From a bacterium (GTDB taxonomy: Bacteria > CAYTYR01 > UBA6262): 64,000 bases of DNA. The position numbers and the translations under genes are program-made. The notes below the pieces were generated by a model that did no database searches, had not been told where the DNA came from, and saw nothing but the letters and a program-made list of their open reading frames with translations. This document shows, piece after piece, positions 1 to 64,000 of this stretch; position 1 is the stretch's first letter; every line of letters starts with the position of its first letter. The stretch spans positions 3,681 through 67,680 of the forward strand of contig JAQTPL010000001.1 in the NCBI GenBank assembly GCA_028712895.1. The letters are read 5' to 3'.

Positions 1-275
1 CCTTCCAGCTCCAGCTTCTTTTTCACCAATTCGGTCATGTGTACAAAATCCCGGCGATCCAGGCCCAGATTATCAAAATCAAGATCCTCCGAGAACCGGT
101 TATGCTCATAAGCGATCCGCAATGCCGTACCACCCATAAAGGCTAATTCATGACCATATTTTGAATCAAAAATAATAGACAATATCTTATATTGCAGGTA
201 CTCCCGCATAATATTCTTCTTGAACGGCTTAAGATAGTCTGGATAAAAAGTTTCAATTTGTTTAAGATCAAGCAT
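1..275 (-). CDS. AbiEii/AbiGii-type nucleotidyltransferase toxin (DUF1814-like), N-terminal part; gene continues past window start
   Basis: Minus-strand translation from ATG at 275-273 reads MLDLKQIETFYPDYLKPFKKNIMREYLQYKILSIIFDSKYGHELAFMGGTALRIAYEHNRFSEDLDFDN..., a typical AbiEii N-terminus. Its start overlaps the stop of the upstream AbiEi-like gene by 8 nt. Confidence 0.6.
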   Translation of the reverse strand, partial: MLDLKQIETFYPDYLKPFKKNIMREYLQYKILSIIFDSKYGHELAFMGGTALRIAYEHNRFSEDLDFDNLGLDRRDFVHMTELVKKKLELE

Positions 276-885
276 TCTGCAGGTACTCCATAAAATTATT
301 TATTCTTCTCAAAAGCTGCTTCTGGCCCATTCTTTCCGCCAGTGCTCTCAGCTTGTCCCGATCACCTTCCTTCAGGAACAGCTCAGCGTTAAACCGGAGC
401 TTAGTAAAATCGTCACTGCTCTTTAGATCGGGATGGATATAGAAATAATCTAATATGGCCTTTTCCCGGCAGGCAATTTTGCCATGCTTGCCGTTATGAT
501 CGATCAGCTCATAGCCGAAAAAAAGGCCGGGCTTCAGCGAGTGATACTTAAAATTGGCCATAGGGGTCTTAAAAGCGCGCGTTACCAGGGTACTGGCAGA
601 GGTTATCCCATACACGCTTTCCGGGATGAGATGGTAAAAAGACAGGGCAGATTCAAAAGAAACATAGGAAGGGTCATATATTTTATTAGCCAAGATAAAC
701 AGGGCAAATTCATCCATCTTTACATCAGTGAAAATATAATAACCCCTGATCACCTTTCTGATATAACCCTTTTCCTGCCAGTTATTCAGTCTGCGGCGAT
801 GAAATTTCGGGTCTACGCTGTGTATATCTGCCAGCGAGAATATGGTAAAATCCTGTAAAGCCTGCTGAAACTCTAAAAACCTCAT
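268..885 (-). CDS. AbiEi-family antitoxin / COG5340-type transcriptional regulator (type IV TA system)
   Basis: The 205-aa ORF has the N-terminal wHTH-like MRFLEFQQALQDFTIFSLADI...FHRRRLNNWQEKGYIRKVIRGYYIF typical of AbiEi antitoxins. It overlaps the downstream nucleotidyltransferase gene. Confidence 0.6.
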   Translation of the reverse strand: MRFLEFQQALQDFTIFSLADIHSVDPKFHRRRLNNWQEKGYIRKVIRGYYIFTDVKMDEFALFILANKIYDPSYVSFESALSFYHLIPESVYGITSASTLVTRAFKTPMANFKYHSLKPGLFFGYELIDHNGKHGKIACREKAILDYFYIHPDLKSSDDFTKLRFNAELFLKEGDRDKLRALAERMGQKQLLRRINNFMEYLQNA

Positions 886-976
886 CTATTTCTCCAAACT
901 GCTATTAATAGCACTTTCAAGAAACAATATGCCATTATATCGTTCATTTGTCAAGTATTATTTTGTCCTGACCTCA

Positions 977-2323
977 TTACACATAATTATAAGCTACTTT
1001 CCTTAACATCCTGCCTGTCCAGATAACTCCTATAACCGCAGAAGATAGATCAGTTAACAATCTACCCCAAAAAATACCGGCGATGCCAAACAATTTCGCG
1101 CCGAAATAGGCCAAAGGTATCATCAACACAACCACACGGATCACGGTTAAATAAGTAGAAAAGACTGGCTTGTGGATACCTATAAAACAAAAAGTAGCAT
1201 AGCGGTGCACTTCCAGAAATCCATAGCCAAAACACGTAATATAAATATAACGCACCAGGATATTGATAACTGCGGGATCGGCAGAAAATAGTTTACCCAG
1301 AGGACGCGCGATGACCAGAAAAACTATCGCGATGACAAAGCCAAAGCCCAGCGCGAAGAGCATCGCCCCTTTGCGCACAGCGCGAATCCGGTCGAAACGT
1401 TTGGCCCCATAATTCTGGGCAATGAATGGCACCAGCGAAATACCTACAGTCATAGGGATCATGAACGCAAACATCTCGATGCGGCTGGCCACCCCGACCG
1501 CGGCTACCGCGCTGTCGCCAAATCCGGCGACTATCTTAATAACAATCGCGGCAGATAACGGAGTCAAAATAGAACTTAACGTAGTAGGAATACCGATATA
1601 CAGGATCCGGCGCCAGGAAGCAGCGATACGATTGATTGAATGGGAAACGAAAATGATCAAATGATATCTTTTATGGATGAACAGGAAGGCCCCGACCAAT
1701 ACGAGCGTTTCGGCAATAACCGTAGCCAGCGCCGCCCCTTGTATTCCCAGCCGTGGGAATCCCCACAATCCGAAAATCATTACCGGATCGAGAATGAAAT
1801 TCAACACTGTGCCCAAGACCATCAGCAAACTGACTGCCTTCGTATGTCCCGCACCAATAATAATGTCGGCAAACATCATATGCAAAACCCTGAAAATCAA
1901 GCCATAATACCAAATCGTCATGTATTGCCGCGTCAGCGCCAGCACCTCTCCTGCCGCACCCAAGCGCGTAAAGACAGGATCGATCGTTAAAAGTCCGGCC
2001 ACCATCAGGCACAAGGCCGCGCTGGAAGACAAAAAAACTGCGTGCGTAGTAATGCGTGCCGCCGTCTTCTGCTTCCCTTTGCCTAAGGCATGCGCCACTA
2101 CGGTCATGGCTCCGGTTCCCAGTCCGCGCATAATAAAACTAATCAGCATTACCACCGGAAAAGTAAAAGACATCGCTGCCAGGGCATTAGTCCCCAACCG
2201 CGACACAAACCAGGTATCAGTTAAGTTATAGGCGTTCATGGCGAATGTCCCGGCCAACATCGGGACAGCCATGCGTACAATTGTAGGAAATACTTTATCT
2301 TTAACTAATAGCGCATTATTCAT
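977..2323 (-). CDS. MATE family efflux transporter
   Basis: The 448-aa protein is hydrophobic throughout, with a 12-TM-like pattern. N-terminus VKDKVFPTIVRMAVPMLAGTFAMNAYNLTDTWFVSRLGTNALAAMSFTFP is typical of NorM/DinF MATE proteins. Confidence 0.85.
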   Translation of the reverse strand: MNNALLVKDKVFPTIVRMAVPMLAGTFAMNAYNLTDTWFVSRLGTNALAAMSFTFPVVMLISFIMRGLGTGAMTVVAHALGKGKQKTAARITTHAVFLSSSAALCLMVAGLLTIDPVFTRLGAAGEVLALTRQYMTIWYYGLIFRVLHMMFADIIIGAGHTKAVSLLMVLGTVLNFILDPVMIFGLWGFPRLGIQGAALATVIAETLVLVGAFLFIHKRYHLIIFVSHSINRIAASWRRILYIGIPTTLSSILTPLSAAIVIKIVAGFGDSAVAAVGVASRIEMFAFMIPMTVGISLVPFIAQNYGAKRFDRIRAVRKGAMLFALGFGFVIAIVFLVIARPLGKLFSADPAVINILVRYIYITCFGYGFLEVHRYATFCFIGIHKPVFSTYLTVIRVVVLMIPLAYFGAKLFGIAGIFWGRLLTDLSSAVIGVIWTGRMLRKVAYNYV

Positions 2324-2348
2324 TTAATATTATTATGTCCCCGGAATT

Positions 2349-2819
2349 TTAATTCAAATAAACGAGCGCTCCATTCAATATCCCTGCAAAACTGACCCAT
2401 ATTATGTAAGGTACCAACAGCCACGCTGCCGCTGTCGATACTTTTTTAAAAACCACTATCGTCCACAGTATGGCGCACCATAATACTATTATGACTCCCA
2501 TGGCTCCAGCAATAGAATGGAGCCCAAAAAACACCGCTGACCAGCTAACATTCAACGCCAGTTGCAAAGCAAATATCCACATTGCTTTCCTGGTACTTGG
2601 CTTCTCTGCTGATCTCGCCCATACCATATACAAAGCTATACCCATCAGGAGAAATAATGTGTTCCATACAGGCATAAACACCCAATCCGGTGGATTAAAA
2701 GCCGGCTTTTGTATAGTCGTGTACCAGGTTTTTACCGAATTAGCCGTAAAGAGCCCGCCTAATCCCCCTGCCAGTTCACATATAATGATGCTTAGTGTTA
2801 GTTTCAGCCACTTTTTCAT
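2349..2819 (-). CDS. tspO: TspO/MBR family tryptophan-rich sensory protein
   Basis: The 156-aa, 5-TM Trp-rich protein has the motifs KPAFNPPDWVFMPVWNTLFLLMGIA and LALNVSWSAVFFG characteristic of TspO. Confidence 0.8.
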   Translation of the reverse strand: MKKWLKLTLSIIICELAGGLGGLFTANSVKTWYTTIQKPAFNPPDWVFMPVWNTLFLLMGIALYMVWARSAEKPSTRKAMWIFALQLALNVSWSAVFFGLHSIAGAMGVIIVLWCAILWTIVVFKKVSTAAAWLLVPYIIWVSFAGILNGALVYLN

Positions 2820-2834
2820 CTAACTACCTACCCT

Positions 2835-3344
2835 TTATATCTTCCTGCTATCATAGGCCCAATGCAGTATTGCCTGTCTTTGTTTCGGACGGCAGGTAAT
2901 GCCACCAGGCGGGCAATTCTTTTTGACCTGGGCGATATGACGGGCCATCGCTTTCCATCTTTTGATTTGACGTTGGTCCTCGCGCGGCAGCCGTCGCCCC
3001 ATATAGTAGCGGCAATACCACTGGAACCAGCCACGGGGATCATCAGGATAGATCCATCCTTTTTTCCTCCAATATGAGAGCGGTTTGCTGGCATTCACTC
3101 CGAAGTAATTCAGCTTGGGGTCATGCTGTTCAGGGCAGAGTTTGGCTTTTTTGAACCAGTCAGCCGGGAATTCTTTCTGGCAATCTGTCATATATTTGCC
3201 GCCGAATATGCCCATAGCCAGCATTTGTTTCGGAGTTATTTCCGGTTTAAAGTCAGGCGTAAAATTCCAGCCCACAGGCTCTACCAACTGGTACCGGTAA
3301 TTCTTTTGCATCTTATCGTTGACCACCACGGTTTTCAGTTTCAT
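2835..3344 (-). CDS. conserved hypothetical protein (Trp/Tyr/Arg-rich, 169 aa)
   Basis: The intact ORF is bounded by the TspO gene and the island boundary. No family was recognised from sequence alone. Confidence 0.45.
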   Translation of the reverse strand: MKLKTVVVNDKMQKNYRYQLVEPVGWNFTPDFKPEITPKQMLAMGIFGGKYMTDCQKEFPADWFKKAKLCPEQHDPKLNYFGVNASKPLSYWRKKGWIYPDDPRGWFQWYCRYYMGRRLPREDQRQIKRWKAMARHIAQVKKNCPPGGITCRPKQRQAILHWAYDSRKI

Positions 3345-3434
3345 AACCTGCCTAATTTAATTAGTATTGCCTGCCCCCGCGGCTTTGATTTTCCAGTTTC
3401 TCGGACAAATCATCATGGGTGTTCCCGGATTTAA

Positions 3435-3512
3435 CCGGACACCTACGCGGTGTCTGAAAAGGGTCTACGATGTTGATAGTTTAGCCCTGACCCCGTTTTT
3501 CACAAGTTCCGG
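3435..3512. repeat. REP-like composite repeat (copy A), left boundary of the AT-rich island
   Basis: Contains the hairpin module gacacc-tacgc-ggtgtc and the module ggggtcagggctaaactatcaaca (as reverse complement). Its reverse complement recurs at 11984-12082, with module variants at 10696, 10800, 11634, 12779 and 14053. Confidence 0.7.
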
Positions 3513-3656
3513 AGCTTCTCAAGGTAACTGATGGGTGTGGCGCCGACTGGATAATCTTTATAGCAATCATTAAACTTAAGATTGTGGAAAATCTTTCAAG
3601 GGATATCTATCTCTTCCCTTGACAATCACCTAAATAGGTGACCCCGGTGTATTTCC

Positions 3657-4607
3657 TTACAGGTTTATAATTAATCCTTGAATCTTAGGAGGAATCGGGC
3701 CAAAAATATCCTTTAATTCCTTTGATATATACATGTTTCTTCTATGATTTCTAAATCCTTTATAAACTGCTTCGACATCAGAATCAATCAATATACCTAA
3801 AACCGCTTGAAATGGAGTAATTGAATGGGCAGATAAGATATATTTATATTTATCGGATTCAAAATTCTGTTCTAAATAAGTTACTTCCTTATTACAAATA
3901 TTAAGAACCTCATATATTTCATTAACTAATCCATGCATATTTTGAGGTAAATTAGGCAAGCCCCATGTCTTCTGTATAAGCACACATATTCTTGCTTTTC
4001 GAGCAAAGTCTTCGAAGTTATTATCAGGACAAATATTAGCCACCTCATCTATATGTCCAAGGATTTGATCTGATTGTTCAAGCATTGCTTTTATTTGATG
4101 GGCTATTCTAAAGCGAGGCCAAAGTAATTTATCTCCTTTATATAATATATCATGAGTGGCTTTTGCCCAACCATGCTGCAGGAATGTTTTAATTTGTAAC
4201 TCAAAAGGTCTCATCAAATATTCTTTTCCTGGCACACTTACTTGTGGATTATAGTTAATATGCAGATGTAAATCGTCATAGATGAAATTAGAATATTCTT
4301 TGCTACGGTTCTTAATTTGTTTAATCACAATGAACTGTTTTTCTACATCTCTTTTTATTAATTCAACCTGTACATGTGTCGCGACTACAATAGTAGCAGC
4401 ATACAAGTCAATAATATCGTCATGATTAGCATATTTGCCAGTCTCTATTTTTTGGGCAAAACTTTCCTTCTCCTTAATTCTGCTGCTAAATAAACCATCA
4501 AAACGTAAGGAAATTGAATCCAAAACAGGATCAATTTCCCTTTTTAATAATTCTAGTTTTTGCTGAATATTATCATATATTTCTGATATCCTGCTTGAAA
4601 TAATCAT
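3657..4607 (-). CDS. RelA/SpoT-domain nucleotidyltransferase (small-alarmone-synthetase-like, toxSAS-like) with a ~150-aa C-terminal extension
   Basis: The N-terminal half carries the ordered synthetase motifs SRIKEKESFAQK (R-x-K-x3-S-x3-K), DLYAATIVV (D-x2-G-x-R-ii), YDDLHLHINY and FELQIKTFLQHGWAKATHDILYKG (E-x-Q-x-R-T...W-A...H..YK). The start ATG overlaps the stop of the DUF262 gene (ATGA). The gene is very AT-rich. Confidence 0.6.
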   Translation of the reverse strand: MIISSRISEIYDNIQQKLELLKREIDPVLDSISLRFDGLFSSRIKEKESFAQKIETGKYANHDDIIDLYAATIVVATHVQVELIKRDVEKQFIVIKQIKNRSKEYSNFIYDDLHLHINYNPQVSVPGKEYLMRPFELQIKTFLQHGWAKATHDILYKGDKLLWPRFRIAHQIKAMLEQSDQILGHIDEVANICPDNNFEDFARKARICVLIQKTWGLPNLPQNMHGLVNEIYEVLNICNKEVTYLEQNFESDKYKYILSAHSITPFQAVLGILIDSDVEAVYKGFRNHRRNMYISKELKDIFGPIPPKIQGLIINL

Positions 4608-5602
4608 TTTGTTTTAATCAACTTTTTAATAATAATTTTTCTAGACTCTCTGTTAACTTTATCATTAGGTTGAGCGCTAATTGCGTTTTGATAAATTGTA
4701 ACATCTTTTTCTAAGGATTTTATATCGACTTTTTTAATAAACTTAAGTATATTCTTTCTAGAAGCTTCAAAATCAATATCTTCAGCTATTAATTCTAATA
4801 ATGCTGCCCATAAAGAGTAAAAATCAGAATAATTACTTAATCTATTTGAGCATGTATCCAATTTAAGCTTAATAATAGATCCTTTTACCTTATCAAACTC
4901 TTTTCTCGCTTTTTTTTCATTAGGAATTTCTTCATCATATTCAGCATAATAATTATCCAATAAGTCCTTATCTGTAGTGGAAATCCCATGCATCGTTAAA
5001 AAGAACAATTCTGAGATAAATTCAACATCTTTCATCCTTCTTATTGTTGCGGGCCTACTAATGCAAATATCTTCCCAAAAAGGATCGTCTGCAACTTCCG
5101 TTATAAGAGATATAAATCTTCCAGAATATTTAGCATGCCTTAATTCTTGAGCTGTCAACTTCAAAACATTTCTATTCAATCTATCAAATGTATCGTTAAT
5201 TATTTCTTCTTCTGCGCCCTGGAGATTTTCAACTGAAATTTCATATCCCCATAATTTACTTCTATTATCATTTGATAATTCTCCAAAATATTTACCATTC
5301 AGTTCTAAATTGCCAAAATCATCTGGTATAGCTATTTTACCCTGTACAAAATCCATAATAGATTCAAGGCGCTGTTTCCCATCAACTACATAATATGTAA
5401 CAACTCCATTTGGAGCAACAATAGTATTTAGAAATATTGAAGGAGAAGGATAATTTCTCATAATAGTATCTATGAAAAAGCGCTTATACGATTTGGTCCA
5501 AACACTTCTCCTTTGGTATGGAGGATCTAAAACCATTAACTTTCTATTAATTAAATCAATAAACCATGCAATATTTTGCCTGTTCAATGTTCTTTGTATC
5601 AT
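4604..5602 (-). CDS. DUF262 (ParB/Srx-fold, GmrSD N-terminal-like) domain protein
   Basis: The 332-aa protein carries DPPYQRRSVWTKSYKRFFIDTIMRNYPSPSIFL and VVDGKQRLESI, the DGQQR-type DUF262 signature. No DUF1524/HNH half is present. It is translationally coupled to the RelA/SpoT-like gene. Confidence 0.65.
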   Translation of the reverse strand: MIQRTLNRQNIAWFIDLINRKLMVLDPPYQRRSVWTKSYKRFFIDTIMRNYPSPSIFLNTIVAPNGVVTYYVVDGKQRLESIMDFVQGKIAIPDDFGNLELNGKYFGELSNDNRSKLWGYEISVENLQGAEEEIINDTFDRLNRNVLKLTAQELRHAKYSGRFISLITEVADDPFWEDICISRPATIRRMKDVEFISELFFLTMHGISTTDKDLLDNYYAEYDEEIPNEKKARKEFDKVKGSIIKLKLDTCSNRLSNYSDFYSLWAALLELIAEDIDFEASRKNILKFIKKVDIKSLEKDVTIYQNAISAQPNDKVNRESRKIIIKKLIKTK

Positions 5603-5708
5603 TTTAGTTCCTCCTCATTTTTCTTATTTTGAAAAATGTGTCTTATAACTGGGAATATAGCACTTATTTCTTTTAGATAGTATTGTTTGATGCCCCGGAT
5701 ATCCAAAA

Positions 5709-6827
5709 TTAAATTGTGCATTGTCCTTCATTGCTAATTACTACATTTTGTTTCTTCCAATCTTTAGGCAATAAAGTATCTTCATTATTACTAAAATAAG
5801 AAGCCCTTACTATTCCCACTAGATCTTGTATTTCATTTGCATATTGATTACCTTTGTTATATCGTTCTATAATTTCTCTTTCTAACCAATACTCTGATTT
5901 ATACATATCTTCTTTATTTTCATATTCTTTTAAAATATTATTATAGTCATAAAGTATTTTATTTACTCCAATTTCAACGCTTTTATTATCAGAAATTATT
6001 CTATCAGTTTTCACTTGCATAATACCTAATGTTTTTGAATGACCTACTTTAAATAGTAAAACCTCAAGCATACGAATAAGCTTAGGCCTATTAAAAGACT
6101 CATAAATCATAATTGAATAAATTAATGCTTTTAATTTTGCATTTGTTACTTTATCTTCTATTATAGATTTGTATTTATGCTGATAAGAGAGAAACTTATA
6201 ATCAATATATTTGCTCTTCCTTTTTTCTGTATCTCTTGGTGACAGTTTAATATTATTAAACAATTCATATAGAAAAAATATAATTATTAACCATAATTCG
6301 TTACCAATTGTTTGCATATCTGGAAATAAGTAACTTCTTACAACTATTAGCTTCCTGTATATAAAATATGATATAAATATTATTATTACTGCACATAATA
6401 ATTCCTTATTCCAGTCAAGTAACTTTGCTCTTCCGAGAGCTAAGTTAAATAGCAATCTAAATGCTACATAGTATACGCTTATCAAGTAAATACTATTTAC
6501 ATATATATCCATCGAAAGTGCATATAATATAACTGAAATTATAATTATATATACAACTGGCGAAAATATTCTATAAATAAAATTAAACATTGGTGCTTCA
6601 TCTGCCTTCATAAATATTGATAGTTCCATATATCCCTTTGAGTATGACTGTTTACCAATAATGTTAATCAGAATAAACTGAAGTAATGCTAATCCAAAAT
6701 GTAATGTATAAGTATCCCAACTCATTTTGATTTCACCTACTTTATTAAATAGACCATGCAACGTGGTCAGGCACTGAAACGTGAAAGTAATTCTTTGTCT
6801 GGATTCAGAATTAGTATTGTGTCTCAC
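5709..6827 (-). CDS. integral membrane protein with a C-terminal soluble domain (hypothetical)
   Basis: The 372-aa ORF likely starts at the internal Met (MSWDTYTL, ~6725). It has about 6 hydrophobic helices followed by a ~150-aa polar domain. The domain bears a weak ESF...GIMQ...YN.G resemblance to lytic transglycosylases, which is uncertain. A 10-nt gap separates it from the upstream protease gene. Confidence 0.5.
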   Translation of the reverse strand: MRHNTNSESRQRITFTFQCLTTLHGLFNKVGEIKMSWDTYTLHFGLALLQFILINIIGKQSYSKGYMELSIFMKADEAPMFNFIYRIFSPVVYIIIISVILYALSMDIYVNSIYLISVYYVAFRLLFNLALGRAKLLDWNKELLCAVIIIFISYFIYRKLIVVRSYLFPDMQTIGNELWLIIIFFLYELFNNIKLSPRDTEKRKSKYIDYKFLSYQHKYKSIIEDKVTNAKLKALIYSIMIYESFNRPKLIRMLEVLLFKVGHSKTLGIMQVKTDRIISDNKSVEIGVNKILYDYNNILKEYENKEDMYKSEYWLEREIIERYNKGNQYANEIQDLVGIVRASYFSNNEDTLLPKDWKKQNVVISNEGQCTI

Positions 6828-6836
6828 ATATTAATT

Positions 6837-7724
6837 CTAAATTTGTATAAATGAAGAACCTAAATGGTTTTCAATAATTTTACCTGCTTGTGTTGCCGAT
6901 AAGGTATGAATAAAAGTATGATGAACCGTTAAGACAGCATCTTGAAGTTCATTATCTTGCTCTAACATAGATATTCTTAATCCAACTTCTATACATCGTT
7001 CTGGAGGTAAATGTCTAGAATGGGATAAAGTTACATCATGACTACCTATTACTTCCACAATTCTATTAGCAGTATCGGAACGCAGTGGTTCTGACAAATC
7101 AGCTAGCATCCCTGTCCCTAGCCACTTTTTTACCAAATATTCAGACCAATTAATAGCTTTTTGGCATTCTCCAATAAAAGCAGGTGGGTATTTAGCTATT
7201 ATCGGTTGCCAAACTGGTATTTTTGCAGGGTTTGCCTTTATTTCATTATATGCTTTTTCAAACTCTTCAATAACGCCTTGGGCTGGAATACCATTAAATT
7301 GTGGGTCAATTGGACCAAGACTGGAGTGTTTACCCATTAATATTTCCTTGCAAGCGCAAGCAATCATAGTGCCCGCAGACATAGCAAGTTGAGGGACAAT
7401 TGCTCTTATATTTGTCCCAAACAAACTACGTAAATAGTCTACTAATGATTCTGTAGCAGCTGTTTCACCACCGGGAGTATGTAAAATTAAATCTAGTCCT
7501 TTCGATTTGTCCATACCTTTTAAAGTAGACATGAAACCATTTTTATCATTATCATTAATCGAAGCGACTAAAGGATGCATTTGTTTTTGAAGCCAACCAG
7601 AATAATACGCTATAACATTACGCCCTGTCAGTTCATAAAGCTTTTTGAGATATTTTCTTCTAATAATGTCAAAGGTGCTTCCTGATCCTTTTATTTCTTC
7701 TAATAACTCTTCCCAGTTTCCCAT
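6837..7724 (-). CDS. Clp-fold serine protease, SDH/S49-like family
   Basis: The 295-aa protein carries ILHTPGGETAATESLVDYLRS and AMSAGTMIACAC (a Ser nucleophile in a GxSxG-like context), typical of ClpP-fold SDH-type proteinases. Confidence 0.5.
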   Translation of the reverse strand: MGNWEELLEEIKGSGSTFDIIRRKYLKKLYELTGRNVIAYYSGWLQKQMHPLVASINDNDKNGFMSTLKGMDKSKGLDLILHTPGGETAATESLVDYLRSLFGTNIRAIVPQLAMSAGTMIACACKEILMGKHSSLGPIDPQFNGIPAQGVIEEFEKAYNEIKANPAKIPVWQPIIAKYPPAFIGECQKAINWSEYLVKKWLGTGMLADLSEPLRSDTANRIVEVIGSHDVTLSHSRHLPPERCIEVGLRISMLEQDNELQDAVLTVHHTFIHTLSATQAGKIIENHLGSSFIQI

Positions 7725-7882
7725 TTGCCACTCCTATCAGATAACGTATTATCCGTAATCAATATTTTCCACTTATCATCGGTTAGAAAATTACTAATAT
7801 TCCTTAAGTCTGTTTCTTTCCCATGGCCAATACCTAATATTTTGTATAGTTCTATTATCTTTGTTTTAGTAATATTGCGCAT
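7700..7882 (-). CDS. small hypothetical protein (60 aa), first gene of the protease/membrane-protein cluster
   Basis: This ORF-track entry is AT-rich like its neighbours and overlaps the protease start by 25 nt. No family was recognised. Confidence 0.3.
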   Translation of the reverse strand: MRNITKTKIIELYKILGIGHGKETDLRNISNFLTDDKWKILITDNTLSDRSGKWETGKSY

Positions 7883-7922
7883 TGATTACTCCTTAATAAT
7901 TATTTTAGGACAGATTTTTTGA

Positions 7923-8384
7923 TTATCTAGAGTTGTATTCTATCATTAATTTATCTACCAACTTAAAGACTCTTTTATTAATCTGACATTCCCAAAAAGT
8001 TAAAACCTTCCATCCTAAACTCTTTAATTCTTTATGTTTCCTTTTATCTCTCTCAATATTATTTCTAAACTTGTTGCTCCAAAATCTAATATGTGTCTTC
8101 GGCTTTGAAGGATTACAATATGGGCAGCGATGCCAATAACATCCGTTGACGAATATTGCAATTTTCTTATTTAGATAGCATATATCAGGCCTTCCTAATA
8201 CCTTTTTGCAGTGAAGCCTATACCCTCTTAATCCAGCCTCTCTTAGAGCCTTTCTAAGTATCAGCTCAGGCTTTGTGTTCTTTGCCTTAATAGCACTCAT
8301 TATACGAGATGTAATTTCTTTTTTAGGGATTGGAGCGCGACCATCTCTAATGTATTGATACCCCTTGTTACTATTTAAATACAT
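7923..8384 (-). CDS. vsr: very short patch repair endonuclease Vsr
   Basis: The 153-aa protein carries SRIMSAIKAKNTKPELILRKALREAGLRGYRLH and GRPDI...KIAIFVNGCYWHRC, matching the Vsr catalytic and zinc motifs. It lies directly downstream of the C5-MTase. Confidence 0.85.
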   Translation of the reverse strand: MYLNSNKGYQYIRDGRAPIPKKEITSRIMSAIKAKNTKPELILRKALREAGLRGYRLHCKKVLGRPDICYLNKKIAIFVNGCYWHRCPYCNPSKPKTHIRFWSNKFRNNIERDKRKHKELKSLGWKVLTFWECQINKRVFKLVDKLMIEYNSR

Positions 8385-9683
8385 TTATAAAGCCTCATCA
8401 AGAGTCTGGAATAGTGCTTTCCCAATTTTATCAACTACACCAACAACTAATGCATTTCCCATAAAAAAGGCACGTCTTGAATCAGGGACACCTTTTGTAT
8501 GATTAACCGGGAACATATTTAATTTTTCAAGCTCAATCGGAGTAAGCCGTCTATATTTACCAATCTTAGTTTTAATTACATGCTTAAATCTTGATGGTGT
8601 GGCTCCTCCCTCGCCCGTAATGATAGTCCTGGAAGGCTTATCAAGAAGATCTGGGAAAGACATCGAGCCTTCAGAATAATTGTATTCAAAACCTCCTGAG
8701 CTTTTTCGTAGTTCTTTTTTTGCACCTTTAAGATATTTCCATCTTGGGATATCCTTTTCGTCAATATAGTACTCTAGAGGCACTTCACTCTCTTTTTGTA
8801 ATATTTGTCCTAGCGTTTGCCTTTCCCCTGAATATTTTGGTGCAGTATGAATAGTGAATACTTCCCTATCTTTCATGATCCCTGTGTTCTGAAATGGTGA
8901 CATATTACGATCACCTTTAAAAACACCTGATATTTCAAATAAGTCTCCTTCCAATTTAAAAAATCCTTCGTTTATAGGTATGTCAGTTTTATTTTGGATA
9001 ATTGGGAAAGCCTTGGTAATAGGTCCATCTGATAAAAACCAATAAGCAAGATGCTCTCGTTCTATAATTCTTTTATAAATCTCTGAACCTTTTTTATATG
9101 CTAGTATATATACTCGCCTTCTTCTTTGTGGCATTCCATAGTCTGCAGCATTTATTACGCGCCATTCTACTATATATCCTAGGTCAGACAAGGAAGCTAA
9201 CATTATTCCAAAATCACGGCCTCGCTGTTTTGCAGGTGATTTTAGTAGTCTATCTACATTTTCTAAGAAGAGATAGTTTGGTGAATGTTGTCCTTTCTCT
9301 TTTAAAATTCTATGAATTTGCCACCACAGGACACCTTTTTTCCCTACAAGGCCCTCAGCCTTACTTAAAGTGCGCGCCACCGAATAATCCTGACATGGGA
9401 ACCCACCTACAAGCAAATCATGGTCAGGTATATCATTAATTGATACTTTTGTTATATCCTCATTAGAATGCCCCTTACTACTAAACCGCAATTTATAAAT
9501 ATCAGACGCGTGTTGCTGTTTTGTCGTCGGTTCCCATTGATTGCTCCAAACAACCTCATAATTTCCTTCGTTTTTCTTGCCAGGCTCTCCTTCTAGGCCA
9601 AGCCTAAAACCACCTACCCCTGCAAATAATTCTATTACCTTCAAAGGCTTTCCTTTTGTCATATAACAAGTCTCCATAATCAA
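8385..9683 (-). CDS. dcm: DNA (cytosine-5)-methyltransferase
   Basis: Motif I is LKVIELFAGVGGFRLGLE, motif IV is GGFPCQDYSVA, motif VI is FLENV, and motif X is GNALVVGVVDKI near the C-terminus. The true start is probably at MTKGKPLKV. Confidence 0.85.
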   Translation of the reverse strand: MIMETCYMTKGKPLKVIELFAGVGGFRLGLEGEPGKKNEGNYEVVWSNQWEPTTKQQHASDIYKLRFSSKGHSNEDITKVSINDIPDHDLLVGGFPCQDYSVARTLSKAEGLVGKKGVLWWQIHRILKEKGQHSPNYLFLENVDRLLKSPAKQRGRDFGIMLASLSDLGYIVEWRVINAADYGMPQRRRRVYILAYKKGSEIYKRIIEREHLAYWFLSDGPITKAFPIIQNKTDIPINEGFFKLEGDLFEISGVFKGDRNMSPFQNTGIMKDREVFTIHTAPKYSGERQTLGQILQKESEVPLEYYIDEKDIPRWKYLKGAKKELRKSSGGFEYNYSEGSMSFPDLLDKPSRTIITGEGGATPSRFKHVIKTKIGKYRRLTPIELEKLNMFPVNHTKGVPDSRRAFFMGNALVVGVVDKIGKALFQTLDEAL

Positions 9684-9700
9684 ATAATTAATAATGCTTT

Positions 9701-10561
9701 CTACTTATTTCCAATATAGAATATCTTGATGAGGTCCTCTGTTGAGATAGGTGATACCCCTCGTCCTCTAGCGAATCCATCTATGAATTTACCTATCATG
9801 ATTTGATTATCCTCAATTAAAAAAGCTAAAAATGCAATAAATGTAAGGACTGTATTTATTCTGCCTGTGTTACGAAGCCAATCTGGTTTTTTTTCTTTCT
9901 CTTGAGCTTTTTTTATGGTTCTATAGAAATACTTGCAGTCTTCATTCCATGCGATTAATTCAATATAATATAATAAAGCTTCAAATGACATATCTGCAAT
10001 TTGAGGTATAATTTTTGAAAATTGTTCATAAGCCTTTTGAGGTGGTATATATTCATAAAATGGCTCCATATATTTTGAACCTTCATTTTCTTGCATTGCC
10101 CCATATAAATAAGTAATATCCCTACTATCACATGCACATTCTTCATTTGCCTTTTTAGTATGATCACACATATATGCCATTCTATATAACATAACACCAA
10201 ATAATCTTATAAGCTCCTTTTTTGACTCATCGCATTCCTTCAGTTCTTGATACATTTTGCCTGCAATATTGCCAAACGATAAATTATCCATTCTTTTTTT
10301 ATCAAGCGTGATTAACTCTGGTCTAAAATCCCATGGCCGGGATGATGCTCTTTCTGCCTCTTTTCCTGGATATTGAATCCTTAAACTCTCGTTCTTTTTA
10401 GTAAACTTTATTAATATTTGCTTCTCTTTCTTTCCATAAATCAACCCTACTCTTGGTAAATCTCTAACCCATAAAATATTGTATTTTCGTTTTTCTGTAG
10501 ATGGTGCTCTTATTCCACTACTTTCTAAGTTAGTAGGCAAGATATCCCGAACATTAAGCAT
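9701..10561 (-). CDS. putative type II restriction endonuclease partner of the C5-MTase (no recognisable family)
   Basis: The 286-aa AT-rich ORF sits 17 nt upstream of the MTase in the same orientation. The call rests on position alone. Confidence 0.35.
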   Translation of the reverse strand: MLNVRDILPTNLESSGIRAPSTEKRKYNILWVRDLPRVGLIYGKKEKQILIKFTKKNESLRIQYPGKEAERASSRPWDFRPELITLDKKRMDNLSFGNIAGKMYQELKECDESKKELIRLFGVMLYRMAYMCDHTKKANEECACDSRDITYLYGAMQENEGSKYMEPFYEYIPPQKAYEQFSKIIPQIADMSFEALLYYIELIAWNEDCKYFYRTIKKAQEKEKKPDWLRNTGRINTVLTFIAFLAFLIEDNQIMIGKFIDGFARGRGVSPISTEDLIKIFYIGNK

Positions 10562-10873
10562 TTAATACTCCTCACCGTTTTTAATTAGCAGATTTAAGTG
10601 GTTTCATTTTTTTACTGCCCCATACACTGTACCTAATTGTATTCTACGCCAAAGTACATCGATATACTTGAAGCCGGCGGATTGCAGTGAAACCCAACGG
10701 GGTCAGCCCTTGAAATGTGAAATGATTCCCATGACTGTCAGTTCCAAACCGTAAACCCTCTGCTGTTAGATTCGTAATTAATTTTGACCCATTTCCCATC
10801 TACGCGGTGTAGAATCTGGGGACATAATACTCATTCTACTTAATTAGTATTGCCTTCCCGGAATTCCCAAGGA

Positions 10874-11590
10874 TTACACCATTGCTTTTATGTGAGAATC
10901 TACTATTCTTTCTCCTAATAGCTCTATAGCTTTCCTGGCAATTTCAATATCCATTGGAATCTTTTCAATAACACTTCTCTTAAATGACAAACCGAATCTC
11001 ATCCCCCCATTTGTTTCTATAGAAATAGCAATTGTTTTAGTTAAAAAATACTTTACTATCATAGCCAAACATAACACCCATCCAATTAAAGGTATAATAT
11101 CTGTAAAAATGATTCTATGCCAATTGCTTAATAGGTCAATTTGCATTGTATAAATATTATAATATCTCTGAAATAAGTTATATCCTATGCTTAATATCGC
11201 TATTATTGGCCCTATAATAATGAACTGTACTGGTTTTATAAATCCGCAACTAGCGCTTGCTACAGATTTAAGTGACACAACATGATTCACTTCACAAAAA
11301 AAGCTTTTACTTTTAAAACTAATTTCCTTATTTGTAACTAACAGCTGCGTTACCATATCAAATTTAAGCAATGTTAATAACCATGAAAATATACCGGGAT
11401 GTCTTCCTTTAATTTCTATTATTATATTCGATTCTACAGAAGGCGTGTCGTTTATCTTAAATTTCTTTAGAACAAATACTTTCCCAGGAAAGTTAAATTG
11501 ACTACTAGCTTTTTTAGCTAACCAGAATCCAATTATTAAGACTATTACTCCTATTGATATCAATACAATTAAATAAGTTTGTCCGTACAT
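10874..11590 (-). CDS. hypothetical membrane protein (238 aa)
   Basis: It has an N-terminal TM helix and further hydrophobic segments. It is AT-rich and flanked by REP-like repeats. Confidence 0.45.
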   Translation of the reverse strand: MYGQTYLIVLISIGVIVLIIGFWLAKKASSQFNFPGKVFVLKKFKINDTPSVESNIIIEIKGRHPGIFSWLLTLLKFDMVTQLLVTNKEISFKSKSFFCEVNHVVSLKSVASASCGFIKPVQFIIIGPIIAILSIGYNLFQRYYNIYTMQIDLLSNWHRIIFTDIIPLIGWVLCLAMIVKYFLTKTIAISIETNGGMRFGLSFKRSVIEKIPMDIEIARKAIELLGERIVDSHIKAMV

Positions 11591-11701
11591 TTGATTCTCC
11601 TTTCTAATTATTTGAAATCATAAATAACGAAAACAACGGGGTCAGCCCTTGAAACTTGAATCCGTAACCCTATTTTCCACTTCGGAAGTGGAAAGACGGT
11701 T

Positions 11702-11953
11702 CTATTCTAGCAGAAGAGCCTTAATCTCCGCAAGTTTCCTTTGATAATCAATTCTATCTTCAACAAAAGGCTTATATGTTTCCGGATCAATCTCCAGTAG
11801 TTCCGTAAATTCACAAATCTTAGGCTTATTATACGAAATAAACTCTTGGTACGATGATGAATGCCAGGAATTAGGATGTTCCACTAAATTTGCCGTGGCT
11901 GGATTTAAATGGATATACCTGGTCAAATGTAAGAGCTGGGCATCTGTCTCCAC
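11702..11953 (-). pseudogene. truncated RAYT/IS200-like transposase (C-terminal 83 aa only)
   Basis: QLLHLTRYIHLNPATANLVEHPNSW...YQRKLAEIKALL aligns at about 50% identity with the C-terminus of the full-length RAYT at 12089..12745. The HuH N-terminal half is absent. Confidence 0.6.
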
Positions 11954-11983
11954 TAAAACATTTTTGAACTTGACCTAATAATT

Positions 11984-12082
11984 GGGGTCAGGGCTAAACT
12001 ATCAACAAAAACTTCCCCCCGTACACCCTATCAGACACTCCTCCACCCCGTAGACCCTTTCAGACACCGCGTAGGTGTCCGG
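11984..12082. repeat. REP-like composite repeat (copy B), inverted relative to copy A with a 42-nt internal duplication
   Basis: This is the reverse complement of 3435-3512, apart from an inserted partial repeat (ccgtacaccctatcagacac...). Confidence 0.7.
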
Positions 12083-12088
12083 AGGGGT

Positions 12089-12745
12089 TCATGATTCTAA
12101 AATAAGATGCTTTATCTGTGCCAGCTCTCTTTGATATCCTACGCGATCTTTTACAAAAGATGTATAATCCTCAGCTTTAATATCAACGACATCTGTAAAT
12201 CTGCAGAATGATTTGCTGTTACTAATGCCAGTATATTCTTGATAAGAAGAATTTATCCACTCTTTTGGATCATTTACGATGAAAGATGTCACCGGATTCA
12301 AATGTACATATCTGGTCAGGTGCAATAATTGAGTGTCATCCTTAACCAGGACATTCTTAAATCTGCTCTCCCATAATGGACCCTTCCGTCCATGTTTTTT
12401 ATTGAAATATTTGGTATAGCTATTTAGAATATTATTCATGAACTTAGAAATACCTTCATCCTTTGTTTGTTTCAATATAAGATGCAGATGTGTAGGCATT
12501 AGACAATAAGCAATTGTTTCAACAGACTCTTCTTCGGCAGAGATTTGATCATTAAGTATTCTCTGCTTAGGCTCGGAGAGTTCTAGGAACTTAGCGAACC
12601 TTATTGCTGGTTTTTCCGCATGATAATAGCGGATCACTTCTATCATTCTGTTAAATTCTTCCTGGTCATTGAAAATCACATACCCGGCAATACTTTTCGT
12701 AAAAACATGGTAAACCTGCCCATTTGCCAGCGCTTCTTTTCTCAT
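12089..12745 (-). CDS. REP-associated tyrosine transposase (RAYT) / IS200-like TnpA
   Basis: The HuH motif is CLMPTHLHLIL and the catalytic Tyr region is LHLTRYVHLNPV. The protein is 218 aa. Confidence 0.8.
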   Translation of the reverse strand: MRKEALANGQVYHVFTKSIAGYVIFNDQEEFNRMIEVIRYYHAEKPAIRFAKFLELSEPKQRILNDQISAEEESVETIAYCLMPTHLHLILKQTKDEGISKFMNNILNSYTKYFNKKHGRKGPLWESRFKNVLVKDDTQLLHLTRYVHLNPVTSFIVNDPKEWINSSYQEYTGISNSKSFCRFTDVVDIKAEDYTSFVKDRVGYQRELAQIKHLILES

Positions 12746-12940
12746 TTATTAGTTTACATCCGCATCTATTATTCTTAAACCCTTTCAGACACCTATCCTC
12801 CACTAAAACGTTGGCGAACTCCCAAGGGTCGCGCGGTGTCTTAAGGGTTAATCTACAAGGTTGACAGTTTGCTATTATGAGCTATCCGGAATTCCCGGAT
12901 AACTCAAAACACCATGTGCAAAAATTGCACATACTTGATT

Positions 12941-13408
12941 TTATAATCTAAAATTAAGTTCTAGTTGCGGATTTTCCTTCTTAACTTCTATCAAGATTTG
13001 CTTCAATAGTTGTATGCCATCTTTAAAAGCCTTATGGCTCTCTTTTTTGCTCACTAATATGCCGGCTTCATAGGTCATTTCGTTTCTTTTCCTGCGCATA
13101 GTCTCGAATTGGTCAGTGATATCTCTGTAACGTTTCCCCAATATGGCACTGGTTATTTCTACCACAGTTCGATGTTGTGCTCCATCATCAGGAACATACC
13201 CGTTGCTCAATAATAAAGCTCTACCTGCCTTGAGCATGGCCATATACGCCATAACATAAGTTGCCCGTTCGGCAATCGGTAATGTCTTTTGCGCTTCCTG
13301 CAAATCCAATATTGATTGTTTCAGTAACGCCTCTATCTGAACTATACCGGCCTTCTGTTTTCTTAATTTTCCTTCCTTAAGCAGCCTTTCTATGAGTTTT
13401 TGCGGCAT
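12941..13408 (-). CDS. HEPN domain protein (partner of the adjacent nucleotidyltransferase)
   Basis: It carries a PF05168-like LKAGRALLLSNGYVPDDGAQH motif. It overlaps the MNT gene by 32 nt. Confidence 0.55.
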   Translation of the reverse strand: MPQKLIERLLKEGKLRKQKAGIVQIEALLKQSILDLQEAQKTLPIAERATYVMAYMAMLKAGRALLLSNGYVPDDGAQHRTVVEITSAILGKRYRDITDQFETMRRKRNEMTYEAGILVSKKESHKAFKDGIQLLKQILIEVKKENPQLELNFRL

Positions 13409-13964
13409 TTACCTCCCCTTTCAGTATTATTATTTTCCCGTTAGTGATCAGGTTAAGAAAACTGCCAGATTTAGCTGTTTCTTTCTTAAATTCGTCTTTA
13501 TCATAATGGGTGAAATTGATTTCGCGACCTATTTTGGATTCTAAATTGCGGACCTTGCGGGTGAATTCGTCCAAGGGGAATTGTCCAACTACTAATAGAT
13601 CTATATCCGAGGATTTATTTTCGTTTTCTTTGGCATATGAGCCATATATGAAAGCCAGGGATATACCTTTATATTTTGCTATTATATTTCTTAATGATCC
13701 CTCTATACCTTCTGTCTTGAAGATTATCTCTTTAATTTCTTTGTATAAAGGGTATTCTTTGCTGAGGGAATAATATTTTGAATTGCCGCGGATGAACGAT
13801 TTGAAAAGGCCTTCTTTTTCCAGCTTATTCAGCTCCCTGGATAAATTACCGGGGTCGTCATTGATAATGGCTGCTATTTCCCGGACATAATAATTCTCAT
13901 CAGGATGGCTAAAGAAATAGGTTAAAACGCTCTTTCTCAATTTGGTGTTGATAAGTATAGACAA
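13377..13964 (-). CDS. nucleotidyltransferase (MNT) with N-terminal wHTH
   Basis: It has the signature GSYAKENENKSSDIDLLVV (GS...DxD) and an N-terminal ArsR-like helix YYVREIAAIINDDPGNLSRELNKLEKEGL. Confidence 0.7.
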   Translation of the reverse strand: MSILINTKLRKSVLTYFFSHPDENYYVREIAAIINDDPGNLSRELNKLEKEGLFKSFIRGNSKYYSLSKEYPLYKEIKEIIFKTEGIEGSLRNIIAKYKGISLAFIYGSYAKENENKSSDIDLLVVGQFPLDEFTRKVRNLESKIGREINFTHYDKDEFKKETAKSGSFLNLITNGKIIILKGEVNAAKTHRKAA

Positions 13965-14159
13965 GCTTATATCCTCATATTGTATTTATTACATCATACG
14001 TTGTAAATAATACAACAGTCATGCTATTTTGTCAAGTTCTTCAGTCGGAAGAAACGGGGTTAGTCCTTGAAACTTGAAACTCTCTCCCCACCCAAAACTA
14101 CCCGCCAAGACCCTCCACCACCCTCCAATAAGCTTTGGCGGGCTAAAGAGCTATGGCGG

Positions 14160-14549
14160 TTATAATAGCCAGTACTCTTTAGGCGAAATAATCTTAATGC
14201 TTTTATACTGTTTTAATACAAGCAGATCCTTATCGCCAGTAATAATAACATCTATCCCATTAGCATCTGCATCTGCCAAGATATGATTATCATCCTTGTC
14301 CCGGCAGCAATCAGGGATGTTTTTCCCAGCAACACCTTCCTGGAAATGTTTTTCTATAAATACAGTCATATCCTTTATTATGGAAGCGGTAAACTTGAAT
14401 TTGGTCCTGAAATTATGGTGGAATTCTTTAAGGATATACTGGGTATAGAATACTTCGTGGGTGTTGACCGCGCTTTGAACTATGTCGTAACAGTTTCCAT
14501 TACTCAGGAAAGCCGCAATTAGGACATTGGTGTCAAAAAGGATCTTCAT
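14160..14549 (-). CDS. PIN-domain toxin (VapC-like)
   Basis: KILFDTNVLIAA places an Asp at position 6. DADANGIDVIITGDKDL supplies the C-terminal acidic residues. Confidence 0.7.
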   Translation of the reverse strand: MKILFDTNVLIAAFLSNGNCYDIVQSAVNTHEVFYTQYILKEFHHNFRTKFKFTASIIKDMTVFIEKHFQEGVAGKNIPDCCRDKDDNHILADADANGIDVIITGDKDLLVLKQYKSIKIISPKEYWLL

Positions 14550-14767
14550 GAGATCTTTTCCAGGATCTCATCTTCTGAAAGCACAATACCTCTCTTCGCT
14601 GCCTCCAGCATGGCTTTTTTGCGCAACTCATCAAATTCGGTCTTAAAAAAGTAATCCTTCAGGGCCTTGCGCACTACTTCACTGATATTGGCGTTTTCTT
14701 TCTTGCTATTATCTTTAAGCTTGCGGAGTATTGCGTCCGGCAGGCTTATGGATACACTGTTTCTCAT
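14546..14767 (-). CDS. ribbon-helix-helix (CopG-like) antitoxin
   Basis: The 73-aa ORF overlaps the PIN start by 4 nt. ISLPDAILRKLKD is a beta-strand followed by helices, as in RHH folds. Confidence 0.6.
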   Translation of the reverse strand: MRNSVSISLPDAILRKLKDNSKKENANISEVVRKALKDYFFKTEFDELRKKAMLEAAKRGIVLSEDEILEKIS

Positions 14768-14884
14768 ATTAATACCCTCCTGTATTACAATGTAGCACAG
14801 TATTGTCTATTTGTCAAGAAATAAACAATCATTTCGTTAATTATCTTTTTTGACTATTAGAATTTATCGAATAGTTGGTTACAA

Positions 14885-15199
14885 TTACTTCTTTTCTTTA
14901 AGTTTGGCTATGACATCGGCGGTTTTCATTAAATTCCTGCCTTCTTCGGTGACCACTAAATTAAAAAAGTCACATCGCATACAATTGCTGACCTTTCGGG
15001 CAAAAGAGCCCTGGATCTTGGAGTCACAAAAAGTCCCGGCGATCGCCCAGCAAACACGCCCGCCATTTATGCCGCCATGTACACCAAAGACACGAGTATT
15101 TGTGGCTGCCGGACATACGCCTAATTCATTAACCTTGCTGCCACCAGGCTCCCGGCCGCACCTTTTTAATTCCCAGCAGTTGATTTTCAATATTGGCAT
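14885..15199 (-). CDS. small cysteine-rich protein, paralog 1 (unknown family)
   Basis: The 104-aa protein has 7 Cys in the pattern NCWELKRCGRE...GVC...GVHGG.NGGRVCWAIAGTFC...NCMRC. It shares about 45% identity with 34140..34439. Confidence 0.55.
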   Translation of the reverse strand: MPILKINCWELKRCGREPGGSKVNELGVCPAATNTRVFGVHGGINGGRVCWAIAGTFCDSKIQGSFARKVSNCMRCDFFNLVVTEEGRNLMKTADVIAKLKEKK

Positions 15200-15289
15200 G
15201 TATAACCCTTTATTCCACTCTGAGGTGGACAGTTTGTTATTTAAGCTATCCAGAATGACTAAAGATTCATACCAAGGTGGCTAAGCTAA

Positions 15290-16549
15290 CTAATTATTCG
15301 CGGGAAATACGCTTTCGTAGAATTCTCTGGCCCTGGCTTGCTGCTGTTTTGTGCTGGCAGAGATATCCGCCAGGTTATGTTCCAGTACTTTGGCCACATT
15401 GTGGTCCAGCATGCCTTTTTCATCCAGGTTCTTGATAATGGCCATGGCTTCATCCAGGGTCATCCCTGCCCGATAAGGACGGTCCTCGGTCAAAGCGGTG
15501 AAGATGTCGGCTACAGCCATGATCCGCGAGATCATGCTTAATTTATTGGCCCGTAGATGGAACGGGTACCCGGACCCGTCGAGTTTTTCGTGGTGAAACG
15601 CGGCCCATTCAGCGATCTCTTCAAGTCCTTTTACTGTGCAAAGCGTCGTATAGGTGAAATAAGTGTGCTGTTTCATGATGGCAAATTCCTCGGTCGTAAG
15701 CTTATCCTGTTTTTCCAGGATAGTGTTGGGGACCATCAGTTTGCCCAGGTCATGCAGGTTGCCTGTTATTTCCATCAGTTCGATCTCCCATTCAGTCAAA
15801 CCGAAATATTTGGCAATGAGCCCGGCAGAGGTCGAGACCCCGGCTGAATGTGTCGAGGTGAACCTGGACCGGAAATCGATCAAGTTGCGGAATATTTTAG
15901 ATACTTCTTTCAGGTCCGAGAGGTCCAATACAACGCTTCTGTAGGTGGCCTCGCGGTAAAGGAGGGAATATATCCGGGGTGAAGTCACAGTCAGCCAAAA
16001 ATCTTCTCTCTTGGCGATATCTTTGAAAATATCGATTAAGCCAACCTGGATGTCAGTCGCAGCCAGCCGGGAGACTTGCTCGGCAATATTGCGGTCCTGG
16101 TGCAGAATGTATTTGGAGCGGTTGATGCTTCTTTCCACATAGTCTGCCAGGTTCAGTATTTGGGCTTGCGCAGTCAAAGGATTTTCAACTGTTTGTACCC
16201 AGTCCTGCCATTTGTGATGATGCAGCCTGATGATCTTCGCGGCATGCGCGAATACCGGTACGTCTTTGAGCAGGGATTCTCCCAGGATACAATGCGGCTC
16301 GGTCATGATCGTATCAGCCTCATGCAGATTGATCTTTTCTTCGGCAGTCAATGCCCCCACATCATGGATCAGGGCGGCGATCACCAGGTTTTCTATATCT
16401 TCCCTGCCCATACCGGTTTTTCTGGCAAGTTCCCAAGCGATATAGGCGGTCCTGATCTGGTGCTGCACAAGCTCCGGGCTGGCCAAGTCCAGGGCGTCGG
16501 AAAACGACAGGACCAGATTAAATAAATTGATGGATATTCCCCTATACAC
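15290..16549 (-). CDS. HD-GYP domain protein (tandem HD domains; c-di-GMP phosphodiesterase-like)
   Basis: The N-terminal HD is IAALIHDVGAL. The C-terminal HD-GYP is GNLHDLGKLMVP, HHEKLDGSGYP. Confidence 0.75.
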   Translation of the reverse strand: MYRGISINLFNLVLSFSDALDLASPELVQHQIRTAYIAWELARKTGMGREDIENLVIAALIHDVGALTAEEKINLHEADTIMTEPHCILGESLLKDVPVFAHAAKIIRLHHHKWQDWVQTVENPLTAQAQILNLADYVERSINRSKYILHQDRNIAEQVSRLAATDIQVGLIDIFKDIAKREDFWLTVTSPRIYSLLYREATYRSVVLDLSDLKEVSKIFRNLIDFRSRFTSTHSAGVSTSAGLIAKYFGLTEWEIELMEITGNLHDLGKLMVPNTILEKQDKLTTEEFAIMKQHTYFTYTTLCTVKGLEEIAEWAAFHHEKLDGSGYPFHLRANKLSMISRIMAVADIFTALTEDRPYRAGMTLDEAMAIIKNLDEKGMLDHNVAKVLEHNLADISASTKQQQARAREFYESVFPANN

Positions 16550-16578
16550 GAGTAGCCTCCTCTGTCCAGGATCCTGGC

Positions 16579-16956
16579 TTATTTTTTCAGTACCTTTTCA
16601 ATGGAGTGCATTATGATCAGTGCGCCCGGCAGTTGCAGGGTATATTTAAATCCCATATTTGCCAACCCTGTATAGAATACTGTATTCAGGCCCAACCAGG
16701 CAACAATTATTATTACTATTCCGCTAAAGGACAAGTTCCCCTTCCGGCTCAACAGGTAGGCTAACAGAGGTATGGGGAAAAAATAGGTCACGTAAGGCAG
16801 CAGATTTACAAAGCTGACCATGACCGACATCCAGATCGCCTGGCGCAACGGCTTGTCCACATCAAAGAAAAGAAACATGATCCATAAGCCGACAGTGGAC
16901 ACCGCTACCCCGGCCCAGAAATTAATGATATACGTGTGGATACTCGCGAACGGCAT
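16579..16956 (-). CDS. hypothetical small membrane protein
   Basis: The 125-aa ORF has four predicted TM helices. Confidence 0.4.
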   Translation of the reverse strand: MPFASIHTYIINFWAGVAVSTVGLWIMFLFFDVDKPLRQAIWMSVMVSFVNLLPYVTYFFPIPLLAYLLSRKGNLSFSGIVIIIVAWLGLNTVFYTGLANMGFKYTLQLPGALIIMHSIEKVLKK

Positions 16957-16966
16957 ACATTATCCT

Positions 16967-17941
16967 TTAGTCTTTGGCGCCGGCTTTTTCCAGTAATTTA
17001 TCAATTTCGGTATTTCTCTCTTTGGCTGCCACCATCCGTGCCGTCATCCCGGAATTATCCTTGGCGTTTATATCCGCGCCTGCGGCTAGCAGCAGGACCA
17101 CAATATCTTTATGGCCTTTCTGCGCCGCCACCATCAACGCGGTGCCGCTACCGGTATTTTCCTGCGCGTTTACATCAGCACCTTTGTCTATCAGCATCCT
17201 GGCGACATCTTTGTGCCCGTACATGGCCGCGATCATAAGCAGGGTATTCCCGGTATTATCCTTAGCCTTTACATCAGCCTCTTTGCCGATGAGCAGTTCC
17301 GCCATGGCTGAATTGCCCTCTTGTGTCGCTGCCATTAGCGCGGTGAATCCGTTTTGATCACTGGCATTTACGTCTGCCCCGCTGGCTATGAGCATTTCCG
17401 CTATTTCTTTATGGCCGTACATTGCAGCTGACATCAGGGCCGTAGTTCCGGTATTGGTCTTGGCTTTTACGTCAGCCCCTTTGGCAATAAGCAGTTCCAC
17501 TACTTCTTTATGTCCGATAGCCGCGGCTGACATTAGCGCGGAGATCCCGGCGCTCGATTTAACCTTGACGTCAGCGCCTTTGGCGATGAGCAGTCCGGCG
17601 ATATCTTTTTGTCCCGTTGCCGCGGCTGACATTAGCGCGGTGCCGCCTTTATTGCTCTTGGCGTTTACCTGCGCTCCCTTAGCGATGAGCAGTTCCGCTA
17701 TCTCCTTGTGACCCTTTCCCGCAGCCCACATCAATGCAGTGGTTCCGTCGCTGGACTTAGCCTTGACGCTGGCTCCCTGGTCGATCAGGGATTTTACCTG
17801 GGCCAGGTCACCATCCCCGGCTGCCTTTATCAGGGATAGGTTCTCCTGCTCTCCGGCAAATACAGAACCACTGATTATGAGCATGACGAATACAATGGCA
17901 GATATGAACAATTTCCTGGTTTCTCTCACTCTTCCCTCCAT
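16967..17941 (-). CDS. secreted ankyrin-repeat protein (~8 ANK repeats)
   Basis: It has a signal peptide followed by repeats of G.TALM.AA..GH..IAELLIAKGADVNAK. The nucleotide sequence is also tandemly repetitive. Confidence 0.85.
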   Translation of the reverse strand: MEGRVRETRKLFISAIVFVMLIISGSVFAGEQENLSLIKAAGDGDLAQVKSLIDQGASVKAKSSDGTTALMWAAGKGHKEIAELLIAKGAQVNAKSNKGGTALMSAAATGQKDIAGLLIAKGADVKVKSSAGISALMSAAAIGHKEVVELLIAKGADVKAKTNTGTTALMSAAMYGHKEIAEMLIASGADVNASDQNGFTALMAATQEGNSAMAELLIGKEADVKAKDNTGNTLLMIAAMYGHKDVARMLIDKGADVNAQENTGSGTALMVAAQKGHKDIVVLLLAAGADINAKDNSGMTARMVAAKERNTEIDKLLEKAGAKD

Positions 17942-18097
17942 TAAGTTTTTAATCTAATATAAAATACCATAATCAGTCCTATGCAGGCAATAAAAAATGT
18001 AGATAATAGTCAATTAAAAGCGGCGTCAGCCAATTACTACTTAATGGGAGATGAGGTAAGATCAGGATAGGCAATAAAAAAAATAAGGAGGGATCGC

Positions 18098-18241
18098 ATG
18101 AAAACGAAACATTGGCGTCAGGGAGTGATATTGAGTTGCGCGAGTTGGGAATTCCTTGCCAGTATCTTGTGGTCAGGTTCGCTGGCCCAGTCTACGGCAG
18201 GTAAGAAAAAATCTGAAAGCGAAAAATCAATTACCTCATAG
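18098..18241 (+). CDS. candidate small ORF (47 aa) with a strong Shine-Dalgarno
   Basis: AAGGAGGG at 18085-18092 lies 5 nt before ATG 18098. It encodes MKTKHWRQGVILSCASWEFLASILWSGSLAQSTAGKKKSESEKSITS. It is absent from the ORF track (<60 aa). Confidence 0.25.
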   Translation: MKTKHWRQGVILSCASWEFLASILWSGSLAQSTAGKKKSESEKSITS

Positions 18242-19655
18242 CCCTGATCAAATAACGGGACAATGTTTTAACCCATCCCGCAGACAGCAGATCAGTATAG
18301 TACTGGTCTGCTGACCTTTTTACGACCTGGCTGAGGGTAGGATAAATATGGAGAGTTGAACTTAATTGTCCGATCTTTAGTTTTGCCGACATAGCCAGGA
18401 CGCACTCGTGGATTATCTCTCCGGCATTGGCTCCTACGATATGAGCACCCAGGACATAACCTTTCCGGTCACAGATAACCTTGGCGAATCCTGTTTCCTC
18501 GAGGTCTGTTATTGCCCGGTCATTGTCACGGTAAAAGGAACGGTAAACTTTGATGTTCTTGTACCTGTTCCTGGCTTCATCTTCTGTTAATCCCGCGTGC
18601 GCGAGTTCAGGATCGGTAAAAGTGCACCATGGTACGGCCTGATAATTGGTTTTACGCTTAAACGGGAACAGGGCGTTGCCCACGGCTATGATCGCCTGGT
18701 ATTCTGCCATATGGCTGAACTGATAGGGACCAACCACATCCCCGCTGGCGTAAATGTTGTTGGCTGTGGTCCTTAACGTATTATCAACCTGTATTCCCTT
18801 GCCGGAATATTTAACTCCTGCTTTTTCCAGGTCTAATCCCGCGCAATTGGGAACTCGTCCTACTGCCACCAGCACTTTCTCCGCTTTTATAGTTGAATGT
18901 TCCTTATCCTTATTTTCCATGGTTATCGCTATGACCTGGTCTTCTGTGGAGAATTTGACTGCTTTCTGCCCCGCGTATATTTTCACGCCATCCTTGACCA
19001 GCGCCGCGGTAAGCACGGCGGCAGCTTCGGTATCCTCCCGGAAAAGGATCCTATCCGTCATTTCAATTATCGAGACCTCAACCCCCAATTTCGAAAATGC
19101 CTGGGAAAGCTCGACTCCAATGGGCCCGCCGCCCAATACTGCCAGGGACTTAGGCAGGTCCTGCAGGTCAAATATATTTTCATTAGTCAGGTAATTGATG
19201 TCTTGCAGCCCTTCTATGGGCGGCACTAAGGGTTGCGATCCGGTACAAATTATAAACCGTTTGGCGGATATCTTTAGTCCATTGAGCTCGATCGTATGGT
19301 TGTCCATGAATTTCGCGGCTCCGGTTAATAAACTTATGCCGCGCTTTTCAAAAAGGTCAGGAGGAATATGCAGGCTTGTCTGCCTGGCCACATCCCGCAC
19401 ATGAGCCATTACCCCGCTGGTTTTGATTTGAGCATTCCCGGTTAGGCCAAACTCATCGGTTCTTTTAAACAGGGAAAATACCTGCGCTGACCTAAGGAGC
19501 GCTTTTGACGGGATACAGCCATACCAGGTGCAGTCCCCGCCTAATTTATTTTTCTCGACCAGGGCTGTCCTGGCGCCCAGTCCGGCAGTTCCTGTGGCCG
19601 CGACTAATCCCGCGGCGCCGCCGCCGATAACTATTACGTCAAAGTCATGTTTCAT
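18231..19655 (-). CDS. FAD-dependent pyridine nucleotide-disulfide oxidoreductase (Lpd/MerA/GR class I family)
   Basis: The FAD-binding GxGxxG is DVIVIGGGAAGLVAA. The redox-disulfide region is GGDCTWYGCIPSK. The C-terminal dimerisation-domain His is present. Confidence 0.75.
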   Translation of the reverse strand: MKHDFDVIVIGGGAAGLVAATGTAGLGARTALVEKNKLGGDCTWYGCIPSKALLRSAQVFSLFKRTDEFGLTGNAQIKTSGVMAHVRDVARQTSLHIPPDLFEKRGISLLTGAAKFMDNHTIELNGLKISAKRFIICTGSQPLVPPIEGLQDINYLTNENIFDLQDLPKSLAVLGGGPIGVELSQAFSKLGVEVSIIEMTDRILFREDTEAAAVLTAALVKDGVKIYAGQKAVKFSTEDQVIAITMENKDKEHSTIKAEKVLVAVGRVPNCAGLDLEKAGVKYSGKGIQVDNTLRTTANNIYASGDVVGPYQFSHMAEYQAIIAVGNALFPFKRKTNYQAVPWCTFTDPELAHAGLTEDEARNRYKNIKVYRSFYRDNDRAITDLEETGFAKVICDRKGYVLGAHIVGANAGEIIHECVLAMSAKLKIGQLSSTLHIYPTLSQVVKRSADQYYTDLLSAGWVKTLSRYLIRAMR

Positions 19656-19664
19656 AAGTCTCCT

Positions 19665-20627
19665 TTACTTGGCCAGCGCGCCTTTACAGCTGGATCCTGC
19701 CCCGGCTGTACAGCTATAGCAGTGATCCTCGAAAACTATTTCCTTGTCCTCTATATCCTGCAGCCGTAGTCCTCTTATTTCCATTATTTTGCCGGCTTTG
19801 TCTCTCAGGCTCAGTCCCAGGGCCTGGTTGAAGTCACAGTCATATAGAACGCCGTCCCAGCCGATGCTTAAAAGATTACGGCACATTATATCTGTCACTA
19901 CCTCCCGGTTAAAATTATCCATTAACAGCTTCATATATTCGTCAAAAGTATTGTTAGCCTCCAAATATGTCTTGAACCTGTTGATCGGGGCATTGGTAAT
20001 AGTGATCAAATGGTTAAACACTATGCCGTGCCGGCTTAATTGTTGGTGGTAATCTTTTTCCAGCGCGTTTTGCGCGCCGGGCAGGCAGGCTCCTCCCGGA
20101 TTATACACCAGGTCTATTTCCAGCCCCGGTTCCCGGCCATAACCCAGGCTGTTCAGTAATTTAAGCGCGCTGATGCTTTTGTCAAAAACACCTTCTCCTC
20201 TTTGTTTGTCCACGTTCTCTGCGGTATAGCACGGCATAGAGCAAACCAGCTTAACCTTATTGTCGAGGTAAAAACCCGGCAGCCATTCCATACCCGGCTC
20301 AAACAGTACCGTGAGATTATTTCGGACCATAACTGTTTTTACCAGGGGTCGGGCTGTTTCCACGATATACCTGAAATTCGGGTTCAGTTCCGGACAGCCG
20401 CCGGTGATATCCAGTACCAGGCCTTTTGTTTTGGAAAGGAACATGATTATATCGTCAATGATCCGGCGGGACATTATTTTATCCCCTCCCGGCCCGGCAT
20501 TCACATGGCAGTGGAGGCAGCGCTGGTTGCACACGTTCCCGAGATTAACCTGCAATATCTCCAGGTTCTTTCTTCTCGCCAATTTCTTATCCACAGCCAG
20601 GACCGCGGTAGTAAAATTATTAGGCAT
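19665..20627 (-). CDS. radical SAM/Cys-rich-domain protein (ArsS-like, TIGR04167-type)
   Basis: It has CNQRCLHCH (CxxxCxxC) and a C-terminal Cys cluster HCYSCTAGAGSSC. It is co-clustered with DUF2064 and GT2 genes. Confidence 0.6.
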   Translation of the reverse strand: MPNNFTTAVLAVDKKLARRKNLEILQVNLGNVCNQRCLHCHVNAGPGGDKIMSRRIIDDIIMFLSKTKGLVLDITGGCPELNPNFRYIVETARPLVKTVMVRNNLTVLFEPGMEWLPGFYLDNKVKLVCSMPCYTAENVDKQRGEGVFDKSISALKLLNSLGYGREPGLEIDLVYNPGGACLPGAQNALEKDYHQQLSRHGIVFNHLITITNAPINRFKTYLEANNTFDEYMKLLMDNFNREVVTDIMCRNLLSIGWDGVLYDCDFNQALGLSLRDKAGKIMEIRGLRLQDIEDKEIVFEDHCYSCTAGAGSSCKGALAK

Positions 20628-21309
20628 TTTCCCCTCCTTTTCTTTTTAAGCGTTTGTATACGATTGGCGCCAGGATGGCTAACGCCAGGACTGCCAGGGC
20701 GATAACGAACTTGACCGAGGCCAGGTCCTTAAATCCCCGTATCTCGCCCAGGGTCCCGCCAAAATATGCTGATATTATCACGCCGGGGATTATCCCCAAA
20801 AAAGTGGCGGCAAAATAATCCCTGAACCTGATCTTGGAAAGTCCCCCGGCATAATTGAGCACTTCATAAGGCACCAAAGGAATGAGCCGGAAGAATAAAA
20901 TAGTGAAAAATCCATTTTTTTCCAGCCGGTCATCGAAGTTCTTAAATTTACCCCGCAAGATCTGTTCCGCAAAAGCCCGTCCGAAAGTCCGGGAAATAAG
21001 AAAGGTAATGCTGGTGCCGAGAATTGCGCCGGTCATTAGTAAAAGAGCTCCCCAGGTATGGCCGAAGGCCAAGCCGGCAGTCAATGACAGAATCGCGATG
21101 GGCGGAAATATTGATATTGTATTCAGCGCGTAGGCCAATACATATACGACTGCGGCCCACTGTCCATATATCTGGATACGATCCCTCATCGCTGCCGGGG
21201 TCAAAGACTGGGGATCGATATACCCGCTCCAGACTATCCACCAGATAGCAATAACAACCAGTATCCCGGTTGAAATCCTTATTATATTTTTAAAAATAGT
21301 CTTGTCCAA
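20620..21309 (-). CDS. TVP38/TMEM64 (DedA-like) family membrane protein
   Basis: It is a 229-aa polytopic protein with the SNARE-associated-like core FPPIAILSLTAGLAFG. Confidence 0.65.
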   Translation of the reverse strand: MDKTIFKNIIRISTGILVVIAIWWIVWSGYIDPQSLTPAAMRDRIQIYGQWAAVVYVLAYALNTISIFPPIAILSLTAGLAFGHTWGALLLMTGAILGTSITFLISRTFGRAFAEQILRGKFKNFDDRLEKNGFFTILFFRLIPLVPYEVLNYAGGLSKIRFRDYFAATFLGIIPGVIISAYFGGTLGEIRGFKDLASVKFVIALAVLALAILAPIVYKRLKRKGGENA

Positions 21310-21932
21310 GGCGCGGCCTTTGCATTTTTATGCAGATCTCTCTTGAGCCGGGCCAACCCGGCAGGATCATCTATATCATACCACTTCTTTAAAAACGATA
21401 TTTTCTTACGAAGCGCCCGGGCATTACGCACCGTGCGCTCCAGCACACTGGCTGAGCTCCATTGAACATCTTTGAACAGGCCGGGACAGGGCTGTTTGAG
21501 CCCTACTAAATAATACCCGCCATCAATACTCGGTCCTAAAACTATATCGCTGGTATCCAGCCGTTTAAACGCTTCTTTAATATACCGCGCGGGCAAGTTG
21601 GGAAAATCAGAACCTATGAGCACCGTCTTGTCACAGTTAATCCCGCGGGTAAACTTAAAGGCATTATGCATTTTCGCTCCCAGATCCCGGCCCCGCTGTT
21701 TGTAAAAGATGAAGTCCGGGGCTATGGTTCTCAGGTATACCGGACCGGCTGAGGTAGCGTCGTAGGCCAGTACTGTATTCAGGCCTTTTAATTTTCGTCC
21801 CAAGCTGACAATATCCTGCAAGAAAGCTTTGTAAAGCTCCACGCACTCTTGCCGGGATAAGCATCCCTGCAGGCGTGTCTTAACGCGCCCCGCTTCCGGT
21901 TCCTTGGCAAAAATGATCAGGCAATTCTTCAT
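21282..21932 (-). CDS. DUF2064 family protein (TIGR04282-type, rSAM/selenodomain-associated transferase 1)
   Basis: The conserved N-terminus is MKNCLIIFAKEPEAGRVKTRL. This start gives an ATGA overlap with the upstream GT2 stop. The ORF-track start at 22043 is probably too long. Confidence 0.6.
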   Translation of the reverse strand: MKNCLIIFAKEPEAGRVKTRLQGCLSRQECVELYKAFLQDIVSLGRKLKGLNTVLAYDATSAGPVYLRTIAPDFIFYKQRGRDLGAKMHNAFKFTRGINCDKTVLIGSDFPNLPARYIKEAFKRLDTSDIVLGPSIDGGYYLVGLKQPCPGLFKDVQWSSASVLERTVRNARALRKKISFLKKWYDIDDPAGLARLKRDLHKNAKAAPWTRLFLKI

Positions 21933-22600
21933 CTGAGATCGTCGTAAAACAGTTTTATTTTTTTTAAGGGGACTCTTAGCCAGGATAACACGATAATCAG
22001 GTTGTAAAGTAATACCGTCTTGAATATGCCGTTCTTTTCCCATCTCCTGGCTGAGACCATCACTTTTTCCGGCAACATGATCGTTTTACCGTATTTCCGC
22101 AATTTTTTAGTGAAAAGGACATCTTCCATGATCGGCACCAGGGGAAAGCCGCCGATACTTGAAAAAGTATTTTTCCTGACGAATATGCCTTGATCTCCGT
22201 AATACACCCTGGTAAGCCGGGCCCGTATATTCCCCTGCCATTCGATCAACCTGTAGATAGAGAGATCATTGTCTATTCTCTGGGTGAGGCAACCGCCGGT
22301 GTAGCCGGCGGCTATTGTTTTTTCGATCGCGGCCAGGGTGGAGCCGGAAATGATATTATCAGCGTGCAAAAATAACAGGACATCGCCTTTTGCCTGGCTG
22401 GCGCCGTAGTTCATTTGCGCGGCGCGGCCTTTTTCGCTATGCAGGACCAATCCATACTGCCAGGCAATTTCCCTGCTCCTGTCCGTGCTTCCGCCGTCAA
22501 CAAAATAAATTTCGGCGTTCGCCGATAGTTCCCGCAATTTAGCTGCGTTCCGCGCCAGGATAGTTTCTTCGTTATATACAGGGATAATTATGCTGATCAT
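21929..22600 (-). CDS. family 2 glycosyltransferase (TIGR04283-like)
   Basis: It has the GT-A N-terminus [12 protein letters not shown] and a DGGSTD motif. Confidence 0.7.
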   Translation of the reverse strand: MISIIIPVYNEETILARNAAKLRELSANAEIYFVDGGSTDRSREIAWQYGLVLHSEKGRAAQMNYGASQAKGDVLLFLHADNIISGSTLAAIEKTIAAGYTGGCLTQRIDNDLSIYRLIEWQGNIRARLTRVYYGDQGIFVRKNTFSSIGGFPLVPIMEDVLFTKKLRKYGKTIMLPEKVMVSARRWEKNGIFKTVLLYNLIIVLSWLRVPLKKIKLFYDDLR

Positions 22601-23691
22601 TATTTTGTCTGGAAAAACTTGGTATATTTCCCGTAACCTTCTTTTTCCAGGTCTTCCTTGGGTACGAACCTAAGCGCCGCGGAGTTCATGCAGTAACGCA
22701 ACCCGAGTGGCGGCGGACCGTCATTAAAAACATGGCCAAGATGCGAATCAGCATGTTTGCTGCGGATCTCTGTCCTCAGAACAAAGAAACCGATATCGGT
22801 TTTGTCCACGATATTTTCCGGCTCCAGCGGTTTGGTAAAGCTCGGCCAGCCGGTCTTGGAATCATATTTATCAAAGGAACTGAACAGCGGTTCGCCTGAT
22901 ACGATGTCCACGTAAATGCCATCCTGGTGATTATCCCAGTATTTATTGTCATAGGCTGGTTCGGTCCCTTCCTCCTGGGTAACGTAGTATTGCATTTTGG
23001 TCAGGCGGCTCTTCAGTTCTTCCTTGCTTGGTTTGGTGTAGGTGTTCGTTCCGGCGGGGGCGCTGACTTCATGATCCTGCTTGCCCCATATTTTTTCCAG
23101 GTAACGGTCGCGGCCGCAATTGTACCGGTAGAACTTGTAGCGGATCGGGTTCTTTTTGTAATAATCCTGGTGATACTCTTCGGCTGTATAGAAGGCCGAA
23201 GCTTTGATTATTTCAGTGATCACCGGCTGGTCATATCTTCCGGTCTTGCCCAGCTCGATTTTTGATCTTTCGGCAGCCTGTTTTTGTTCCTCATCCAGGT
23301 AAAATATAGCTGACCGGTATTGCGGTCCCCGGTCGCAAAATTGTCCGCCCTGGTCTGTTGGATTTATTTGTTTCCAGAAAATATCCAGGAGTTTGGCGTA
23401 GCTTATTTTAGAAGGGTCATAAATGATCTCTACGGCTTCGATGTGGCCCTTTTGCGCGTAATTATCATAGGTCGGGTTGGGGCCAGTGCCACCGGTATAA
23501 CCCGAAGAAACCGCCGTGACCCCGTTGAGCTTCTCAAAAGGCGGTTGCATGCACCAAAAGCATCCACCGGCAAATATCGCTTTATCCATTGTTTTCACTC
23601 CTTTTTCTCCTGCGGAAATCACCAGGCTTGGCATTACTGCCAATAGCGCCAAGACCAGCAAGAAGAACAGTCGTTTTATTGATCGTAACAT
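22600..23691 (-). CDS. msrAB: bifunctional peptide-methionine (S)/(R)-S-oxide reductase MsrA/MsrB, secreted
   Basis: It has a signal peptide. The MsrA motif is [21 protein letters not shown]. The C-terminal MsrB motif is [10 protein letters not shown]...[11 protein letters not shown]. Confidence 0.9.
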
Positions 23692-23799
23692 GACAAGTAC
23701 CTAACCTTTCTTGATATTTTAATTATAATTTACTCTTAAATGGTTTCCGGCGTAATTGTCTGCTTCTGTATTTTATTGACTATTTTCCACTTGCCGCAT

Positions 23800-23827
23800 A
23801 AATAAAAATGCCGGGCTGTTAACCCGG
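23800..23827 (-). terminator. putative intrinsic terminator downstream of the acidic secreted protein gene
   Basis: On the minus strand, the hairpin ccgggttaacagcccgg is followed by a T-rich run (catttttattt). Confidence 0.4.
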
Positions 23828-23866
23828 AATTTGCCTTAGTATGTGACACCATCACGAGTAACTTAA

Positions 23867-24508
23867 TTACTCTTCTTCGAACTCTTCTTCATCTTCTTCT
23901 AATTCTTCTTCAATCTCTTCTTCTTCGACTATAACGGCTTTCTTTGCTATTTTACCAAAGTAATAACCAAAGCCTATCGATATTTTAACAGCGCCGCCTT
24001 CTTGATGAGTGCCTTTGGGTTGATCATAGATTGGATACAATAAATCAAAATCCATACCTAATTTTCTGCTGACTTTCCAGTCAAATCCTAATCCAGGAGC
24101 AAATCCTTCAATAAAGCTATCACTTGATTTATTAATAGCGACAGTTCCTCGAAGTAAATTTATTCTAGGCCTGAAATGCGATTTCCTTGGCGCGAAATAT
24201 ATACGCCCACCGACAGAATAGCCTATCTCCAGATCGCCAAAATTGTCTACATCATTACCAGAAGGATATATCCCTATTCCAGCACAGAGACTAAGGAGAT
24301 CATTTAATCCTATTTCAAAATTAACACCTAATACTCCGTAAGGGATGCCAAATCCTAATCCTGCTCTCCATTTGGTTGCTGAAGTGGTCTTTTTGACAAC
24401 AATTTCTTCTTCATATTCATCATCTTCATAATCAGCCGCTATGATTGGTGAATGGGAAATAAATAGAATGACCAAAACTAATAAAAATAACAGTAATTTA
24501 TTCTTCAT
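23867..24508 (-). CDS. secreted protein with acidic N- and C-terminal tails (possible small beta-barrel), hypothetical
   Basis: It has a signal peptide, a Gly/aromatic alternating core and a poly-Glu C-terminus. Confidence 0.45.
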   Translation of the reverse strand: MKNKLLLFLLVLVILFISHSPIIAADYEDDEYEEEIVVKKTTSATKWRAGLGFGIPYGVLGVNFEIGLNDLLSLCAGIGIYPSGNDVDNFGDLEIGYSVGGRIYFAPRKSHFRPRINLLRGTVAINKSSDSFIEGFAPGLGFDWKVSRKLGMDFDLLYPIYDQPKGTHQEGGAVKISIGFGYYFGKIAKKAVIVEEEEIEEELEEDEEEFEEE

Positions 24509-24546
24509 AGCTCTCCTTTATACAAAAGAAATTGTCAAATACTTAT

Positions 24547-27075
24547 TTACTCACTAAGAGATTCTTCTCCTCTTTTGGCACTTAATCCCACTCCGGGGAT
24601 TTCCGGGCAGGGCACATCCCAAATATCCCGGGCATATTCGGCAATAGTCCGGTCGCTGGAGAACCGGCCTGATTTAGCTGTATTGATGATTGATTTCTTA
24701 GTCCACAGGTCTGGTTTCAGAAAATCTTCTGCCACCAGCTGCTGTGCCTGGCAATAAGCGTCGAAATCAGCGCAAACCATAAAGGTGTCCAGATAGCGCA
24801 GACTGTTTAGTATTGGGGTAAATAATCCCGGATCCCTTTGTGAAAAAAAGTCCCCTTCGATCAGTGACAATACTCTCTGCAGTATTGGCGAACGGTCAAT
24901 AAATTCCTGCGGCCGATAACCCCTGCTTCTGAGCTGATGCACTTCTTGCACGGTCATGCCGAAAACAAACAGGTTATCATCTCCAACCTCGTTCCTGATC
25001 TCAATATTAGCACCGTCCTGCGTGCCGATAGTCAGCGCTCCATTGAGCATGAATTTCATGCAGCCGGTTCCTGAAGCTTCGGTCCCAGCCAGGGAAATTT
25101 GCTCGGACAGGTCAGAGGCCGGGAATAGCCGTTCAGCCAGGGAAACCCGGTAATTGGGCAGAAAAATAACCTTTAACCGGTCATGTATACCGCGATCGTT
25201 ATTGATAACGTCGGCAATACTGGTGATAAACTTGATGATCAGCTTGGCCATGGCGTATCCTGGAGCTGCCTTGCCGCTGAACAAGAAAGTCCGTGGCGGC
25301 ATACCGTTACTCGGCGCTTCTTTAAATTTCACGTATTGGGATATCGTGTACAAGGCAAGGAGCAATTGCCGCTTATATTCATGGATGCGTTTGATCTGCA
25401 CGTCAAACAGGGACTCAGGATTGACGCTGATCCCGGATTGCTCATGAATATAGGCAGCCAGATTCTTTTTGTTCTGGGTTTTGACCTGGCGCCATTGTTG
25501 CCTGAATGCCGGATCATCGGCATAAGGCAGTAAAAGGGAAAGCTCTTCCAGGTTCGCTACCCAATGTTCGCCAATATTTTTGGTGATCAGGTCAGACAAG
25601 GCGGTATTCGACTTGCGCAACCAGCGGCGCGGGGTGATACCATTGGTTTTGTTTGTAAATTTCTCCGGCCACAATTCGTAAAAGTCCTTGAACAACTCTG
25701 TCTTCAGCAGCTCGCTGTGCAACGCGGATACGCCGTTGACAGAATGACTGCCTACGACTGCCAGGAAGGCCATGCGGATGTATTTGGCATCATATTCACT
25801 AATGATGGACATGCGCGCCAGCCGTCCTGTATCAAAGGGAAATTTATTCGCTACTTCCCGCAGGAAGCGGTGATTGATCTCATAAACCAGCTCCAGATGA
25901 CGCGGCAATAAAGCCTGGAATAGCGGGAGCGGCCATTCTTCCAGCGCTTCCGGCATCACAGTGTGATTAGTGTAAGCAAAAGTGTTGATAACAATGTCCC
26001 ACGCCGCATCCCAGTCGAGGAGTTCATCGTCAATGAGTATGCGTAGCAGCTCCAGGATGGCCAGGGCCGGATGAGTGTCATTGAGCTGGATGGCTGTTTT
26101 CCGGGGAAAGAGAGTGATGTCGCTATTATCCACCTTGAACCGGCGGACAATATCGGCAATGGAGGCAGCGGTGAAAAAATATTCCTGTTTCAGGCGCAGC
26201 TCCTTGCCCTGTACTACCATGTCATTGGGATAGAGCACCTTGGAAATGTTCTCCGAATAAACCTGGTCGTATACGGCGCGTTCATAATCGCCGTCGTTAA
26301 AATATTCGAAATCAAATTCCTCTGAGCTGCGGGCAGACCAGAGACGGAGTGTATTCACAGTATCGTTTTTATAGCCAGGCACCGGCATATCATATGGCTC
26401 AGCCAGTACATCCCTGGTATCCAGCCATTCCACGCGCAATCTGCCTTGCTGGTCACTATACATGCGCGTATACCCGCCAAACCGGATCTTTACAGTATAT
26501 TCAGGGCGGTTAAATTCCCAGGGATTGCCCAGTTGCAGCCATTCATCCGGCGACTCAACCTGGTAACCATTGATGATCTTTTGATTGAATATGCCGTAAT
26601 CGTAACGGATACCATAACCATAGGCAGGTATTCCCAGGCTCGCCATAGAATCGAGAAAACAAGCTGCCAGGCGTCCTAAGCCGCCATTGCCTAGTCCGGC
26701 ATCTGACTCCTGATCGCGAATCTCTTCCAGGTCAAAGCCCATTTCCTCCAGCGCCTGCCAGGTCTCGTTCCATACGCCGATATTCATCACGTTGTTGCTA
26801 AGCATCCGGCCGATCAGGAATTCCAAGGACAAGTAATACACCCGCTTGGCATTTTCCTTGTGATACCGTTGTTGGGTCAAGATCCAGCGTTCTACCAGGC
26901 GGTCACGGATGGAAACAGCAATGGACATAAAGTTATCATGGTTAGTCGCTGAGTGCTGATCCTTGGCCATAAAGTACTGGCGGGTTTCCTGGAAAGAGAC
27001 CTTGATCCCCTCTTTGCTCATTTCCCGGTGGACCGTTACCCATTTATTATTATGCTGTTTTTTGTGTGCCGGCAT
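24547..27075 (-). CDS. glgP: glycogen/maltodextrin phosphorylase
   Basis: The 842-aa protein has EFLIGRMLSNN. The PLP site is GTEASGTGCMKFMLNGALTIGTQDGANIE. Confidence 0.95.
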   Translation of the reverse strand: MPAHKKQHNNKWVTVHREMSKEGIKVSFQETRQYFMAKDQHSATNHDNFMSIAVSIRDRLVERWILTQQRYHKENAKRVYYLSLEFLIGRMLSNNVMNIGVWNETWQALEEMGFDLEEIRDQESDAGLGNGGLGRLAACFLDSMASLGIPAYGYGIRYDYGIFNQKIINGYQVESPDEWLQLGNPWEFNRPEYTVKIRFGGYTRMYSDQQGRLRVEWLDTRDVLAEPYDMPVPGYKNDTVNTLRLWSARSSEEFDFEYFNDGDYERAVYDQVYSENISKVLYPNDMVVQGKELRLKQEYFFTAASIADIVRRFKVDNSDITLFPRKTAIQLNDTHPALAILELLRILIDDELLDWDAAWDIVINTFAYTNHTVMPEALEEWPLPLFQALLPRHLELVYEINHRFLREVANKFPFDTGRLARMSIISEYDAKYIRMAFLAVVGSHSVNGVSALHSELLKTELFKDFYELWPEKFTNKTNGITPRRWLRKSNTALSDLITKNIGEHWVANLEELSLLLPYADDPAFRQQWRQVKTQNKKNLAAYIHEQSGISVNPESLFDVQIKRIHEYKRQLLLALYTISQYVKFKEAPSNGMPPRTFLFSGKAAPGYAMAKLIIKFITSIADVINNDRGIHDRLKVIFLPNYRVSLAERLFPASDLSEQISLAGTEASGTGCMKFMLNGALTIGTQDGANIEIRNEVGDDNLFVFGMTVQEVHQLRSRGYRPQEFIDRSPILQRVLSLIEGDFFSQRDPGLFTPILNSLRYLDTFMVCADFDAYCQAQQLVAEDFLKPDLWTKKSIINTAKSGRFSSDRTIAEYARDIWDVPCPEIPGVGLSAKRGEESLSE

Positions 27076-27096
27076 TATTCTTCACCTCTTGTTGCT

Positions 27097-28065
27097 TTAA
27101 TTGATATAGTCTGGGTTACTGTTAAAAAACTTGTTGACTATAATAATTAAGTAATTATTAAGATGCCTGGTTTTTGAGATCGCTTTAAAGAGCTTATTCC
27201 CGCCTTTAAATGACTTGGCCCAATACCGCCAAAGCTCTTTCATCTTATCCATTAAATGGCCCGGGCCACTTAATGTTTTTTGATATGCTGTAAGGATTTC
27301 ATCATGAAAGCTGATAAATCTCTTTAGCTTTTCCTGGGCCGTATCGCTGCGTAAATTCTTGATCTGTTCCGGTAAAAATGGATTGGTGATGCCGCTGCGG
27401 CCGATCATCCATCCGGTGATATCCGGGAAACGGCTGGCTAGCCGCTTAAATGTTTCCGGAGAATCAATATCGCCATTGTAAATGACCGGGTGTTTTGATA
27501 AAGAAAGAACCTCCGCGAAAGCGTCCAGGTCTACTTCCCCTTCATACATCTGGCTGCCGATCCGCGGATGAACAATAATATCTTTCAGCGGCAGATCATT
27601 CAAAAAGGAAAGCAGCTCTATAAATTCCCGGCTATTTTCGCTACCCAGCCTCACCTTAATAGAGAGCTGGTTAGGGATCGCCGGGATGATCTTATGCAGC
27701 ATCCCCAATATCTCAGAAGGATATGGCAGCAATCCTGCTCCCCGCCGCTTGCTTCTTATGTGCTTGATCGGGCAGCCTAGATTCAAATTTACAGTCTTAT
27801 AGCCCAGATCGTACAAGGCTTTAGCCATGGAAATAAAATCACTTGGGGTATTGCTTAAGATTTGGGGTATTAAGCCAATCTTCGTATCATTGCGCTCAGG
27901 AAAAAGATCGCGTAATGCTGTGCATGTATTACTGGTGACCACACAACTCCTGATAAATGGCGCAACAGCAAAATCATATCCGGCAAACATCCGGGAATAT
28001 ACATTTCTGTAATCGCAATTTGTTATTCCCTGGAGTGGCGCCATATAGAGATTAGGTTTATTCAT
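27097..28065 (-). CDS. tRNA-dihydrouridine synthase (Dus family)
   Basis: It has a TIM-barrel and the NLNLGCP motif. The N-terminus is MAPLQGITNCDYR. Confidence 0.75.
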   Translation of the reverse strand: MNKPNLYMAPLQGITNCDYRNVYSRMFAGYDFAVAPFIRSCVVTSNTCTALRDLFPERNDTKIGLIPQILSNTPSDFISMAKALYDLGYKTVNLNLGCPIKHIRSKRRGAGLLPYPSEILGMLHKIIPAIPNQLSIKVRLGSENSREFIELLSFLNDLPLKDIIVHPRIGSQMYEGEVDLDAFAEVLSLSKHPVIYNGDIDSPETFKRLASRFPDITGWMIGRSGITNPFLPEQIKNLRSDTAQEKLKRFISFHDEILTAYQKTLSGPGHLMDKMKELWRYWAKSFKGGNKLFKAISKTRHLNNYLIIIVNKFFNSNPDYIN

Positions 28066-28112
28066 GTAAATACCGCAAACCCTCTAACTGTCCCCTTCGC
28101 AGGGAACGACTG

Positions 28113-29363
28113 TTATTTCTTATTATCATTCCACGTTTTCTGATATTCGAAATAAACTTTTCTTAGCTGTCTCAAAAATGGGCTATTTGTTCCGTCACCT
28201 TGCGAAGTTATTCCATGCCATTCCCATAGATCGCCAGCCTTTGACTTAGGATCATGTATCAGGGGGGTGCCGTTAAGCGACCATTGATCACACCAGATAA
28301 AAGCAGTGCCTCCCAACGCATTTCCCTGCCCGCCTTGCCCATAACTATTGTCGCTGATAACTTTCCAGATGTTCCGGTGGTAAGCTGCCTGGGATTCTTC
28401 ATCTTCCCTGACTTGTTTCCAGGCGCTTGCGCCATATTCTGTCACTATTACTGGTTTGTCGCACTTTTCCTTGATATTTTTGTAAATACTTTCCAACCCA
28501 AAATAACTGGTATAAGAATTTATCCCGATAATATCCAAAGCCGGGGCAAATTCTTTTATTTCCGTCAAATTTCTCTGTCCATAATTACATAAGGCCACTG
28601 GATGAGTTGGATCAAGTGAATGAATCAATTCAGCGACTTCATTGACCAGGGACAAAAATGCCGGCACATTTTTCTCCGCATTATCATGATCCAAGGGATT
28701 AAAATTCTCATTACCGATCATCCACAGTAAAGTATAGGGTTCATTTTTATGCTCATTAACCATTATTTTAATACATTCCAGCAGGTTTTCCCGTTGTTTT
28801 GGATCGCTGTAATCCGTACCTTTATCCCAGGTAGCGCCGGAACCTATAGCCCATTCCCCAAAGAAATGTCCGATTATTACTCTAATGCCAAATCGTTCAT
28901 ATAGATCCCGAAGCAGTTTTTTGTTGGGAGGATGCCCAAACGTTAATTTATCTGCCAAACCAATTACCCGTTTATTATCGGTTGGTGTTTGGTAAACCCG
29001 GATAGTATTACACCCCATTTCTTTGAGTAGCTGCCAATCGCCAATTACCTTTTCGTCCTGGTCCTGGATATTATTTTGATTAGTATCTACCCAGGAATCA
29101 TAAGCCACATCGTTTTTACCATTACCATTTAAATCGAGGATGCTCCAATCCCGCAGAGTCCCTGCATCCGGATCGTCCCCGATCACCCAGAAATTATAGC
29201 ATACCCCTTTAATAATATAGGGTTGGTCATCTACCAGCAATTGCCATTGACCATCATTGTGCTGAACTACCTTGACCGTACTGCAAAATAATTCGCCTGT
29301 TACCGCAGCCAAGAAAATTAATATTATATGTAACAATAAATTTAATTTGCAGTGCCTCTGCAT
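28113..29363 (-). CDS. secreted glycoside hydrolase (GH-A clan TIM barrel, GH5/GH2-like)
   Basis: It has a signal peptide. IGNEN is the acid/base region and VTEYGASAW is a nucleophile-like region. Confidence 0.5.
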   Translation of the reverse strand: MQRHCKLNLLLHIILIFLAAVTGELFCSTVKVVQHNDGQWQLLVDDQPYIIKGVCYNFWVIGDDPDAGTLRDWSILDLNGNGKNDVAYDSWVDTNQNNIQDQDEKVIGDWQLLKEMGCNTIRVYQTPTDNKRVIGLADKLTFGHPPNKKLLRDLYERFGIRVIIGHFFGEWAIGSGATWDKGTDYSDPKQRENLLECIKIMVNEHKNEPYTLLWMIGNENFNPLDHDNAEKNVPAFLSLVNEVAELIHSLDPTHPVALCNYGQRNLTEIKEFAPALDIIGINSYTSYFGLESIYKNIKEKCDKPVIVTEYGASAWKQVREDEESQAAYHRNIWKVISDNSYGQGGQGNALGGTAFIWCDQWSLNGTPLIHDPKSKAGDLWEWHGITSQGDGTNSPFLRQLRKVYFEYQKTWNDNKK

Positions 29364-29438
29364 AAGTTTCCTTTCTTTGAGGTGAATCTGGATGTCTACT
29401 CGCAGGGGAACGGTTGATTATGAGAGGTCAACCTGGCT

Positions 29439-29813
29439 TTAAATAATAAAGCCGAAATAGCCGAATAAGAGGCCAAGGGCGAGCATCAGGATACCCAAGA
29501 TCCGGGTGTTTTTGTACCAACTCTTAAAAAGAGAGATATACTGTGGAAAGACGATGAGCATGATCCCTTTAAAGAGAGCAATCCAGCCGATGATAGTGAT
29601 CAGCATGGTCCAGCCGCATGTCCAGATATTATGATAGTGCACCAGCAGCATGCCCAGGACCAGGGTCATGAATCCGGAGACATAAGTAAGCCCTTGTGAC
29701 ATTTCAAAGTCAGCGACTATTTTGTCGAAGGATATCTTACCGGTAAGCGCAGCAATGCCAGCAGATAGGTAAACCAGCGCCAGTATCTTTGCTACCAAAA
29801 CTGAAAGTTCCAT
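29439..29813 (-). CDS. hypothetical membrane protein (124 aa, 4 TM)
   Basis: It is a hydrophobic ORF. Confidence 0.4.
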   Translation of the reverse strand: MELSVLVAKILALVYLSAGIAALTGKISFDKIVADFEMSQGLTYVSGFMTLVLGMLLVHYHNIWTCGWTMLITIIGWIALFKGIMLIVFPQYISLFKSWYKNTRILGILMLALGLLFGYFGFII

Positions 29814-29936
29814 TGTTCTGCCTCCTTTTTAGTATTAACCTGCATTTAGGGTAGAATAAAGTCAATTAAAAGTATCCTTACCCAATTATATATATTTCCC
29901 TGACCTATTATAATTCAAATATCCAGGAGGTGATTT

Positions 29937-30395
29937 ATGGAAAAAATAAACAAATATTTTACTGTTAGCTTTATCATCTGTGCTTGCTTCATGATAGCTG
30001 CTTATGGCTGGAGCCAGGATATCAAACCTTTACCGCAGTTAACGCCGGTACCTCAGCTGCCGTCGGCGACTACTTTTTTGCCGGTGAATCCATTGGACAA
30101 GGTCATTGATGATGTAGTAATTAGTACTGCCCCTGTGCAGTCTGCCCCGCCAGAACAGCAGCCAGGACAGACGATACAGGATAGACTCAATAAAAGCCAG
30201 CAAAAACGGCAAGATTTACTGGATAAGTCAAATGCCCCCCATCAGAAAATACTGGATAGGATCAACGAGAGCCAGCAAAAGCGGCAAGATATGCTGGATC
30301 GATCAAATGAGCCTCACCAGAAGATACAAGATAAAATAGACAAAAACCTGAAAGAGCAGCAAGACAAGCTGGATCAGTCACATAGTATCAATTAG
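29937..30395 (+). CDS. secreted Gln/Lys-rich repeat protein (hypothetical)
   Basis: It has a signal peptide. The unit SQQKRQD(L/M)LD(K/R)SN.PHQKI is repeated three times. Confidence 0.45.
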   Translation: MEKINKYFTVSFIICACFMIAAYGWSQDIKPLPQLTPVPQLPSATTFLPVNPLDKVIDDVVISTAPVQSAPPEQQPGQTIQDRLNKSQQKRQDLLDKSNAPHQKILDRINESQQKRQDMLDRSNEPHQKIQDKIDKNLKEQQDKLDQSHSIN

Positions 30396-30847
30396 AATCT
30401 TTTTTTACCGCGAAAAGGCGCGGCAGATCTTTTGCCGAAGCCGCGGCTGTCGCCGCCAAACTGGGGCCGCCCGTGGCGTTCACGGTTAAAACCGCCGGTT
30501 CTTGGCCGGCTATCCCGCCTACCCTCAAATGAACCACCCTCGCGCTTGGAGAAGCAATTCCGGCAATATACCGGGCGGTCTCCTGTAGGCTTAAATGGCA
30601 CTTCACAGGATTGTCCGCATTCGGCACATACTGCCTTGAAACCTCTTGGACTGAAGCTGCTATCCCTATCGCCTCGATCATGGCTAAAAGGGCGTTCCTG
30701 GTGCCTTTCCTGAGGTTTACTGGACAAGGCATCGATCTTTTTTTCCAAGAAAACCAACCGGGTTTTTATTTCCTGGAGCAAAGTTACAACATCTGTCTCT
30801 TCTTGCGGCATTTCTACTGGATCTTTGCGCTTGAATATCTTTTTCAT
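30392..30847 (-). CDS. CxxC-x17-CxxC zinc-ribbon protein with Arg/Gly-rich tail
   Basis: CAECGQSCEVPFKPTGDRPVYCRNCF is followed by RG/FG repeats. Confidence 0.45.
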   Translation of the reverse strand: MKKIFKRKDPVEMPQEETDVVTLLQEIKTRLVFLEKKIDALSSKPQERHQERPFSHDRGDRDSSFSPRGFKAVCAECGQSCEVPFKPTGDRPVYCRNCFSKREGGSFEGRRDSRPRTGGFNRERHGRPQFGGDSRGFGKRSAAPFRGKKRF

Positions 30848-30857
30848 AATACTCCTT

Positions 30858-31052
30858 CTATTTTGGTTCTTGTTTCTTGATCGTTGATATTTTTATCGGT
30901 ACATACAATGGGCACCAAGAGATCAACGCTGTAATGATCGGTATCAGGCCGAGAGCACCCCACCAGCTATCATAAAACAGGCCAGCAAAAATGATTGCCA
31001 CGCCGATGACCCATCTGACTACCTTATCCGCGCAACCGATATTCTTAACCAT
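30858..31052 (-). CDS. DUF2892 family small membrane protein (YgaP-like)
   Basis: MVKNIGCADKVVRWVIGVAII matches the DUF2892 N-terminal pattern. Confidence 0.55.
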   Translation of the reverse strand: MVKNIGCADKVVRWVIGVAIIFAGLFYDSWWGALGLIPIITALISWCPLYVPIKISTIKKQEPK

Positions 31053-31070
31053 AAAACTCTCCTTTCTTAT

Positions 31071-31280
31071 CTATTTCTTGCCGAGGGGCTTGCCGCATTT
31101 GGGACATTTTAGCGACGAGACACGGAAGCCCGGCTTTAATGGCACTTCTGTCTGGCAAGCAGAGCAGATCCCGGCGATCTTGGCTGTTTTGGTATTGACA
31201 TTGCCTTCATCAGTGACTTTGGGAGCGCCTTGCTCATACATTTTGACTGCTTTTACAGGATTCTGTCCATTTCTCTGCAT
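31071..31280 (-). CDS. small zinc-ribbon protein
   Basis: It has CSACQ...CPKCG. Confidence 0.4.
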   Translation of the reverse strand: MQRNGQNPVKAVKMYEQGAPKVTDEGNVNTKTAKIAGICSACQTEVPLKPGFRVSSLKCPKCGKPLGKK

Positions 31281-31309
31281 TTCTCGTATTACCTCCTAGT
31301 GAAAGTTAT

Positions 31310-31798
31310 TTATGCTTTAGATAGTTCTTCCAATGCTTCCTGGACACTTTCTTTGTGCTTGCGGCTTTCGTATCGGGACAGGATCTTGTAGGCGCAAGGC
31401 ACCACAAACAAGGTCATCAGGGTTGATAATGTCATGCCCCCGATCACCACAATGGCCATGGGGATGCGTGATTCTGAACCAGGACCAATGGCCAGTGCTG
31501 CCGGTATAGCCGCGACGATAGTCGTAATAGCGGTCATCATAATGGGCCGCAGGCGCAGAGGGCACGCATATAACAAGGCCTCGACGACTCCCAGGCCCTT
31601 TTCCCGCTGCTGGGACTGGAACAGCTGTTCCTGCTGTATTTTCAGGTCGCTGTTCTTAGCTGCAGCCAATGATATGCACTGCTCCAGGGTAAGTGGCGCA
31701 GGGTCAGCTGCAAAGGCTGAAGGCAGGATGAATAAGAGACAGAAGCCCAGGTATATGACCAATCTGTGATAAAATATCATATCGTAATTAGGCTCCAT
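31310..31798 (-). pseudogene. in-frame relic fusing an outer-membrane-factor (TolC-like) N-terminus to an RND permease C-terminus
   Basis: Residues 1-60 are a signal peptide plus LTLEQCISLAAAKNSDLKIQQEQL, the start of an OMF. Residues ~75-162 are PLRLRPIMMTAITTIVAAIPAALAIGPGSESRIPMAIVVIGGMTLSTLMTLFVVP, the last TM helices of AcrB-type RND pumps. Confidence 0.55.
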
Positions 31799-32022
31799 TA
31801 TTGGTTAGTGTTGTCGTATTGGCGCTCAGAGGCGTTTATCTTTTTATTGAGATTGTCCACTTTCTCCTGGGCTCTTTGCACTACACCTTGTGAGACTGCA
31901 GTTTCCCCGTTTTTCTGGACCGTGTCTTTTAATACAACTTTCATATAGACATAAACCATCAGCATGATGATGATCACTGCCACTAGCATTTCTACCAGTC
32001 CCACTCCTTTATTTCGGCTCAT
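31798..32022 (-). CDS. small protein with prepilin-like N-terminus (hypothetical)
   Basis: KGVGLVEMLVAVIIIML resembles the G-F-T-L-I-E class III signal. Confidence 0.3.
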   Translation of the reverse strand: MSRNKGVGLVEMLVAVIIIMLMVYVYMKVVLKDTVQKNGETAVSQGVVQRAQEKVDNLNKKINASERQYDNTNQ

Positions 32023-32034
32023 AATTTCCTCGGC

Positions 32035-32586
32035 TTAGTAATTTGAGCGGTTCTTGTTTCGTTTGATAACAGCCATAACATATACTACGGTGACGACTAT
32101 GACCAGAAGGCCAAAGATAATTGCTAATAATGGTATTGATGATCTAGCTGGTGCGGATACTGGTACTGTTTCCGTGCTTGCCGTCACATTTACGGGTGTC
32201 GTTGTATCTGCAGTTACCACTGGTTCAGCTACCGTCGCTACAGCTTTTTTAGGGGTAACCTTTTTCTTAACCGGGGCGACAGTCTTTTGCACCTTTTTCG
32301 GCGTAGTTTTAGAGGTGACAGCAGTGGTTTTAGCGGGTGATTTTTTGGCCGCCGCCGGGGCTGACAGTTTGCGACCGTTGATAGTATCGATCTCCGCTGG
32401 AGTAAAGGTTATAACCCCGTAACTGGTGACGACTTTGATCTCATTTTTAGTCCGTTCGGCTATAGTGCCATTAAGTACGCGCCCGTTTTTCAGCTTAATA
32501 GTCGCAGCCAGGGCTGAAACAGTGATGATCAGTAATAGTGCTGTACCGACAAGCACAGCTAATTTATTTTTCTTTGCGTTTATCAT
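32035..32586 (-). CDS. Thr/Pro/Lys-rich secreted protein with C-terminal TM anchor (hypothetical)
   Basis: It has a signal peptide, a low-complexity TPKK region and a C-terminal hydrophobic helix. Confidence 0.4.
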   Translation of the reverse strand: MINAKKNKLAVLVGTALLLIITVSALAATIKLKNGRVLNGTIAERTKNEIKVVTSYGVITFTPAEIDTINGRKLSAPAAAKKSPAKTTAVTSKTTPKKVQKTVAPVKKKVTPKKAVATVAEPVVTADTTTPVNVTASTETVPVSAPARSSIPLLAIIFGLLVIVVTVVYVMAVIKRNKNRSNY

Positions 32587-32672
32587 TAAAATATCTCCTT
32601 ACCTCTTTTGCCGGGCTTTTCAGGGGCACAATACTTATGATTAGAGTATTGTGCCCCTGCAGTAGCGCTATC

Positions 32673-33308
32673 TTATTTCTTTATTTTTGATTCATCGATG
32701 CTGATCTGGAGCTCAACCCGACGGTTCATCGCGCGGCCTTCTGCCGTATCATTGGAAGCGACAAAATTGGTTGCGCCCATGCCTACCGGCTCGATCGAGG
32801 CTGCTGGTACGCCGCGCGCGATCATGGCTAAACGCACAGCTTGCGCTCTCTGCATAGACAAGCGCTGGTTGAGGTCGCTGCCGCCAACACTGTCAGTATA
32901 ACCGACGACGATTATTTTGTCTTCGGGATACTTTTTGATAATGTCGGAGATCTGGTTCACGCTGTCTACAGCTGCCGGTTTCAGGTCAGCTTTGCCGGAA
33001 TCAAATAAAAGATTGCTCTTCAAAGTTGTGATGATACCGTTTTCAGTCCGTTTGGTTTCAGCGAGTACTTCAAGTTCCTTGGCTTGTTTGTCCAGGTAAT
33101 TGCCAACGCCGCCGCCCAAGAGCGCGCCAGCTGCCGCGCCGATAAGGGCGCCCTGGCCGGTTTTGCCGGATTGGTGGCCGATCACAGCTCCCGCGATGCC
33201 GCCTATGGCGGCGCCGGTGCCTGCCCCGATAGCGGTACGTTTGCCGGGTGTGGTGCAACCTGCGGCAACTAAGGCCAGCAAAAGAAATACTACTAATAGG
33301 TTCTTCAT
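32673..33308 (-). CDS. OmpA-family lipoprotein with glycine-zipper N-domain
   Basis: The lipobox is VAAGC. OmpA-C is FDSGKADLKPAAVDSVNQISDIIKKYPEDKIIVVGYTDSVGGSDLNQRLSMQRA. Confidence 0.8.
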   Translation of the reverse strand: MKNLLVVFLLLALVAAGCTTPGKRTAIGAGTGAAIGGIAGAVIGHQSGKTGQGALIGAAAGALLGGGVGNYLDKQAKELEVLAETKRTENGIITTLKSNLLFDSGKADLKPAAVDSVNQISDIIKKYPEDKIIVVGYTDSVGGSDLNQRLSMQRAQAVRLAMIARGVPAASIEPVGMGATNFVASNDTAEGRAMNRRVELQISIDESKIKK

Positions 33309-33391
33309 GTTTATTCTCCTTTTATTTTTTATTAGGTCATACGCAACTTGCTGTTATCGCCCCCCTTCACAGTTTATTTTGTGCTTATAAG

Positions 33392-33730
33392 CTATTGTTT
33401 GCTGTGACGGTATTTGATCACTTTGACTTTCTCCAGGGTGATCAGCCCTTCGGTGACTGTTTCATCAAGAAAAGGCATCAGCAGGTCTATTTTTTCCTGC
33501 ACATCCACCAACTCTATCACTATCGGCAGGTCATTGGATAATTGCAATATTTTGGAAGTATGCATACGGCTGTCAGCGCCGAAGCCCATGATCCCGCGCA
33601 TGACTGTCGCGCCAGCCATATTGAGTTCCCTGGCTTTAAGCACTATTTGTTCATAGAGAGGCTTACCCTGGTATTTATCAGTCTCGCCTACAAAGATCCT
33701 TAGCAGCATACCTTCTTCAGGTAGTTTCAT
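33392..33730 (-). CDS. DUF190 (PII-like) protein, CrcB-associated
   Basis: LLRIFVGETDKYQGKPLYEQIV...GATVMRGIMGFG...LPIVIELVD matches the DUF190 consensus. Confidence 0.75.
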   Translation of the reverse strand: MKLPEEGMLLRIFVGETDKYQGKPLYEQIVLKARELNMAGATVMRGIMGFGADSRMHTSKILQLSNDLPIVIELVDVQEKIDLLMPFLDETVTEGLITLEKVKVIKYRHSKQ

Positions 33731-33739
33731 GGAATTCTC

Positions 33740-34126
33740 CTATTTCAGCATGAATGACAATAATTCTTTGGATAAAATAACGCCAGCTACGACCAAAACC
33801 AAACCCAGGACATTGGTAGTGATGATATTGATAAAGGCATATCCGGTTTCGCCGGCGCGGAAAAGATTGATAGTTTCCAGGGCATAGCTGGAAAAAGTAG
33901 TAAATCCTCCCAGGATACCCACTAAAACAAAGACCCGCAGGTCAGGAGCTATGGAAACGCGCTCAGAGAGCTCCCATAAAATACCGATCAGGCAAGAGCC
34001 GATAAGATTTACCCACAACGTGCCCCAGGGAAATACCCCGGCAGTTTGTTTGTGGGTCCAGTCGGTCATCAGATACCGTAATCCTGAACCTATGCCGCCT
34101 CCGATGATGGCATATAGTAATGGCAT
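33740..34126 (-). CDS. crcB: fluoride ion channel CrcB/FluC
   Basis: It is a 128-aa 4-TM protein with GGGIGSGLRY and GFTTFSS motifs. Confidence 0.85.
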   Translation of the reverse strand: MPLLYAIIGGGIGSGLRYLMTDWTHKQTAGVFPWGTLWVNLIGSCLIGILWELSERVSIAPDLRVFVLVGILGGFTTFSSYALETINLFRAGETGYAFINIITTNVLGLVLVVAGVILSKELLSFMLK

Positions 34127-34139
34127 TCACATTCTCCTA

Positions 34140-34439
34140 TTATCTCAGATGCTGCAGCAATTCGCTGGTTTTCTTGATATTAAACCCTTCTTCACTTTTG
34201 ACCATCATGTAGAAACTGCACTCGAAGCAATTGTTATTAAGGAGCGCGAACGAACCTTGGGTTTTGCCATAACACAATGTCCCGGCTACCGCCCAACAGG
34301 CCCGGCCGGCATTTTTGCCGCCGTGCACGCCGTTCAACCTGGTTTCCGTAAAAGCCGAGCACACCCCTTTTTCATCCTCTTTGCAGCCGCCGTACTCCCG
34401 GCCGCATTGCATAAATTCCCAGCAATTAAGTTTGGCCAT
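34140..34439 (-). CDS. small cysteine-rich protein, paralog 2 (unknown family)
   Basis: The 99-aa protein has 8 Cys in NCWEFMQCGRE...GVC...GVHGGKNAGRACWAVAGTLC...NCFEC. It lies 13 nt upstream of crcB. Confidence 0.55.
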   Translation of the reverse strand: MAKLNCWEFMQCGREYGGCKEDEKGVCSAFTETRLNGVHGGKNAGRACWAVAGTLCYGKTQGSFALLNNNCFECSFYMMVKSEEGFNIKKTSELLQHLR

Positions 34440-34487
34440 ATTCGATCATCTTCCTCTGTTTAAAATGAGGGATGTTACTAAATAGAA

Positions 34488-35891
34488 TCAGTCTTTTGGT
34501 TCAGTGCCGCTCCAGCAGTAAAGGCAAAGTTGCTTGCGGGGCAAGCCAATGGCTTTGACCATATTTTCGATGGTCTGGTACCGCAGGGTGGTCACTTCTA
34601 TATCTCTGGCGATCCATTCCACCATCTTCTTGTATTTCCTGGAGTTAGGATCCAAATATTCGGAAACATCTTCTATATCCCTGCCTTCCAGCGCTTTGAT
34701 CGCGCGTCTGGCTACCAGCTCATTGATGTTGCGGGTAGAAAGGCAGAATTTGCACGGGAACATGAGCGGCGGACAGGCTGGCCGCACGTGCACTTCCTTG
34801 GCGCCGCAATCCCACAGCTTGTTGACCGTAAAATTCTTCAACTGGGTGCCGCGGACGATCGAATCTTCGCAGACCACGATACGGTTGCCTTTGATGATCT
34901 CTTTGATCGGCACTAATTTCATCTTGGCGATAAGGTCCCGGGTTTCCTGGGATGGCGGCGTATAGCTCCGGCCATAGCCGGGTGTGTATTTCACCAGCGG
35001 CCGGCGGAATGGCTTACCTGATTCCATGGCATAACCCAAAGCATGGGCTAACCCTGAATCAGGGACGCCGGTGACCACATCCACTCCTATATCTTTGTCT
35101 TTCCTGGCCAACGCCCGGCCGCAGCGTTCTCGGACCACTTCCACGTTGATATTCTCATAGTCAGACGCGGGAAATCCGGTATAGATCCAGAGGAAAGAGC
35201 AAATCTGGTTGGTCCTACCGCCCTTTTTTTTGGCGACCAGCCCTTTGTCGGTAATGAGCGTGATCTCTCCTGGCTGTAGGAATTTGACAGTTTCAAATCC
35301 CAGGTTCGGGAACGCGTGATTCTCGGCAGTGACGGCCCAGGTGTCGTTATTCTTGCCGATCACCAGCGGCGTGTACCCACGGCGGTCGCGGGCCGCGTAA
35401 ATGCCGTCTTTGTTGAGCAGAAGCAAGGAACATGATCCTTCGATCAGGCTAAACATCTTTTCAATACCGTCAACAATATCCTTGCCGGTGATGATCAGTT
35501 TGGCGATCAGCTCGGTCACATTCACGCCGTCTTTCCCTGCTTCGCTGAAAGAATAGCCTTTGTCAAACAGTATTTTAGTCAGCTTTTCCTTGTTTTCAAT
35601 GAGTCCTGAAGTTACCAGGCAGAACGGGCCGAACCGGGAGTTGATGTACATAGGCTGTTCGTTTGAGTCGCTGATCACGCCTATGCCTTTGTTGCCTTCC
35701 ATATGGCGATAATCTTCGTAGAATTTTGATTTGAACTGGGTCTGGCTAATATTGTGTATTTGCCGGGTGAAGTTTTGTCCCAGCACGGCCATGCCGCCGA
35801 ATTCAGTACCAAGATGGGAATGGTAGTCAGTACCGTAAAACAAAGTCTGGATGCAGTTAGATTTTGAAACAACCCCGAAGATTCCACTCAT
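34488..35891 (-). CDS. amidophosphoribosyltransferase (PurF)-like protein with Ser in place of the N-terminal Cys nucleophile
   Basis: It starts MSGIFGV (codon AGT where PurF has Cys) and has the PRTase motif VVCEDSIVRGTQ. C-terminal Cys pairs CKFC and CLYC are present. Confidence 0.7.
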   Translation of the reverse strand: MSGIFGVVSKSNCIQTLFYGTDYHSHLGTEFGGMAVLGQNFTRQIHNISQTQFKSKFYEDYRHMEGNKGIGVISDSNEQPMYINSRFGPFCLVTSGLIENKEKLTKILFDKGYSFSEAGKDGVNVTELIAKLIITGKDIVDGIEKMFSLIEGSCSLLLLNKDGIYAARDRRGYTPLVIGKNNDTWAVTAENHAFPNLGFETVKFLQPGEITLITDKGLVAKKKGGRTNQICSFLWIYTGFPASDYENINVEVVRERCGRALARKDKDIGVDVVTGVPDSGLAHALGYAMESGKPFRRPLVKYTPGYGRSYTPPSQETRDLIAKMKLVPIKEIIKGNRIVVCEDSIVRGTQLKNFTVNKLWDCGAKEVHVRPACPPLMFPCKFCLSTRNINELVARRAIKALEGRDIEDVSEYLDPNSRKYKKMVEWIARDIEVTTLRYQTIENMVKAIGLPRKQLCLYCWSGTEPKD

Positions 35892-35924
35892 TTCATCATA
35901 CTCCTTTGTATGAAGATGTAGTTG

Positions 35925-36719
35925 TTAGTTCTTTTGTTGGCTTATCATATCCTGTTCTGTGATGTCAGGGTGATGGTACCTCTTCCTAACCGCTGTCTTC
36001 TTGCCGGCTTGTATCGCTTCCTGCGGGCACCATTGCAGGCAGCCCACGCATTGTTCGCAATGATGCAGCCAGACAGGTTTGCCGTCACTCATTTTGATGT
36101 TTTTAACCGGGCATACTTTTTCGCAGACGCCGCAGCTATTGCACTTCTCATCTACCCAGAAAGCTTTATCTCCTTCGGGGATCTTAAGTGAGCCGTGTTT
36201 GTAGATAAAGCTACTGAATAAGGAATTAACCAAAGCATTGTTGGCGCTGATAGGCACGCTCTTGTTGGCTTTCACTATCTCCGCGATCTCCTTGATGGCA
36301 GCGGCTTCCCTGGCAAAATGCTTTTGCTGTTCTGCCGTTGATTTAGCGCCGTACATCGGCGTATAGTTGCCAGGCATCTTGATACCGAATCCGGCTGAGA
36401 GATCGATCTTGTTGGTTGCGAGGAGATCTTTCAACATCAGCAGTGTGCCTGCCGGGAATCCTCCATAATTAGTGATCCCAAAGACATAGGTTGCCGCAGG
36501 CACTTGCAATTTGCGGGCAAAGTTGGCGACGATCAACGGCGGTCCCCATATATATACAGGAAAGACTATGCCGACCCGGTCCGCGGACGGGGTGATGCTT
36601 GGCTGGTCTATTACTTTGGCGATCGGGATGATCTCAGTGTCACCCAGCTGGGCGGCCAGGTCTTTGGCTATTTTCAGGGTATTACCGGTACCGGTAAAAT
36701 AATACAATAGAGTTTTCAT
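35925..36719 (-). CDS. flavodoxin-like domain protein with C-terminal 2x[4Fe-4S] ferredoxin motifs
   Basis: The N-terminal flavodoxin-like region is KTLLYYFTGTGNT. The two clusters are CNSCGVCEKVCP and CEQCVGCLQWCP. Confidence 0.7.
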   Translation of the reverse strand: MKTLLYYFTGTGNTLKIAKDLAAQLGDTEIIPIAKVIDQPSITPSADRVGIVFPVYIWGPPLIVANFARKLQVPAATYVFGITNYGGFPAGTLLMLKDLLATNKIDLSAGFGIKMPGNYTPMYGAKSTAEQQKHFAREAAAIKEIAEIVKANKSVPISANNALVNSLFSSFIYKHGSLKIPEGDKAFWVDEKCNSCGVCEKVCPVKNIKMSDGKPVWLHHCEQCVGCLQWCPQEAIQAGKKTAVRKRYHHPDITEQDMISQQKN

Positions 36720-36759
36720 AAAATTGTTTCCCCATTTCCTGGACTGTGAACGGCAGTTA

Positions 36760-39700
36760 TTACCAGTTCTTAGCGATGGCCTCTGATAGCAGGGTGAGGT
36801 AGGTAGCAGGCTGGATCTTGTTCTGGTGGCAGATTTCCAGGATCAACTTCTCCTCCACGGTTTGTTGGTAGAATATTTTTTCCTGCAATTCGGATTGGCT
36901 TTTAATCGACGGGTATTTAATATTAGTATCAGTCATCGCCCGGTCCTTGGCATCAATGAGACTGTCGTAAATATCACGTCGTTTAGATTCGCCGGACGGC
37001 AGCTGCGGCGCGATATTTGATCCGCGGCACAGAGTCTTGCGGACGAATCTTGTTTCACCGGAGAATGTCAGTACATGGTACCAGCCTTTTTGCTGGCCGT
37101 TATATTTGAACACATCGCCTTTGAGGCCGATTAAAAGGGCTTGGGCATTCGTGTCAGGCACAGGCTTGATCTCGGCATAAGGCGCATTAATGACGACATA
37201 GCTGTATTCTGCCAGGTCTTCCCTTTCTTCTTCAGCTTTGGCTTTTAGTTCAGCTTCTTTGGCTATCTGTTCTGCTTCTATTTTAGCTTTCAATTCAGCT
37301 GCTGCTTTGGCTTTAGCGTCAGCTTCTTGTTTCATTTTTACTTCACTGGCTTTTCGTTCAGCTGACAGGCGTTCTTTTTCTGCCAGTGCTTTCTGTTCCG
37401 CTTCCTGTTTTTCGAGCTTCGACTTACGCTCAGCTTCCTGCGCTTGCCGCAGGACTTCCTGCTTGGCCCGGCGGTCGAGTTCCTGTTGTGCTTTTTGGGC
37501 TGCTTCTTCGGCTCTGGCTTTTAGTTCTGCTTCTTGGCGGTCTTTCCGTTCTTCAGCTTCACGCAGGATGCGTTCCTGCTCCTGTACTTTTTGCCAGGCA
37601 GACAGCTCATTCATGGTCATTGATTTGGCTGACGATACATCCACGAATCCCATGGCCATGGCTGTGCCGGTAGGTACTTTGATCTCATACCAGTTGTCCC
37701 TGATCCAATTCAGCTTAAAAGCTTCATTTTTTTCAGCTACGTGCAATACGCTAGCCCGAATATCAGGGGCAGTGCGTATCACGGCGTTGTTATCAGATAT
37801 CACGATATATTTATCATTGACATAGGCTTCCATTTTAGCTTTGGCTTCAGCTTCGATCCTGGCTTTGGCCTCGGCTGCTTCTTTGGCTTTGCGTTCAGCT
37901 TCAATAAGGGCTTTTTCTTCAGCTTCCTGTCGGGCTTTCAGTTCTGCCGTGGCTTTGGCTTTAGCCTCAGCTTCCAGTTTCAGTTTTTCTTCACGCGCTT
38001 TCTGTTCCGCTTCCAGCTTGGCGATCAGTTGAGCTTCTTTTAAGGCTTTCTCTTCAGCCTCTTTTTTGATCTTTTCCAGGCGCGCTTCTTCTTGCTGTTG
38101 CCTGAGGGTGGTTAATTCCGTGCTTGAGAGGACTTTGACGACTGTGTTGTGAATATAGGCAGAGCCGGTATTCAGGGCTATTTCATACCATTCCTTGCCC
38201 CTGGAGATGATCTTGAAGCTCTGGCCAGGTTGGGCTTTCTGCACTATTTCGGCAGTCTTGCCGGCAGTTTTCCTGATATTAGTATCCTTAGATTGTACGA
38301 ATACGTATTTGTCTTTGAGCCACTCTTCTTCAGCGGCTCTTTCAGCTTCGAGCTTCAACTTGCGCTCAGCTTCCTCTCGGGCTTTCAGTTCAGCAGCTGC
38401 CCGGAGCTGGCGGGCTTTTTCCTCATTTTCTTTTTGCTGCGCCAGTCGGTATTCATTAAGCTCCTGTTCAGTCATCAATTTAACCAGGGTAGATAAGACA
38501 TAGGCTGTCATTGTAGCTGTACCTTTAGGAACGGCAATCTGGTACCAGGGAACATTTTGCTTATTCGGGGCGATCCAGGTTACTTTAAGAGAGACATCAT
38601 TGTTCGCTTTGGCGATAATAGTTGCTGTTTGTTGTGGTGCCTCTCTAAGATTGGTATTTGCCAGGGTGGTCAGTATATATTTATCTTTTACATAATCTTC
38701 CATTCTGGCTTTTTCTTCGGCTGCTTGCTTTTCGAGCTTCGACTTACGCTCAGCTTCCTCATGGGCTTTCAGTTCAGCGGCTGCCCGGGCCAGCCGTTCT
38801 TTTTCTTCTTTGGCTTTCCTGGCAGTTTCTTCCCTGGCTATCCGCTCTGTTTCCTGTCGCTCTTTGGCCTCGGTTTCAAGACGGGCCTTCTCTGCCGCAG
38901 CTTTCTGCTGGGCTGAACGGTATTCATTAAGTTCCTGTATTGTCATTAATTTGGTCACGGTAGAAGATACATATGCCGGTATGGTCGCAGTACCTGACGG
39001 GATCGCTACCTGGTACCAGGGCACATTTTGCTTATCTGGGGTGATCCAGGTTACTTTCAGGGAAACATCGATTTTTGCTTTGGCTATGATCGCAGAGTTT
39101 TTATCCGGTGCCAGCCGGCAATTAGTATTATCCAGGGTAGTGAGGATATATTTATCTTGGACATAATCTTCCATTCTGGCTTTTTCTTCGGCTTCCTGCT
39201 TTTCGAGCTTCGACTTACGCTCAGCTTCCTCGCGGACTTTCAGTTCAGCGGCTGCCCGGTCAGCTTCCTGCCTGGCTCTAGATTCAGCTTCCTCACGGAG
39301 CTTTAGTTCTTCGGCCGCGCGGAGCTTGCGAGCTTTTTCCTCAGTTGCTTTTTGCTGCGCCAGGCGGTAGTCATTAAGCTGCTTCTTGGTGAGTAATTTA
39401 GCTAATGTGGAAATGATGTATCCTTCCACTGTTTGCGTACCAGAGGATAAACTCACTTGGTACCACGGCACATTGAGCCGGTCTTTGATTATCCAGGTGA
39501 CTTTGAATGATTCACCGCCGGCTACCTTCGTGAGCGGCGGCGCGTTTTCATCCGGAGCTGTCCTGACGTTTGTATTATCGACCATGGCCAGGGCATATTT
39601 ATCGGCGATAAAGGCCTTTGTTTTAGCATCGTCTTTGGCCTGTTGCCTGGCCTGCAGTTCCGCCGCTGCTTTAGCTTTCGCTTCGGCTTCCTGGCGCGCT

Positions 39701-42700
39701 TTCAGTTCTTTTGCCGCCCGGAGTTCACTTGCTTTGCGCTCTGCTTCTTCAGCGGCTGTTTTTTCCGCTGCAGTGATGATTTTGGTAACTCCGGCATGGA
39801 CAAAGACTGTACCTGAGGAAGTGCTGATTTCGTACCAGTCCCTCGTGCGTGAGTTTAGTTTGTAGGTTGTCCCAAGCTTGGCTTTTTCTAAGATCGCGGC
39901 ATTCTTGCTGGCTGACTTGCGCAAATTTGTATTATCAATAGTGATCAGGACATACTGTTCCGGCGCCGGGATTGGCGGTACGGGAATCCTGGCCAGGAGC
40001 AAAGCATCGAGTTCTTCCTTGGTGATCGGTTTGGCCAGCGATGAATGAACATAGGCTTTTATGCTTTGTTTACCAGAGGGGACATCGACCTGATACCAGG
40101 AATTCTTGCCTTCATTGTTTTCAATCCAGGTAAGCTTGTAATAATCCCCGGCTTTGGACCGGGTAATGATTGGTGATGATGTTGACGGGGCTGACCTGAG
40201 ATTGGCATTTTCCGCCTGGATCAGTATGTATTTATCCTGGACCTGGGATTCTATTTTGGCTTTGGCTGCAGCTTCTTTTTTGGCTTTTTCTTCCGCTGCC
40301 AAAGATGCTTTCAGTTCCAATTCTTCCTTAGCTTTGCGCTCAGCTTCCAGTTTAGCCTGTTGTTTAGCTTCCAGCCTGGCTTTTTTCTCAGCTTCTTCTT
40401 TTAGTTTTTCCTGGCGGCGCAATTCCTGCTGTAGGCGATAGTCGTTGAGTTCCTGTCCCGTCATCAGTTTGACCTGTTTGATGGGGACAAAGACCGTACC
40501 TGAAGACGTATCCACGCCGTACCATTCCGCGGTCCTGGTCACGATCTTGAAACTGGTGTCAGGCAGCGCCGTGCCGCTAACAAGAGCATTTTTATTCGGC
40601 GCCGGATAAACGCTGGTTTGCTTATTAACTAATATATATTTATCTTTGAGCCAGGCAATTTCCCGGGCTTTGCGTTCTTCTTCTTCCTTGGCTTTTAAGG
40701 CTGCTGCTTCTTTGCCCCGCAGGTCAGCTTCAGCCCGGAGTAGTTTTTCCCTTTCCAGTTTGGCTATGCGGGCTGCTTCCAGGCGGGTTTTCTCTGCTTC
40801 AGCTGCCCTGCGCTCAGCTTCCTCCTGTTTAGCCAGTTCTTCAGCTGCGCGTTGTTTGCGCAAAAGTGCCGCGCGCTCTTTCCTGATCCCTGATTCAACG
40901 TCAGCCTCGGTAAGTATGTCAACCAAGCCTCTATGGATGAAAGCGTTCTGGTCCGGAGGCAGGAATATCTCGTACCAGTCCTGGTTCCTGGATAGCAGCT
41001 TGAAAATATCAGCTCTTTTTGCGTTGGCCAATATATTTGCAGTGAGCTTCGGTTCAGCGCGCAGGTTGGCATTGGTAGATTTAACCGCTACATATTTATC
41101 TTTGCAAAAGGCTTCATCAATAGCTTTAGCTTCTGCTTCCTGGCGCGTTTTTAGTTCTTCTGCTTCACGTTTCTTCTGTACTGCTTCTTCGCGGGCCTTT
41201 TTAGCCGCTTCTTCTTTAGCCAGCTGTTCAGCTTCGCGTTTGGCTTTAGCTTCTGCTTCCAGGCGTTCTTTTTCTGCGGCGGCTTTTCTTTCAGCAGCCC
41301 GCTTTGCTTCCAAGTCATTAGCCGTGATGACATCAGCCAGGCTACTGGCTATAAAAGCGGTGCCGGAAGACAAACTGATCTCGTACCAGTCTTTGGCCCG
41401 GGAAACAAGCTTGAAAGATTCGCCATTCCTGGTTTTATTTATGATCGTCGCAGTTTTGTTAGGAGACTTGCGCAAGTTTATATTATTCTTGTTTATAATG
41501 ACATATTTATCAGCCAGCCATTCTTCTTCCCGGGCTTTAGCTTCATTTTCCTGTTTTTCGAGCTTCGATTTACGCTCAGCTTCCTCACGGACTTTTAATT
41601 CGGCCGCTTCCCTGGCCCGCTGGTCAGCAGCTTCTTTAATCCTGCGTTCATTTTCCTGCCTGGCTTTTAATTCTTTTTCTTTACGAGCTTTCTCTTCAGC
41701 AGCTTTTTGTTTTTGCTCAGCTAAACCGGTTTCGCTGAGTATTGTGCCCAGGTTATGATTGATAAAAGCTGTGCCGCTGGAGAAATTGATCTCATACCAA
41801 TCTGCCCGGCGCGAAACCAGCTTAAATGAATCACCGATATTGACCGTAGCAAGGATCTTGCCCTTGATATTCGGCACATTTTGCAGGACTGCTTTCCTGA
41901 CGTTGATGAGCACATATTTATCTTTGAGCCATTCTGCTTCCTGGGCTTTGATAGCGGCTTCCCGCTTAGCGGCATCTTCTTTGATCTTTCTTTCATTTTC
42001 CTGCTTTAATTTTAATTCTTCTTCTTTGCGGGCTTTTTCTTCCGCAGCTTTCTTTTCGAGTCGCAGTTTACGTTCCGCTGCCTGGCGCTCCTGTTTCAGC
42101 TGCGCCAATTTATTAGGACCAGCCAGGACATCAGCTTCGGTGATGATCTCCGCCAGGCTGGAGGCTATAAAGCCATTCTGTTCCGGCGGCAAGAATATTT
42201 CATACCAGTTATTCTGGCGTGCCAGTAATTTATAGGTGTTGTCTTTATTGGCCCGGTCCAGGATGCGGCTGTTCTTGTCCGGAGCTTCGCGCAGGTTGAC
42301 CATATTGGCAGTGACCAATACATATTTATCCTTGATCCAGGCGTCTTTTTCAGGTTCAGCCAGAACCTTTGTTTCCACTGCCAGGACCGGTAATGCCGGT
42401 GGAGCAGGCTGCGGCGCTAGCTGGGGTTCAACATCAGGCTTTTCGTTTTTCATCGGCTGGGCTAACTTGTCTGAGATAAAAGCCGTGCCAGAAGACGTGA
42501 GCACTTCATACCAGTCCTTAAAGACCCAGACCAGCTTAAAAACAGTCCCCTGTACCGCAGTAGTGATCACCTTGGATGTGTCATTGGCTTTAGTATATAA
42601 CTTTGCCGACTTTGCCGTCACGGCAACAGTATTCACTTTAAATTGTTTGGCGGATCTGGTAGCTTCATTGATCGCTGCTGTCAGTTCAGTTTCTTTAACG

Positions 42701-43542
42701 ATCTTTACTACTTTGGCCAGGACGAACGCATGCCGCTTGTCAGGAAGTAAGACCGTACACCAATCGCTTTCCTGGGAAAGTATACGGTAATGATCACCTG
42801 GTTTAGCAGTGACCATGATCTTGGCGGTAATATTTGGTTCTTGCCGCAGGATAATATCGTTCTTCATAGCTACAGCATATTGGGCTGCTGCTGGCTGAGG
42901 TTGAGGAGCTGTTTTAGGAGGAATGGCTGCTTTGCGCTGTGCTTTATGCTTTGCCAGCTGGGCCGGCGTGATGATCTTGGCTGCACTCACCGGGACATAA
43001 CTGATCTTATTATTGGGTAAAACTATTTCATACCAGGAACCGGAAACCTTCCGGCTTAATTTGAAGGCATTGTTGATTTTAGCCTGCGCGATGACCGGAC
43101 CGTTTGTTTTTGGGGTTTTGCGGATATATGAACCAGAACTGGTAATAAGCACATAGTCTTTTTCCTGCTCTATTGCCGTTGGCGCAGGTTTTGGTACAAG
43201 GATCTTGCCGCTTTTAGATTTATCCAGTTTTTTGACGCGGGCGTACTTTTTAGACAGGTACCCTTCTTTATTGGCAGAGAGTTCAATGAGGTACCAGTCT
43301 GGCAATTCTCTGAGGACTTTAAAGATCTCGCCTTTGAAAGCGATCTCGGAGATCTTGGCTTCCGGATCCGGGGCTGCCCTGACCTCAGCTTTTTTGATCT
43401 CAACAATGACATGGCCAGGCGCAGCTTGGTCAGGTTTGCGTTGGGCAGACCAAAGGGAGGTACAGAGCAAAGCGGCTACGCTGAGGGTGAGAAAAAAATA
43501 AAATATCTTGATGATACAAGTCTTATTTTTTGTCATATTCAT
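36760..43542 (-). CDS. giant secreted repeat protein (2260 aa): ~17 SH3b-like domains separated by Glu/Lys/Ala/Arg-rich coiled-coil linkers
   Basis: It has a signal peptide. The unit KY(V/I)L...N(L/I)R.AP....I.....G..FKL.....DWYEI....G.AFI is repeated. Linkers resemble EAERKSKLEKQ. Near-identical 31-nt DNA repeats occur at about 37408, 38728, 39200 and 41555. Confidence 0.85.
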   Translation of the reverse strand: MNMTKNKTCIIKIFYFFLTLSVAALLCTSLWSAQRKPDQAAPGHVIVEIKKAEVRAAPDPEAKISEIAFKGEIFKVLRELPDWYLIELSANKEGYLSKKYARVKKLDKSKSGKILVPKPAPTAIEQEKDYVLITSSGSYIRKTPKTNGPVIAQAKINNAFKLSRKVSGSWYEIVLPNNKISYVPVSAAKIITPAQLAKHKAQRKAAIPPKTAPQPQPAAAQYAVAMKNDIILRQEPNITAKIMVTAKPGDHYRILSQESDWCTVLLPDKRHAFVLAKVVKIVKETELTAAINEATRSAKQFKVNTVAVTAKSAKLYTKANDTSKVITTAVQGTVFKLVWVFKDWYEVLTSSGTAFISDKLAQPMKNEKPDVEPQLAPQPAPPALPVLAVETKVLAEPEKDAWIKDKYVLVTANMVNLREAPDKNSRILDRANKDNTYKLLARQNNWYEIFLPPEQNGFIASSLAEIITEADVLAGPNKLAQLKQERQAAERKLRLEKKAAEEKARKEEELKLKQENERKIKEDAAKREAAIKAQEAEWLKDKYVLINVRKAVLQNVPNIKGKILATVNIGDSFKLVSRRADWYEINFSSGTAFINHNLGTILSETGLAEQKQKAAEEKARKEKELKARQENERRIKEAADQRAREAAELKVREEAERKSKLEKQENEAKAREEEWLADKYVIINKNNINLRKSPNKTATIINKTRNGESFKLVSRAKDWYEISLSSGTAFIASSLADVITANDLEAKRAAERKAAAEKERLEAEAKAKREAEQLAKEEAAKKAREEAVQKKREAEELKTRQEAEAKAIDEAFCKDKYVAVKSTNANLRAEPKLTANILANAKRADIFKLLSRNQDWYEIFLPPDQNAFIHRGLVDILTEADVESGIRKERAALLRKQRAAEELAKQEEAERRAAEAEKTRLEAARIAKLEREKLLRAEADLRGKEAAALKAKEEEERKAREIAWLKDKYILVNKQTSVYPAPNKNALVSGTALPDTSFKIVTRTAEWYGVDTSSGTVFVPIKQVKLMTGQELNDYRLQQELRRQEKLKEEAEKKARLEAKQQAKLEAERKAKEELELKASLAAEEKAKKEAAAKAKIESQVQDKYILIQAENANLRSAPSTSSPIITRSKAGDYYKLTWIENNEGKNSWYQVDVPSGKQSIKAYVHSSLAKPITKEELDALLLARIPVPPIPAPEQYVLITIDNTNLRKSASKNAAILEKAKLGTTYKLNSRTRDWYEISTSSGTVFVHAGVTKIITAAEKTAAEEAERKASELRAAKELKARQEAEAKAKAAAELQARQQAKDDAKTKAFIADKYALAMVDNTNVRTAPDENAPPLTKVAGGESFKVTWIIKDRLNVPWYQVSLSSGTQTVEGYIISTLAKLLTKKQLNDYRLAQQKATEEKARKLRAAEELKLREEAESRARQEADRAAAELKVREEAERKSKLEKQEAEEKARMEDYVQDKYILTTLDNTNCRLAPDKNSAIIAKAKIDVSLKVTWITPDKQNVPWYQVAIPSGTATIPAYVSSTVTKLMTIQELNEYRSAQQKAAAEKARLETEAKERQETERIAREETARKAKEEKERLARAAAELKAHEEAERKSKLEKQAAEEKARMEDYVKDKYILTTLANTNLREAPQQTATIIAKANNDVSLKVTWIAPNKQNVPWYQIAVPKGTATMTAYVLSTLVKLMTEQELNEYRLAQQKENEEKARQLRAAAELKAREEAERKLKLEAERAAEEEWLKDKYVFVQSKDTNIRKTAGKTAEIVQKAQPGQSFKIISRGKEWYEIALNTGSAYIHNTVVKVLSSTELTTLRQQQEEARLEKIKKEAEEKALKEAQLIAKLEAEQKAREEKLKLEAEAKAKATAELKARQEAEEKALIEAERKAKEAAEAKARIEAEAKAKMEAYVNDKYIVISDNNAVIRTAPDIRASVLHVAEKNEAFKLNWIRDNWYEIKVPTGTAMAMGFVDVSSAKSMTMNELSAWQKVQEQERILREAEERKDRQEAELKARAEEAAQKAQQELDRRAKQEVLRQAQEAERKSKLEKQEAEQKALAEKERLSAERKASEVKMKQEADAKAKAAAELKAKIEAEQIAKEAELKAKAEEEREDLAEYSYVVINAPYAEIKPVPDTNAQALLIGLKGDVFKYNGQQKGWYHVLTFSGETRFVRKTLCRGSNIAPQLPSGESKRRDIYDSLIDAKDRAMTDTNIKYPSIKSQSELQEKIFYQQTVEEKLILEICHQNKIQPATYLTLLSEAIAKNW

Positions 43543-43599
43543 CCCTGTAGAGTTAATATTTTATTCTACACAAATTCCTGATTTAAGTCAATGAAAAAT

Positions 43600-43629
43600 A
43601 AAAAAACCCGCCAAGTTTAAATTGGCGGG
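43600..43629 (-). terminator. intrinsic terminator
   Basis: On the minus strand, cccgccaatttaaacttggcggg is followed by ttttttattttt. Confidence 0.7.
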
Positions 43630-43653
43630 TTAAGGTGATCATTTGCTGAGCGA

Positions 43654-43746
43654 TTATCCTTCCCTTTTTTTTAGCTCTTTATCTATAAATAACATTGCGG
43701 CATTGATCTGTGCGTTGATCGCATCTTGCATCTTCTTGCTGATCAT
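43654..43746 (-). CDS. candidate 30-aa small ORF with strong SD, followed by its own terminator
   Basis: On the minus strand, GGAGG lies 5 nt before the ATG. It encodes MISKKMQDAINAQINAAMLFIDKELKKREG. A terminator follows 20 nt downstream. Confidence 0.3.
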   Translation of the reverse strand: MISKKMQDAINAQINAAMLFIDKELKKREG

Positions 43747-43819
43747 AAAATCCTCCGCTAGATGGTTGTTTCTTTAGTTTCTATTTATACAATTTATAAG
43801 GTAATAAGTCAAGTTATCT

Positions 43820-44347
43820 TTACCGGTAATTGATACATTGTAAAGGCAAAGCAAAATCAAGACCATGCAGGTACTGTATGACCGCCTGTAGTTCATCTTT
43901 TTTAGCGCTGGACACTCTCAGTTTTTCGCCTTCGATCTGGACCTGGACTTTGACATTGAGTTTTTTGATCAGCTGGACCAGTTCTTTGGCTTTTTCTTTT
44001 TCCAGGCCGACAGCGATATTAGCCAGCTGCCTGATAGTTCCGCCAAGGGCTGTTTCTTCAGGTTTATAGGCCAGGGCTTTCGGCGAGATCTTCCGGGAAA
44101 CGAAACGGTTGGATAATATTTCCTTGAGAGCGCGGAGTTTGTAAGCGTCATCAGCAGTCAAGGTAATGGTTTTTTCAGTTTTGTTTAATTCTATTCCAGC
44201 TTTAGAGTTTTTAAAGTCATAGCGCTGGGAGATTTCCTTGAGCGCCTGGTTAACTGCATTATCGACTTCCTGCAGGTCAACCTGCGAAACTACGTCAAAA
44301 GAAAAAGTAGAGGCCACTAGTATCTCCTTTTTTTGGGTTTTGATCAA
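43820..44347 (-). CDS. yajQ: YajQ family (UPF0234) nucleotide/c-di-GMP-binding protein
   Basis: STFSFDVVSQVDLQEVDNAVNQALKEISQRYDFK is the typical YajQ N-terminus. The true start is probably internal. Confidence 0.75.
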   Translation of the reverse strand: MIKTQKKEILVASTFSFDVVSQVDLQEVDNAVNQALKEISQRYDFKNSKAGIELNKTEKTITLTADDAYKLRALKEILSNRFVSRKISPKALAYKPEETALGGTIRQLANIAVGLEKEKAKELVQLIKKLNVKVQVQIEGEKLRVSSAKKDELQAVIQYLHGLDFALPLQCINYR

Positions 44348-44350
44348 CTA

Positions 44351-45700
44351 TCAACTTAATTTGTTTTTAACTATGTCAGCTACTTTCTTGGCCAGCTTAT
44401 CAGCGATATCCTGGGTAGAAGCTTCCACCATTACCCGGCAGAGCATCTGCGTGCCCGAATAACGCACCAGGATACGTCCCTGGTCTTTCAGTTCATTCTC
44501 TGCCGCCCGGACTGCTTGCATGATCTCTGCCTCAGCGCTCAATTCAGGTTTGGACTTGACCTGCACGTTGATCGTGTTTTGCGGATAGATCTTCATCATC
44601 TGTGCCACTTGCGAGAAGGGTTTGTTTTCTTTCTTCAAGCTGGCCAGCAACTGCAGGGCTGAGATCAAACCATCGCCGGTATTATGATAGTCCAGGAAAA
44701 TGATATGGCCGGAATCTTCCCCGCCGATGACCGCCCCTTTTTTCAGCATTTCTTCCAGGACGTAACGGTCGCCGACATTGGTCGTGACATGCCCGATATT
44801 ATTTTGCTTGGAAAACACGGTCAGTCCCAGGTTGCTCATTACGGTGCTGACCAGGATATCATTCTTGAGCTTGCCTTCTTTTTTCAGGGTATTGGTGCAG
44901 ATAGCCAGCATGCGGTCGCCGGTGACGATCCCGCCCTTTTCATCCGACGCTATGCACCGGTCGCCATCGCCGTCAAAAGCCAGTCCGACATCAGCTTTTT
45001 CTTTGACCACTTCATTAGCCATGACCTCAGGATGCAAAGCGCCGCAGTTGGCATTGATGTTTTTACCGTCCGGATTGTTATTCATAATGACTACTTTGGC
45101 TCCCAGCTCTTCAAAAATGCACGGGGCTATTCTATAGGTGGCGCCATTACCGCAATCTATGACTATTTTCAATCCTTCCAGGTTCAATTCATTGGGAAAC
45201 GTTTTCTTCAGGAAGGTAATATACCTGCCGCGGGCGTCATCGATACGGAATGCTTTGCCCACTTCTTCCGCGGTTGGGCGCAGGGCATCGATACTTTTAG
45301 AGAAGATCATTTCTTCTATTTCGTTTTCCACATCATCCGGCAATTTGTAACCGTCGCGGTTGAAGATCTTGATGCCATTGTCCTGGAACGGATTGTGGCT
45401 GGCAGAAATGACAATGCCGGCATCAGCTTTGAGATCAGTGGTTAAAAAAGAAATAGCTGGCGTAGGCATGGGGCCGACCAACAAAGCATCCACACCCATG
45501 GAGCAAATACCTGCTACCAGGGCGTTCTCGATCATATAGCCGGATAACCGGGTATCCTTGCCGATGACGATCCTATGCCTGTATTTATGATGTTTGCAAT
45601 AGTGAGCCACTGCACGGCCGATCTGCATGGTGATCTCCGCAGTCATCGGATAGACATTGGCCACTCCTCTTACTCCGTCTGTGCCAAATAACTTGCCCAT
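44351..45700 (-). CDS. glmM: phosphoglucosamine mutase
   Basis: The N-terminus is MGKLFGTDGVRG. The active-site region is GIVISASHNPFQDNGIKIF. Confidence 0.9.
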   Translation of the reverse strand: MGKLFGTDGVRGVANVYPMTAEITMQIGRAVAHYCKHHKYRHRIVIGKDTRLSGYMIENALVAGICSMGVDALLVGPMPTPAISFLTTDLKADAGIVISASHNPFQDNGIKIFNRDGYKLPDDVENEIEEMIFSKSIDALRPTAEEVGKAFRIDDARGRYITFLKKTFPNELNLEGLKIVIDCGNGATYRIAPCIFEELGAKVVIMNNNPDGKNINANCGALHPEVMANEVVKEKADVGLAFDGDGDRCIASDEKGGIVTGDRMLAICTNTLKKEGKLKNDILVSTVMSNLGLTVFSKQNNIGHVTTNVGDRYVLEEMLKKGAVIGGEDSGHIIFLDYHNTGDGLISALQLLASLKKENKPFSQVAQMMKIYPQNTINVQVKSKPELSAEAEIMQAVRAAENELKDQGRILVRYSGTQMLCRVMVEASTQDIADKLAKKVADIVKNKLS

Positions 45701-45778
45701 TAGGCCTCCATAAAAAAGTCACGGGTCGTGAGTCGCGTGTCTTGAATTTTAATTTTATACCACAAAAAACCATCTAAT

Positions 45779-47029
45779 TCAACAGATATTTGCCAGAATA
45801 TGGTCGTCTTGTATTTTGCGCAGTTTTACCCTGATTAACTGGTTCTTCAGGTTCTGGGTTGAGCGTACCCTTATTTTCAGGTAATTATCAGTATGGCCTT
45901 CCCAAAAACCAGGCGCTTCTTTAACTCGGTCTTCAAAAAGCACCGGCATTATTTTGTTGATAAATCTTTTCATAAAAGCTATTTCGCCAGCCCGGGCCAA
46001 AGCTTTCATTTTATTAAATCGTTCAATAATAATATTTGCCGGAACTGGATCCTGAAAAGAAGCAGCTGCCGTACCTGTTCTTCGGCTATACGGGAAAATA
46101 TGGATGCGCATAGGTTTGACTGCTTTCAGCAGCTTTACCGTGGTTTTAAAATCTTCATTAGTTTCTCCGGGGAACCCGACCATAATGTCTGTGCTGATAC
46201 CGATACCAGGGACTTTCTTCTGTGCTGTTTTGAGCAGGTCAGAATAGAGTTTGAAACTGGCTCGGCGATTCATCCGGCGTAAAACACTATCAGCGCCGCT
46301 TTGGATAGGGATATGCAGGTGACGGCATAGTTTCCCGGATCGGGCCATCTGGTCGATTAAAGCGTTTGTTAGGTCCCAGGCTTCCAGGGAACTGAGCCTG
46401 ATACGCTCAAGACCTTTGATTTTTTCCAGGGCTTTTATCACCTGCAGCAAGCCAGTTTTTGGTTTCAGGTCTTGTCCATATAAACCCAGGCATACTCCGC
46501 AGAGCACTATTTCTCTAAATCCCCTGCCAGCAAGCTGTTTGGCTTCAGCTATCACATTGGCTAATGGTTTACTACGGGACCTCCCCCTAACGATATGCAC
46601 TTTGCAGTATGAGCAGGAATTATTACAGCCGTCCTGGATCTTCAGGAACGGGCGGGCATGGTCCTGGAAGCCGGAGATCGCCGGTAAGGCTGGCTTTATC
46701 GGGGTGACTTTGGTCACTCCCGGTATTTTAGCGAGAACCCGGGCATCTAACCGGGCATAGCAGCCGGTTACCACTATTTCGGCGTGGGGATTTTCGCGAT
46801 GGGCGTAGTGGATATAATGGCGGGATTTTTTATCGGCTGAAGCTGTTACCGTACAGGTATTGATTATGTATAGATCAGCCGGGCCGGCAGCAGTAATTTC
46901 TACGTATCCCCGGCGCTGGTAATCTTCCCTGATCACCTGGCTGTCATACTGGTTGATCTTGCATCCTAACGTATAGATCTTAAAAGTTTTCATACGTACT
47001 ATAATAACAAAAGAGACGCTAGTGCGCAA
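45779..47029 (-). CDS. MiaB/RimO/MtaB-family radical SAM methylthiotransferase
   Basis: The MTTase N-domain is KIYTLGCKINQYDSQ, with radical SAM CSYC and a C-terminal TRAM. The likely true start is at MKTF (~46993), because a hairpin at 47016-47045 overlaps the longer N-terminus. Confidence 0.75.
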   Translation of the reverse strand: MRTSVSFVIIVRMKTFKIYTLGCKINQYDSQVIREDYQRRGYVEITAAGPADLYIINTCTVTASADKKSRHYIHYAHRENPHAEIVVTGCYARLDARVLAKIPGVTKVTPIKPALPAISGFQDHARPFLKIQDGCNNSCSYCKVHIVRGRSRSKPLANVIAEAKQLAGRGFREIVLCGVCLGLYGQDLKPKTGLLQVIKALEKIKGLERIRLSSLEAWDLTNALIDQMARSGKLCRHLHIPIQSGADSVLRRMNRRASFKLYSDLLKTAQKKVPGIGISTDIMVGFPGETNEDFKTTVKLLKAVKPMRIHIFPYSRRTGTAAASFQDPVPANIIIERFNKMKALARAGEIAFMKRFINKIMPVLFEDRVKEAPGFWEGHTDNYLKIRVRSTQNLKNQLIRVKLRKIQDDHILANIC

Positions 47030-47079
47030 GCGCCTCTTTGATATTTTTTATGGTTGATCCCTGGATTAAGGTTTTTTGG

Positions 47080-47193
47080 TCAAGCTTTGCCGGTTAAACA
47101 GAAATAACCGTTGCCCAGTTTATATTGTTTAAAAATGTCGCACTGGCCGCAAATGCACTTGTTCATATTCTCTTGCGTATTTGGTACTTGCAT
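47080..47193 (-). CDS. candidate 37-aa Cys-rich mini-protein (DUF2769-like)
   Basis: On the minus strand, SD aaggag precedes the ATG. It encodes MQVPNTQENMNKCICGQCDIFKQYKLGNGYFCLTGKA. It is absent from the ORF track. Confidence 0.3.
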   Translation of the reverse strand: MQVPNTQENMNKCICGQCDIFKQYKLGNGYFCLTGKA

Positions 47194-47216
47194 AATGATC
47201 TCCTTGTAGTTTATCT

Positions 47217-48008
47217 TTATTTGAATATTTCCCGGAGAAACATTTTCAGGTCTTCCCAGGAACGTTTATCAGCCTGTTCATTATAGGCCGCTCCTTTGGC
47301 CGGGTCATTACCCGCGGCAGGATTGGTGAAAGCATGAACCGCGCCGCCATAAATATTCATCTGCCAATTGACCCCGGCATCCTTCATTTCTTTTTCTAAA
47401 GCCATCCGGGCCTCGGCTGGCACATTAGGGTCATCCGCCCCGTGCAATACCAGGACTTTACCTTTGATATTAATGGCATCCATAGGGCTGGGAGTATCCA
47501 GTGAGCCATGAAAAGCGACTGTGCCGACTACGTCAGCGCCGCTGCGGGCTAGTTCCAGGGCAACCATCCCGCCAAAGCAATAACCCATGATAGCGATCTT
47601 TTTCTGGTCAACCATTTTCATGGTTTTGAGCTCATTTAACGCTGCCATAGCCCTGCCCCTGGCCATTTTCCGGTCAGCACGGTAAATACTGGCGAGCTTA
47701 CCGGATTCCTCCGGAGTGTTGGCCCTGATGCCTTTGCCGTAGATGTCAGCGGCAAGAACCACATACCCCAAAGCGGCAACTTCCCGGGCTCTCCTTTGAG
47801 CGTAGTCACCAAGTCCGTTCCATTCATGGACAATGATCACTCCCGGGACTTTACCTTTGATCGAATCATCGTAGGCCAGATAGCCTTCCAGCATGATCTT
47901 GCCGTCATAGTATTCGATCGTTTTGGTTTTTATCGCGGCCTGGGACCGGGCGGCGAATAAGAGAGTTATAGCCAAAATGATAAAAACGATCTTGTTAGTA
48001 TTTTTCAT
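47217..48008 (-). CDS. dienelactone hydrolase family protein, secreted
   Basis: It has a signal peptide. The nucleophile elbow is GYCFGG and HGADD is in the His region. Confidence 0.75.
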   Translation of the reverse strand: MKNTNKIVFIILAITLLFAARSQAAIKTKTIEYYDGKIMLEGYLAYDDSIKGKVPGVIIVHEWNGLGDYAQRRAREVAALGYVVLAADIYGKGIRANTPEESGKLASIYRADRKMARGRAMAALNELKTMKMVDQKKIAIMGYCFGGMVALELARSGADVVGTVAFHGSLDTPSPMDAINIKGKVLVLHGADDPNVPAEARMALEKEMKDAGVNWQMNIYGGAVHAFTNPAAGNDPAKGAAYNEQADKRSWEDLKMFLREIFK

Positions 48009-48020
48009 GATTTACTCCTT

Positions 48021-49133
48021 TCAAGGTTTGTAGCTTATACGGTATATTGCACCGGCTTTATCATCTGATACCAGCAGTGTCCCGTCAGGCATAACCTGTA
48101 CGTCCACCGGACGGCCCCAGCTGCTTTTTCCCTGGAGCCAGCCTTCAGCGAAAGTTTCGTAACTGACAGCGCGGTCTCCCTGCAGAGTGACCAAGGTGAC
48201 GCGGTACCCTAAAGGATCCGCCCGGTTCCAGGAACCATGCTCGGCGATAAATATCTGGTTTTGGTATTTTTCCGGGAACATTTTCCCGGTATAGAAACGC
48301 ATTCCCAGGGCAGCTACGTGCGGCCCCAGGTCCCGTACCGGAGGAACAAAATTATTTTTAGGGAATTTTTTACCGAAAGCCGGATCAGGGAGGCCTGAGC
48401 CGTGATAATAAGGAAATCCAAAATGCAGTCCCGTCTTAGGCGCGCGGTTCAATTCGTCTGGCGGGACATTATCCCCCAGCCAATCGCGGCCATTATCCGT
48501 GAACCAAAGCTCTTTAGTCCGCGGATGCCAGTCAAACCCGACAGTATTGCGGATACCCCGGGCAAATATTTCAAAACCAGTGCCATCAGGGTTCAAGCGT
48601 GTGATACCGGCATAAACCGGTGCCGGAGGTTCACAGACATTGCAGGGCGCCCCTACCGGCACATAAAGCCGGCCATCAGGGCCGAATTTAATGAATTTCC
48701 AACCGTGCCAATTGTCCGTAGGATATTTGGCGTAGACTATCTCCGGCGCGGGAGGATCGTTCAGGCGGTTTTCAATATCCTTAAATTTCAGGATACGGCT
48801 GATCTCAGCCACATACAGGTCTCCCCGGTAGAAAGCCACGCCATTGGGCTCGTTCAATCCGCTGGCTATGGAGGTCACCTTACCTGCCTGTATGGCGTAT
48901 ACCTTGCCTTCCGGCCTGGTACCGGCAAAGACAGTTCCTTTTTCGCCGATAGCCAGTGAGCGCGCGCCAGGCACCTGGTCGGAATATACAGTGATACTGA
49001 ATCCTGGCGGCAGTTTTATTTTTTCTAACGGCAGATTGCGGTTTTGACCGGGCCAAAGAAGAAATCCCCCGGCAGCCATTAAAATTACTATTTTGTAATG
49101 CTTTGCTCTGCTTCCATCCATTCTTCTTCCCAT
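48021..49133 (-). CDS. PQQ-dependent sugar dehydrogenase (soluble aldose dehydrogenase family)
   Basis: It has beta-propeller motifs NEPNGVAF and DGTLLVSDDKAGAIYRI. The true start is probably MAAGGFLLWPG (~49079). Confidence 0.7.
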   Translation of the reverse strand: MGRRMDGSRAKHYKIVILMAAGGFLLWPGQNRNLPLEKIKLPPGFSITVYSDQVPGARSLAIGEKGTVFAGTRPEGKVYAIQAGKVTSIASGLNEPNGVAFYRGDLYVAEISRILKFKDIENRLNDPPAPEIVYAKYPTDNWHGWKFIKFGPDGRLYVPVGAPCNVCEPPAPVYAGITRLNPDGTGFEIFARGIRNTVGFDWHPRTKELWFTDNGRDWLGDNVPPDELNRAPKTGLHFGFPYYHGSGLPDPAFGKKFPKNNFVPPVRDLGPHVAALGMRFYTGKMFPEKYQNQIFIAEHGSWNRADPLGYRVTLVTLQGDRAVSYETFAEGWLQGKSSWGRPVDVQVMPDGTLLVSDDKAGAIYRISYKP

Positions 49134-49405
49134 TCTTTCAGATGATCAGCCAGCTCATACACGGCTTTGCTGTCTTTATTCTTATTAGCCCGGTACGCTG
49201 CTTTCCACATAGATTCGCTTAATAGTTGCGGTTTATATGAATCCTGAAAACCTTTCATTCTCCTCACCCCTTTCAGATGATAAAAATTGAAATATTAATT
49301 GATGACCACATTTTAGCCGTTCCTATAATAAAAGTGAATTGGGTGTTTCCACTTTTTTTTGACCTTTTTCCTAATCCTGTACAAACTCCGGGATACCCCA
49401 GGCAT

Positions 49406-49443
49406 AAAAAAAAGAACTCCCGTGATCGAGCACGAGAGTTCTT
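49406..49443 (-). terminator. intrinsic terminator downstream of serA
   Basis: On the minus strand, the long palindrome aagaactctcgtgctcgatcacgggagttctt is followed by tttttttt. Confidence 0.7.
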
Positions 49444-49471
49444 AATGGATTATTGTGCTTGTTCGTTTTTC

Positions 49472-50641
49472 TTATTTCAACGCCCTAACCTTGATGATGT
49501 TTTCTATCTTGGCAATACTTTCCACGGTTTTATCCGTGACTTCGCCGGCGACATCAATGATATTGTATGCCAGGTCACCTTTGCTCTTGTTGATCATTTC
49601 AATGATGTTCAGGCTGGCTTTGCTGAACACGGTTGAAAGCTGTGCCACCATCCCTGGTACGTTCTTGTTGATGATGGTCAGGCGAGTCGTGCCGGGATTC
49701 CTTTCCAGGGCACAGCCCGGAAAATTAACTGAATTGGTAATATTGCCGTGTTCCAAAAAATCAATGACCTGGTCTACTACCATACTGGCGCAATTTTCCT
49801 CAGCTTCTTCGGTTGAAGCGCCGAGGTGAGGGATGCAGATCACTTTGTCCATATTCAGCAGTTCGTCATCCGGGAAATCAGTGACATAGCAAGCCACGAT
49901 ACCGTCGGAAATGGCCTTTTTGAGATGTTCGTTGTTCACAATGCCGCCACGGGAGAAATTGAAAATGCGCACACCTTTTTTCATCTGCCCGAATTTTTCT
50001 GTATTCAAGAGGCCTTTGGTCTTGTCATTGAGCGGGACATGAAGAGAAATATAATCAGAGGTGGCGAGCAAACGATCCATGCCTTTGGCATTTTTGACTT
50101 CATTGGATAGTTTCCAGGCGCTTTCCACAGAGATGAACGGGTCAAACCCCTCCACCGTCATGCCAAAAGCCAGGGCATCGTTGGCGACCATGACGCCGAT
50201 GGCTCCCAGGCCGATCAGGCCGAGCTTTTTGCCTCTTAGCTCAGTGCCGGCGAACTGGCCTTTGTTCTTTTCGACCAGTGGCGGCACTTCTGCTCCTTTT
50301 CCTTTTAAGGTTTTGCAGTATTCTATGGCTGACGGCAAATTCCGGGCAGACAGGAACATGGCTCCAAGCACCAGTTCTTTGACGGCATTAGCATTGGCGC
50401 CAGGAGTATTAAAGACTACAATGCCTTTACCGGTGCAGATATCTACCGGGATGTTGTTAACCCCGGCTCCTGCCCGGCCGATAGCCCGCAGGGTTTCAGG
50501 CATTTCCATTTTCAGCATATCAGCGCTTCTCACCAGGATAGCTTCCGGCTGGCTGATCTCCGTGCCTATCTCATAGTTGTCCAAAGGAAATTTCTTTAAT
50601 CCGATCGGTGAAATTTTGTTAAGGGTCTTGATCTTAAACAT
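49472..50641 (-). CDS. serA: D-3-phosphoglycerate dehydrogenase
   Basis: The NAD fold is GKKLGLIGLGAIGVMVA, with catalytic R/E/H positions and a C-terminal ACT-like domain. Confidence 0.85.
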   Translation of the reverse strand: MFKIKTLNKISPIGLKKFPLDNYEIGTEISQPEAILVRSADMLKMEMPETLRAIGRAGAGVNNIPVDICTGKGIVVFNTPGANANAVKELVLGAMFLSARNLPSAIEYCKTLKGKGAEVPPLVEKNKGQFAGTELRGKKLGLIGLGAIGVMVANDALAFGMTVEGFDPFISVESAWKLSNEVKNAKGMDRLLATSDYISLHVPLNDKTKGLLNTEKFGQMKKGVRIFNFSRGGIVNNEHLKKAISDGIVACYVTDFPDDELLNMDKVICIPHLGASTEEAEENCASMVVDQVIDFLEHGNITNSVNFPGCALERNPGTTRLTIINKNVPGMVAQLSTVFSKASLNIIEMINKSKGDLAYNIIDVAGEVTDKTVESIAKIENIIKVRALK

Positions 50642-50652
50642 GGATTCCTCCG

Positions 50653-51741
50653 TTAAACTTTATTATTAATTTCGAAATTCTTCATAAACTCGACCAGTTT
50701 CTTCACGCCTTCAACCGGCATGGCATTATAGATGCTGGCTCTGCAACCGCCGACACTGCGATGGCCTTTCAAGGTGGTCAAGCCAAGCTTTTTGGCCTCA
50801 GCCAGGAATTTCTCATCCAGCGCTTCAGTCGGTAAGGCAAACGGCACATTCATGATAGAACGGAACTTCGGATTAGCGACCGGCGCTTTATACAGCTTGG
50901 AATTGTCGATGGCGTTGTAGAGCATGGCTGCTTTTTCTTTATTACGCGCTTCGATCGCTTTAACTCCGCCTTCCGCCTTGATCCATTCAAAGACCAGCTT
51001 GGAAATATAAATGGCATAGCATGGCGGTGTGTTGTATAAAGATCCGTTCTCAGCATGGATCTTATAGTCCAGCATGGTAGGTGTGATCGGCAAAGCTGAG
51101 CCTACCAGGTCTTTCTTGATGATCACGACAGTGACGCCGGCAGGGCCGATATTTTTCTGGGCGCCCGCATAGATCAAGCCGAATTTGGCGACATCGTATT
51201 GCTCCCCCAGGATATTGGAAGACATGTCTGCAACCAGTGGCACGGCGCCGGTATCGGGGAGCTCCCTAATGGTCGTGCCTTCAATAGTATTGTTCGTGGT
51301 AATGTGGAAAAAATCCGCATCTTTGGAGAACTTGGCCGGGTCCAGGACCGGGATCTCAGCGAACTTCTTATCTTCGGAAGATGCCACGACATTGGCTGTG
51401 CCATATTTCTTGGCTTCAGAGATGGCTTTTTTAGACCAGGTGCCGGTATTGACAAAGTCGGCTTTTTTGGAATTCTTGAACAGGTTCAGGGGAACCATGG
51501 CGAATTGCATTGAAGCTCCGCCTTGCAGGAACAATACATAGTAGGTATCAGGAATACCCATGATCTCACGTAGCGTGGCTTCCGCGCCGTTGATTATTTC
51601 TTCAAATGGTTTGGAGCGATGGCTCATCTCCATGACGCTCATGCCGCTGCCCTTGTAATCCAGCATTTCTTCTGCTGCTTTTTTTAATACCGGTTCGGGC
51701 AGCATTGCCGGTCCTGCGCTGAAATTAAATACTCTAGCCAT
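50653..51741 (-). CDS. serC: phosphoserine aminotransferase
   Basis: The N-terminus is MARVFNFSAGPAMLPEPVL and it has a class-V aminotransferase fold. Confidence 0.9.
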   Translation of the reverse strand: MARVFNFSAGPAMLPEPVLKKAAEEMLDYKGSGMSVMEMSHRSKPFEEIINGAEATLREIMGIPDTYYVLFLQGGASMQFAMVPLNLFKNSKKADFVNTGTWSKKAISEAKKYGTANVVASSEDKKFAEIPVLDPAKFSKDADFFHITTNNTIEGTTIRELPDTGAVPLVADMSSNILGEQYDVAKFGLIYAGAQKNIGPAGVTVVIIKKDLVGSALPITPTMLDYKIHAENGSLYNTPPCYAIYISKLVFEWIKAEGGVKAIEARNKEKAAMLYNAIDNSKLYKAPVANPKFRSIMNVPFALPTEALDEKFLAEAKKLGLTTLKGHRSVGGCRASIYNAMPVEGVKKLVEFMKNFEINNKV

Positions 51742-51833
51742 AGTTATTTCCCCCTTTTTATTTGAAATATGATTACACCGATTTAAAAAAAGATTACCCG
51801 CTACTAAGGCGTCGGCGGGCGCGGCACAGATAA

Positions 51834-52457
51834 TTATTTCTTTTGGCTGATGAGAGCTGAGACGATCCTGAGATAACCAGTATAGTCTATGTTCCTAATT
51901 ATTACCTCCTCCGGGACGCTGACCATGGCAGTAGTGCAGTTAATGATACCTTTAATGTGAGCATCCACTAACTTGTTGGCTGTCTCCTGTGCAGCTTCCG
52001 GCGGCGTGCAGATGAAACCGATCTCAATCCCCCTGGACTCGATAATTGATTTAAGTTCATGTATCAGGTGCAGGCTGACTTTGCTGACGATCATTTCGAT
52101 CTTATTTAAATTGACATCAAAGCCGGCAGCTATCTCAAATCCTTCTTCTTTGAATCCTTCATAGGCCAGGATAGCGCTGCCGATGCGGCCTAGTCCGATA
52201 ATACAAGCTTTACGCGGCTTAAAGAGCTTGAGATCCTGCCCGATATACTTTTTTAACTTGGCAATGTCATAATCCCGGCCAGCTACGCTGGGCATACTTA
52301 AATAGCTGATATCTTTGCGGACCGTAGCATTGGTGGTATTGATGTTTTTGCCGATCTGGGTGCTGGAAACAGTCTTAATACCGTTTCTTTCAAGCTTCTC
52401 CAGAAGACCGTATATGTTAGAGAGCCGTTCTATCGCCGGTAAGGGTATTTTTTTCAC
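51834..52457 (-). CDS. rex: redox-sensing transcriptional repressor Rex
   Basis: It has an N-terminal wHTH and the Rossmann motif CIIGLGRIGSAIL. Confidence 0.85.
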   Translation of the reverse strand: MKKIPLPAIERLSNIYGLLEKLERNGIKTVSSTQIGKNINTTNATVRKDISYLSMPSVAGRDYDIAKLKKYIGQDLKLFKPRKACIIGLGRIGSAILAYEGFKEEGFEIAAGFDVNLNKIEMIVSKVSLHLIHELKSIIESRGIEIGFICTPPEAAQETANKLVDAHIKGIINCTTAMVSVPEEVIIRNIDYTGYLRIVSALISQKK

Positions 52458-52500
52458 ACTCTAATACCTCGAATTGCAGCAAATTAAGCGAATATATACC

Positions 52501-52550
52501 TGTGAATTCTTTCACAGGTATAATATTACCACTATTGCTTAAACTTGTCA
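52501..52550 (-). promoter_or_regulatory. rex promoter (-35 TTGACA, -10 TAATAT) with a Rex operator TGTGAA-N4-TTCACA overlapping the +1 region
   Basis: Minus strand: TTGACA (52550-52545), 16 nt, TAATAT (52528-52523). The palindrome tgtgaattctttcaca (52501-52516) matches the Rex box consensus TTGTGAAnnnnTTCACAA. Confidence 0.6.
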
Positions 52551-52559
52551 AGAAATATT

Positions 52560-52970
52560 TTAAATGACGAGGATCCAGTCGGAAATGAGCTTTTGGCAGG
52601 GCACCCGGCCGTACCACGAGCAGTTGCGGCAGAAATTACGCAAAGAAAGCTTAGTTAGGAGTCGGATATGCTGGTGAAGCACCCCTATATTATATATCCC
52701 AGGGGTGATCTTAAGCAGTTTAAAGGCTTTTTTATCCAGGGCAATGATCCTGGAATTGGGGCTATCGATCGGGGAAATACAGGTGTTATTGGACAGGTGC
52801 GGGCACTTTTTACAGGCCATGTCCGGGCCAGCGACTACTTTGACCTTTTCATCCGGATTATTCAGGTATAGTTTCTGTAATTTCTTGAAGTTCCTGGCGA
52901 AGGCTTTAGAGTACCCTTCTCCCTGGAACGCTATTAAGCATATCAAATGATGTCCGCGTAATTTAAGCAT
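52560..52970 (-). CDS. DUF1284-like Cys-rich protein
   Basis: The N-terminus is MLKLRGHHLIC. The Cys pairs are CKKCPH and CRNCSWYG. Confidence 0.4.
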   Translation of the reverse strand: MLKLRGHHLICLIAFQGEGYSKAFARNFKKLQKLYLNNPDEKVKVVAGPDMACKKCPHLSNNTCISPIDSPNSRIIALDKKAFKLLKITPGIYNIGVLHQHIRLLTKLSLRNFCRNCSWYGRVPCQKLISDWILVI

Positions 52971-53064
52971 GTTAGTCCTTATATAAATAGTAATAGATAG
53001 CGATTTTATGAAACTTTTTGAAAGTAATTGTGTCTATAAGCTAAGTAAGAAACGGAGGAGATAA

Positions 53065-53412
53065 ATGAACAGCTTGCTACAGGAAAAAAGGAAATTTGAG
53101 AGGTTCAATACTGCGATTAAGGTCTTGTATCGGAATTCAGAGAATATCAATACCGCTATGTTGAAGAACATCAGTATGAACGGCATGCTTTTGCACAGTT
53201 CAGAAGCTTTGACGGCATATACTATACTGACGATCACTCTCTCTGTCGCAGGCATAACCGCGAATAGCCCGAAGATCGCGGCTAAAGTCCTATGGTGCAA
53301 AGAACTTAAAGATAACGGCTGGCTGATAGGTACCGGCCTGATCACTAACTTTTCCCAGAGCGCCCGGTTTATGACTGATATTTTTGCCTCACAGAATAGA
53401 TCTAATAATTGA
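53065..53412 (+). CDS. PilZ domain protein
   Basis: SD ggagga precedes the start. EKRKFERFNTAIKV is the RxxxR motif. D.S..G-like region is NISMNGMLL. Confidence 0.6.
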   Translation: MNSLLQEKRKFERFNTAIKVLYRNSENINTAMLKNISMNGMLLHSSEALTAYTILTITLSVAGITANSPKIAAKVLWCKELKDNGWLIGTGLITNFSQSARFMTDIFASQNRSNN

Positions 53413-53417
53413 TGTAG

Positions 53418-54155
53418 TTAGTCCAGTTCATACCGCAGTATCGCTGCTACTACTATCCCGGCAGTTTCAGTCCGCAAGATCCTCTGGCCGAGACTGACCG
53501 GGAGCACCCCCGCTTTTTGGGCTGCCGCTATTTCTTGCTCGCTGAATCCGCCTTCCGGTCCGATAAAATAGATAATATCCCGGGCCTCTGAACCGTTTAA
53601 AGCCTGCTTAAGACTGGTTGTTTTTTCATTTTCCCAGGGAATAATGGCCATCTGGCCTGGCTTAGCTTCGTTAAGCACTGCAGCCAGGTCAGTCACTGGT
53701 TCAACTTTAGGTATGGTGATTCTATGAGATTGCTCAGCCGCTGACTGGGCGATCTTTTGCCAGCGTTCCTGTTTCTTGACTGCTCCAGCCTGGTCTAATT
53801 TGATGATCGTCCGTTCACTTTTGCAGGGAATAAATATGTCTACTCCTATTTCGCTGCACTTCTGGATGATCAGGTCCATCTTATCGCCTTTGGCCAAGGC
53901 TTGGACCAGGGTAATCCTGGTTTTGTCCGGGGTACCTGCTATGTAGCGGCTCATGATCCTGCCTTCTGGTTCAGGAAAAATCTTTTCCAGGAGTAGTTCA
54001 TACTCGAAGCCAGTACCATCAAAAACAAGGCAATAATCTCCGGTTTTCATCCTGAGGACATTTTTAATATGGTTAGCATGCTCTGCCGGGAATATTACCG
54101 TATTATCCAGGATATTTTTCTGCGGAACATAAAACCGATGCAAATTCTTTTTCAT
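53418..54155 (-). CDS. rsmE: 16S rRNA (uracil1498-N3)-methyltransferase
   Basis: It has PUA-like N-terminus HRFYVP and the SPOUT C-terminus LVQALAKGDKMDLIIQKCSEIGV, IGPEGGFS. Confidence 0.85.
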   Translation of the reverse strand: MKKNLHRFYVPQKNILDNTVIFPAEHANHIKNVLRMKTGDYCLVFDGTGFEYELLLEKIFPEPEGRIMSRYIAGTPDKTRITLVQALAKGDKMDLIIQKCSEIGVDIFIPCKSERTIIKLDQAGAVKKQERWQKIAQSAAEQSHRITIPKVEPVTDLAAVLNEAKPGQMAIIPWENEKTTSLKQALNGSEARDIIYFIGPEGGFSEQEIAAAQKAGVLPVSLGQRILRTETAGIVVAAILRYELD

Positions 54156-54220
54156 GTTTTCCTCATTTAGAAGAACGATTACACAGATTTTGTAGAGAGA
54201 TTACAATGATTTTTTAATGG

Positions 54221-54595
54221 TTATTTTTTATTGCGCCACCAGATAAATAATGTTATCGCCAGGGCCGCGCCAACAGCGTCGCTGATCACGTCGCTTATGC
54301 CCGGGCACCTGGTTGGCTCGCAAAATTGCGCTAGTTCGTTGGCAATGCCCCAGGTTAGCGCGTAGATGAATGAAATAAGGGCGATAGAAAGCAAACCGTA
54401 TTTCCAAAATCTCAAGGCCAGGCAAAGCAAGGCAGCCAATACAAAATAAACCGCGGCATGGGCCAGGCTGGCCAGCAGGTCAAATGGCAGAAATTTTTCC
54501 ACTTCAGCGGCAGGCTGTAAAGAAAGGAAAAGTAGGAAAAGCGACCAGGCCAAGGCCAGTATCAGATATCTTTTAGCGCGTTTTTTGAAAGTCAT
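54221..54595 (-). CDS. VanZ-like family membrane protein
   Basis: It is a 4-TM protein with GIANELAQF...SDVISDAVGAALA, a VanZ-like C-terminus. Confidence 0.5.
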   Translation of the reverse strand: MTFKKRAKRYLILALAWSLFLLFLSLQPAAEVEKFLPFDLLASLAHAAVYFVLAALLCLALRFWKYGLLSIALISFIYALTWGIANELAQFCEPTRCPGISDVISDAVGAALAITLFIWWRNKK

Positions 54596-54597
54596 AG

Positions 54598-55395
54598 TTA
54601 AAGGTTTAATAAAGTGCCGGCATTGAGCGAGATGATCTTTTCCAGGTCAGTCTCATCCGTAATTAAAGCTCTTAACCTGGCGAGTTCCTGTTTCTGGTCC
54701 TGCCAAGGGGAATCTGTGCCGAATAAGATCAGGTCCGGATCATGCCGCTCGACCAGCTGGAGAAAAGCATGGCTGGACATATAGTCCATGGAGAATGATG
54801 TGTCAATGTAGACATCTTTGCCAATGACCTCTTCCCGCACTTCTTCCCACATCTGGAAACCACCCATATGTGCCAGCACCAGCTTCAGGCTGGGGAAAGC
54901 CTTGATCAGCCTGGAAAAATGAGCCGGTGTGCCATGAACGTTATCAAAAGCGATATCCCTGCCGGCGTGGAAAAACGCGATCAGCCTGGCTTTGGCTAGT
55001 TCTGCATAAACTGGGAACATGGCTTCGTCATCAGGAAAAAAATCCTGGTATTCAGGATGGAATTTAACTCCCTTGATGCCGCCGGCTTTTAGCCGGGAGA
55101 TCTCCTTCTGGTAATGGGGATATTTCGGATGCAGGGCGCCGAAAGACATGATCTTCCGGTCATTGACTTTAAGAGCATAGGAATTGATGCTTTCAACCTG
55201 GTCGGCCCGCGTGGCTACCGGGATCTGTACGCTGACCTGGATGCCGGAGCGCTGCATAGAATCGAGTAATCCCCGCCTGGTGCCGTCGGTAAAAGCTTTG
55301 CAGTCTGCTTCTTCTTCCAGGGCGGCGATGATCTTAGCGGCGCCATGGTCCGGGAAAATATGGGTGTGAATGTCAATAACCGGGGTCTGGGTCAT
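54598..55395 (-). CDS. amidohydrolase-2 family metal-dependent hydrolase
   Basis: It has IDIHTHIFP and a TIM-barrel metal-dependent hydrolase pattern. Confidence 0.6.
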   Translation of the reverse strand: MTQTPVIDIHTHIFPDHGAAKIIAALEEEADCKAFTDGTRRGLLDSMQRSGIQVSVQIPVATRADQVESINSYALKVNDRKIMSFGALHPKYPHYQKEISRLKAGGIKGVKFHPEYQDFFPDDEAMFPVYAELAKARLIAFFHAGRDIAFDNVHGTPAHFSRLIKAFPSLKLVLAHMGGFQMWEEVREEVIGKDVYIDTSFSMDYMSSHAFLQLVERHDPDLILFGTDSPWQDQKQELARLRALITDETDLEKIISLNAGTLLNL

Positions 55396-55797
55396 TTCTT
55401 TTTATCCGTTTTGCAGGTTTTTGACCCGCATAATATTACGGACGAATTATCATAAATGATCAGGAACAGGTCGTATACAAAGAGGACCGTAATTATATCA
55501 TTGAATTGCACCTTGACTGTTCCGTTCGGCAGGACCAAGTCGATGCCCCAAAGCACGAATATTATTCCCATGAACATACGCCAATGGTGGTTATCGCTCA
55601 TGGCACAACCGCGGAAACAGATCGAAAAAAGAGATAGGCCGATCAGTCCCAAAGCTAAGGCTATAAGATAATCATGCGCAGGGAAAGCATACCCGGAAAA
55701 GATCGTGATCATGGCTACGCTCAGGCTGAGGATGAGAGCGAATACAGCGGCTATTTCAGTCAGGAATAAGCGGGTGGTATGCAACCTCGACGGCATT
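55392..55797 (-). CDS. hypothetical membrane protein
   Basis: It has four hydrophobic helices. The start is trimmed to MPSRLH so that it does not overlap the upstream gene. Confidence 0.35.
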
Positions 55798-56959
55798 AAT
55801 TCTTCTCCAGGGTAATAAAGGTAATTTCCGGCGGCGCCCCTACTCTTACCGGCGGTCCCCAAGTGCCTGTACCGCGGTTGACATAAACAGTGGTATCACC
55901 AGACTTGAATAAACCATAAGGCATGGCAAAAATTCTTTTAACAATGTAAAGAAAAGGCCACAATTGGCCTTTATGCGTATGTCCGCTTAACTGCAGGTTC
56001 ACTCCCAGGCGCTGCAGTTCGTCCATGGTTGTGACCGGGGTGTGATAAAGCAGGATCACTGGTTTTTTCGGGTCAATACCTTTCATGATCTCGGACAACG
56101 GGGGTACATTTTCACCGATTACCCGCGTACTGACAGGATCATCGCGGCCCACGATCTGTAATCCGCCGGCTACTTCTATCCAGCGGTTACGCAACAGGCG
56201 CACTCCGCTTCTTTCAATGAAAGCTTCGGCTTTCTCGATACCGGCAAAATATTCATGGTTACCGGTGCAGGCAAAAACCCCATACTTGCTTTTTAAACGG
56301 CGCAAAGGTTCTACCAGTTCTTCCATGTGCAGGGCTTGCTCGTCCACCAAGTCCCCGGTAATGAAGATCAAGTCAGGATCGAGGTTGTTGGTGAGCGTTA
56401 CTATATTGTCCAGCTTTTTACCCTGGATGATCAACCCCATATGCACATCGGATATCTGGGCAATGGTAGTGCCGGCCAGATTTTCAGGCAGTTTGGGCAT
56501 TTTTACGGTAAGCCGGGTAATGCCGATACTCGTCGCTTCTGCCAGGCCGTAGATAGTGACAGCCAGGGCTATGCCTGAAACCAGGGAGGTGAATAAACGG
56601 GGATTTTGCAGGGCTTTATTGCCGCTGAGTTTTAGCGCCAGTCTGACCAGGTCGAATCCAACTGTCGCCAGTAAAAGGTACACGATCAAGCCCATCCAGA
56701 CAGAGGAAATATAATTAATGGCTTCAACCAGCGGGCCATTCTGCCCCCTGGTGACAAAATGCAGCAAGGGGAAAGAAAGGCACAGCGTAATAAATAAAAG
56801 CTTGACCAATAGGGATGTAAAACCAGTCAGCTTGAGGGGATGGATCAGCCTGGCGAAAACATACAGGTGACTGCCGCCATAGACGATAAGAAAAATAGTT
56901 AAAAAACTCATAAAAAGCCAAAAATATTGCCGCATGTTAACCTCGTAAAACAGGGTCAC
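55796..56959 (-). CDS. membrane-anchored metallophosphoesterase (calcineurin-like, YkuE-type)
   Basis: It has N-terminal TM helices. The phosphoesterase motifs are DVHMG, GDLVD and GNHEY. Confidence 0.8.
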   Translation of the reverse strand: MTLFYEVNMRQYFWLFMSFLTIFLIVYGGSHLYVFARLIHPLKLTGFTSLLVKLLFITLCLSFPLLHFVTRGQNGPLVEAINYISSVWMGLIVYLLLATVGFDLVRLALKLSGNKALQNPRLFTSLVSGIALAVTIYGLAEATSIGITRLTVKMPKLPENLAGTTIAQISDVHMGLIIQGKKLDNIVTLTNNLDPDLIFITGDLVDEQALHMEELVEPLRRLKSKYGVFACTGNHEYFAGIEKAEAFIERSGVRLLRNRWIEVAGGLQIVGRDDPVSTRVIGENVPPLSEIMKGIDPKKPVILLYHTPVTTMDELQRLGVNLQLSGHTHKGQLWPFLYIVKRIFAMPYGLFKSGDTTVYVNRGTGTWGPPVRVGAPPEITFITLEKN

Positions 56960-56996
56960 TAAAAAGGATCAATAAAGAGTGTCATAGTTAAAGCAT

Positions 56997-57647
56997 TTAC
57001 TTTGACCCTCTGACACTTTGACCCTTTTCTTTGACACTTAATATGTATGGTTTGATCTTATTATATACCCGTTGGGCGATAATACCGTACCCTGAAGCAT
57101 TCGGGTGTATTTCATCGCTCTTTTTCGAAGGGTCGGTAAAGATGTCTTTGATAATATTGGGAATATAAATACATTTGCGGTCGCTGGCTACCCGCTCAAA
57201 AACCTCATCATATTCATCTACCAATAAACCAATACGCACTCCGGCTATTGCTACCATGGCCCCTTTCTCCTGGATTTTCAGGACTATTTGGTCCAAGTTA
57301 TCCCTAGTCTCATTCTTGGGTATCTTGCGGAAAAAATCATTGGCACCGAACTGCACGATCACGAGTTTGGGATCCTTATCCAGGACATCTGTTTCTAAAC
57401 GTTCCAATGCCTGGCGGGTAGTATTGCCGCTGCTGCCGGCATTGATTACTGGCTGGCCTAGAAGTTTTGACAGGACAGCGGGATAGTCTTCACCTGGTTT
57501 GGCCCCATAACCTGCGGTCAAACTATCCCCGAAACAGATAATATTACTACCCTTGGCAGAGGTGTTGGCTACTTTTGGCCCGCACGCTCCCATAGGTAAG
57601 ATCATCGCCAGGAACAGTAAATTAATAGTTAGTTTGCACCAGGACAA
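56997..57647 (-). CDS. SGNH/GDSL hydrolase (arylesterase/TesA-like), secreted
   Basis: It has IICFGDSLTAGYG (GDS block I) and a DxxH-like region EIHPN. Confidence 0.8.
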   Translation of the reverse strand: MSWCKLTINLLFLAMILPMGACGPKVANTSAKGSNIICFGDSLTAGYGAKPGEDYPAVLSKLLGQPVINAGSSGNTTRQALERLETDVLDKDPKLVIVQFGANDFFRKIPKNETRDNLDQIVLKIQEKGAMVAIAGVRIGLLVDEYDEVFERVASDRKCIYIPNIIKDIFTDPSKKSDEIHPNASGYGIIAQRVYNKIKPYILSVKEKGQSVRGSK

Positions 57648-59049
57648 AAGTCTTTTTACCTTTTTTTACGGTTATATTGGAAATGATATCTTCCGCGGCT
57701 TTGACACTGCTACGGTTGAAATAGTTAACCTTTAGCTCATGGATACCTGCCGGTACCGCGAATCTGGCCATCCTGATAGTGTCAGGCAGGACCTGCCAGC
57801 ATCGTTTGTCTGCTTTTTCAGTCAGGGCTGCTGCCACTTTTACCGTGCTGGATAATAAAAATGCGCCCAGGGCGTTGTCGGCTTTTTTCTCTATGTTCCT
57901 GACTGCAGCCCGGGATAAGGCATACTTTACTGCAGCGCGGGCAAAAGCTTTGGCATAGATCCGGCCGATCCGGTCGTTCAGGCTCTTGACGGCGATCTTG
58001 CCTATATCTTCCACCAATTCGGTCGGCTTGCTTATATCTGGAAGCTCAATGATACTGGAAGTAATGGCATAGTTAGTAGGCACATATTGCGGAAAAGCAA
58101 CGACTACCTGCTGGTTAGCAGCTATGGACATGATAGCTGTTTTGGCAGTAGAAACACTTTCCGCTGCTTCTCCTTCAGTCTGCACTGCGCCGACATAACC
58201 CCAGGCTTTGTTAAAAGCTATTTCCAGGATATTATCTATTTTATGAGGTACCCGCCCGTTATAGTGCAGGACGATTATCTCGCCGAAGCTATTGGCCAGG
58301 CCAGCCTGTTTATAATTCTCTGCTAATGCCGGAAAATCTTTAAAAAGTTCTTCCTTCTCGCTGTCAAAATGCAACCTGGCTGCCGTAGCAATAGTGCTGT
58401 CGAATAACTCCTGCGGTATTGGCACACCCAGGGATTTTTGCTGGTCCCGGTACGTGTATAAAGCTTTACGGTAAGAAATGAAGGCGTCATTGGTCTCACC
58501 TTCATTTTCATAGATCAAGCCCATGAGATAACGTACAAAGGCATCTTCCTGGTAGGTATTTTTGTTACCGTAGTTGGTTTGCAGGAGCTTAAGGAAATCA
58601 TCTGCCGCCCTGGCTTCAACCAGGGCATCTTCACCCTTATTGAGGAAAATATAATTAAGCGCAGAGAACACGTGGACCAAAGCCTGTTCAAAATCTTCCC
58701 CATAATATGGACGCATATTATCGCTGATCAGGAAGGTGGAAGCTTCTCGGGAGATGCTTTTAGTGAACAGGTCCTTGGCCAGCTGGCTGGCTTCGTATAG
58801 CAGCAGGTTAGATTTGTTATAGTCTGCCCCGATATGATACAGGTAGCCCTGGTCAAGGTAATACAGCAGGAGATCATTTTCGCCATAGAACTTAGCAGTA
58901 TTGTCTTCAACCTGTTTACTGGCGGCAGCATAATCCTTCTGGGCTACATAATTGTTGAGGGTGTTATAATATGTTAATCTGTTAGCTCCGCAACCGGCCA
59001 AGGCAAAAGCCGCTAAAAACAGGAGAACGATATTTGTTTTTATCTTCAA
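57622..59049 (-). CDS. large lipoprotein of unknown function
   Basis: The lipobox is LAGCG. The 475-aa protein is alpha-helix-rich. Confidence 0.45.
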   Translation of the reverse strand: MKIKTNIVLLFLAAFALAGCGANRLTYYNTLNNYVAQKDYAAASKQVEDNTAKFYGENDLLLYYLDQGYLYHIGADYNKSNLLLYEASQLAKDLFTKSISREASTFLISDNMRPYYGEDFEQALVHVFSALNYIFLNKGEDALVEARAADDFLKLLQTNYGNKNTYQEDAFVRYLMGLIYENEGETNDAFISYRKALYTYRDQQKSLGVPIPQELFDSTIATAARLHFDSEKEELFKDFPALAENYKQAGLANSFGEIIVLHYNGRVPHKIDNILEIAFNKAWGYVGAVQTEGEAAESVSTAKTAIMSIAANQQVVVAFPQYVPTNYAITSSIIELPDISKPTELVEDIGKIAVKSLNDRIGRIYAKAFARAAVKYALSRAAVRNIEKKADNALGAFLLSSTVKVAAALTEKADKRCWQVLPDTIRMARFAVPAGIHELKVNYFNRSSVKAAEDIISNITVKKGKKTFVLVQTNY

Positions 59050-59102
59050 AGCTTATTCTTTCCGATCGGGTTTCGTTTCCGATAACCGATACCGGGATTT
59101 GA

Positions 59103-59708
59103 TTATGGTTTTACCTTTGGCCTGGTGACCAGTTTCTTGATCTTCTTCTGGCCGATCCAGACTTTTTCATTGGTGAGAATATTGATCATTTCCAGTTCTA
59201 CCTGGTAATACATGACCGCTTGTTTGCCGGCTGCATCCATGATAGTATTGATCTGCCCCTGCAGCATAAAATCAGCGCCCTTTTCCTTACCCATAGCTTT
59301 AATCGTGGCCGGGTCTGCAAAGTCAGCCTGGTCCATCTTTTCTTCGCGGACTTCGGTGCGTGGTTCCCTGGCAACGACGAATTTCACTTTGCCGGAATTG
59401 AGCAGTTCCCTTTCCAGGTCTTTGACAAAGGTTTCAGTATTAATGTGCTCGCTGGACCGGTTCCGCACTGTACCGACTATTACTGTCGGTGGCTTGCCCT
59501 GTGTAGAACGGAATTCACTGACCCATGGACGGCTGAGTGAATCATTGATCATCTCTGCTGATACTAGCTGGGAATCAGTATCATTCCAATTACCGCTCAA
59601 GTCGATCATTTCACCGGAGTCGACTCTTTCCACTTTCGTTCCGCCGCAACCAGCTAACAGGCTCAAGGCCAGCATAAAAAATACTATTCCTACCATATAC
59701 TTTTTCAT
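59103..59708 (-). CDS. lpoB: LpoB-like penicillin-binding-protein activator lipoprotein
   Basis: The lipobox is LLAGCGG. LSGNWNDTDSQLVSAEMIN...TVIVGTVRNRS...VVAREPRTEV matches the LpoB/YcfM pattern. Confidence 0.6.
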   Translation of the reverse strand: MKKYMVGIVFFMLALSLLAGCGGTKVERVDSGEMIDLSGNWNDTDSQLVSAEMINDSLSRPWVSEFRSTQGKPPTVIVGTVRNRSSEHINTETFVKDLERELLNSGKVKFVVAREPRTEVREEKMDQADFADPATIKAMGKEKGADFMLQGQINTIMDAAGKQAVMYYQVELEMINILTNEKVWIGQKKIKKLVTRPKVKP

Positions 59709-59855
59709 CTGCTTTTCCTCCTATTGTTAAGTATTTGGGTTATGGTTTTGGAAGTAGGTTTGGTCTTAGGTTAATGAGTTTAGGTCTTAAACCACAAACT
59801 TTAGACTTACTTCAATACTTACTTCTACAACCAACAACTTCTTACTAGTTATTAA

Positions 59856-61070
59856 TTAAAGGTGCCTTGATATCTTCCCTTTCAACTCGGTGAAGTTCGG
59901 CGTGATGTTTTCTTTCTTCCGCCCGAAACAAACGCCCATTCTTTCATGGAACTTGACCTGGTCCAGGTCAACAAAACGCTGTTTAATGGCTTCGGCCGTG
60001 GGGATATATTTTACATCCTTGCCTTCAACTCCGGCCACTGTTACCCCGGTAATACCCTTTTTCAAGAGTAGTACAGCGGCAGCACCCGCTTCTTTGCCGA
60101 AATTAACATCATACGCCGAGGAATGGCCAGCCCTAACCAGGTGGCCTGGTGTGACGGAACGGATCTCAGGGATCTCGTTGATGCCTTTGACGTACATATG
60201 GTTTTTGATCATGTGTTCTTTGGTTTTAGTGTCAGCTTTCATCCGCTTGGAAACTTCCTGCACCACATATTTGGCAGCGCCGGCCAGTTTCTTGTGGCCG
60301 AAAGCGTCTATACCTGACGATTCATCATAAAGCTCGGTTCCGTCCGAGTTCCGCAGGCCTTCAGCTACAACAATTGTATACGTCCCGGCCAGTACGTCGC
60401 TTTCCTCTATACGGCTCCAATAACGTTTGCTGATATGCTGGTACAGCAGATCAAAATCTACCGGTATCTCAGGGATCAGGATAGCATCAGCGTCAGCACC
60501 GATACCGCCACGGAAAGCCGTATGTCCGGCATAGCGGCCGAATACTTCGATGACCATGATCCGGTTATGGGTACGGCCGGTGGTCTTCAATTCCTGCACA
60601 AAATTGGTGATACGGTTAATAGTAGAATCAGCTCCGACTGAATAGGTCTGCAGGTCCAGGTCCATGGTTTTGGGGGCGTGGACGCAGGGAATTCCCTGCT
60701 GGATCAGGTCCACCATGACACTGCCGGAATCATCTCCGCCGCTGATGACCAGGCCATCGATCTTGAATTTATTCAGGCCGTCTTTGATCCTCTTGTATTT
60801 GTCCGGATCTTCGATCTTTTTGATCTTGACGCGGGAATGCCCGGCTTCACTGCCAGCCAGGTTCGATTCGACTGAATCAATACGTTCCGGGTCCAGGCTG
60901 ACCAGCTTGTCAAAGTCGATCAGGTTGTATAACCCGGCATAGCCGTTGGGAATAACAAAAACTTCGAGCCCTTCCTTATGTGCCATCTGGGCAGTGCCTT
61001 TTACGACCGCATTCAAGCCACCGCAATCACCACCGCTGGTAATAATGCCTATCCGTTTGATCTCGCCCAT
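59856..61070 (-). CDS. 6-phosphofructokinase, probably PPi-dependent
   Basis: It has GIITSGGDCGGLNA. GGDDS (Asp in the GGDG motif) and PKTMDLD are typical of PPi-PFKs. Confidence 0.8.
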   Translation of the reverse strand: MGEIKRIGIITSGGDCGGLNAVVKGTAQMAHKEGLEVFVIPNGYAGLYNLIDFDKLVSLDPERIDSVESNLAGSEAGHSRVKIKKIEDPDKYKRIKDGLNKFKIDGLVISGGDDSGSVMVDLIQQGIPCVHAPKTMDLDLQTYSVGADSTINRITNFVQELKTTGRTHNRIMVIEVFGRYAGHTAFRGGIGADADAILIPEIPVDFDLLYQHISKRYWSRIEESDVLAGTYTIVVAEGLRNSDGTELYDESSGIDAFGHKKLAGAAKYVVQEVSKRMKADTKTKEHMIKNHMYVKGINEIPEIRSVTPGHLVRAGHSSAYDVNFGKEAGAAAVLLLKKGITGVTVAGVEGKDVKYIPTAEAIKQRFVDLDQVKFHERMGVCFGRKKENITPNFTELKGKISRHL

Positions 61071-61152
61071 GATTCTTTTTCTTCCTCCTTAGTATTAGTT
61101 TGTTTTTGAATAAAAAAGTATAGCAAAAATGCGCTTAAAAGTAAATAAATTC

Positions 61153-61863
61153 CTATGCTTTTGCCAGGTCATAACTAATGAGCAGGTCTTTATTGGAAAG
61201 TATCTCAAAGGTAGGGCCGAAAGCTTTGAGCCTTCCCCGGTTCAGAATAGCTACTTTGTTGCAGAGAGTTCCGACCATTTCCAAGTCATGGGTAGCGATC
61301 AGTTTCGTGATATTCAGATTTTTCAACAAGTCGATCAATTCCCAACGGTGCTTGGGGTCCAGGTTGCTGGAAGGCTCATCCAATACCAGTATCTTGGGTT
61401 TCATGGACAGGACCGTGGCCAGGGAAATCCTTTTCTTTTCCCCAAAACTCAAATGATGGGAGGAACGGTGTTTTGCCGAAAGCATATCCACTTCTTGCAG
61501 GGCCAGGTCCACTTGCCAATTAACTTTATCTTTACTCCAGCCCATGTTGACCGGGCCAAAAGCGATATCTTCATATACAGAAGGCATGAACAACTGGTGT
61601 TCAGGATCCTGAAATACCAAGGCCACTTTCTCCCTGATCTGGCGGATGGTATCAGCAGTGATCTCCAGCCCGTCTATCAGGATCTGGTTATTACCGTGCA
61701 AAATACCATTCATATGCAGTAATAGAGTTGATTTACCGGCGCCATTAGGGCCGATCAAACCGACGCAATCCCCTTCTTCCACATCCAGGGAAACATTTTC
61801 CAGGGCCAGGTTACCGTCAGGATATGTATAGGAAAGATCCTTAATTTCGATCAAAGGGCTCAT
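61153..61863 (-). CDS. ECF transporter ATPase (CbiO/EcfA type ABC protein)
   Basis: Walker A is GPNGAGKST, the signature is LSFGEKKRISLATVL and Walker B is ILVLDEP. Confidence 0.85.
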   Translation of the reverse strand: MSPLIEIKDLSYTYPDGNLALENVSLDVEEGDCVGLIGPNGAGKSTLLLHMNGILHGNNQILIDGLEITADTIRQIREKVALVFQDPEHQLFMPSVYEDIAFGPVNMGWSKDKVNWQVDLALQEVDMLSAKHRSSHHLSFGEKKRISLATVLSMKPKILVLDEPSSNLDPKHRWELIDLLKNLNITKLIATHDLEMVGTLCNKVAILNRGRLKAFGPTFEILSNKDLLISYDLAKA

Positions 61864-62585
61864 CGCAGGCTATACTCCATGATCTTGATAATAATAAAAA
61901 TCATTAATGCTGAAACACCAAATAAATAATCCCTGTTCTTCAGGCTGAAATCGTCCAGGGTCCTGATCGTCCCGTCAAAACCGCGGGAAAGCATGGCCTG
62001 ATAAATACGCTCACTGCGCTCATAAGAAGAAATAAAAACTACACCAATAATATTGGCCAGGACTTTAGTATGGAACCACTTGGAACCACCTACTGTCCGG
62101 GCATCCTTGGCAGTCTTGACATTCATTAATTCGTCAGTGATCACAAAAAGATAGCGGTACATAAAAGAAAAGATCATGACCAGGACAACGGGTATTTTCA
62201 GTTTTTGCAGGGCTTTCAGGAAATGGGAGAAACTGGTAGTTGAGATTAGCAGGATCATGGTCAGGATCGACAGATAGGCTTTAACCACGATAATCCCGCT
62301 GAACCAGGGTTGCCGGTGATGATAAAATAACGAAAACAAGGCAAAGAAGATGATAAAAGGCAAACTCACCAAGGATTTCCGGAAAATACGGAGCAGCGGG
62401 ACATTAGCCAGCAGAGTGCACAGGACCAGGATAAAAGTATAGTAAATCAGGGAGAAAGAATTATTGAAAGAAGTAATGTTCACCAGCAATACAAATAATA
62501 CGGTAGAAATGATCTTTATCCTGGGATCAATCTTTTGCAGTACCCCGTTGATTTTGGAATATTCGTCGGCAAAATGGTGTTTCAT
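61860..62585 (-). CDS. ECF transporter transmembrane T component (CbiQ/EcfT)
   Basis: It has 5-6 TM helices and the KIDPRIKII N-region. It overlaps the ATPase start. Confidence 0.7.
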   Translation of the reverse strand: MKHHFADEYSKINGVLQKIDPRIKIISTVLFVLLVNITSFNNSFSLIYYTFILVLCTLLANVPLLRIFRKSLVSLPFIIFFALFSLFYHHRQPWFSGIIVVKAYLSILTMILLISTTSFSHFLKALQKLKIPVVLVMIFSFMYRYLFVITDELMNVKTAKDARTVGGSKWFHTKVLANIIGVVFISSYERSERIYQAMLSRGFDGTIRTLDDFSLKNRDYLFGVSALMIFIIIKIMEYSLR

Positions 62586-63256
62586 TAAATATACCCTTTC
62601 AGCAGGTAATACATAAACTTGATATATTCTTCACTGGTAGACATCATGGCTTTTTCCGAGTGCCACCAGTTGTTCCTGGTATACCAGCTGTCTTGCACCG
62701 GATAGATCATGACCTTGATCCCGGAGTTTTTGTAAACCTTTTTAAAAGCGTAAAATGCCCGCTTGGTATGAAATGGCTCTGAAACCACGATCAAGGATTT
62801 TAAATTACGTTTTTTGCACTCTGCCAGGCTCAAGGTAGCGTCATCATGCGTGCTCATAGAATCCAGGATAGGAATGATCCGGTCCCAGGGTACGCCGCGG
62901 TTATTGGCTAATTTCTGTCCCTGCAAAGCCCAATGATATACCGGGCCGCCCATGATCGGCGTGAATTCACCGGTCAGCATCATTTGATTGGCGTATTTCT
63001 CGCGGTAGAGCTGGGCTCCCTGTAATACCCGTTCGCCCCTGCCTCCGCCCAGCACCAGGATAGCATCAGCTTTTTCGATCTTGTTCTGGTAAATGAGCCA
63101 TCCCCCCACTTGTTTCAGCCAAAACTTGTAGAACAGCGGGAATTGGAGAATGATGAGGCACAGTATTAATAGAATATATTTTGTTGATTTCTTCATAATT
63201 CCTTTATAATTCAATGGTATAGTGGCTCGCTGTCTCGCTGCGCCGTTTTCCGCCAC
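62585..63256 (-). CDS. DUF218 (YdcF/ElyC-like) domain protein
   Basis: It has ADAILVLGGG and HTKRA. The true start is probably MKKSTKY (~63196), which has a TM anchor. Confidence 0.65.
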   Translation of the reverse strand: MAENGAARQRATIPLNYKGIMKKSTKYILLILCLIILQFPLFYKFWLKQVGGWLIYQNKIEKADAILVLGGGRGERVLQGAQLYREKYANQMMLTGEFTPIMGGPVYHWALQGQKLANNRGVPWDRIIPILDSMSTHDDATLSLAECKKRNLKSLIVVSEPFHTKRAFYAFKKVYKNSGIKVMIYPVQDSWYTRNNWWHSEKAMMSTSEEYIKFMYYLLKGYI

Positions 63257-63469
63257 TAATCCTCCAACAAGCTCTGGCGGACTAAAGAGCGTTGGCGGAC
63301 GCGGCGAAAATCGTGTATATAATAGCTTGAATTTGCTGTAAGCAAATTCACCCGCCGATCTTTTTTGAGGGCCGAACGTTTTCTACACTGGCATCAGCGG
63401 CCGCGCTCGCCTCTTATCCAATGTATAGATCAGGGAACCCGTCATTATTTTGAGCGAGCTTGTCGAGAG

Positions 63470-64000
63470 TTATTTAGGCAAATTCAGGGAAATGTCCACG
63501 TCTTTCTTTTCATCTTCCGAGATCCTGAACATCTCTTTTTCCCGATAGCTCAGCATATTGGCAATGATCATATCCGGCACCTGGTTAATGCGGATATTAT
63601 AAATATTCACGCTGTCGTTGTACAGCTCGCGCCGGTCAGCCAATTCTGATTCCAGGCCGCTGATGCGGGTTTGCAATTGGTGAATATTGTTGTTTGATTT
63701 AAGATCAGGATAAGCTTCCCCGACTGCCCAGATACCACCCAGGGCTTTGGTCAGATTGCCTTCCTTGACTGCCTTATCAGCTACGCCGGTAGCGTTCATG
63801 GCAGCAGTACGCAGTTCGATCACCCGCTCTAAAGTACCGCGTTCGTACTGGGAGAACTGTTCGCAGATCTTGATGAGCTTGGGGATCTCGTCATGCCGTT
63901 GTTTCAGAATGACATCAATATTGGCCCACGCCTTCTCAATATTACGCGACACCCGGATCAAGCCATTGTAAATAGTGAACGCATAGCTGATCAGCCCAAA
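63470..64000 (-). CDS. LemA family protein (N-terminus beyond window end)
   Basis: AWANIDVILKQRHDEIPKLIKICEQFSQYERGTLERVIELRTAA matches the LemA core. The TM N-terminus is missing, so the ORF continues past 64000. Confidence 0.7.
   Translation of the reverse strand, partial: FGLISYAFTIYNGLIRVSRNIEKAWANIDVILKQRHDEIPKLIKICEQFSQYERGTLERVIELRTAAMNATGVADKAVKEGNLTKALGGIWAVGEAYPDLKSNNNIHQLQTRISGLESELADRRELYNDSVNIYNIRINQVPDMIIANMLSYREKEMFRISEDEKKDVDISLNLPK

What the first reader, a model, noticed from the sequence alone, without database searches (positions are those of the whole stretch)
5709..7882. Small ORF, Clp-fold serine protease and polytopic membrane protein cluster beside the R-M system
Seen in sequence:
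- Three co-directional AT-rich genes with a 10-nt gap and a 25-nt overlap.
- A 60-aa protein is followed by a 295-aa ClpP-fold SDH/S49-like protease (ILHTPGGETAATE..., AMSAGT).
- Then comes a 372-aa protein with ~6 TM helices plus a soluble C-domain.

Inference:
- Membrane-protein plus protease pairs recur in phage-defense islands, but this pairing was not recognised as a named system.
- The membrane protein's C-domain has a weak ES-F...G-I-M-Q...Y-N-x-G pattern reminiscent of lytic transglycosylases, but the spacing is atypical.
- It could be an abortive-infection module (protease-triggered membrane effector) or a cargo gene set.
Basis: partly seen in the sequence, partly recalled or inferred. 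Interest (0 to 1): 0.55.

Follow-up and report, generated by a model that had tools for sequence, protein, structure and literature searches.

The report
Protease pair plus unrelated membrane lysozyme-like gene
The three genes are real, but they are not one system: a small protein and a Clp-fold protease form a widely travelling two-gene module seen in bacteria, archaea and prophages, and the membrane protein next to it is an unrelated, solitary lysozyme-like gene that lies beside it only in this defence island.

Summary
All three ORFs exist, on the minus strand. The third most likely starts at ATG 6725, giving 338 aa rather than 372 and a 111-nt gap rather than about 10 nt.

The protease is a Pfam PF01972 (SDH-type) Clp-fold serine protease with an invariant Ser116. 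Its 60-aa upstream neighbour belongs to a previously undescribed small acidic protein family. An ORF ends at the protease start in 76 of 81 loci. A held-out HMM hit only these ORFs.

The pair occurs in bacteria, archaea, phage genomes and at least 128 IMG/VR contigs. It often sits beside integrases or defence genes (Pycsar, Tiamat, restriction-modification).

It has no conserved third gene. The membrane protein is absent from about 170 protease loci, and the protease is absent from 90 membrane-protein loci.

The pair most likely corresponds to the DefenseFinder category FS_HP_SDH_sah (hypothetical protein + SDH protease), whose mechanism is unknown. I could not test that membership here.

The parts
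7700..7882 (-). Small acidic protein (60 aa), the conserved partner of the protease. Motif 1 is E-I-x-x-h-[FY]-x-x-L-G-[LI]. Motif 2 is h-h-h-x-x-[ND]-[SNT]-[TS] (here ILITDNT). AAGGAG Shine-Dalgarno at 7889-7894.
   Evidence: An ORF ends at the protease start in 76 of 81 loci. A held-out HMM hit 21 of 35 test loci, and every hit was the abutting ORF out of 2651 ORFs. It is the top hit among 1083 window ORFs, E 0.006. It is 46% identical to the L011 partner, and codon-position differences are 1144/835/1635. It has no Pfam, PHROG or PDB match.
6837..7724 (-). SDH-type (PF01972) Clp-fold serine protease, 295 aa, cytosolic (no signal peptide or TM segment). AGGAG Shine-Dalgarno at 7731-7735. The start overlaps the small ORF by 25 nt.
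7377..7379 (-). Codon of Ser116 (in AMSAGT), the predicted nucleophile. The oxyanion-hole TPGG motif (residues 83-86) is at 7467-7478.
   Evidence: Invariant in 32 family members. In the profile alignment it aligns with the serine of the A-S-M-G motif of S. pneumoniae ClpP 1y7o; that this serine is the ClpP nucleophile is my own knowledge.
6726..6836 (-). 111-nt spacer between the protease stop and the probable start of the membrane-protein gene. It holds a 5-bp hairpin followed by a T-rich tail at 6752-6768.
   Evidence: Sequence read. The terminator-like hit is not above chance (2 found, 3.4 expected).
5709..6725 (-). Solitary membrane protein, 338 aa (the alternative GTG start at 6827 would give 372 aa). 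It is not part of the protease module.
   Evidence: The start is supported by P0001, by the alignment of 41 sequences and by the Shine-Dalgarno sequence. The family has 1278 cluster representatives. It has no conserved neighbour.
6255..6725 (-). N-terminal domain of five hydrophobic helices (residues 1-157) with conserved polar residues: DEAPxFNF, R90, W105, P135 and NELW.
   Evidence: AF2 helices 3-30, 45-69, 81-96, 105-127 and 141-156. Invariant columns. Hydropathy and charge.
5712..6236 (-). C-terminal lysozyme-like / lytic-transglycosylase-like domain (residues 164-338). Glu209 (codon 6099-6101) lies in the ES motif. G234-I-M-Q237 is at 6015-6026. Y289-N290 is also conserved.

Best explanation
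The stretch holds two independent units that lie side by side in a low-GC defence/toxin-antitoxin island.

Unit 1 (7882-6837) is a translationally coupled two-gene module. It encodes a roughly 60-aa acidic protein followed by a cytosolic SDH-type Clp-fold serine protease.
- The module moves as a pair between bacteria, archaea and temperate phages.
- In phages it sits in accessory (moron) positions. In chromosomes it often sits beside other defence genes.
- I infer that it is a self-contained defence or toxin-antitoxin-like module of the kind DefenseFinder lists as FS_HP_SDH_sah (hypothetical protein + PF01972 protease).
- In this reading the small protein is the protease's cognate inhibitor or substrate, expressed in fixed proportion through the overlapping reading frames.
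- Loss or displacement of the small protein during infection would free the protease. The protease would then cleave a target that is either phage-borne or universally conserved, blocking phage production.

Unit 2 (6725-5709) is a solitary membrane protein. It has five TM helices and a lytic-transglycosylase/lysozyme-fold domain with an intact catalytic-type Glu. It most likely acts on peptidoglycan or a related glycan. It is not a partner of the protease.

Shown: the gene structures, the folds, the conserved residues, the conservation of the pair, the absence of any conserved third gene, and the contexts.

Inferred: the defence role, the inhibitor/substrate relation, the trigger and the target.
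For: The pair is the conserved unit:
- An ORF abuts or overlaps the protease start in 76 of 81 loci, typically by 8, 17, 26 or 35 nt.
- The held-out HMM found only these ORFs. There were no off-target hits among 12,499 ORFs of the viral loci.
- The codon-position pattern is that of a coding sequence.

Spread:
- More than 8000 homologues were found, and the top 120 listed are 62-82% identical.
- The 80 species genomes include Methanosarcinales, Bathyarchaeota, Nitrososphaerota and many bacterial phyla.
- The protease occurs in 7 GenBank phage genomes and in 128 IMG/VR contigs.

Accessory or defence contexts:
- After HicAB in Porphyromonas phages.
- Between the late regulator and the lysis genes in a Mu-like phage.
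- Near the integrase in Gordonia phage BeeGee and in a P. aeruginosa element.
- In the nin region of a Klebsiella prophage.
- Convergent with integrases in viral contigs.
- Next to Pycsar, Tiamat TmtA and type III R-M genes.
- Next to methylases, AAA_21 proteins, integrases and transposases.
- In this window, next to Dcm/Vsr, DUF262 + RelA_SpoT, HEPN/NTase and PIN/RHH.

Protease competence: Ser116, the TPGG motif, D140 and several histidines are invariant, and the fold is Clp-like.

Independence of the membrane gene:
- Reciprocal absence.
- A 111-nt spacer.
- GC 25.4% for the membrane gene against 35.9% for the protease.

The DefenseFinder category name exists.
Against: - No experiment and no accessible paper links this subfamily to phage defence. 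The Fillol-Salom 2022 paper is not held.
- PADLOC has no model that hits either protein.
- I could not test whether the 'HP' of FS_HP_SDH_sah is homologous to this small protein.
- Many protease loci have ordinary metabolic neighbours, so defence-island enrichment was not quantified.
- The window's small ORF matches the family HMM only weakly (E 0.006).
- The small-ORF HMM detects a partner in only 13 of 84 viral loci. It detects none in the 40-50% identical phage and plasmid copies. There the upstream ORFs share only a loose C-terminal [NT]-[ST]-[ST] pattern.
- The high conservation of the protease would also fit a non-defence function.
- In this genome all the genes are co-directional, so co-transcription of the membrane gene cannot be excluded.
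Confidence: 0.6

Rival explanations
1. The three genes form one abortive-infection cassette in which the protease activates the membrane protein as a lytic effector.
For: The genes are co-directional and adjacent in a defence island. The membrane protein has a lysozyme-like domain that could in principle lyse the cell.
Against: The two families never co-occur elsewhere: 0 of 86 genome and phage loci, 0 of 87 viral loci and 0 of 90 membrane-protein loci. The genes are separated by a 111-nt spacer and differ by 10 points in GC. Both families occur alone with variable neighbours.
Confidence: 0.05
2. The pair is a plain toxin-antitoxin or addiction module that stabilises mobile elements and has no anti-phage role. 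The protease is the toxin and the small acidic protein is a labile antitoxin.
For: The small acidic gene lies upstream and overlaps a larger enzyme gene. The small partner evolves much faster than the enzyme: mean column identity is 17% (A4) against 63% (A3). The pair lies among TA pairs such as HicAB, HEPN/NTase and PIN/RHH.
Against: No toxicity data exist. The small protein has no recognisable DNA-binding fold for autoregulation. The boundary between TA and abortive infection is blurred, so this overlaps the main explanation.
Confidence: 0.2
3. The small protein is a precursor that the protease processes into a signalling or bioactive peptide.
For: A short, poorly conserved peptide carries a strongly conserved [ND]-[SNT]-[TS] site (T or S in 63 of 66 sequences) and lies next to a dedicated protease.
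Against: No signal peptide, exporter or modification enzyme accompanies the pair. Both proteins look cytosolic. The conserved C-terminal tail is a by-product of the frame overlap (my own reading of the codons, see the report).
Confidence: 0.1
4. The protease is a phage head-maturation protease, or a remnant of a prophage structural module.
For: There are weak hits to ClpP-related head-maturation protease profiles: NF045542 at 1.9e-7 and phrog_53 at 9e-12.
Against: Those scores are far below the curated cut-off (31 against 120 bits). The best PHROG is phrog_11747, of unknown function. In phages the gene lies outside the portal-protease-scaffold-capsid order, and it also occurs in archaeal and bacterial chromosomes without phage genes. 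The window has no structural genes nearby.
Confidence: 0.03
5. The protease is a housekeeping SppA/NfeD-type membrane quality-control protease.
For: There is fold similarity to NfeD 1510-N and SppA and weak NfeD1b_N and SppA profile hits.
Against: The hits are below the cut-offs: 25.7 against 40 bits, and 24.8 against 155 bits. There is no TM segment or signal peptide, and no stomatin (Band_7) family appears among the 25 most frequent Pfam families of 138 neighbours. The distribution is patchy and crosses domains, at 55-80% identity.
Confidence: 0.03
6. The membrane lysozyme-like protein is itself a defence effector. It would act alone or with the downstream DUF262 + RelA_SpoT pair, whose GC content it shares.
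For: It lies in a defence island. Its GC of 25% is close to that of the DUF262 and RelA_SpoT genes, 29-31%. One homologue lies next to ResIII and DUF3800 genes.
Against: No DUF262 or RelA_SpoT homologue occurs in 90 membrane-protein loci. Several homologues lie in housekeeping or cell-wall contexts with PASTA, transpeptidase or PF00912 transglycosylase genes. Only 2 viral contigs carry it.
Confidence: 0.1

Closest known systems
FS_HP_SDH_sah (DefenseFinder category). From my memory it derives from Fillol-Salom et al. 2022, Cell 185:3248, who tested PICI-encoded systems.
   Same: A two-gene unit of a hypothetical protein plus a PF01972 protease, carried by mobile elements. 'SDH_sah', 'serine dehydrogenase proteinase', is my recollection of the former Pfam short name for PF01972. 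The existence of the DefenseFinder gene name is confirmed. The 'serine dehydrogenase proteinase' label appears on structural relatives.
   Different: I could not obtain the reference sequences. Homology of the 'HP' to this 60-aa family is therefore untested, as is a hit by the DefenseFinder profile. The published system comes from enterobacterial PICIs. This copy is in an uncultured bacterium, and its family extends to archaea. No mechanism is published in any source I could reach.
SDH-type Clp-fold serine proteinases (Pfam PF01972; NCBIfam NF047768), MEROPS family S49
   Same: The Pfam score is above the gathering threshold. The fold is Clp/crotonase. The nucleophile Ser lies in a G-x-S-x-G-like AMSAGT motif, with a TPGG oxyanion loop.
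   Different: The Pfam match covers only the N-terminal 160 residues. NF047768 scores 82 bits against a cut-off of 250. The C-terminal roughly 130 residues form a family-specific helical domain with invariant H229, S234, H235, R237, H238, H268 and H269.
Protease-plus-cognate-partner immune modules, for example CalpL/CalpT in type III CRISPR and Lit protease with the Gol peptide (from my own knowledge)
   Same: The concept is the same: a dedicated protease encoded next to, or acting on, a small specific partner in an anti-phage context.
   Different: The protease folds are unrelated (Lon and metalloprotease). No sensor domain such as SAVED is present here. This is an analogy only.
Family 1 lytic transglycosylases (Slt70, MltC, MltE, MltF; Pfam SLT PF01464) and goose-type lysozyme
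   Different: The match is below the Pfam threshold and has no sequence-level PDB match. The domain is fused to a conserved 5-TM domain instead of a lipoprotein anchor or signal peptide. The charge distribution predicts the catalytic domain on the cytoplasmic side. The spacing between motifs is atypical.

Membership tests
PF01972 SDH-type Clp-fold serine proteinase | Profile score above Pfam's gathering threshold | tested here: met
   72.5 bits against 31.3, E 3.8e-20, residues 23-159.
PF01972 SDH-type Clp-fold serine proteinase | ClpP/crotonase fold | tested here: met
PF01972 SDH-type Clp-fold serine proteinase | Nucleophilic Ser at the ClpP-equivalent position | tested here: met
   Ser116 is invariant in 32 sequences. 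It aligns with the serine of the A-S-M-G motif of ClpP 1y7o; that this serine is the ClpP nucleophile is my own knowledge.
PF01972 SDH-type Clp-fold serine proteinase | Ser-Asp-His triad in that order (the family description is recalled from memory) | tested here: inconclusive
   D140 and five histidines (229, 235, 238, 268, 269) are invariant. Residues 231-236 have low confidence.
NCBIfam NF047768 Clp_like_SDH (equivalog) | Score above the curated cut-off | tested here: not met
   82.4 bits against 250. It is a relative, not an equivalog.
FS_HP_SDH_sah defence system | A PF01972 ('SDH_sah') protease gene | tested here: met
   The DefenseFinder gene name is confirmed.
FS_HP_SDH_sah defence system | An adjacent 'HP' gene homologous to the reference HP | not testable with these tools
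   A conserved upstream small gene exists. The reference HP sequence and profile are not available here, and the source paper is not held.
FS_HP_SDH_sah defence system | Anti-phage activity | not testable with these tools
   This needs an experiment.
   0 hits in 86 protease loci (865 kb), 87 viral protease loci and 90 membrane-protein loci (517 kb).
NfeD / stomatin operon protease | NfeD profile above cut-off, and a stomatin (Band_7) partner gene | tested here: not met
   NfeD1b_N scores 25.7 bits against 40. No Band_7 family appears among the 25 most frequent Pfam families of 138 neighbours.
SppA signal peptide peptidase | TIGR00706 above cut-off | tested here: not met
   24.8 bits against 155.45.
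ClpP-related phage head-maturation protease | Profile above cut-off, and a position in the head-morphogenesis module | tested here: not met
   NF045542 scores 31.2 bits against 120. The gene lies in moron or integrase-proximal positions in phages.
Family 1 lytic transglycosylase (Pfam SLT PF01464) | Profile above the gathering threshold | tested here: not met
   13.7 bits against 21.3, E 0.048.
Family 1 lytic transglycosylase (Pfam SLT PF01464) | Lysozyme-like fold | tested here: met
Family 1 lytic transglycosylase (Pfam SLT PF01464) | Catalytic Glu (E-S), G-L-M-Q and A-Y-N-x-G motifs (the motif definitions are from my own knowledge) | tested here: met
   E209, G234, M236 and Q237 are invariant and N290 and Y295 nearly invariant in 41 sequences. 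The window reads ES, GIMQ and YNKG.
Family 1 lytic transglycosylase (Pfam SLT PF01464) | Catalytic domain exposed to the periplasm or cell wall | tested here: inconclusive
   The family-wide charge count puts 7.9 K+R in the 28 residues after TM5. That favours a cytoplasmic C-domain, although the acidic loop 1 argues the other way.

The most novel reading that the evidence does not exclude
The small acidic protein and the SDH-type Clp-fold protease form a self-contained toxin-antitoxin-like abortive-infection module. It works unchanged in bacteria, archaea and their viruses. That would imply a protease target that is universally conserved, such as a translation component, or a target carried by the module itself. 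The small-partner family is undescribed. Its invariant [ND]-[SNT]-[TS] site would be the pseudo-substrate or cleavage site that gates the protease.
Probability: 0.3. Interest if true: 0.6.

Novelty: new member of a known kind. Interest (0 to 1): 0.33.

Why it matters
The proposed new three-gene abortive-infection system does not hold up, which spares follow-up on a chance juxtaposition.

What remains is modest but useful:
- The protease of a listed but mechanistically unknown defence category has a conserved, translationally coupled small partner family that has no Pfam or PHROG entry.
- The pair is very widespread: more than 8000 protease homologues, occurrence in both prokaryotic domains, and at least 128 viral contigs.
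- This gives a concrete hypothesis (small protein as inhibitor or substrate) and conserved sites for mutagenesis: Ser116 in the protease and the N-S-T site in the partner.

Separately, the membrane protein defines an unannotated family of about 1300 clusters. It joins a 5-TM domain to a lytic-transglycosylase-like domain of uncertain topology.

Tried and rejected
- PADLOC scan of the three proteins: no hits.
- Literature: searches for SDH-family or S49 proteases in a defence context found nothing usable. The Fillol-Salom 2022 paper is not held by DOI or PMID. The only trace is the DefenseFinder gene name in one 2026 paper.
- E. coli genomes searched with the Klebsiella copy of the pair: no match. 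Only a distant SDH protease (25% identity) is present in E. coli prophages, so no link to PICI sequences could be made.
- Looked for a conserved third gene by all-against-all clustering of neighbours in 80 genome loci, 80 viral loci and 90 membrane-protein loci. Only lineage-specific clusters appeared.
- Tested whether the proteins upstream of membrane-protein homologues are hidden proteases: no Pfam hits.
- Sequence-level PDB searches for the membrane protein and the small protein: nothing significant. Pfam and PHROG scans of 66 small proteins: nothing.
- A database search with the small-protein profile found only 5 weak hits. E-values for 60-aa proteins in a database of 5.8 billion sequences are limiting.
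- The afdb50 fold library was unavailable.
- I considered the conserved C-terminal 'AxLE' or 'xA' tail of the small proteins as a functional motif. I rejected it because it is the out-of-frame reading of the protease's conserved N-terminal codons.
- I considered the hairpin at 6752-6768 as a terminator. The number of such sites is not above the shuffled expectation.
- No tRNA marks the island.
Full report
**1. The observation**

All three ORFs are on the minus strand:
- 7700-7882, 60 aa.
- 6837-7724, 295 aa.
- 5709-6827, 372 aa if read from a GTG.

The 25-nt overlap between the first two is exact. Both have strong Shine-Dalgarno sequences: AAGGAG at 7889-7894 and AGGAG at 7731-7735.

The third gene most likely starts later:
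- The GTG has no Shine-Dalgarno sequence.
- The identical database protein P0001 is 338 aa.
- 40 homologues align from Met35 onward.
- ATG 6725 has AGGTGA 8 nt upstream.

The real spacing to the protease is therefore 111 nt, not about 10. The spacer contains a small hairpin at 6752-6768, but the count of such hairpins is not above chance.

The genes lie in a low-GC island of roughly 3.6-14.8 kb. The genes have 25-40% GC and the flanks 47-49%. The island also carries:
- Dcm, Vsr and an unassigned 286-aa ORF.
- A DUF262 + RelA_SpoT-like pair.
- An IS200/RAYT-like transposase.
- HEPN/NTase and PIN/RHH pairs.

**2. The protease**

- Pfam PF01972 (SDH-type Clp-fold serine proteinase) scores 72.5 bits against a cut-off of 31.3.
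- NCBIfam's equivalog model, the SppA profile and the head-maturation profile all score far below their cut-offs.
- The best viral family is phrog_11747, of unknown function, at 1e-96 over the full length.
- In the viral structure library the nearest models are labelled 'serine dehydrogenase proteinase'. I recall this as the former Pfam name of PF01972.
- Ser116 (AMSAGT) aligns with the serine of ClpP's A-S-M-G motif, which I know as the ClpP nucleophile. It is invariant, as are TPGG, D140 and a cluster of histidines in a family-specific C-terminal helical domain.
- There is no signal peptide or TM segment.

**3. The small ORF is the protease's conserved partner**

I fetched 80 species-representative genome loci carrying protease homologues of 51-81% identity. 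They include Methanosarcinales, Bathyarchaeota, Nitrososphaerota and many bacterial phyla.

Evidence that the small ORF is a real, linked gene:
- In 76 of 81 loci, an ORF on the same strand ends at the protease start. The usual overlaps are 8, 17, 26 or 35 nt.
- The ORFs share two motifs. The first is E-I-x-x-h-[FY]-x-x-L-G-[LI]. The second is a hydrophobic stretch followed by [ND]-[SNT]-[TS], with T or S in 63 of 66 sequences.
- Their median net charge is -3.
- An HMM trained on 35 loci and run on all 2651 six-frame ORFs of 35 held-out loci gave 23 hits, 21 of them at E<1e-3. Every hit was the ORF abutting the protease.
- Nucleotide differences between aligned pairs fall 1144/835/1635 on codon positions 1/2/3, the pattern of a coding sequence.
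- The window's 60-aa ORF is the best hit among 1083 ORFs in the whole window (E 0.006). It is 46% identical to the partner in L011.
- The family has no Pfam, PHROG or PDB match.

One caution. The recurrent C-terminal endings '...xA*' and '...xAxLE*' are the out-of-frame reading of the protease's conserved first codons (ATG CCN AAY TGG AAY GA). They should not be read as a motif.

In more distant phage and plasmid copies (40-50% identical proteases) the HMM finds nothing. A short upstream ORF with a C-terminal T/S-rich pattern is still present. The P. aeruginosa copy again overlaps the protease start by 8 nt.

**4. Where the pair lives**

In phage and prophage genomes it sits in accessory positions:
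- After HicAB in Porphyromonas phages.
- Between the late regulator and the lysis genes in a Mu-like Shewanella phage.
- Between the tail genes and the integrase in Gordonia phage BeeGee.
- Next to the integrase in a P. aeruginosa 44-kb element.
- In the nin region of a Klebsiella prophage.

At least 128 IMG/VR contigs carry it. Several have a convergent tyrosine integrase next to it.

In chromosomes the immediate neighbours are heterogeneous. They repeatedly include defence or mobility genes:
- A Pycsar-like pair beside the closest relative, L010 (81% identity).
- A Tiamat TmtA homologue (L014).
- A type III methylase (L052).
- Methylases, AriA/AAA_21 ATPases, integrases and transposases.
- Dcm/Vsr again in L044.

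I did not compute a formal enrichment.

**5. No third partner**

- Clustering the neighbours of 80 genome loci and 80 viral loci shows no gene family that accompanies the pair consistently.
- The membrane protein has no homologue in 86 protease loci (865 kb) or in 87 viral protease loci.
- I fetched 90 loci carrying membrane-protein homologues. None encodes an SDH protease (517 kb), and none encodes DUF262 or RelA_SpoT homologues.
- The membrane gene also differs in composition: 25.4% GC against 35.9% for the protease. This is weak evidence, because membrane proteins are biased toward AT-rich codons.

The three-gene cassette is therefore a local juxtaposition.

**6. The membrane protein**

- The family has 1278 cluster representatives at E<=1e-3 among 1.84 billion. 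Almost all are about 330 aa. Only 2 viral contigs carry it.
- The AF2 model (pLDDT 88) shows five hydrophobic helices followed by an all-helical C-domain.
They fall in the canonical order for family 1 lytic transglycosylases.
- The Pfam SLT profile itself scores below threshold.
- The TM domain also has conserved polar residues (DEAPxFNF, R90, W105, P135, NELW). It is probably more than an anchor.
- Topology is unresolved. The 28 residues after TM5 carry on average 7.9 Lys+Arg across the family, which by the positive-inside rule puts the lysozyme-like domain in the cytoplasm. The acidic first loop argues the other way.
- Some homologues sit beside PASTA, transpeptidase or PF00912 glycosyltransferase genes. 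Others sit in unannotated variable regions, and one lies next to ResIII and DUF3800 genes.
- My best reading is a solitary glycan-cleaving or glycan-binding membrane enzyme of cell-envelope metabolism. It may have been captured in the island, but it is not coupled to the protease.

**7. How the pair probably works (inference)**

These features fit a toxin-antitoxin-like or abortive-infection module:
- A small, fast-evolving acidic protein is encoded immediately upstream of, and overlapping, a highly conserved enzyme.
- The pair is mobile as a unit.
- It sits in moron and defence-island positions.
- It is retained in both bacteria and archaea.

In this reading the small protein gates the protease as an inhibitor or pseudo-substrate, with the [ND]-[SNT]-[TS] site as the candidate contact. 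Cross-domain portability argues that the target is either within the module, on the invading virus, or universally conserved. Precedents for dedicated protease-partner pairs in immunity exist, such as CalpL/CalpT and Lit/Gol (my own knowledge), but they use unrelated folds.

**8. Comparison with what is known**

DefenseFinder lists a category FS_HP_SDH_sah, with a gene named SDH_sah. From memory, it derives from PICI-encoded systems tested by Fillol-Salom et al. 2022 and consists of a hypothetical protein plus a PF01972 protease.

The architecture here matches. I could not test whether the HP is homologous, or whether the DefenseFinder profiles hit these proteins, because the paper is not held and PADLOC has no such model. 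I therefore file the pair as a probable new member of that known but mechanistically unexplained kind.

**9. Verdict**

- The fold guesses are right.
- The proposed three-gene system is not supported.
- Interest is moderate to low. The useful residue is the recognition of a conserved small-partner family for a very widespread mobile SDH protease, and of an unannotated family that joins a 5-TM domain to a lytic-transglycosylase-like domain.

Noticed in passing
window 3657-5602 (minus strand): A DUF262/GmrSD_N protein (PADLOC NsnA 1.7e-32, PD-T4-2_A 2.9e-20) overlaps by 4 nt a RelA_SpoT-like nucleotidyltransferase (Pfam 1.2e-10; PADLOC candidate PDC-S33 5.8e-8). This is a candidate two-gene defence pair directly downstream of the finding.
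   Followed up: partly
window 7923-10561 (minus strand): Vsr + C5 methylase + a 286-aa ORF with no Pfam, PADLOC, NCBIfam or PHROG hit. The ORF is presumably the cognate restriction endonuclease, of an unassigned family.
   Followed up: no
window 10874-11590 (minus strand): A 238-aa predicted membrane protein with no family match, lying between the R-M genes and the transposase.
   Followed up: no
window 11702-12745 (minus strand): A REP-associated tyrosine transposase / IS200-like gene (218 aa). Next to it is an 83-aa ORF that repeats its C-terminal part, so this looks like a truncated duplicate.
   Followed up: no
window 12941-14767 and 268-885 (minus strand): The island also holds a HEPN + nucleotidyltransferase pair and a PIN + RHH pair. 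An AbiEi-like antitoxin gene lies just outside it.
   Followed up: no
L010:4175-5613, L014:1911-5129, L052:3927-5795: Relatives of the protease pair lie immediately next to three defence genes or pairs: a Pycsar-like pair (TIR-like + PycC cyclase), a Tiamat TmtA homologue, and a type III methylase.
   Followed up: partly
small ORFs of L010-L089, last 2-5 codons: The recurrent endings '...xA*' and '...xAxLE*' of the small proteins are explained by the frame overlap with the protease's conserved N-terminal codons (MPNWNE). The overlap lengths step by 9 nt: 8, 17, 26, 35.
   Followed up: yes
L092:2989-3984 and 47 E. coli genomes: A distant SDH-family protease (25% identical, PF01972 2.3e-14) sits between the Q antiterminator and the holin of lambdoid prophages and phage-plasmids in 47 of 5426 complete E. 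coli genomes. It is in the opposite orientation and has no obvious small partner.
   Followed up: partly
window 5712-6255 (residues 158-338 of the membrane protein): The segment after the last TM helix is very rich in Lys and Arg across the whole family. That predicts a cytoplasmic lysozyme-like domain, which would be unusual for a peptidoglycan-cleaving enzyme.
   Followed up: partly
window 14885-15199 (minus strand): A 104-aa Cys-rich ORF (CW..C...C motifs) with no Pfam hit lies directly upstream of an HD-GYP-type (HD_5) protein at 15290-16549.
   Followed up: no
L095:145-1923 and P0177, P0219, P0233: A few membrane-protein homologues are fused to extra C-terminal domains (592-754 aa). One carries a Beta_helix/NosD domain.
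   Followed up: no

What the first reader, a model, noticed from the sequence alone, without database searches (positions are those of the whole stretch)
14885..15199. Paralogous pair of ~100-aa cysteine-rich proteins of unrecognised family (second copy at 34140..34439, directly upstream of crcB)
Seen in sequence:
- Two proteins share about 45% identity and a conserved 7-Cys pattern: N-C-W-E-x3-C-G-R-E ... G-V-C ... G-V-H-G-G-x-N-x-G-R-x-C-W-A-x-A-G-T-x-C ... N-C-x-x-C.
- One (14885..15199) lies just downstream of an HD-GYP phosphodiesterase.
- The other (34140..34439) sits between a PurF-like gene and the crcB-DUF190 fluoride module, with only a 13-nt gap to crcB.
- No known family was recognised (not SCIFF, rubredoxin, or C_GCAxxG_C_C by motif).

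Inference:
- The conserved spacing suggests a small metal- or FeS-binding protein family.
- Its duplication and stress-gene context make it a candidate for a new redox or metal-handling function.
Basis: seen in the sequence. Interest (0 to 1): 0.65.

Follow-up and report, generated by a model that had tools for sequence, protein, structure and literature searches.

The report
Two stand-alone two-CW domain proteins
The two small seven-cysteine proteins are real paralogues of a widespread family that NCBI has catalogued but nobody has studied (the "two-CW domain"); comparison with relatives suggests it is a plug-in module of bacterial and archaeal signalling proteins, probably a metal- or iron-sulfur-based sensor, and not a fluoride or general stress protein.

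Summary
Both ORFs exist, on the minus strand: A at 14885..15199 (104 aa) and B at 34140..34439 (99 aa). They are 54% identical (E 2e-40). All seven Cys are conserved across the family.

The family is large: at least 1,962 clusters at 50% identity and at least 593 loci in species genomes. It spans many bacterial phyla and methanogenic archaea.

About a quarter of the sampled members are fusions. Partners include histidine kinases, chemoreceptors (C-terminal), GGDEF, HD-GYP, adenylate cyclase, Ser/Thr kinase, PP2C, PilZ, receiver domains and a rubrerythrin-like domain.

Copy A's position after an HD-GYP phosphodiesterase recurs in Nitrospirota and exists as a single fused protein in a Melainabacteria genome. 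Copy B's stable neighbour is the PurF paralogue. crcB adjacency was seen in 0 of 80 other loci and there is no fluoride riboswitch.

Best reading: a stand-alone, Cys-ligated, probably metal or Fe-S signal-input module. The signalling role is well supported. The cofactor and the signal sensed are inferred.

The parts
14885..15199 (-). Two-CW protein A, 104 aa, stand-alone. The domain covers residues 7-84, followed by a C-terminal helix.
   Evidence: ORF. NF045718 110.7 bits, E 3e-32, cut-off 35. Seven invariant Cys. AF2 pLDDT 81.6. Deposited at NCBI as hypothetical protein MDD5258364.1.
15290..16549 (-). HD-GYP-type c-di-GMP phosphodiesterase, 419 aa. It has an N-terminal degenerate HD/HDOD-like domain and a C-terminal HD-GYP domain. 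It ends 90 nt upstream of A and is the proposed partner of A.
   Evidence: Pfam HD_5 151 bits and HD in two stretches. HHEKLDGSGYP motif in the translation. No minus-strand promoter-like or terminator-like site in the 90-nt gap. The same gene pair is on the deposited contigs L001-L003.
34140..34439 (-). Two-CW protein B, 99 aa, stand-alone paralogue.
   Evidence: ORF. NF045718 98.2 bits, E 2.6e-28. 54% identical to A. NCBI MDD5258389.1, hypothetical protein.
34488..35891 (-). PurF paralogue, 467 aa, ending 48 nt upstream of B. It is the conserved neighbour of B-type two-CW genes.
   Evidence: Pfam GATase_7. TIGR01134 purF 207.6 bits, below the 350-bit cut-off. The N-terminus is MSGIFG, so Ser stands where class-II amidotransferases have Cys1. 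The neighbour relationship is kept in P0272 and P0270 loci and in L084.
35925..36719 (-). EFR1-family ferredoxin (flavodoxin-like plus 4Fe-4S dicluster). It is the first gene of the same-strand run that contains B.
   Evidence: NF038196 268 bits, cut-off 75. Pfam Fer4 and Flavodoxin_5. Promoter-like site at 36750..36723 (-). Kept in the P0272 locus.
33740..34126 (-). CrcB fluoride channel, 13 nt downstream of B. The adjacency is lineage-specific and not a family trait.
   Evidence: TIGR00494 98.6 bits, cut-off 80.45. Pfam CRCB. crcB is absent from 80 other two-CW loci and from the P0270 locus. No fluoride riboswitch.
33392..33730 (-). DUF190 protein, the usual companion of crcB.
   Evidence: Pfam DUF190 135.7 bits.

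Best explanation
A and B are two stand-alone members of the two-CW domain family (NCBIfam NF045718). The domain is a compact, roughly 80-residue cytoplasmic module held together by six to seven invariant cysteines. I take these to ligate a metal centre, most likely an Fe-S cluster or a bi-metal Cys cluster.

In many organisms the domain is fused to the transmitter parts of signalling proteins, where it behaves as an input or regulatory module. Partners are histidine kinases, chemoreceptors, GGDEF, HD-GYP, adenylate cyclase, Ser/Thr kinases, PP2C and PilZ.

The free-standing ~100-aa forms, which are the majority, would do the same job in trans. They would bind a partner signalling protein, possibly through the C-terminal helix, and change its activity according to the state of the Cys-metal centre (redox, O2, NO or metal availability).

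In this window, copy A is most likely co-transcribed with the HD-GYP phosphodiesterase just upstream and modulates c-di-GMP hydrolysis. Copy B belongs to a run of EFR1 ferredoxin, PurF paralogue, two-CW, CrcB and DUF190, in which its evolutionarily stable partner is the PurF paralogue and not the fluoride genes.

Shown: family membership, Cys conservation, the fusion repertoire, and the recurrent HD-GYP linkage. Inferred: metal binding, the nature of the signal, the physical interaction, and co-transcription.
For: Membership:
- NF045718 scores 110.7 and 98.2 bits against a cut-off of 35, over the whole 80-position model.

Cys conservation:
- 421 of 435 domains keep all seven Cys.

Signalling role, from fusions:
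- Of 51 multi-domain members, 15 carry HATPase_c, 10 HisKA, 9 PAS, 8 Response_reg, 4 Pkinase, 3 MCPsignal, 3 cNMP_binding, 2 GGDEF, 2 STAS, 2 PilZ and 2 GAF.
- Explicit architectures include 2CW-HisKA-HATPase, where two-CW is the only extra domain (P0155, P0259).
- They also include NIT-MCP-2CW, HAMP-MCP-2CW, 2CW-adenylate cyclase, 2CW-PAS-GGDEF, 2CW-PilZ and RR-2CW.

Signalling role, from neighbours:
- One member sits inside an Omnitrophota che operon, overlapping cheB by 4 nt, with a tandem second copy.
- One lies between RR-GAF and PAS-HAMP-MCP genes.
- One follows two receiver genes and two hemerythrin genes.

HD-GYP link:
- An HD-GYP gene is the same-strand -1 neighbour, 24-28 nt away, in 5 of 49 loci, against 1 of 214 genes at distance ±4/5. 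An HD-GYP gene lies within ±4 genes in 11 of 80 loci.
- A natural two-CW-HD_5 fusion exists in a Melainabacteria genome.
- PAS (7/49 vs 2/140) and GAF (6/49 vs ≤2/140) are also enriched at -1.

Redox or metal flavour:
- There are at least 30 clusters of a ferritin/rubrerythrin-like domain followed by two-CW. In them two-CW occupies the place the rubredoxin domain holds in classical rubrerythrin.
- Hemerythrin and AhpC genes occur as neighbours.
- Hosts are mostly anaerobic lineages, including methanogens.
- Bacterial hemerythrin sensors have the same architecture range (MCP C-terminus, DGC, HD-GYP) and confer redox control on HD-GYP activity (PMC9388753).

Co-transcription:
- No minus-strand promoter-like or terminator-like site lies between the HD-GYP gene and A, or within the run around B.
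Against: - No cofactor was or could be demonstrated. The Cys could bind structural zinc only.
- RR-2CW, GGDEF-2CW and HK-2CW place the domain where output or interaction domains often sit, so 'input sensor' is not the only reading.
- The five HD-GYP/-1 loci are all Nitrospirota and may represent a single evolutionary event. That leaves about three independent occurrences: the window lineage, Nitrospirota, and the Melainabacteria fusion.
- Many stand-alone members have no signalling neighbour, for example the Bacteroidota locus next to bipA. The +1 neighbours are heterogeneous.
- Genes in the 80 loci were called with a crude home-made ORF picker.
- The AF2 model is only moderately confident (pLDDT 81.6, and 55-63 for residues 51-70) and its coordinates could not be inspected, so Cys clustering is unverified.
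- Copy B has no signalling neighbour in the window.
Confidence: 0.55

Rival explanations
1. The domain is a structural zinc-Cys protein-protein interaction (adaptor or scaffold) domain. It binds Zn only for folding, senses nothing itself, and tethers signalling proteins to one another or to a common target. The stand-alone proteins act as small adaptors or inhibitors.
For: The domain occupies both N- and C-terminal positions. It follows receiver domains in RR-2CW, where output or interaction domains usually sit. Tandem 2CW-2CW proteins and tandem genes suggest self-association. The predicted fold has many loops, as in zinc knuckles. Some host lineages are aerobic (Terriglobales, Acidobacteriaceae), which fits an oxygen-stable site.
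Against: In minimal kinases (2CW-HisKA-HATPase, P0155 and P0259) it is the only candidate input domain. Its replacement of the rubredoxin position in rubrerythrin-like fusions, and the hemerythrin and AhpC neighbours, point to redox chemistry. Seven Cys is an odd number for two classical ZnCys4 sites.
Confidence: 0.22
2. The domain is a small electron-transfer module, functionally like rubredoxin or ferredoxin. Its job is to keep non-haem di- or tri-iron enzymes reduced and active (HD-GYP, rubrerythrin-like, hemerythrin). It acts as a redox supplier, not an information sensor.
For: In the rubrerythrin-like-2CW subfamily (at least 30 clusters), two-CW sits where the electron-donating rubredoxin domain sits. 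HD-GYP enzymes are active only with reduced iron (PMC9388753) and are recurrent neighbours or fusion partners. Copy B lies in a run with an EFR1 ferredoxin and a PurF paralogue.
Against: This does not explain fusions to histidine kinases, MCPs, adenylate cyclase, Ser/Thr kinases, PP2C, PilZ, STAS and CBS, none of which needs electrons.
Confidence: 0.15
3. Copy B, and by extension the family, functions in fluoride or general stress resistance together with CrcB and DUF190, as the first reader suggested from context.
For: The gap to crcB is 13 nt on the same strand. The arrangement is kept in identical contigs and in a 76%-identical orthologue.
Against: crcB and DUF190 are absent from 80 other two-CW loci. 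A 79%-identical orthologue has the PurF paralogue but no crcB. No fluoride riboswitch was found at gathering or relaxed thresholds.
Confidence: 0.04
4. The ~100-aa Cys-rich ORFs are precursors of ribosomally made, post-translationally modified peptides (SCIFF- or ranthipeptide-like).
For: They are small and Cys-rich, and the name was coined by NCBI curators. It is my recollection, not tested here, that the same curators also define many RiPP precursor families.
Against: Conservation runs across the whole domain with no leader/core split. The domain is embedded in large cytoplasmic signalling proteins. Radical_SAM is not among the 25 most frequent Pfam families at the -1 or +1 positions. The protein is predicted to fold.
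Confidence: 0.02

Closest known systems
NCBIfam NF045718 'two-CW domain-containing protein' (curated domain model; no published function found)
   Same: Both window proteins match the full 80-position model far above the cut-off. They carry both CW motifs and all seven Cys.
   Different: Nothing differs: they are ordinary stand-alone members. The older GenBank records still call them 'hypothetical protein'.
Bacterial hemerythrin sensor domains (DcrH, Bhr-DGC, Bhr-HD-GYP)
   Same: Both are small cytoplasmic metal-containing modules found at the C-terminus of chemoreceptors, on diguanylate cyclases and on HD-GYP phosphodiesterases, and also free-standing. They confer redox or O2 control (PMC9388753). 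Hemerythrin genes neighbour some two-CW genes.
   Different: Hemerythrin is a four-helix bundle with a His/Glu/Asp di-iron site. Two-CW has 6-7 Cys ligand candidates, few helices in its N-terminal 60 residues and no detectable fold relative.
CZB (chemoreceptor zinc-binding) domain
   Same: From my own knowledge, not tested here: CZB is a small cytoplasmic metal-binding domain at the C-terminus of MCPs and on GGDEF proteins, and it also occurs stand-alone. It senses zinc and oxidants through a Cys in the metal site.
   Different: CZB is a four-helix bundle with a 3His/1Cys zinc site. There was no Pfam hit to it and the Cys pattern is different.
WhiB-like (Wbl) proteins
   Same: From my own knowledge: these are ~100-aa stand-alone Cys-ligated [4Fe-4S] proteins that sense O2 and NO and act by binding a partner protein.
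   Different: Wbl proteins have 4 Cys, are restricted to Actinobacteria, and partner with sigma factor A. There was no Pfam hit. Two-CW has 7 Cys, is spread across bacteria and archaea, and partners with signalling enzymes.
Rubredoxin domain of rubrerythrin
   Same: It holds the same C-terminal position after a ferritin-like di-iron domain as in the ~265-aa rubrerythrin-like-2CW proteins.
   Different: Rubredoxin has two CxxC knuckles in about 40 residues. Two-CW has a single CxxC (C73-x2-C76) and about 80 residues. There was no rubredoxin Pfam hit.

Membership tests
NCBIfam NF045718 two-CW domain | HMM score above the curated cut-off (35 bits) over the full model | tested here: met
   A scores 110.7 bits over model positions 2-79 of 80. 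B scores 98.2 bits over positions 1-80 of 80.
NCBIfam NF045718 two-CW domain | Two Cys-Trp motifs (the feature that gives the domain its name) | tested here: met
   C8-W9 and C50-W51 in A, with equivalents in B. W9 is invariant in all 111 aligned sequences; W51 is nearly invariant (≥90% there; 98% of 435 domains).
NCBIfam NF045718 two-CW domain | Conserved seven-Cys pattern C-x5-C-x14-C-x20-C-x7-C-x14-C-x2-C | tested here: met
   All seven are present in A and B and in 421 of 435 domains.
Fe-S or metal-binding protein (general) | Bound metal or cluster shown by analysis or spectroscopy, or Cys clustered in 3D | not testable with these tools
   Only sequence conservation is available. The coordinates of the AF2 model cannot be read out.
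Classical 4Fe-4S ferredoxin or rubredoxin | CxxCxxCxxxCP motif, or two CxxC knuckles, with a Pfam Fer4 or Rubredoxin hit | tested here: not met
   No such Pfam hits at E ≤ 1. There is only one CxxC in the sequence.
SCIFF or other RiPP precursor | Adjacent radical-SAM or other maturase; leader/core organisation | tested here: not met
   Radical_SAM is not among the 25 most frequent Pfam families at the -1 or +1 positions. The domain is embedded in large signalling proteins.
Fluoride-response module (crcB regulon) | Fluoride riboswitch upstream, and conserved co-occurrence with crcB | tested here: not met
   No Rfam hit. crcB occurs in 0 of 80 loci and is lost in the P0270 orthologue locus.
Signal-transduction input or regulatory domain (functional class) | Recurrent fusion to several unrelated transmitter or output domains, and operon linkage with signalling genes | tested here: met
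   Fusions to HK, MCP, GGDEF, HD-GYP, adenylate cyclase, STK, PP2C, PilZ and RR. che-operon and HD-GYP linkage.
Known protein fold | Structural match to a solved structure | tested here: not met

The most novel reading that the evidence does not exclude
The two-CW domain is a new-fold, Cys-ligated Fe-S or bi-metal redox, O2 or NO sensor. It would be a previously undescribed general-purpose input domain, comparable in role to PAS, GAF or hemerythrin. Mostly anaerobic bacteria and methanogenic archaea would plug it into two-component, chemotaxis, c-di-GMP, cAMP and Ser/Thr-kinase pathways. The stand-alone copies, such as A next to HD-GYP, would work in trans.
Probability: 0.4. Interest if true: 0.75.

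Novelty: new member of a known kind. Interest (0 to 1): 0.5.

Why it matters
The window proteins themselves are ordinary members of a catalogued family. The family, however, is a blind spot. It is large and phylogenetically very broad, has 6-7 invariant cysteines, and has no Pfam entry, no structure, no detectable fold relative and no literature.

The fusion and neighbourhood evidence gathered here turns a 'hypothetical Cys-rich protein' into a testable hypothesis: a trans-acting or fused metal/redox input module for signalling enzymes. Concrete, simple test systems follow from it. These are the HD-GYP + two-CW pair in this window, the natural two-CW-HD-GYP fusion, and the minimal 2CW-HisKA-HATPase kinases.

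If confirmed, it would add a new sensor domain class to bacterial and archaeal signal transduction. It would also help explain how uncultured anaerobes sense redox state.

Tried and rejected
- Pfam scan of A and B: only sub-threshold noise (Anti-TRAP E 0.013, GH116N).
- PDB sequence search with a 111-sequence profile: nothing at E ≤ 10.
- AFDB50 fold search: the library was not available.
- Literature searches for 'two-CW domain', 'two-CW', 'NF045718', and Cys-rich sensor combinations: nothing relevant. Galperin & Chou 2022 on HD-GYP architectures (PMC9017333) is not held.
- Fluoride riboswitch: none at gathering score over the whole window, and none at E ≤ 5 in 33300..36200.
- crcB/DUF190 link as a family trait: rejected, 0 of 80 loci.
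- RiPP precursor idea: rejected because of the fusions and the absence of maturases.
- Sigma-70 promoter and terminator scans: site counts are at shuffle background, so they only show that no obvious punctuation separates the genes.
- My first crude gene caller missed 17 two-CW ORFs. I re-ran it seeded on the match.
- I could not read the AF2 coordinates, so the grouping of Cys into sites remains unknown.
- Co-loss analysis of the Cys: without truncation, C58 is the only Cys replaced more than once.

Full report

Yes. The ORF listing finds both ORFs on the minus strand: A at 14885..15199 (104 aa) and B at 34140..34439 (99 aa). Each has a plausible Shine-Dalgarno sequence: AAGGG 7 nt upstream of the ATG for A and GAGGAAG for B.

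BLASTP of A against B gives 53/99 identities (54%) with no gaps, E 2e-40. A profile HMM built from the family, run on all six frames of the window, finds exactly these two copies (E 1e-48 and 2.5e-41) and nothing else.

The Cys pattern is genuine. In 111 aligned homologues C8, C14, C29, C50, C58, C73 and C76 (A numbering) are invariant, as are N7, W9, G20, G43, G47 and R48. In 435 domains from 429 proteins, 421 have all seven Cys. Without truncation only the fifth Cys (C58) is replaced more than once (9 cases); two other Cys positions show one substitution each, one of them in a truncated domain.

The context statements are correct.
- 15290..16549 (-) is an HD_5/HD protein with the HHEKLDGSGYP motif. 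It ends 90 nt before A.
- B is flanked by a GATase_7 PurF-like gene (48-nt gap) and by CrcB (13-nt gap), followed by DUF190.

**2. Is the family unrecognised?**

No. Pfam has nothing. NCBIfam NF045718 'two_CW_domain' matches A at 110.7 bits and B at 98.2 bits, against a cut-off of 35, over the whole 80-position model. Some recent NCBI records already carry the name 'two-CW domain-containing protein'. The window's own proteins are deposited as 'hypothetical protein [bacterium]', MDD5258364.1 and MDD5258389.1.

Beyond the name I found nothing.
- No paper was found.
- No PDB relative was found with a sequence profile.
- An AlphaFold2 model of A was built from 111 sequences (pLDDT 81.6, pTM 0.74). 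It has loops and short helices in residues 1-60 and three helices in residues 66-101.

**3. How big and how widespread is the family?**

A profile search of 1.84 billion cluster representatives finds 1,962 clusters at E ≤ 1e-3 and 1,084 at E ≤ 1e-10.

Hosts include:
- Nitrospirota/Thermodesulfovibrionia (many), Desulfobacterota, Omnitrophota, Acidobacteriota, Planctomycetota and Ignavibacteriota;
- Bacteroidota, Fibrobacterota, Chloroflexota, Melainabacteria, Parcubacteria, Bacillota and Leptospirales;
- the archaea Methanoregula and Methanospirillum.

Almost all are metagenome-assembled genomes, which probably explains why no experiments exist.

**4. What do relatives say about function?**

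(a) Fusions. In my sample of 429 proteins, 315 are stand-alone (≤140 aa). The domain is N-terminal in 38, C-terminal in 52 and in another position in 24; six of the 429 carry it in tandem.

Pfam on 51 multi-domain members gave HATPase_c 15, HisKA 10, PAS_9 9, Response_reg 8, Pkinase 4, MCPsignal 3, cNMP_binding 3, GGDEF 2, STAS 2, GAF 2 and PilZ 2, plus PP2C and NIT.

Explicit architectures:
- 2CW-HisKA-HATPase, where two-CW is the only non-catalytic domain (P0155, P0259)
- 2CW-PAS-HK
- PAS-HK-2CW
- NIT-MCP-2CW and HAMP-MCP-2CW
- 2CW-adenylate cyclase
- 2CW-PAS-GGDEF and GGDEF-2CW
- 2CW-PilZNR-PilZ
- RR-2CW
- CBS-2CW
- 2CW-Usp
- cNMP-Pkinase-2CW-PP2C

This promiscuous attachment to unrelated transmitter modules is the signature of a signalling input or regulatory domain.

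(b) Neighbours.
- In an Omnitrophota genome, two tandem two-CW genes sit inside a che operon. The order is MCP, MCP, CheA, CheB, 2CW, 2CW, CheW, CheR, and the first copy overlaps cheB by 4 nt.
- Another member lies between RR-GAF and PAS-HAMP-MCP genes.
- Another follows two receiver genes and two hemerythrin genes.
- A Bacteroidota member has no signalling neighbour.

I then analysed 80 genome loci with my own simple ORF calls.
- The same-strand gene within 300 nt upstream (n = 49) carries PAS_9 in 7, GAF in 6, HD_5 in 5, HAMP in 4 and hemerythrin in 2.
- Control genes four or five positions away (n = 140) carry PAS_9 in 2, and HD_5 and GAF in at most 2 each.
- Fisher tests give p ≈ 0.001-0.004.
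- Downstream neighbours are heterogeneous.

(c) The HD-GYP link of copy A. phmmer with the window's HD-GYP protein finds an HD-GYP gene directly upstream of the two-CW gene in L016, L036, L049, L050 and L077. Gaps are 24-28 nt and the genes encode ~925-aa membrane sensor HD-GYPs. An HD-GYP gene lies within ±4 genes in 11 of 80 loci.

In a Melainabacteria genome the two are one polypeptide: 2CW at residues ~1-95 and HD_5 at 159-315. The five adjacent cases are all Nitrospirota and may be one event. Together with the window lineage and the fusion, that still gives about three independent links.

HD-GYP enzymes use two or three bound metal ions. In the characterised hemerythrin-fused HD-GYP enzyme from Ferrovum (Bhr-HD-GYP) only the reduced ferrous form is active, so its activity is redox-gated (PMC9388753).

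(d) The context of copy B. Identical contigs and a 76%-identical orthologue keep the order EFR1 ferredoxin, PurF paralogue, 2CW, CrcB, DUF190. A 79%-identical orthologue keeps the PurF paralogue and 2CW but has no crcB. A Nitrospirota locus (L084) also has the PurF paralogue at -1.

crcB and DUF190 are absent from all 80 other loci, and there is no fluoride riboswitch. The fluoride adjacency is therefore a local accident of gene order. The stable partner of B is the PurF paralogue.

(e) Hints about chemistry.
- A conserved ~265-aa subfamily (at least 30 clusters, 52-68% identical over the full length) joins a ferritin/rubrerythrin-like domain to a C-terminal two-CW domain. This is the position of the electron-donating rubredoxin domain in classical rubrerythrin.
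- Hemerythrin and AhpC genes occur as neighbours, and the hosts are predominantly anaerobic.
- Together these favour a redox-active iron or Fe-S centre over purely structural zinc. This is inference only.
- Six strictly required Cys plus one nearly required Cys do not fit two classical Cys4 sites. A [4Fe-4S] cluster with extra Cys, or a bridged binuclear Cys6 cluster, would both be compatible.

**5. Most likely mechanism**

The two-CW domain is a compact Cys-metal module. The state of its centre (redox, O2, NO or metal) is passed to an attached or interacting signalling enzyme.

Stand-alone proteins like A and B act in trans, possibly through the C-terminal helix (residues ~77-101). That helix lies partly beyond the 80-residue domain model, which ends at residue 84 of A. 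In fusions it would form the linker.

A probably regulates the HD-GYP phosphodiesterase with which it appears to be co-transcribed. No minus-strand promoter-like or terminator-like site lies in the 90-nt gap. The downstream RHH-PIN pair has its own promoter-like site at 14817..14789.

B probably acts on, or with, the PurF paralogue and EFR1 ferredoxin genes.

Confidence by claim:
- Family membership: about 0.99.
- Signalling module: about 0.8.
- Metal or redox sensing: about 0.45.

**6. Rivals**

- A structural-zinc adaptor domain. RR-2CW and the tandem forms fit this reading.
- A rubredoxin-like electron donor for di-iron enzymes. This fits the HD-GYP, rubrerythrin and hemerythrin links but not the kinase, MCP and cyclase fusions.
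- A fluoride or stress role. The non-conserved context argues against it.
- A RiPP precursor. The fusions argue against it.

**7. Comparison with known systems, and novelty**

By membership this is simply NF045718. By behaviour the closest analogues are:
- bacterial hemerythrin sensor domains, which show the same set of partners (C-terminal on an MCP in DcrH, on a DGC, on an HD-GYP);
- CZB and WhiB-like proteins (from my own knowledge).

All three have different folds and different ligands.

The window proteins are new members of a catalogued kind. What is new here is the functional framing of the family, not its existence. Interest is moderate (0.5). It is an attractive, tractable target in an uncharacterised and very widespread domain family.

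Noticed in passing
window 34488..35891 (-): The 'PurF-like' protein scores only 207.6 bits on TIGR01134 (cut-off 350). It begins MSGIFG, so Ser stands where class-II glutamine amidotransferases have the catalytic Cys1. It is therefore a PurF paralogue of unknown activity. It is the conserved upstream neighbour of B-type two-CW genes (P0272 and P0270 loci, and L084).
   Followed up: partly
window 35925..36719 (-): An EFR1-family ferredoxin (NF038196, 268 bits; flavodoxin-like plus 4Fe-4S dicluster) heads the same-strand run that contains the PurF paralogue, two-CW B, crcB and DUF190. A promoter-like site lies at 36750..36723.
   Followed up: partly
window 33392..34126 (-): The crcB-DUF190 pair has no detectable fluoride riboswitch, neither at gathering score nor at E ≤ 5. 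It appears to be read through from the upstream genes.
   Followed up: yes
window 14160..14767 (-) and 12941..13964 (-): An RHH antitoxin and PIN toxin pair lies directly downstream of two-CW A, with its own promoter-like site at 14817..14789. Next to it is a nucleotidyltransferase (Polbeta/NTP_transf_2 on the matching contig L001) overlapping a 155-aa ORF, which may be a second toxin-antitoxin pair.
   Followed up: partly
L005 6001..6315 and 6345..6647 (Omnitrophota, JADFXT010000001): Two tandem two-CW genes are embedded in a chemotaxis operon between cheB and cheW-cheR. The first overlaps cheB by 4 nt.
   Followed up: partly
P0246 and P0386-P0414 (about 265 aa, e.g. Candidatus Sulfobium): A conserved subfamily fuses a rubrerythrin/ferritin-like domain to a C-terminal two-CW domain. 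Two-CW takes the place of the rubredoxin domain of classical rubrerythrin.
   Followed up: partly
L068 3198..4229 (Melainabacteria, MFRJ01000083): A natural single-polypeptide fusion of two-CW and an HD-GYP (HD_5) domain. It mirrors the separate HD-GYP and two-CW genes at window 14885..16549.
   Followed up: yes
family-wide (A residue C58): Of the seven Cys, the fifth (C58) is the only one replaced repeatedly, by G, S, R or I in 9 of 435 domains. It lies in the least confident part of the AF2 model (residues 51-70). This leaves six strictly required Cys.
   Followed up: partly
window 16579..16956 (-) and 16967..17941 (-): A 125-aa hydrophobic ORF with no family hit lies directly upstream of the HD-GYP gene on the same strand. 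Before it is a 324-aa protein that looks by eye like ankyrin repeats (not tested).
   Followed up: no

What the first reader, a model, noticed from the sequence alone, without database searches (positions are those of the whole stretch)
33392..36719. Co-directional cluster: flavodoxin/2x[4Fe-4S] protein, PurF-like protein with Ser replacing the Cys1 nucleophile, Cys-rich mini-protein, CrcB and DUF190
Seen in sequence:
- Five genes run on one strand with gaps of 33, 48, 13 and 9 nt.
- The PurF-like protein begins MSGIFGV (codon AGT), whereas class-II amidotransferases require an N-terminal Cys.
- Its PRTase motif and C-terminal Cys pairs are intact.
- No fluoride riboswitch-like sequence was found in the 48-nt or 13-nt gaps upstream of crcB.

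Inference:
- Either this is a Ser-nucleophile or ammonia-dependent PurF paralog (or a sequencing error at one base), or a non-canonical enzyme.
- Co-transcription with an electron-transfer protein and the fluoride exporter is unusual.
Basis: partly seen in the sequence, partly recalled or inferred. Interest (0 to 1): 0.5.

Follow-up and report, generated by a model that had tools for sequence, protein, structure and literature searches.

The report
Cysteine-less PurF, likely ammonia-dependent
The odd 'PurF' is a genuine member of a widespread, uncharacterised branch of the first purine-synthesis enzyme that has lost its glutamine-splitting site and probably uses free ammonia, while its neighbours (a ferredoxin and a fluoride-export module) are there by local accident rather than as a functional unit.

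Summary
All four sequence observations hold: five minus-strand genes with gaps of 33/48/13/9 nt, a PurF-like ORF starting ATG AGT (MSGIFGV), intact PRTase and Cys motifs, and no fluoride riboswitch. The Ser is not a sequencing error: 120/120 close homologs and 77/77 readable species-level orthologs have Ser (AGC/AGT) at codon 2. It is not a substitute nucleophile either. In the wider clade this position is Gly/Ser/Ala/Thr, and the rest of the glutamine site is lost (Arg26 to Leu, RYxT loop deleted, oxyanion Asn and Asp127 not conserved). The PRPP site, flexible loop and four [4Fe-4S] cysteines are 92-100% conserved. Gly-type homologs occupy the purF slot of full pur operons (purE-purC-X-purM-purN-...-purD-purL). 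Orthologs lie next to purM/purD, next to a canonical purF (Planctomycetota), or next to carB and DUF1846/PyrJ, an ammonia-only CTP synthase. Best reading: a glutaminase-dead, probably NH3-dependent phosphoribosylamine synthase. The gene cluster is not a functional unit: EFR1 is adjacent in 3/80 species, two-CW in 2/80 and crcB-DUF190 in 2/80. I could not determine whether this genome also has a canonical purF.

The parts
35925..36719 (-). EFR1-family protein: N-terminal flavodoxin-like domain plus a C-terminal 2x[4Fe-4S] ferredoxin domain (264 aa).
   Evidence: NF038196 scores 8e-80, 268 bits against a cut-off of 75, covering residues 5-249. Pfam gives Flavodoxin_5 and Fer4 families. It is adjacent to the PurF-like gene in only 3 of 80 orthologous loci.
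34488..35891 (-). Cys-less PurF-family protein (467 aa). The Ntn-fold N-domain has a dismantled glutamine site. The type-I PRTase domain is intact and carries the [4Fe-4S] ligands. Predicted glutamine-independent (NH3-dependent) phosphoribosylamine synthase.
   Evidence: Scores against known PurF: TIGR01134 207.6 bits, below the cut-off of 350; phmmer to B. subtilis PurF 1AO0 5.6e-52; Foldseek best hit 1AO0, E 2e-27.

Pur-operon context of homologs is.
35886..35888 (-). Codon 2, AGT = Ser, at the position of the catalytic Cys1 of class-II amidotransferases.
   Evidence: Read directly. Ser is present in 120/120 homologs. The codon is AGC or AGT in 77/77 readable orthologous loci.
34845..34877 (-). 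PRPP-binding motif VVCEDSIVRGT (residues 339-349).
   Evidence: It aligns with B. subtilis VMVDDSIVRGT. D343, S344, R347 and G348 are 88-98% conserved in the diverse Cys-less set.
34515..35201 (-). Span holding the four Cys that align with the B. subtilis PurF [4Fe-4S] ligands. C231 is at 35199-35201, C380 at 34752-34754, C456 at 34524-34526 and C459 at 34515-34517.
   Evidence: These residues align to B. subtilis Cys236, 382, 437 and 440. They are conserved in 74-78 of 79 Cys-less sequences.
34140..34439 (-). Stand-alone two-CW domain protein (99 aa, 8 Cys, two Cys-Trp motifs). Function unknown.
   Evidence: NF045718 scores 2.6e-28, 98 bits against a cut-off of 35. There are 295 homologs of about 100 aa in several phyla. 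Three sampled neighbourhoods show no link to crcB or purF. It is adjacent to the PurF-like gene in 2/80 loci.
33740..34126 (-). CrcB fluoride channel (128 aa).
   Evidence: TIGR00494 scores 98.6 bits against a cut-off of 80.45. PF02537 scores 3e-28.
33392..33730 (-). DUF190 (COG1993) protein (112 aa), paired with crcB.
   Evidence: PF02641 scores 6.9e-40. crcB and DUF190 also lie side by side in L012, L013 and L022.

Best explanation
The five-gene run is real but composite.

Its centrepiece is a member of a large, uncharacterised clade of PurF (PRPP amidotransferase) homologs.
- The N-terminal Ntn-fold domain has lost the catalytic Cys1 and the whole glutamine-binding and oxyanion apparatus.
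- The PRPP-binding PRTase domain, its flexible loop and the B. subtilis-type [4Fe-4S] ligands are fully kept.

The protein most likely still catalyses the first step of purine synthesis, PRPP to 5-phosphoribosylamine. It would take nitrogen directly as ammonia rather than from glutamine hydrolysis.

- Shown here: the sequence features, their conservation, and the pur-gene context of homologs.
- Inferred: the reaction and the nitrogen donor.

The flanking genes are not a functional partnership. The EFR1 ferredoxin, and a two-CW/CrcB/DUF190 module that was inserted or retained only in this genus, may be co-transcribed with it for lack of terminators.
For: 1. The Ser is a fixed trait. All 120 closest homologs (74-94% identical) start MSG[ILVMA]FG. 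Codon 2 is AGC or AGT in 77/77 readable orthologs from different species.

2. The glutaminase site is dismantled. Against B. subtilis PurF: Cys1 to Ser, HRG to HLG, the RYATAGGG loop deleted, HNGN to TSGL, SDTE to NVTE. In 79 Cys-less sequences position 1 is S/G/A/T/D, the RYxT loop is absent in 79/79, and the Asn102 and Asp127 columns are variable. In the 59 diverse representatives position 2 is G 19, S 16, A 12, T 4, and no alternative conserved nucleophile appears.

3. The PRTase site is under strong selection. R254, G258, S279, G280, G286, R308, R318, K325, D343, S344, R347, H368, P374 and the four Cys are 92-100% conserved and match B. subtilis PurF.

4. Homologs sit in purine context.
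- MGGFFG-type homologs occupy the purF slot of purE-purC-X-purM-purN-IMP cyclohydrolase-purH-purD-purL.
- A Muribaculaceae homolog follows purL.
- Among 80 orthologous loci, purM is adjacent in 13 and purD is nearby in 5.
- A canonical purF-purM-X arrangement occurs in about 10 Planctomycetota loci.
- carB is nearby in 15 loci and DUF1846 in 15, in at least 8 different gene orders. In all, 36/80 loci have a nucleotide-synthesis neighbour.

5. DUF1846/PyrJ was shown to be an ammonia-only CTP synthase (bioRxiv 10.1101/2024.09.24.614635).

6. E. coli PurF Cys1 mutants lose glutamine-dependent activity but keep ammonia-dependent activity (Mei and Zalkin 1989, as cited in PMC3261824).

7. The cluster is not conserved. 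EFR1 is adjacent in 3/80 loci, two-CW in 2/80 and crcB-DUF190 in 2/80. A 92%-identical relative has a Por_Secre_tail gene where the two-CW/crcB/DUF190 module lies here.
Against: - There is no biochemical or genetic evidence for any member of the clade. I found no paper on it in the searchable library.
- In Planctomycetota the protein sits beside a canonical PurF, so a non-redundant role (regulatory, heteromeric, or a different substrate) is possible.
- Within the Omnitrophota/Planctomycetota orthologs the N-domain is very well conserved (for example GTDYHSHLGT and SQSQFKSKF). That hints at a selected function beyond a scaffold.
- This window holds no other pur gene.
- I could not establish whether this genome has a canonical purF.
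- The AlphaFold model is poor in the PRTase domain (pLDDT below 50), so an ammonia entry path could not be examined.
Confidence: 0.62

Rival explanations
1. Ser2 acts as an N-terminal nucleophile (as in Ser/Thr Ntn hydrolases), so the enzyme is still a glutamine-dependent PurF.
For: Ser is invariant in the close orthologs. Position 2 is always a small residue that allows Met removal. The Ntn fold is retained: N-domain pLDDT is about 85-95, and the GlmS glutaminase domain 1xff matches at TMt 0.71.
Against: - The glutamine-binding loop (Arg, Tyr, Thr) is deleted in 79/79 sequences. The oxyanion Asn and the Asp that binds the alpha-amino group are not conserved, and Arg26 is Leu.
- Homologs that sit in the purF slot of full pur operons have Gly at this position.
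- E. coli C1S has no detectable glutamine-dependent activity (PMC3261824).
Confidence: 0.05
2. It is a non-catalytic or regulatory paralog. For example, it could form mixed oligomers with a canonical PurF, or sense PRPP or nucleotides, rather than making phosphoribosylamine itself.
For: It lies in the same cluster as a canonical PurF in about 10 Planctomycetota loci. Identity across phyla is unusually high, 72-94%. TIGR01134 scores below its cut-off.
Against: The catalytic PRTase residues and the flexible loop are as conserved as in true PurF. In other lineages it is the only PurF-type gene inside a complete pur operon.
Confidence: 0.12
3. It is an active PRTase that joins PRPP to a nucleophile other than ammonia, or receives nitrogen from a separate partner protein. 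The product or pathway would then differ from canonical step 1.
For: The N-domain keeps conserved surface motifs of unknown role. The protein is linked to carAB, glmS and pyrJ in many Omnitrophota loci rather than to pur genes.
Against: No dedicated glutaminase or other partner is consistently adjacent. The purF-slot position in purECFMNHDL-type operons argues for PRA as the product.
Confidence: 0.12
4. The five genes form a functional operon that links electron transfer, a PurF-like enzyme and fluoride export.
For: The genes share a strand and are tightly spaced. No minus-strand terminator-like site was found in 32500-37200. The order is conserved in L012 and L013.
Against: The arrangement occurs only in the 2-3 closest relatives of 80 species. 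A 92%-identical relative lacks two-CW/crcB/DUF190 at this site. Two-CW homologs elsewhere have unrelated neighbours. Other orthologs have entirely different neighbours.
Confidence: 0.03

Closest known systems
B. subtilis-type [4Fe-4S] glutamine PRPP amidotransferase (PurF; PDB 1AO0/1GPH)
   Same: Two-domain architecture of an Ntn-fold N-domain plus a type-I PRTase domain. Shared motifs are the PRPP motif, the flexible-loop motif GR(S/T)(Y/F)..PSQ..R...K and TGVPDSG. All four Fe-S cysteine ligands are present. It is the best sequence hit and the best fold hit.
   Different: There is no Cys1 and no propeptide. The glutamine-binding loop is deleted, and the oxyanion Asn and Asp127 are lost. About 27% identity. 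It scores below the TIGR01134 cut-off.
E. coli PurF Cys1 mutants (C1S, C1A)
   Same: Ser stands in place of Cys1. The mutants keep ammonia-dependent PRA synthesis and lose glutamine use (cited in PMC3261824). This is the mechanistic precedent for the proposed activity.
   Different: Those are laboratory point mutants with an otherwise intact glutamine site. Here the whole site has decayed in a natural, widespread clade.
Mlab_0150 of Methanocorpusculum labreanum (Brown et al. 2011, PMC3261824)
   Same: A PurF-like protein with Ser for the active-site Cys, found alongside a canonical PurF and judged not to be the glutamine-dependent enzyme.
   Different: It was described as a recent duplicate of that organism's own purF. 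I did not test whether it belongs to the clade found here.
PyrJ (DUF1846), ammonia-only CTP synthase of S. pneumoniae
   Same: It is an ammonia-dependent alternative to a glutamine amidotransferase step of nucleotide synthesis. Its gene lies within 6 kb of the Cys-less PurF in 15/80 orthologous loci, directly adjacent in most.
   Different: The fold and the reaction are unrelated. The link is by gene neighbourhood only.
crcB-DUF190 fluoride-resistance pair
   Same: CrcB scores above its equivalog cut-off. DUF190 follows it directly, here and in L012, L013 and L022.
   Different: No fluoride riboswitch precedes it. A two-CW domain gene sits immediately upstream only in this genus.

Membership tests
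Class-II (Ntn, PurF-type) glutamine amidotransferase | N-terminal Cys nucleophile, exposed after Met or propeptide removal | tested here: not met
   Codon 2 is AGT (Ser). The in-frame stop lies 12 codons upstream with no Cys codon between. Ser is conserved in orthologs.
Class-II (Ntn, PurF-type) glutamine amidotransferase | Glutamine-binding and oxyanion residues: Arg26, the Arg/Tyr/Thr loop, Asn-Gly, Asp127 | tested here: not met
   The residues are Leu27, an 8-residue deletion, Ser95-Gly96 and Val125. The deletion is present in 79/79 Cys-less sequences.
Class-II (Ntn, PurF-type) glutamine amidotransferase | Ntn alpha-beta-beta-alpha fold of the N-domain | tested here: met
   GATase_7 scores 3.7e-12. 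The N-domain is modelled with high confidence. Foldseek matches 1AO0 and the GlmS glutaminase domain 1xff at TMt 0.71.
PurF equivalog (TIGR01134) | Score at or above the curated cut-off of 350 bits | tested here: not met
   207.6 bits, aligned end to end over residues 3-462.
PurF (PRPP amidotransferase) PRTase domain | PRPP-binding acidic motif and flexible-loop residues | tested here: met
   VVCEDSIVRGT, GRSYTPPSQETR..K and TGVPDSG align with B. subtilis PurF and are 88-100% conserved in the clade.
PurF (functional role in purine synthesis) | Gene in a pur operon or neighbourhood | tested here: inconclusive
   Not met in this window: there are no pur genes. Met for homologs: the purF slot of full operons, purL adjacency, and purM/purD adjacency in 13 and 5 of 80 orthologous loci.
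PurF (functional role in purine synthesis) | Catalyses PRPP plus a nitrogen donor to phosphoribosylamine | not testable with these tools
   This needs an enzyme assay or genetic complementation.
B. subtilis-type [4Fe-4S] PurF | Four Cys ligands (B. subtilis 236, 382, 437, 440) | tested here: met
   C231, C380, C456 and C459 align to them. They are conserved in 74-78 of 79 Cys-less sequences.
CrcB fluoride channel | Score above the TIGR00494 cut-off | tested here: met
   98.6 bits against 80.45.
Fluoride-riboswitch-controlled operon | RF01734 upstream of crcB or of the cluster | tested here: not met
   No match at E<=10 in 31000-45000. No match at gathering score in the window, L012, L013 or L022.
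EFR1-family ferredoxin | Score above the NF038196 cut-off | tested here: met
   268.4 bits against 75.
two-CW domain protein | Score above the NF045718 cut-off | tested here: met
   98.2 bits against 35. Two Cys-Trp motifs, C6W7 and C48W49.

The most novel reading that the evidence does not exclude
The Cys-less PurF clade is a natural, widespread, glutamine-independent (ammonia-dependent) phosphoribosylamine synthase. It replaces or supplements canonical PurF in anaerobes, including Omnitrophota, Planctomycetota, Bacteroidales and the unidentified organisms whose pur operons carry it. Together with the ammonia-only CTP synthase PyrJ, which is often encoded next to it, it would form an ammonia-based route through nucleotide-synthesis steps that textbooks assign to glutamine amidotransferases.
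Probability: 0.5. Interest if true: 0.65.

Novelty: new variant of a known kind. Interest (0 to 1): 0.5.

Why it matters
Glutamine-dependent PurF is treated as the universal committed step of purine synthesis. It is used as such in genome annotation and metabolic reconstruction.

A large natural clade that cannot hydrolyse glutamine, yet sits in the purF slot of pur operons, would have three consequences:
- Many anaerobes would feed ammonia directly into purine synthesis.
- Annotation pipelines currently name these proteins 'amidophosphoribosyltransferase' without noticing the missing nucleophile.
- Nitrogen-regulation logic (glutamine as the signal) would differ in these organisms.

The repeated adjacency to PyrJ gives a concrete, testable hypothesis of a coordinated ammonia-dependent nucleotide toolkit.

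Tried and rejected
- **Fluoride riboswitch or other RNA.** Rfam at E<=10 on 31000-45000, and at gathering score on the whole window plus L012, L013 and L022, found nothing relevant.
- **Sequencing error at codon 2.** Rejected by comparative data. Reads were not available.
- **An earlier start codon supplying a Cys.** Excluded by the upstream in-frame stop.
- **Conserved operon.** Neighbourhoods of orthologs and of two-CW homologs show no conservation of the five-gene arrangement.
- **Canonical purF in the same genome.**
  - tblastn of the window found only the Cys-less gene.
  - The exact protein is not on record in the contig index.
  - A third homolog search with a Planctomycetota canonical PurF returned only Planctomycetota proteins.
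  - Co-occurrence in Omnitrophota and in this genome therefore stays open.
- **Structure.** The AlphaFold model from 41 close homologs is good for the N-domain but poor for the PRTase domain. I did not use it to judge an ammonia channel.
- **Literature.** Searches for two-CW, EFR1, DUF190 with fluoride, PurF paralogs and ammonia-dependent PRA synthesis gave only Brown et al. 2011 and the PyrJ preprint as relevant.
- **Promoter and terminator scan.** Counts are within shuffle expectation and were not used as evidence beyond 'no terminator seen'.
Full report
**1. What is in the sequence**

Five ORFs lie on the minus strand: 35925-36719, 34488-35891, 34140-34439, 33740-34126 and 33392-33730. They are separated by 33, 48, 13 and 9 nt. 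Profile searches assign them as follows:

| ORF | Assignment | Score |
|---|---|---|
| 35925-36719 | EFR1-family flavodoxin/2x[4Fe-4S] ferredoxin | NF038196, 268 bits, cut-off 75 |
| 34488-35891 | PurF-like protein | TIGR01134, 207.6 bits, cut-off 350; Pfam GATase_7 only |
| 34140-34439 | two-CW domain protein | NF045718, 98 bits, cut-off 35 |
| 33740-34126 | CrcB | TIGR00494, 98.6 bits, cut-off 80.45 |
| 33392-33730 | DUF190 | PF02641, 135.7 bits |

The PurF-like gene starts AAAGGAG-N9-ATG AGT GGA ATC TTC GGG GTT. The nearest in-frame upstream stop is the ferredoxin's TAA, 12 codons before the ATG, and no Cys codon lies between them. A mis-called start or a B. subtilis-style propeptide therefore cannot supply a cysteine.

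No fluoride riboswitch or other credible RNA family was found at E<=10 in 31000-45000. None was found at gathering score in the whole window or in three related loci.

**2. The Ser is real and fixed**

The 120 best homologs are 74-94% identical and come mostly from Omnitrophota, with some Planctomycetota. All of them begin MSG[ILVMA]FG.

A scan of species-representative genomes returned 80 orthologous loci at 72-93% identity. In the 77 loci where the start could be read, codon 2 is AGC (59) or AGT (18). A sequencing error is excluded.

**3. The Ser is not a replacement nucleophile: the glutaminase site is gone**

I aligned the protein with B. subtilis PurF (1AO0; numbering reconstructed from the HMMER alignment). 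The differences in the glutamine site are:

| B. subtilis PurF | Window protein |
|---|---|
| Cys1 | Ser2 |
| His-Arg26-Gly | His-Leu-Gly |
| RYATAGGG loop (carries the glutamine-binding Arg, Tyr and Thr) | deleted |
| HNGN (oxyanion Asn-Gly) | TSGL |
| SDTE (Asp127) | NVTE |

An exhaustive search of 50%-identity cluster representatives found a broad clade with the same features. I aligned 79 Cys-less and 18 Cys-containing sequences:
- Position 1 in the Cys-less set is S 36, G 19, A 12, T 4, D 1.
- The RYxT loop is absent in 79/79.
- The Asn102 and Asp127 columns are variable.

Among the 59 diverse representatives, position 2 is G 19, S 16, A 12, T 4. No other residue of the N-domain stands out as a conserved alternative nucleophile; Cys13, for example, is present in only 34/59.

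The PRTase half looks like a working enzyme. R254, G258, S279, G280, G286, R308, R318, K325, D343, S344, R347, H368 and P374 are 92-100% conserved and identical to the B. subtilis residues. So are the four Cys that align with the B. subtilis [4Fe-4S] ligands (C231, C380, C456, C459).

An AlphaFold model is confident for the N-domain but poor for the PRTase domain. Its best fold matches are B. subtilis, Arabidopsis and E. coli PurF. The N-domain superposes on the GlmS glutaminase domain at TMt 0.71.

**4. What the clade does: context**

In this window there is no other pur gene. Homologs are more informative.
- Two MGGFFG-type homologs, one of them in a cluster of 3,295 sequences, sit exactly in the purF slot. 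The operon order is purE - purC - X - purM - purN - IMP cyclohydrolase - purH - purD - purL. They have Gly at position 2, no HRG, RYxT or HNG motif, and an intact DDSIVRG.
- A Muribaculaceae homolog directly follows purL.
- Among the 80 orthologous loci, clustering of neighbouring ORFs and Pfam checks show:
  - purM adjacent in 13 loci and purD nearby in 5. Omnitrophota loci L029, L033, L067 and L069 read X-purM-purD.
  - carB nearby in 15 loci and carA in 4.
  - glmS in 1 locus.
  - DUF1846 in 15 loci, in at least eight different gene orders.
  - In all, 36 of 80 loci carry a nucleotide-synthesis neighbour.
- In about ten Planctomycetota/Phycisphaerae loci the order is canonical purF - purM - X. 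The canonical purF there has a propeptide followed by CGLFGIFG, then LQHRGQESAG and GHVRYSTTG. In that phylum the Cys-less protein is therefore a paralog that coexists with a normal PurF.
- DUF1846 has been characterised as PyrJ, a CTP synthase that uses ammonia but not glutamine (bioRxiv 10.1101/2024.09.24.614635).
- E. coli PurF with Cys1 replaced by Ser or Ala loses glutamine-dependent activity but keeps ammonia-dependent activity (Mei and Zalkin 1989, as cited by Brown et al. 2011, PMC3261824). The same paper noted one Ser-for-Cys PurF paralog, Mlab_0150, and set it aside.

**5. Most likely mechanism**

- Shown: an intact, strongly conserved PRPP site and Fe-S site; a decayed glutamine site; and pur-operon context in homologs.
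- Inferred: the protein binds PRPP and makes 5-phosphoribosylamine with free ammonia. The Ntn-fold domain would serve as a structural or regulatory scaffold.

I give this reading about 0.6 confidence. The rivals are:
- A regulatory or heteromeric paralog, suggested by coexistence with canonical PurF and by the very high conservation of N-domain motifs in the orthologs.
- A PRTase with another nucleophile or a separate nitrogen-donating partner.
- A Ser nucleophile, which is very unlikely.

**6. The cluster itself**

EFR1 is next to the PurF-like gene in 3/80 species, two-CW in 2/80 and crcB-DUF190 in 2/80, plus one case 5 kb away. All of these are the closest relatives, at 92% identity or more.

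In one of them (L005/L014) a Por_Secre_tail gene lies between the PurF-like gene and the OmpA-like gene, at the site of the two-CW/crcB/DUF190 module. Other orthologs have unrelated neighbours.

Two-CW homologs are about 100-aa proteins found in Nitrospirota, Verrucomicrobiota, Ammonifex and others. Their neighbourhoods are unrelated to crcB or purF.

No minus-strand terminator-like site was seen across the run, so co-transcription is possible. There is no comparative support for a shared function. crcB followed by DUF190 recurs as a pair and needs no riboswitch to be ordinary.

**7. Novelty and limits**

The proteins are already in databases under the name 'amidophosphoribosyltransferase'. 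No NCBIfam model other than TIGR01134, below its cut-off, matches them. I found no paper that characterises them.

I rate this a new variant of a known kind.

Two points remain unresolved:
- Whether this genome, or Omnitrophota in general, also has a canonical PurF.
- The nitrogen donor, which can only be settled by experiment.

Noticed in passing
L021, L028, L031, L040-L042, L047, L051, L053, L065, L080, L082, L085, L086, L089 (related loci): DUF1846/PyrJ, reported as an ammonia-only CTP synthase, lies next to or near the Cys-less PurF ortholog in 15 of 80 species. It appears in at least eight different gene orders, often together with carB/carA and once with glmS.
   Followed up: partly
L044, L060, L063, L066, L070, L071, L074, L081, L083, L091: Planctomycetota/Phycisphaerae loci carry canonical purF (Cys, HRGQ, RYSTTG) - purM - Cys-less PurF in one cluster. 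A membrane protein of about 340 aa with no Pfam hit follows in nine loci.
   Followed up: partly
window 3657-12745: A low-GC stretch (0.30-0.36 against about 0.47 elsewhere) looks like a defence or mobile island. It encodes a RelA_SpoT-like protein, a GmrSD-type endonuclease, an SDH/ClpP-like protease, a Vsr endonuclease next to a C5 cytosine methylase, and an IS200-like transposase.
   Followed up: partly
window 36760-43542 (minus strand): A giant 2260-aa ORF directly upstream of the cluster. It is built of repeated SH3_3-like modules separated by long Lys/Glu/Ala-rich coiled-coil-like spacers. Relatives carry a 1906-aa version at the same place.
   Followed up: no
window 31310-31798 (minus strand): A 162-aa ORF. 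Its C-terminal half matches only the last 80 positions of AcrB/ACR_tran, and its N-terminal half looks like the start of an outer-membrane factor. It is probably the remnant of a deleted RND efflux operon.
   Followed up: no
L005/L014 at about 9460-9971 and 5276-5968: In a 92%-identical relative the EFR1 gene is called as only 149-169 aa, although tblastn aligns 232 residues. It may be truncated or disrupted there.
   Followed up: no
window 35892-35924: The EFR1 gene and the PurF-like gene are in the same reading frame, separated only by TAA and 11 sense codons. No significance is known.
   Followed up: no
L007 3539-4306: In a Nitrospirota contig the two-CW gene is preceded by a second small ORF of similar size (105 aa). 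In L009 it precedes a FIST protein and a PAS histidine kinase, which hints at a sensory or regulatory role for two-CW proteins.
   Followed up: no
whole window: No Rfam family, tRNAs included, reaches gathering score anywhere in the 64 kb.
   Followed up: no
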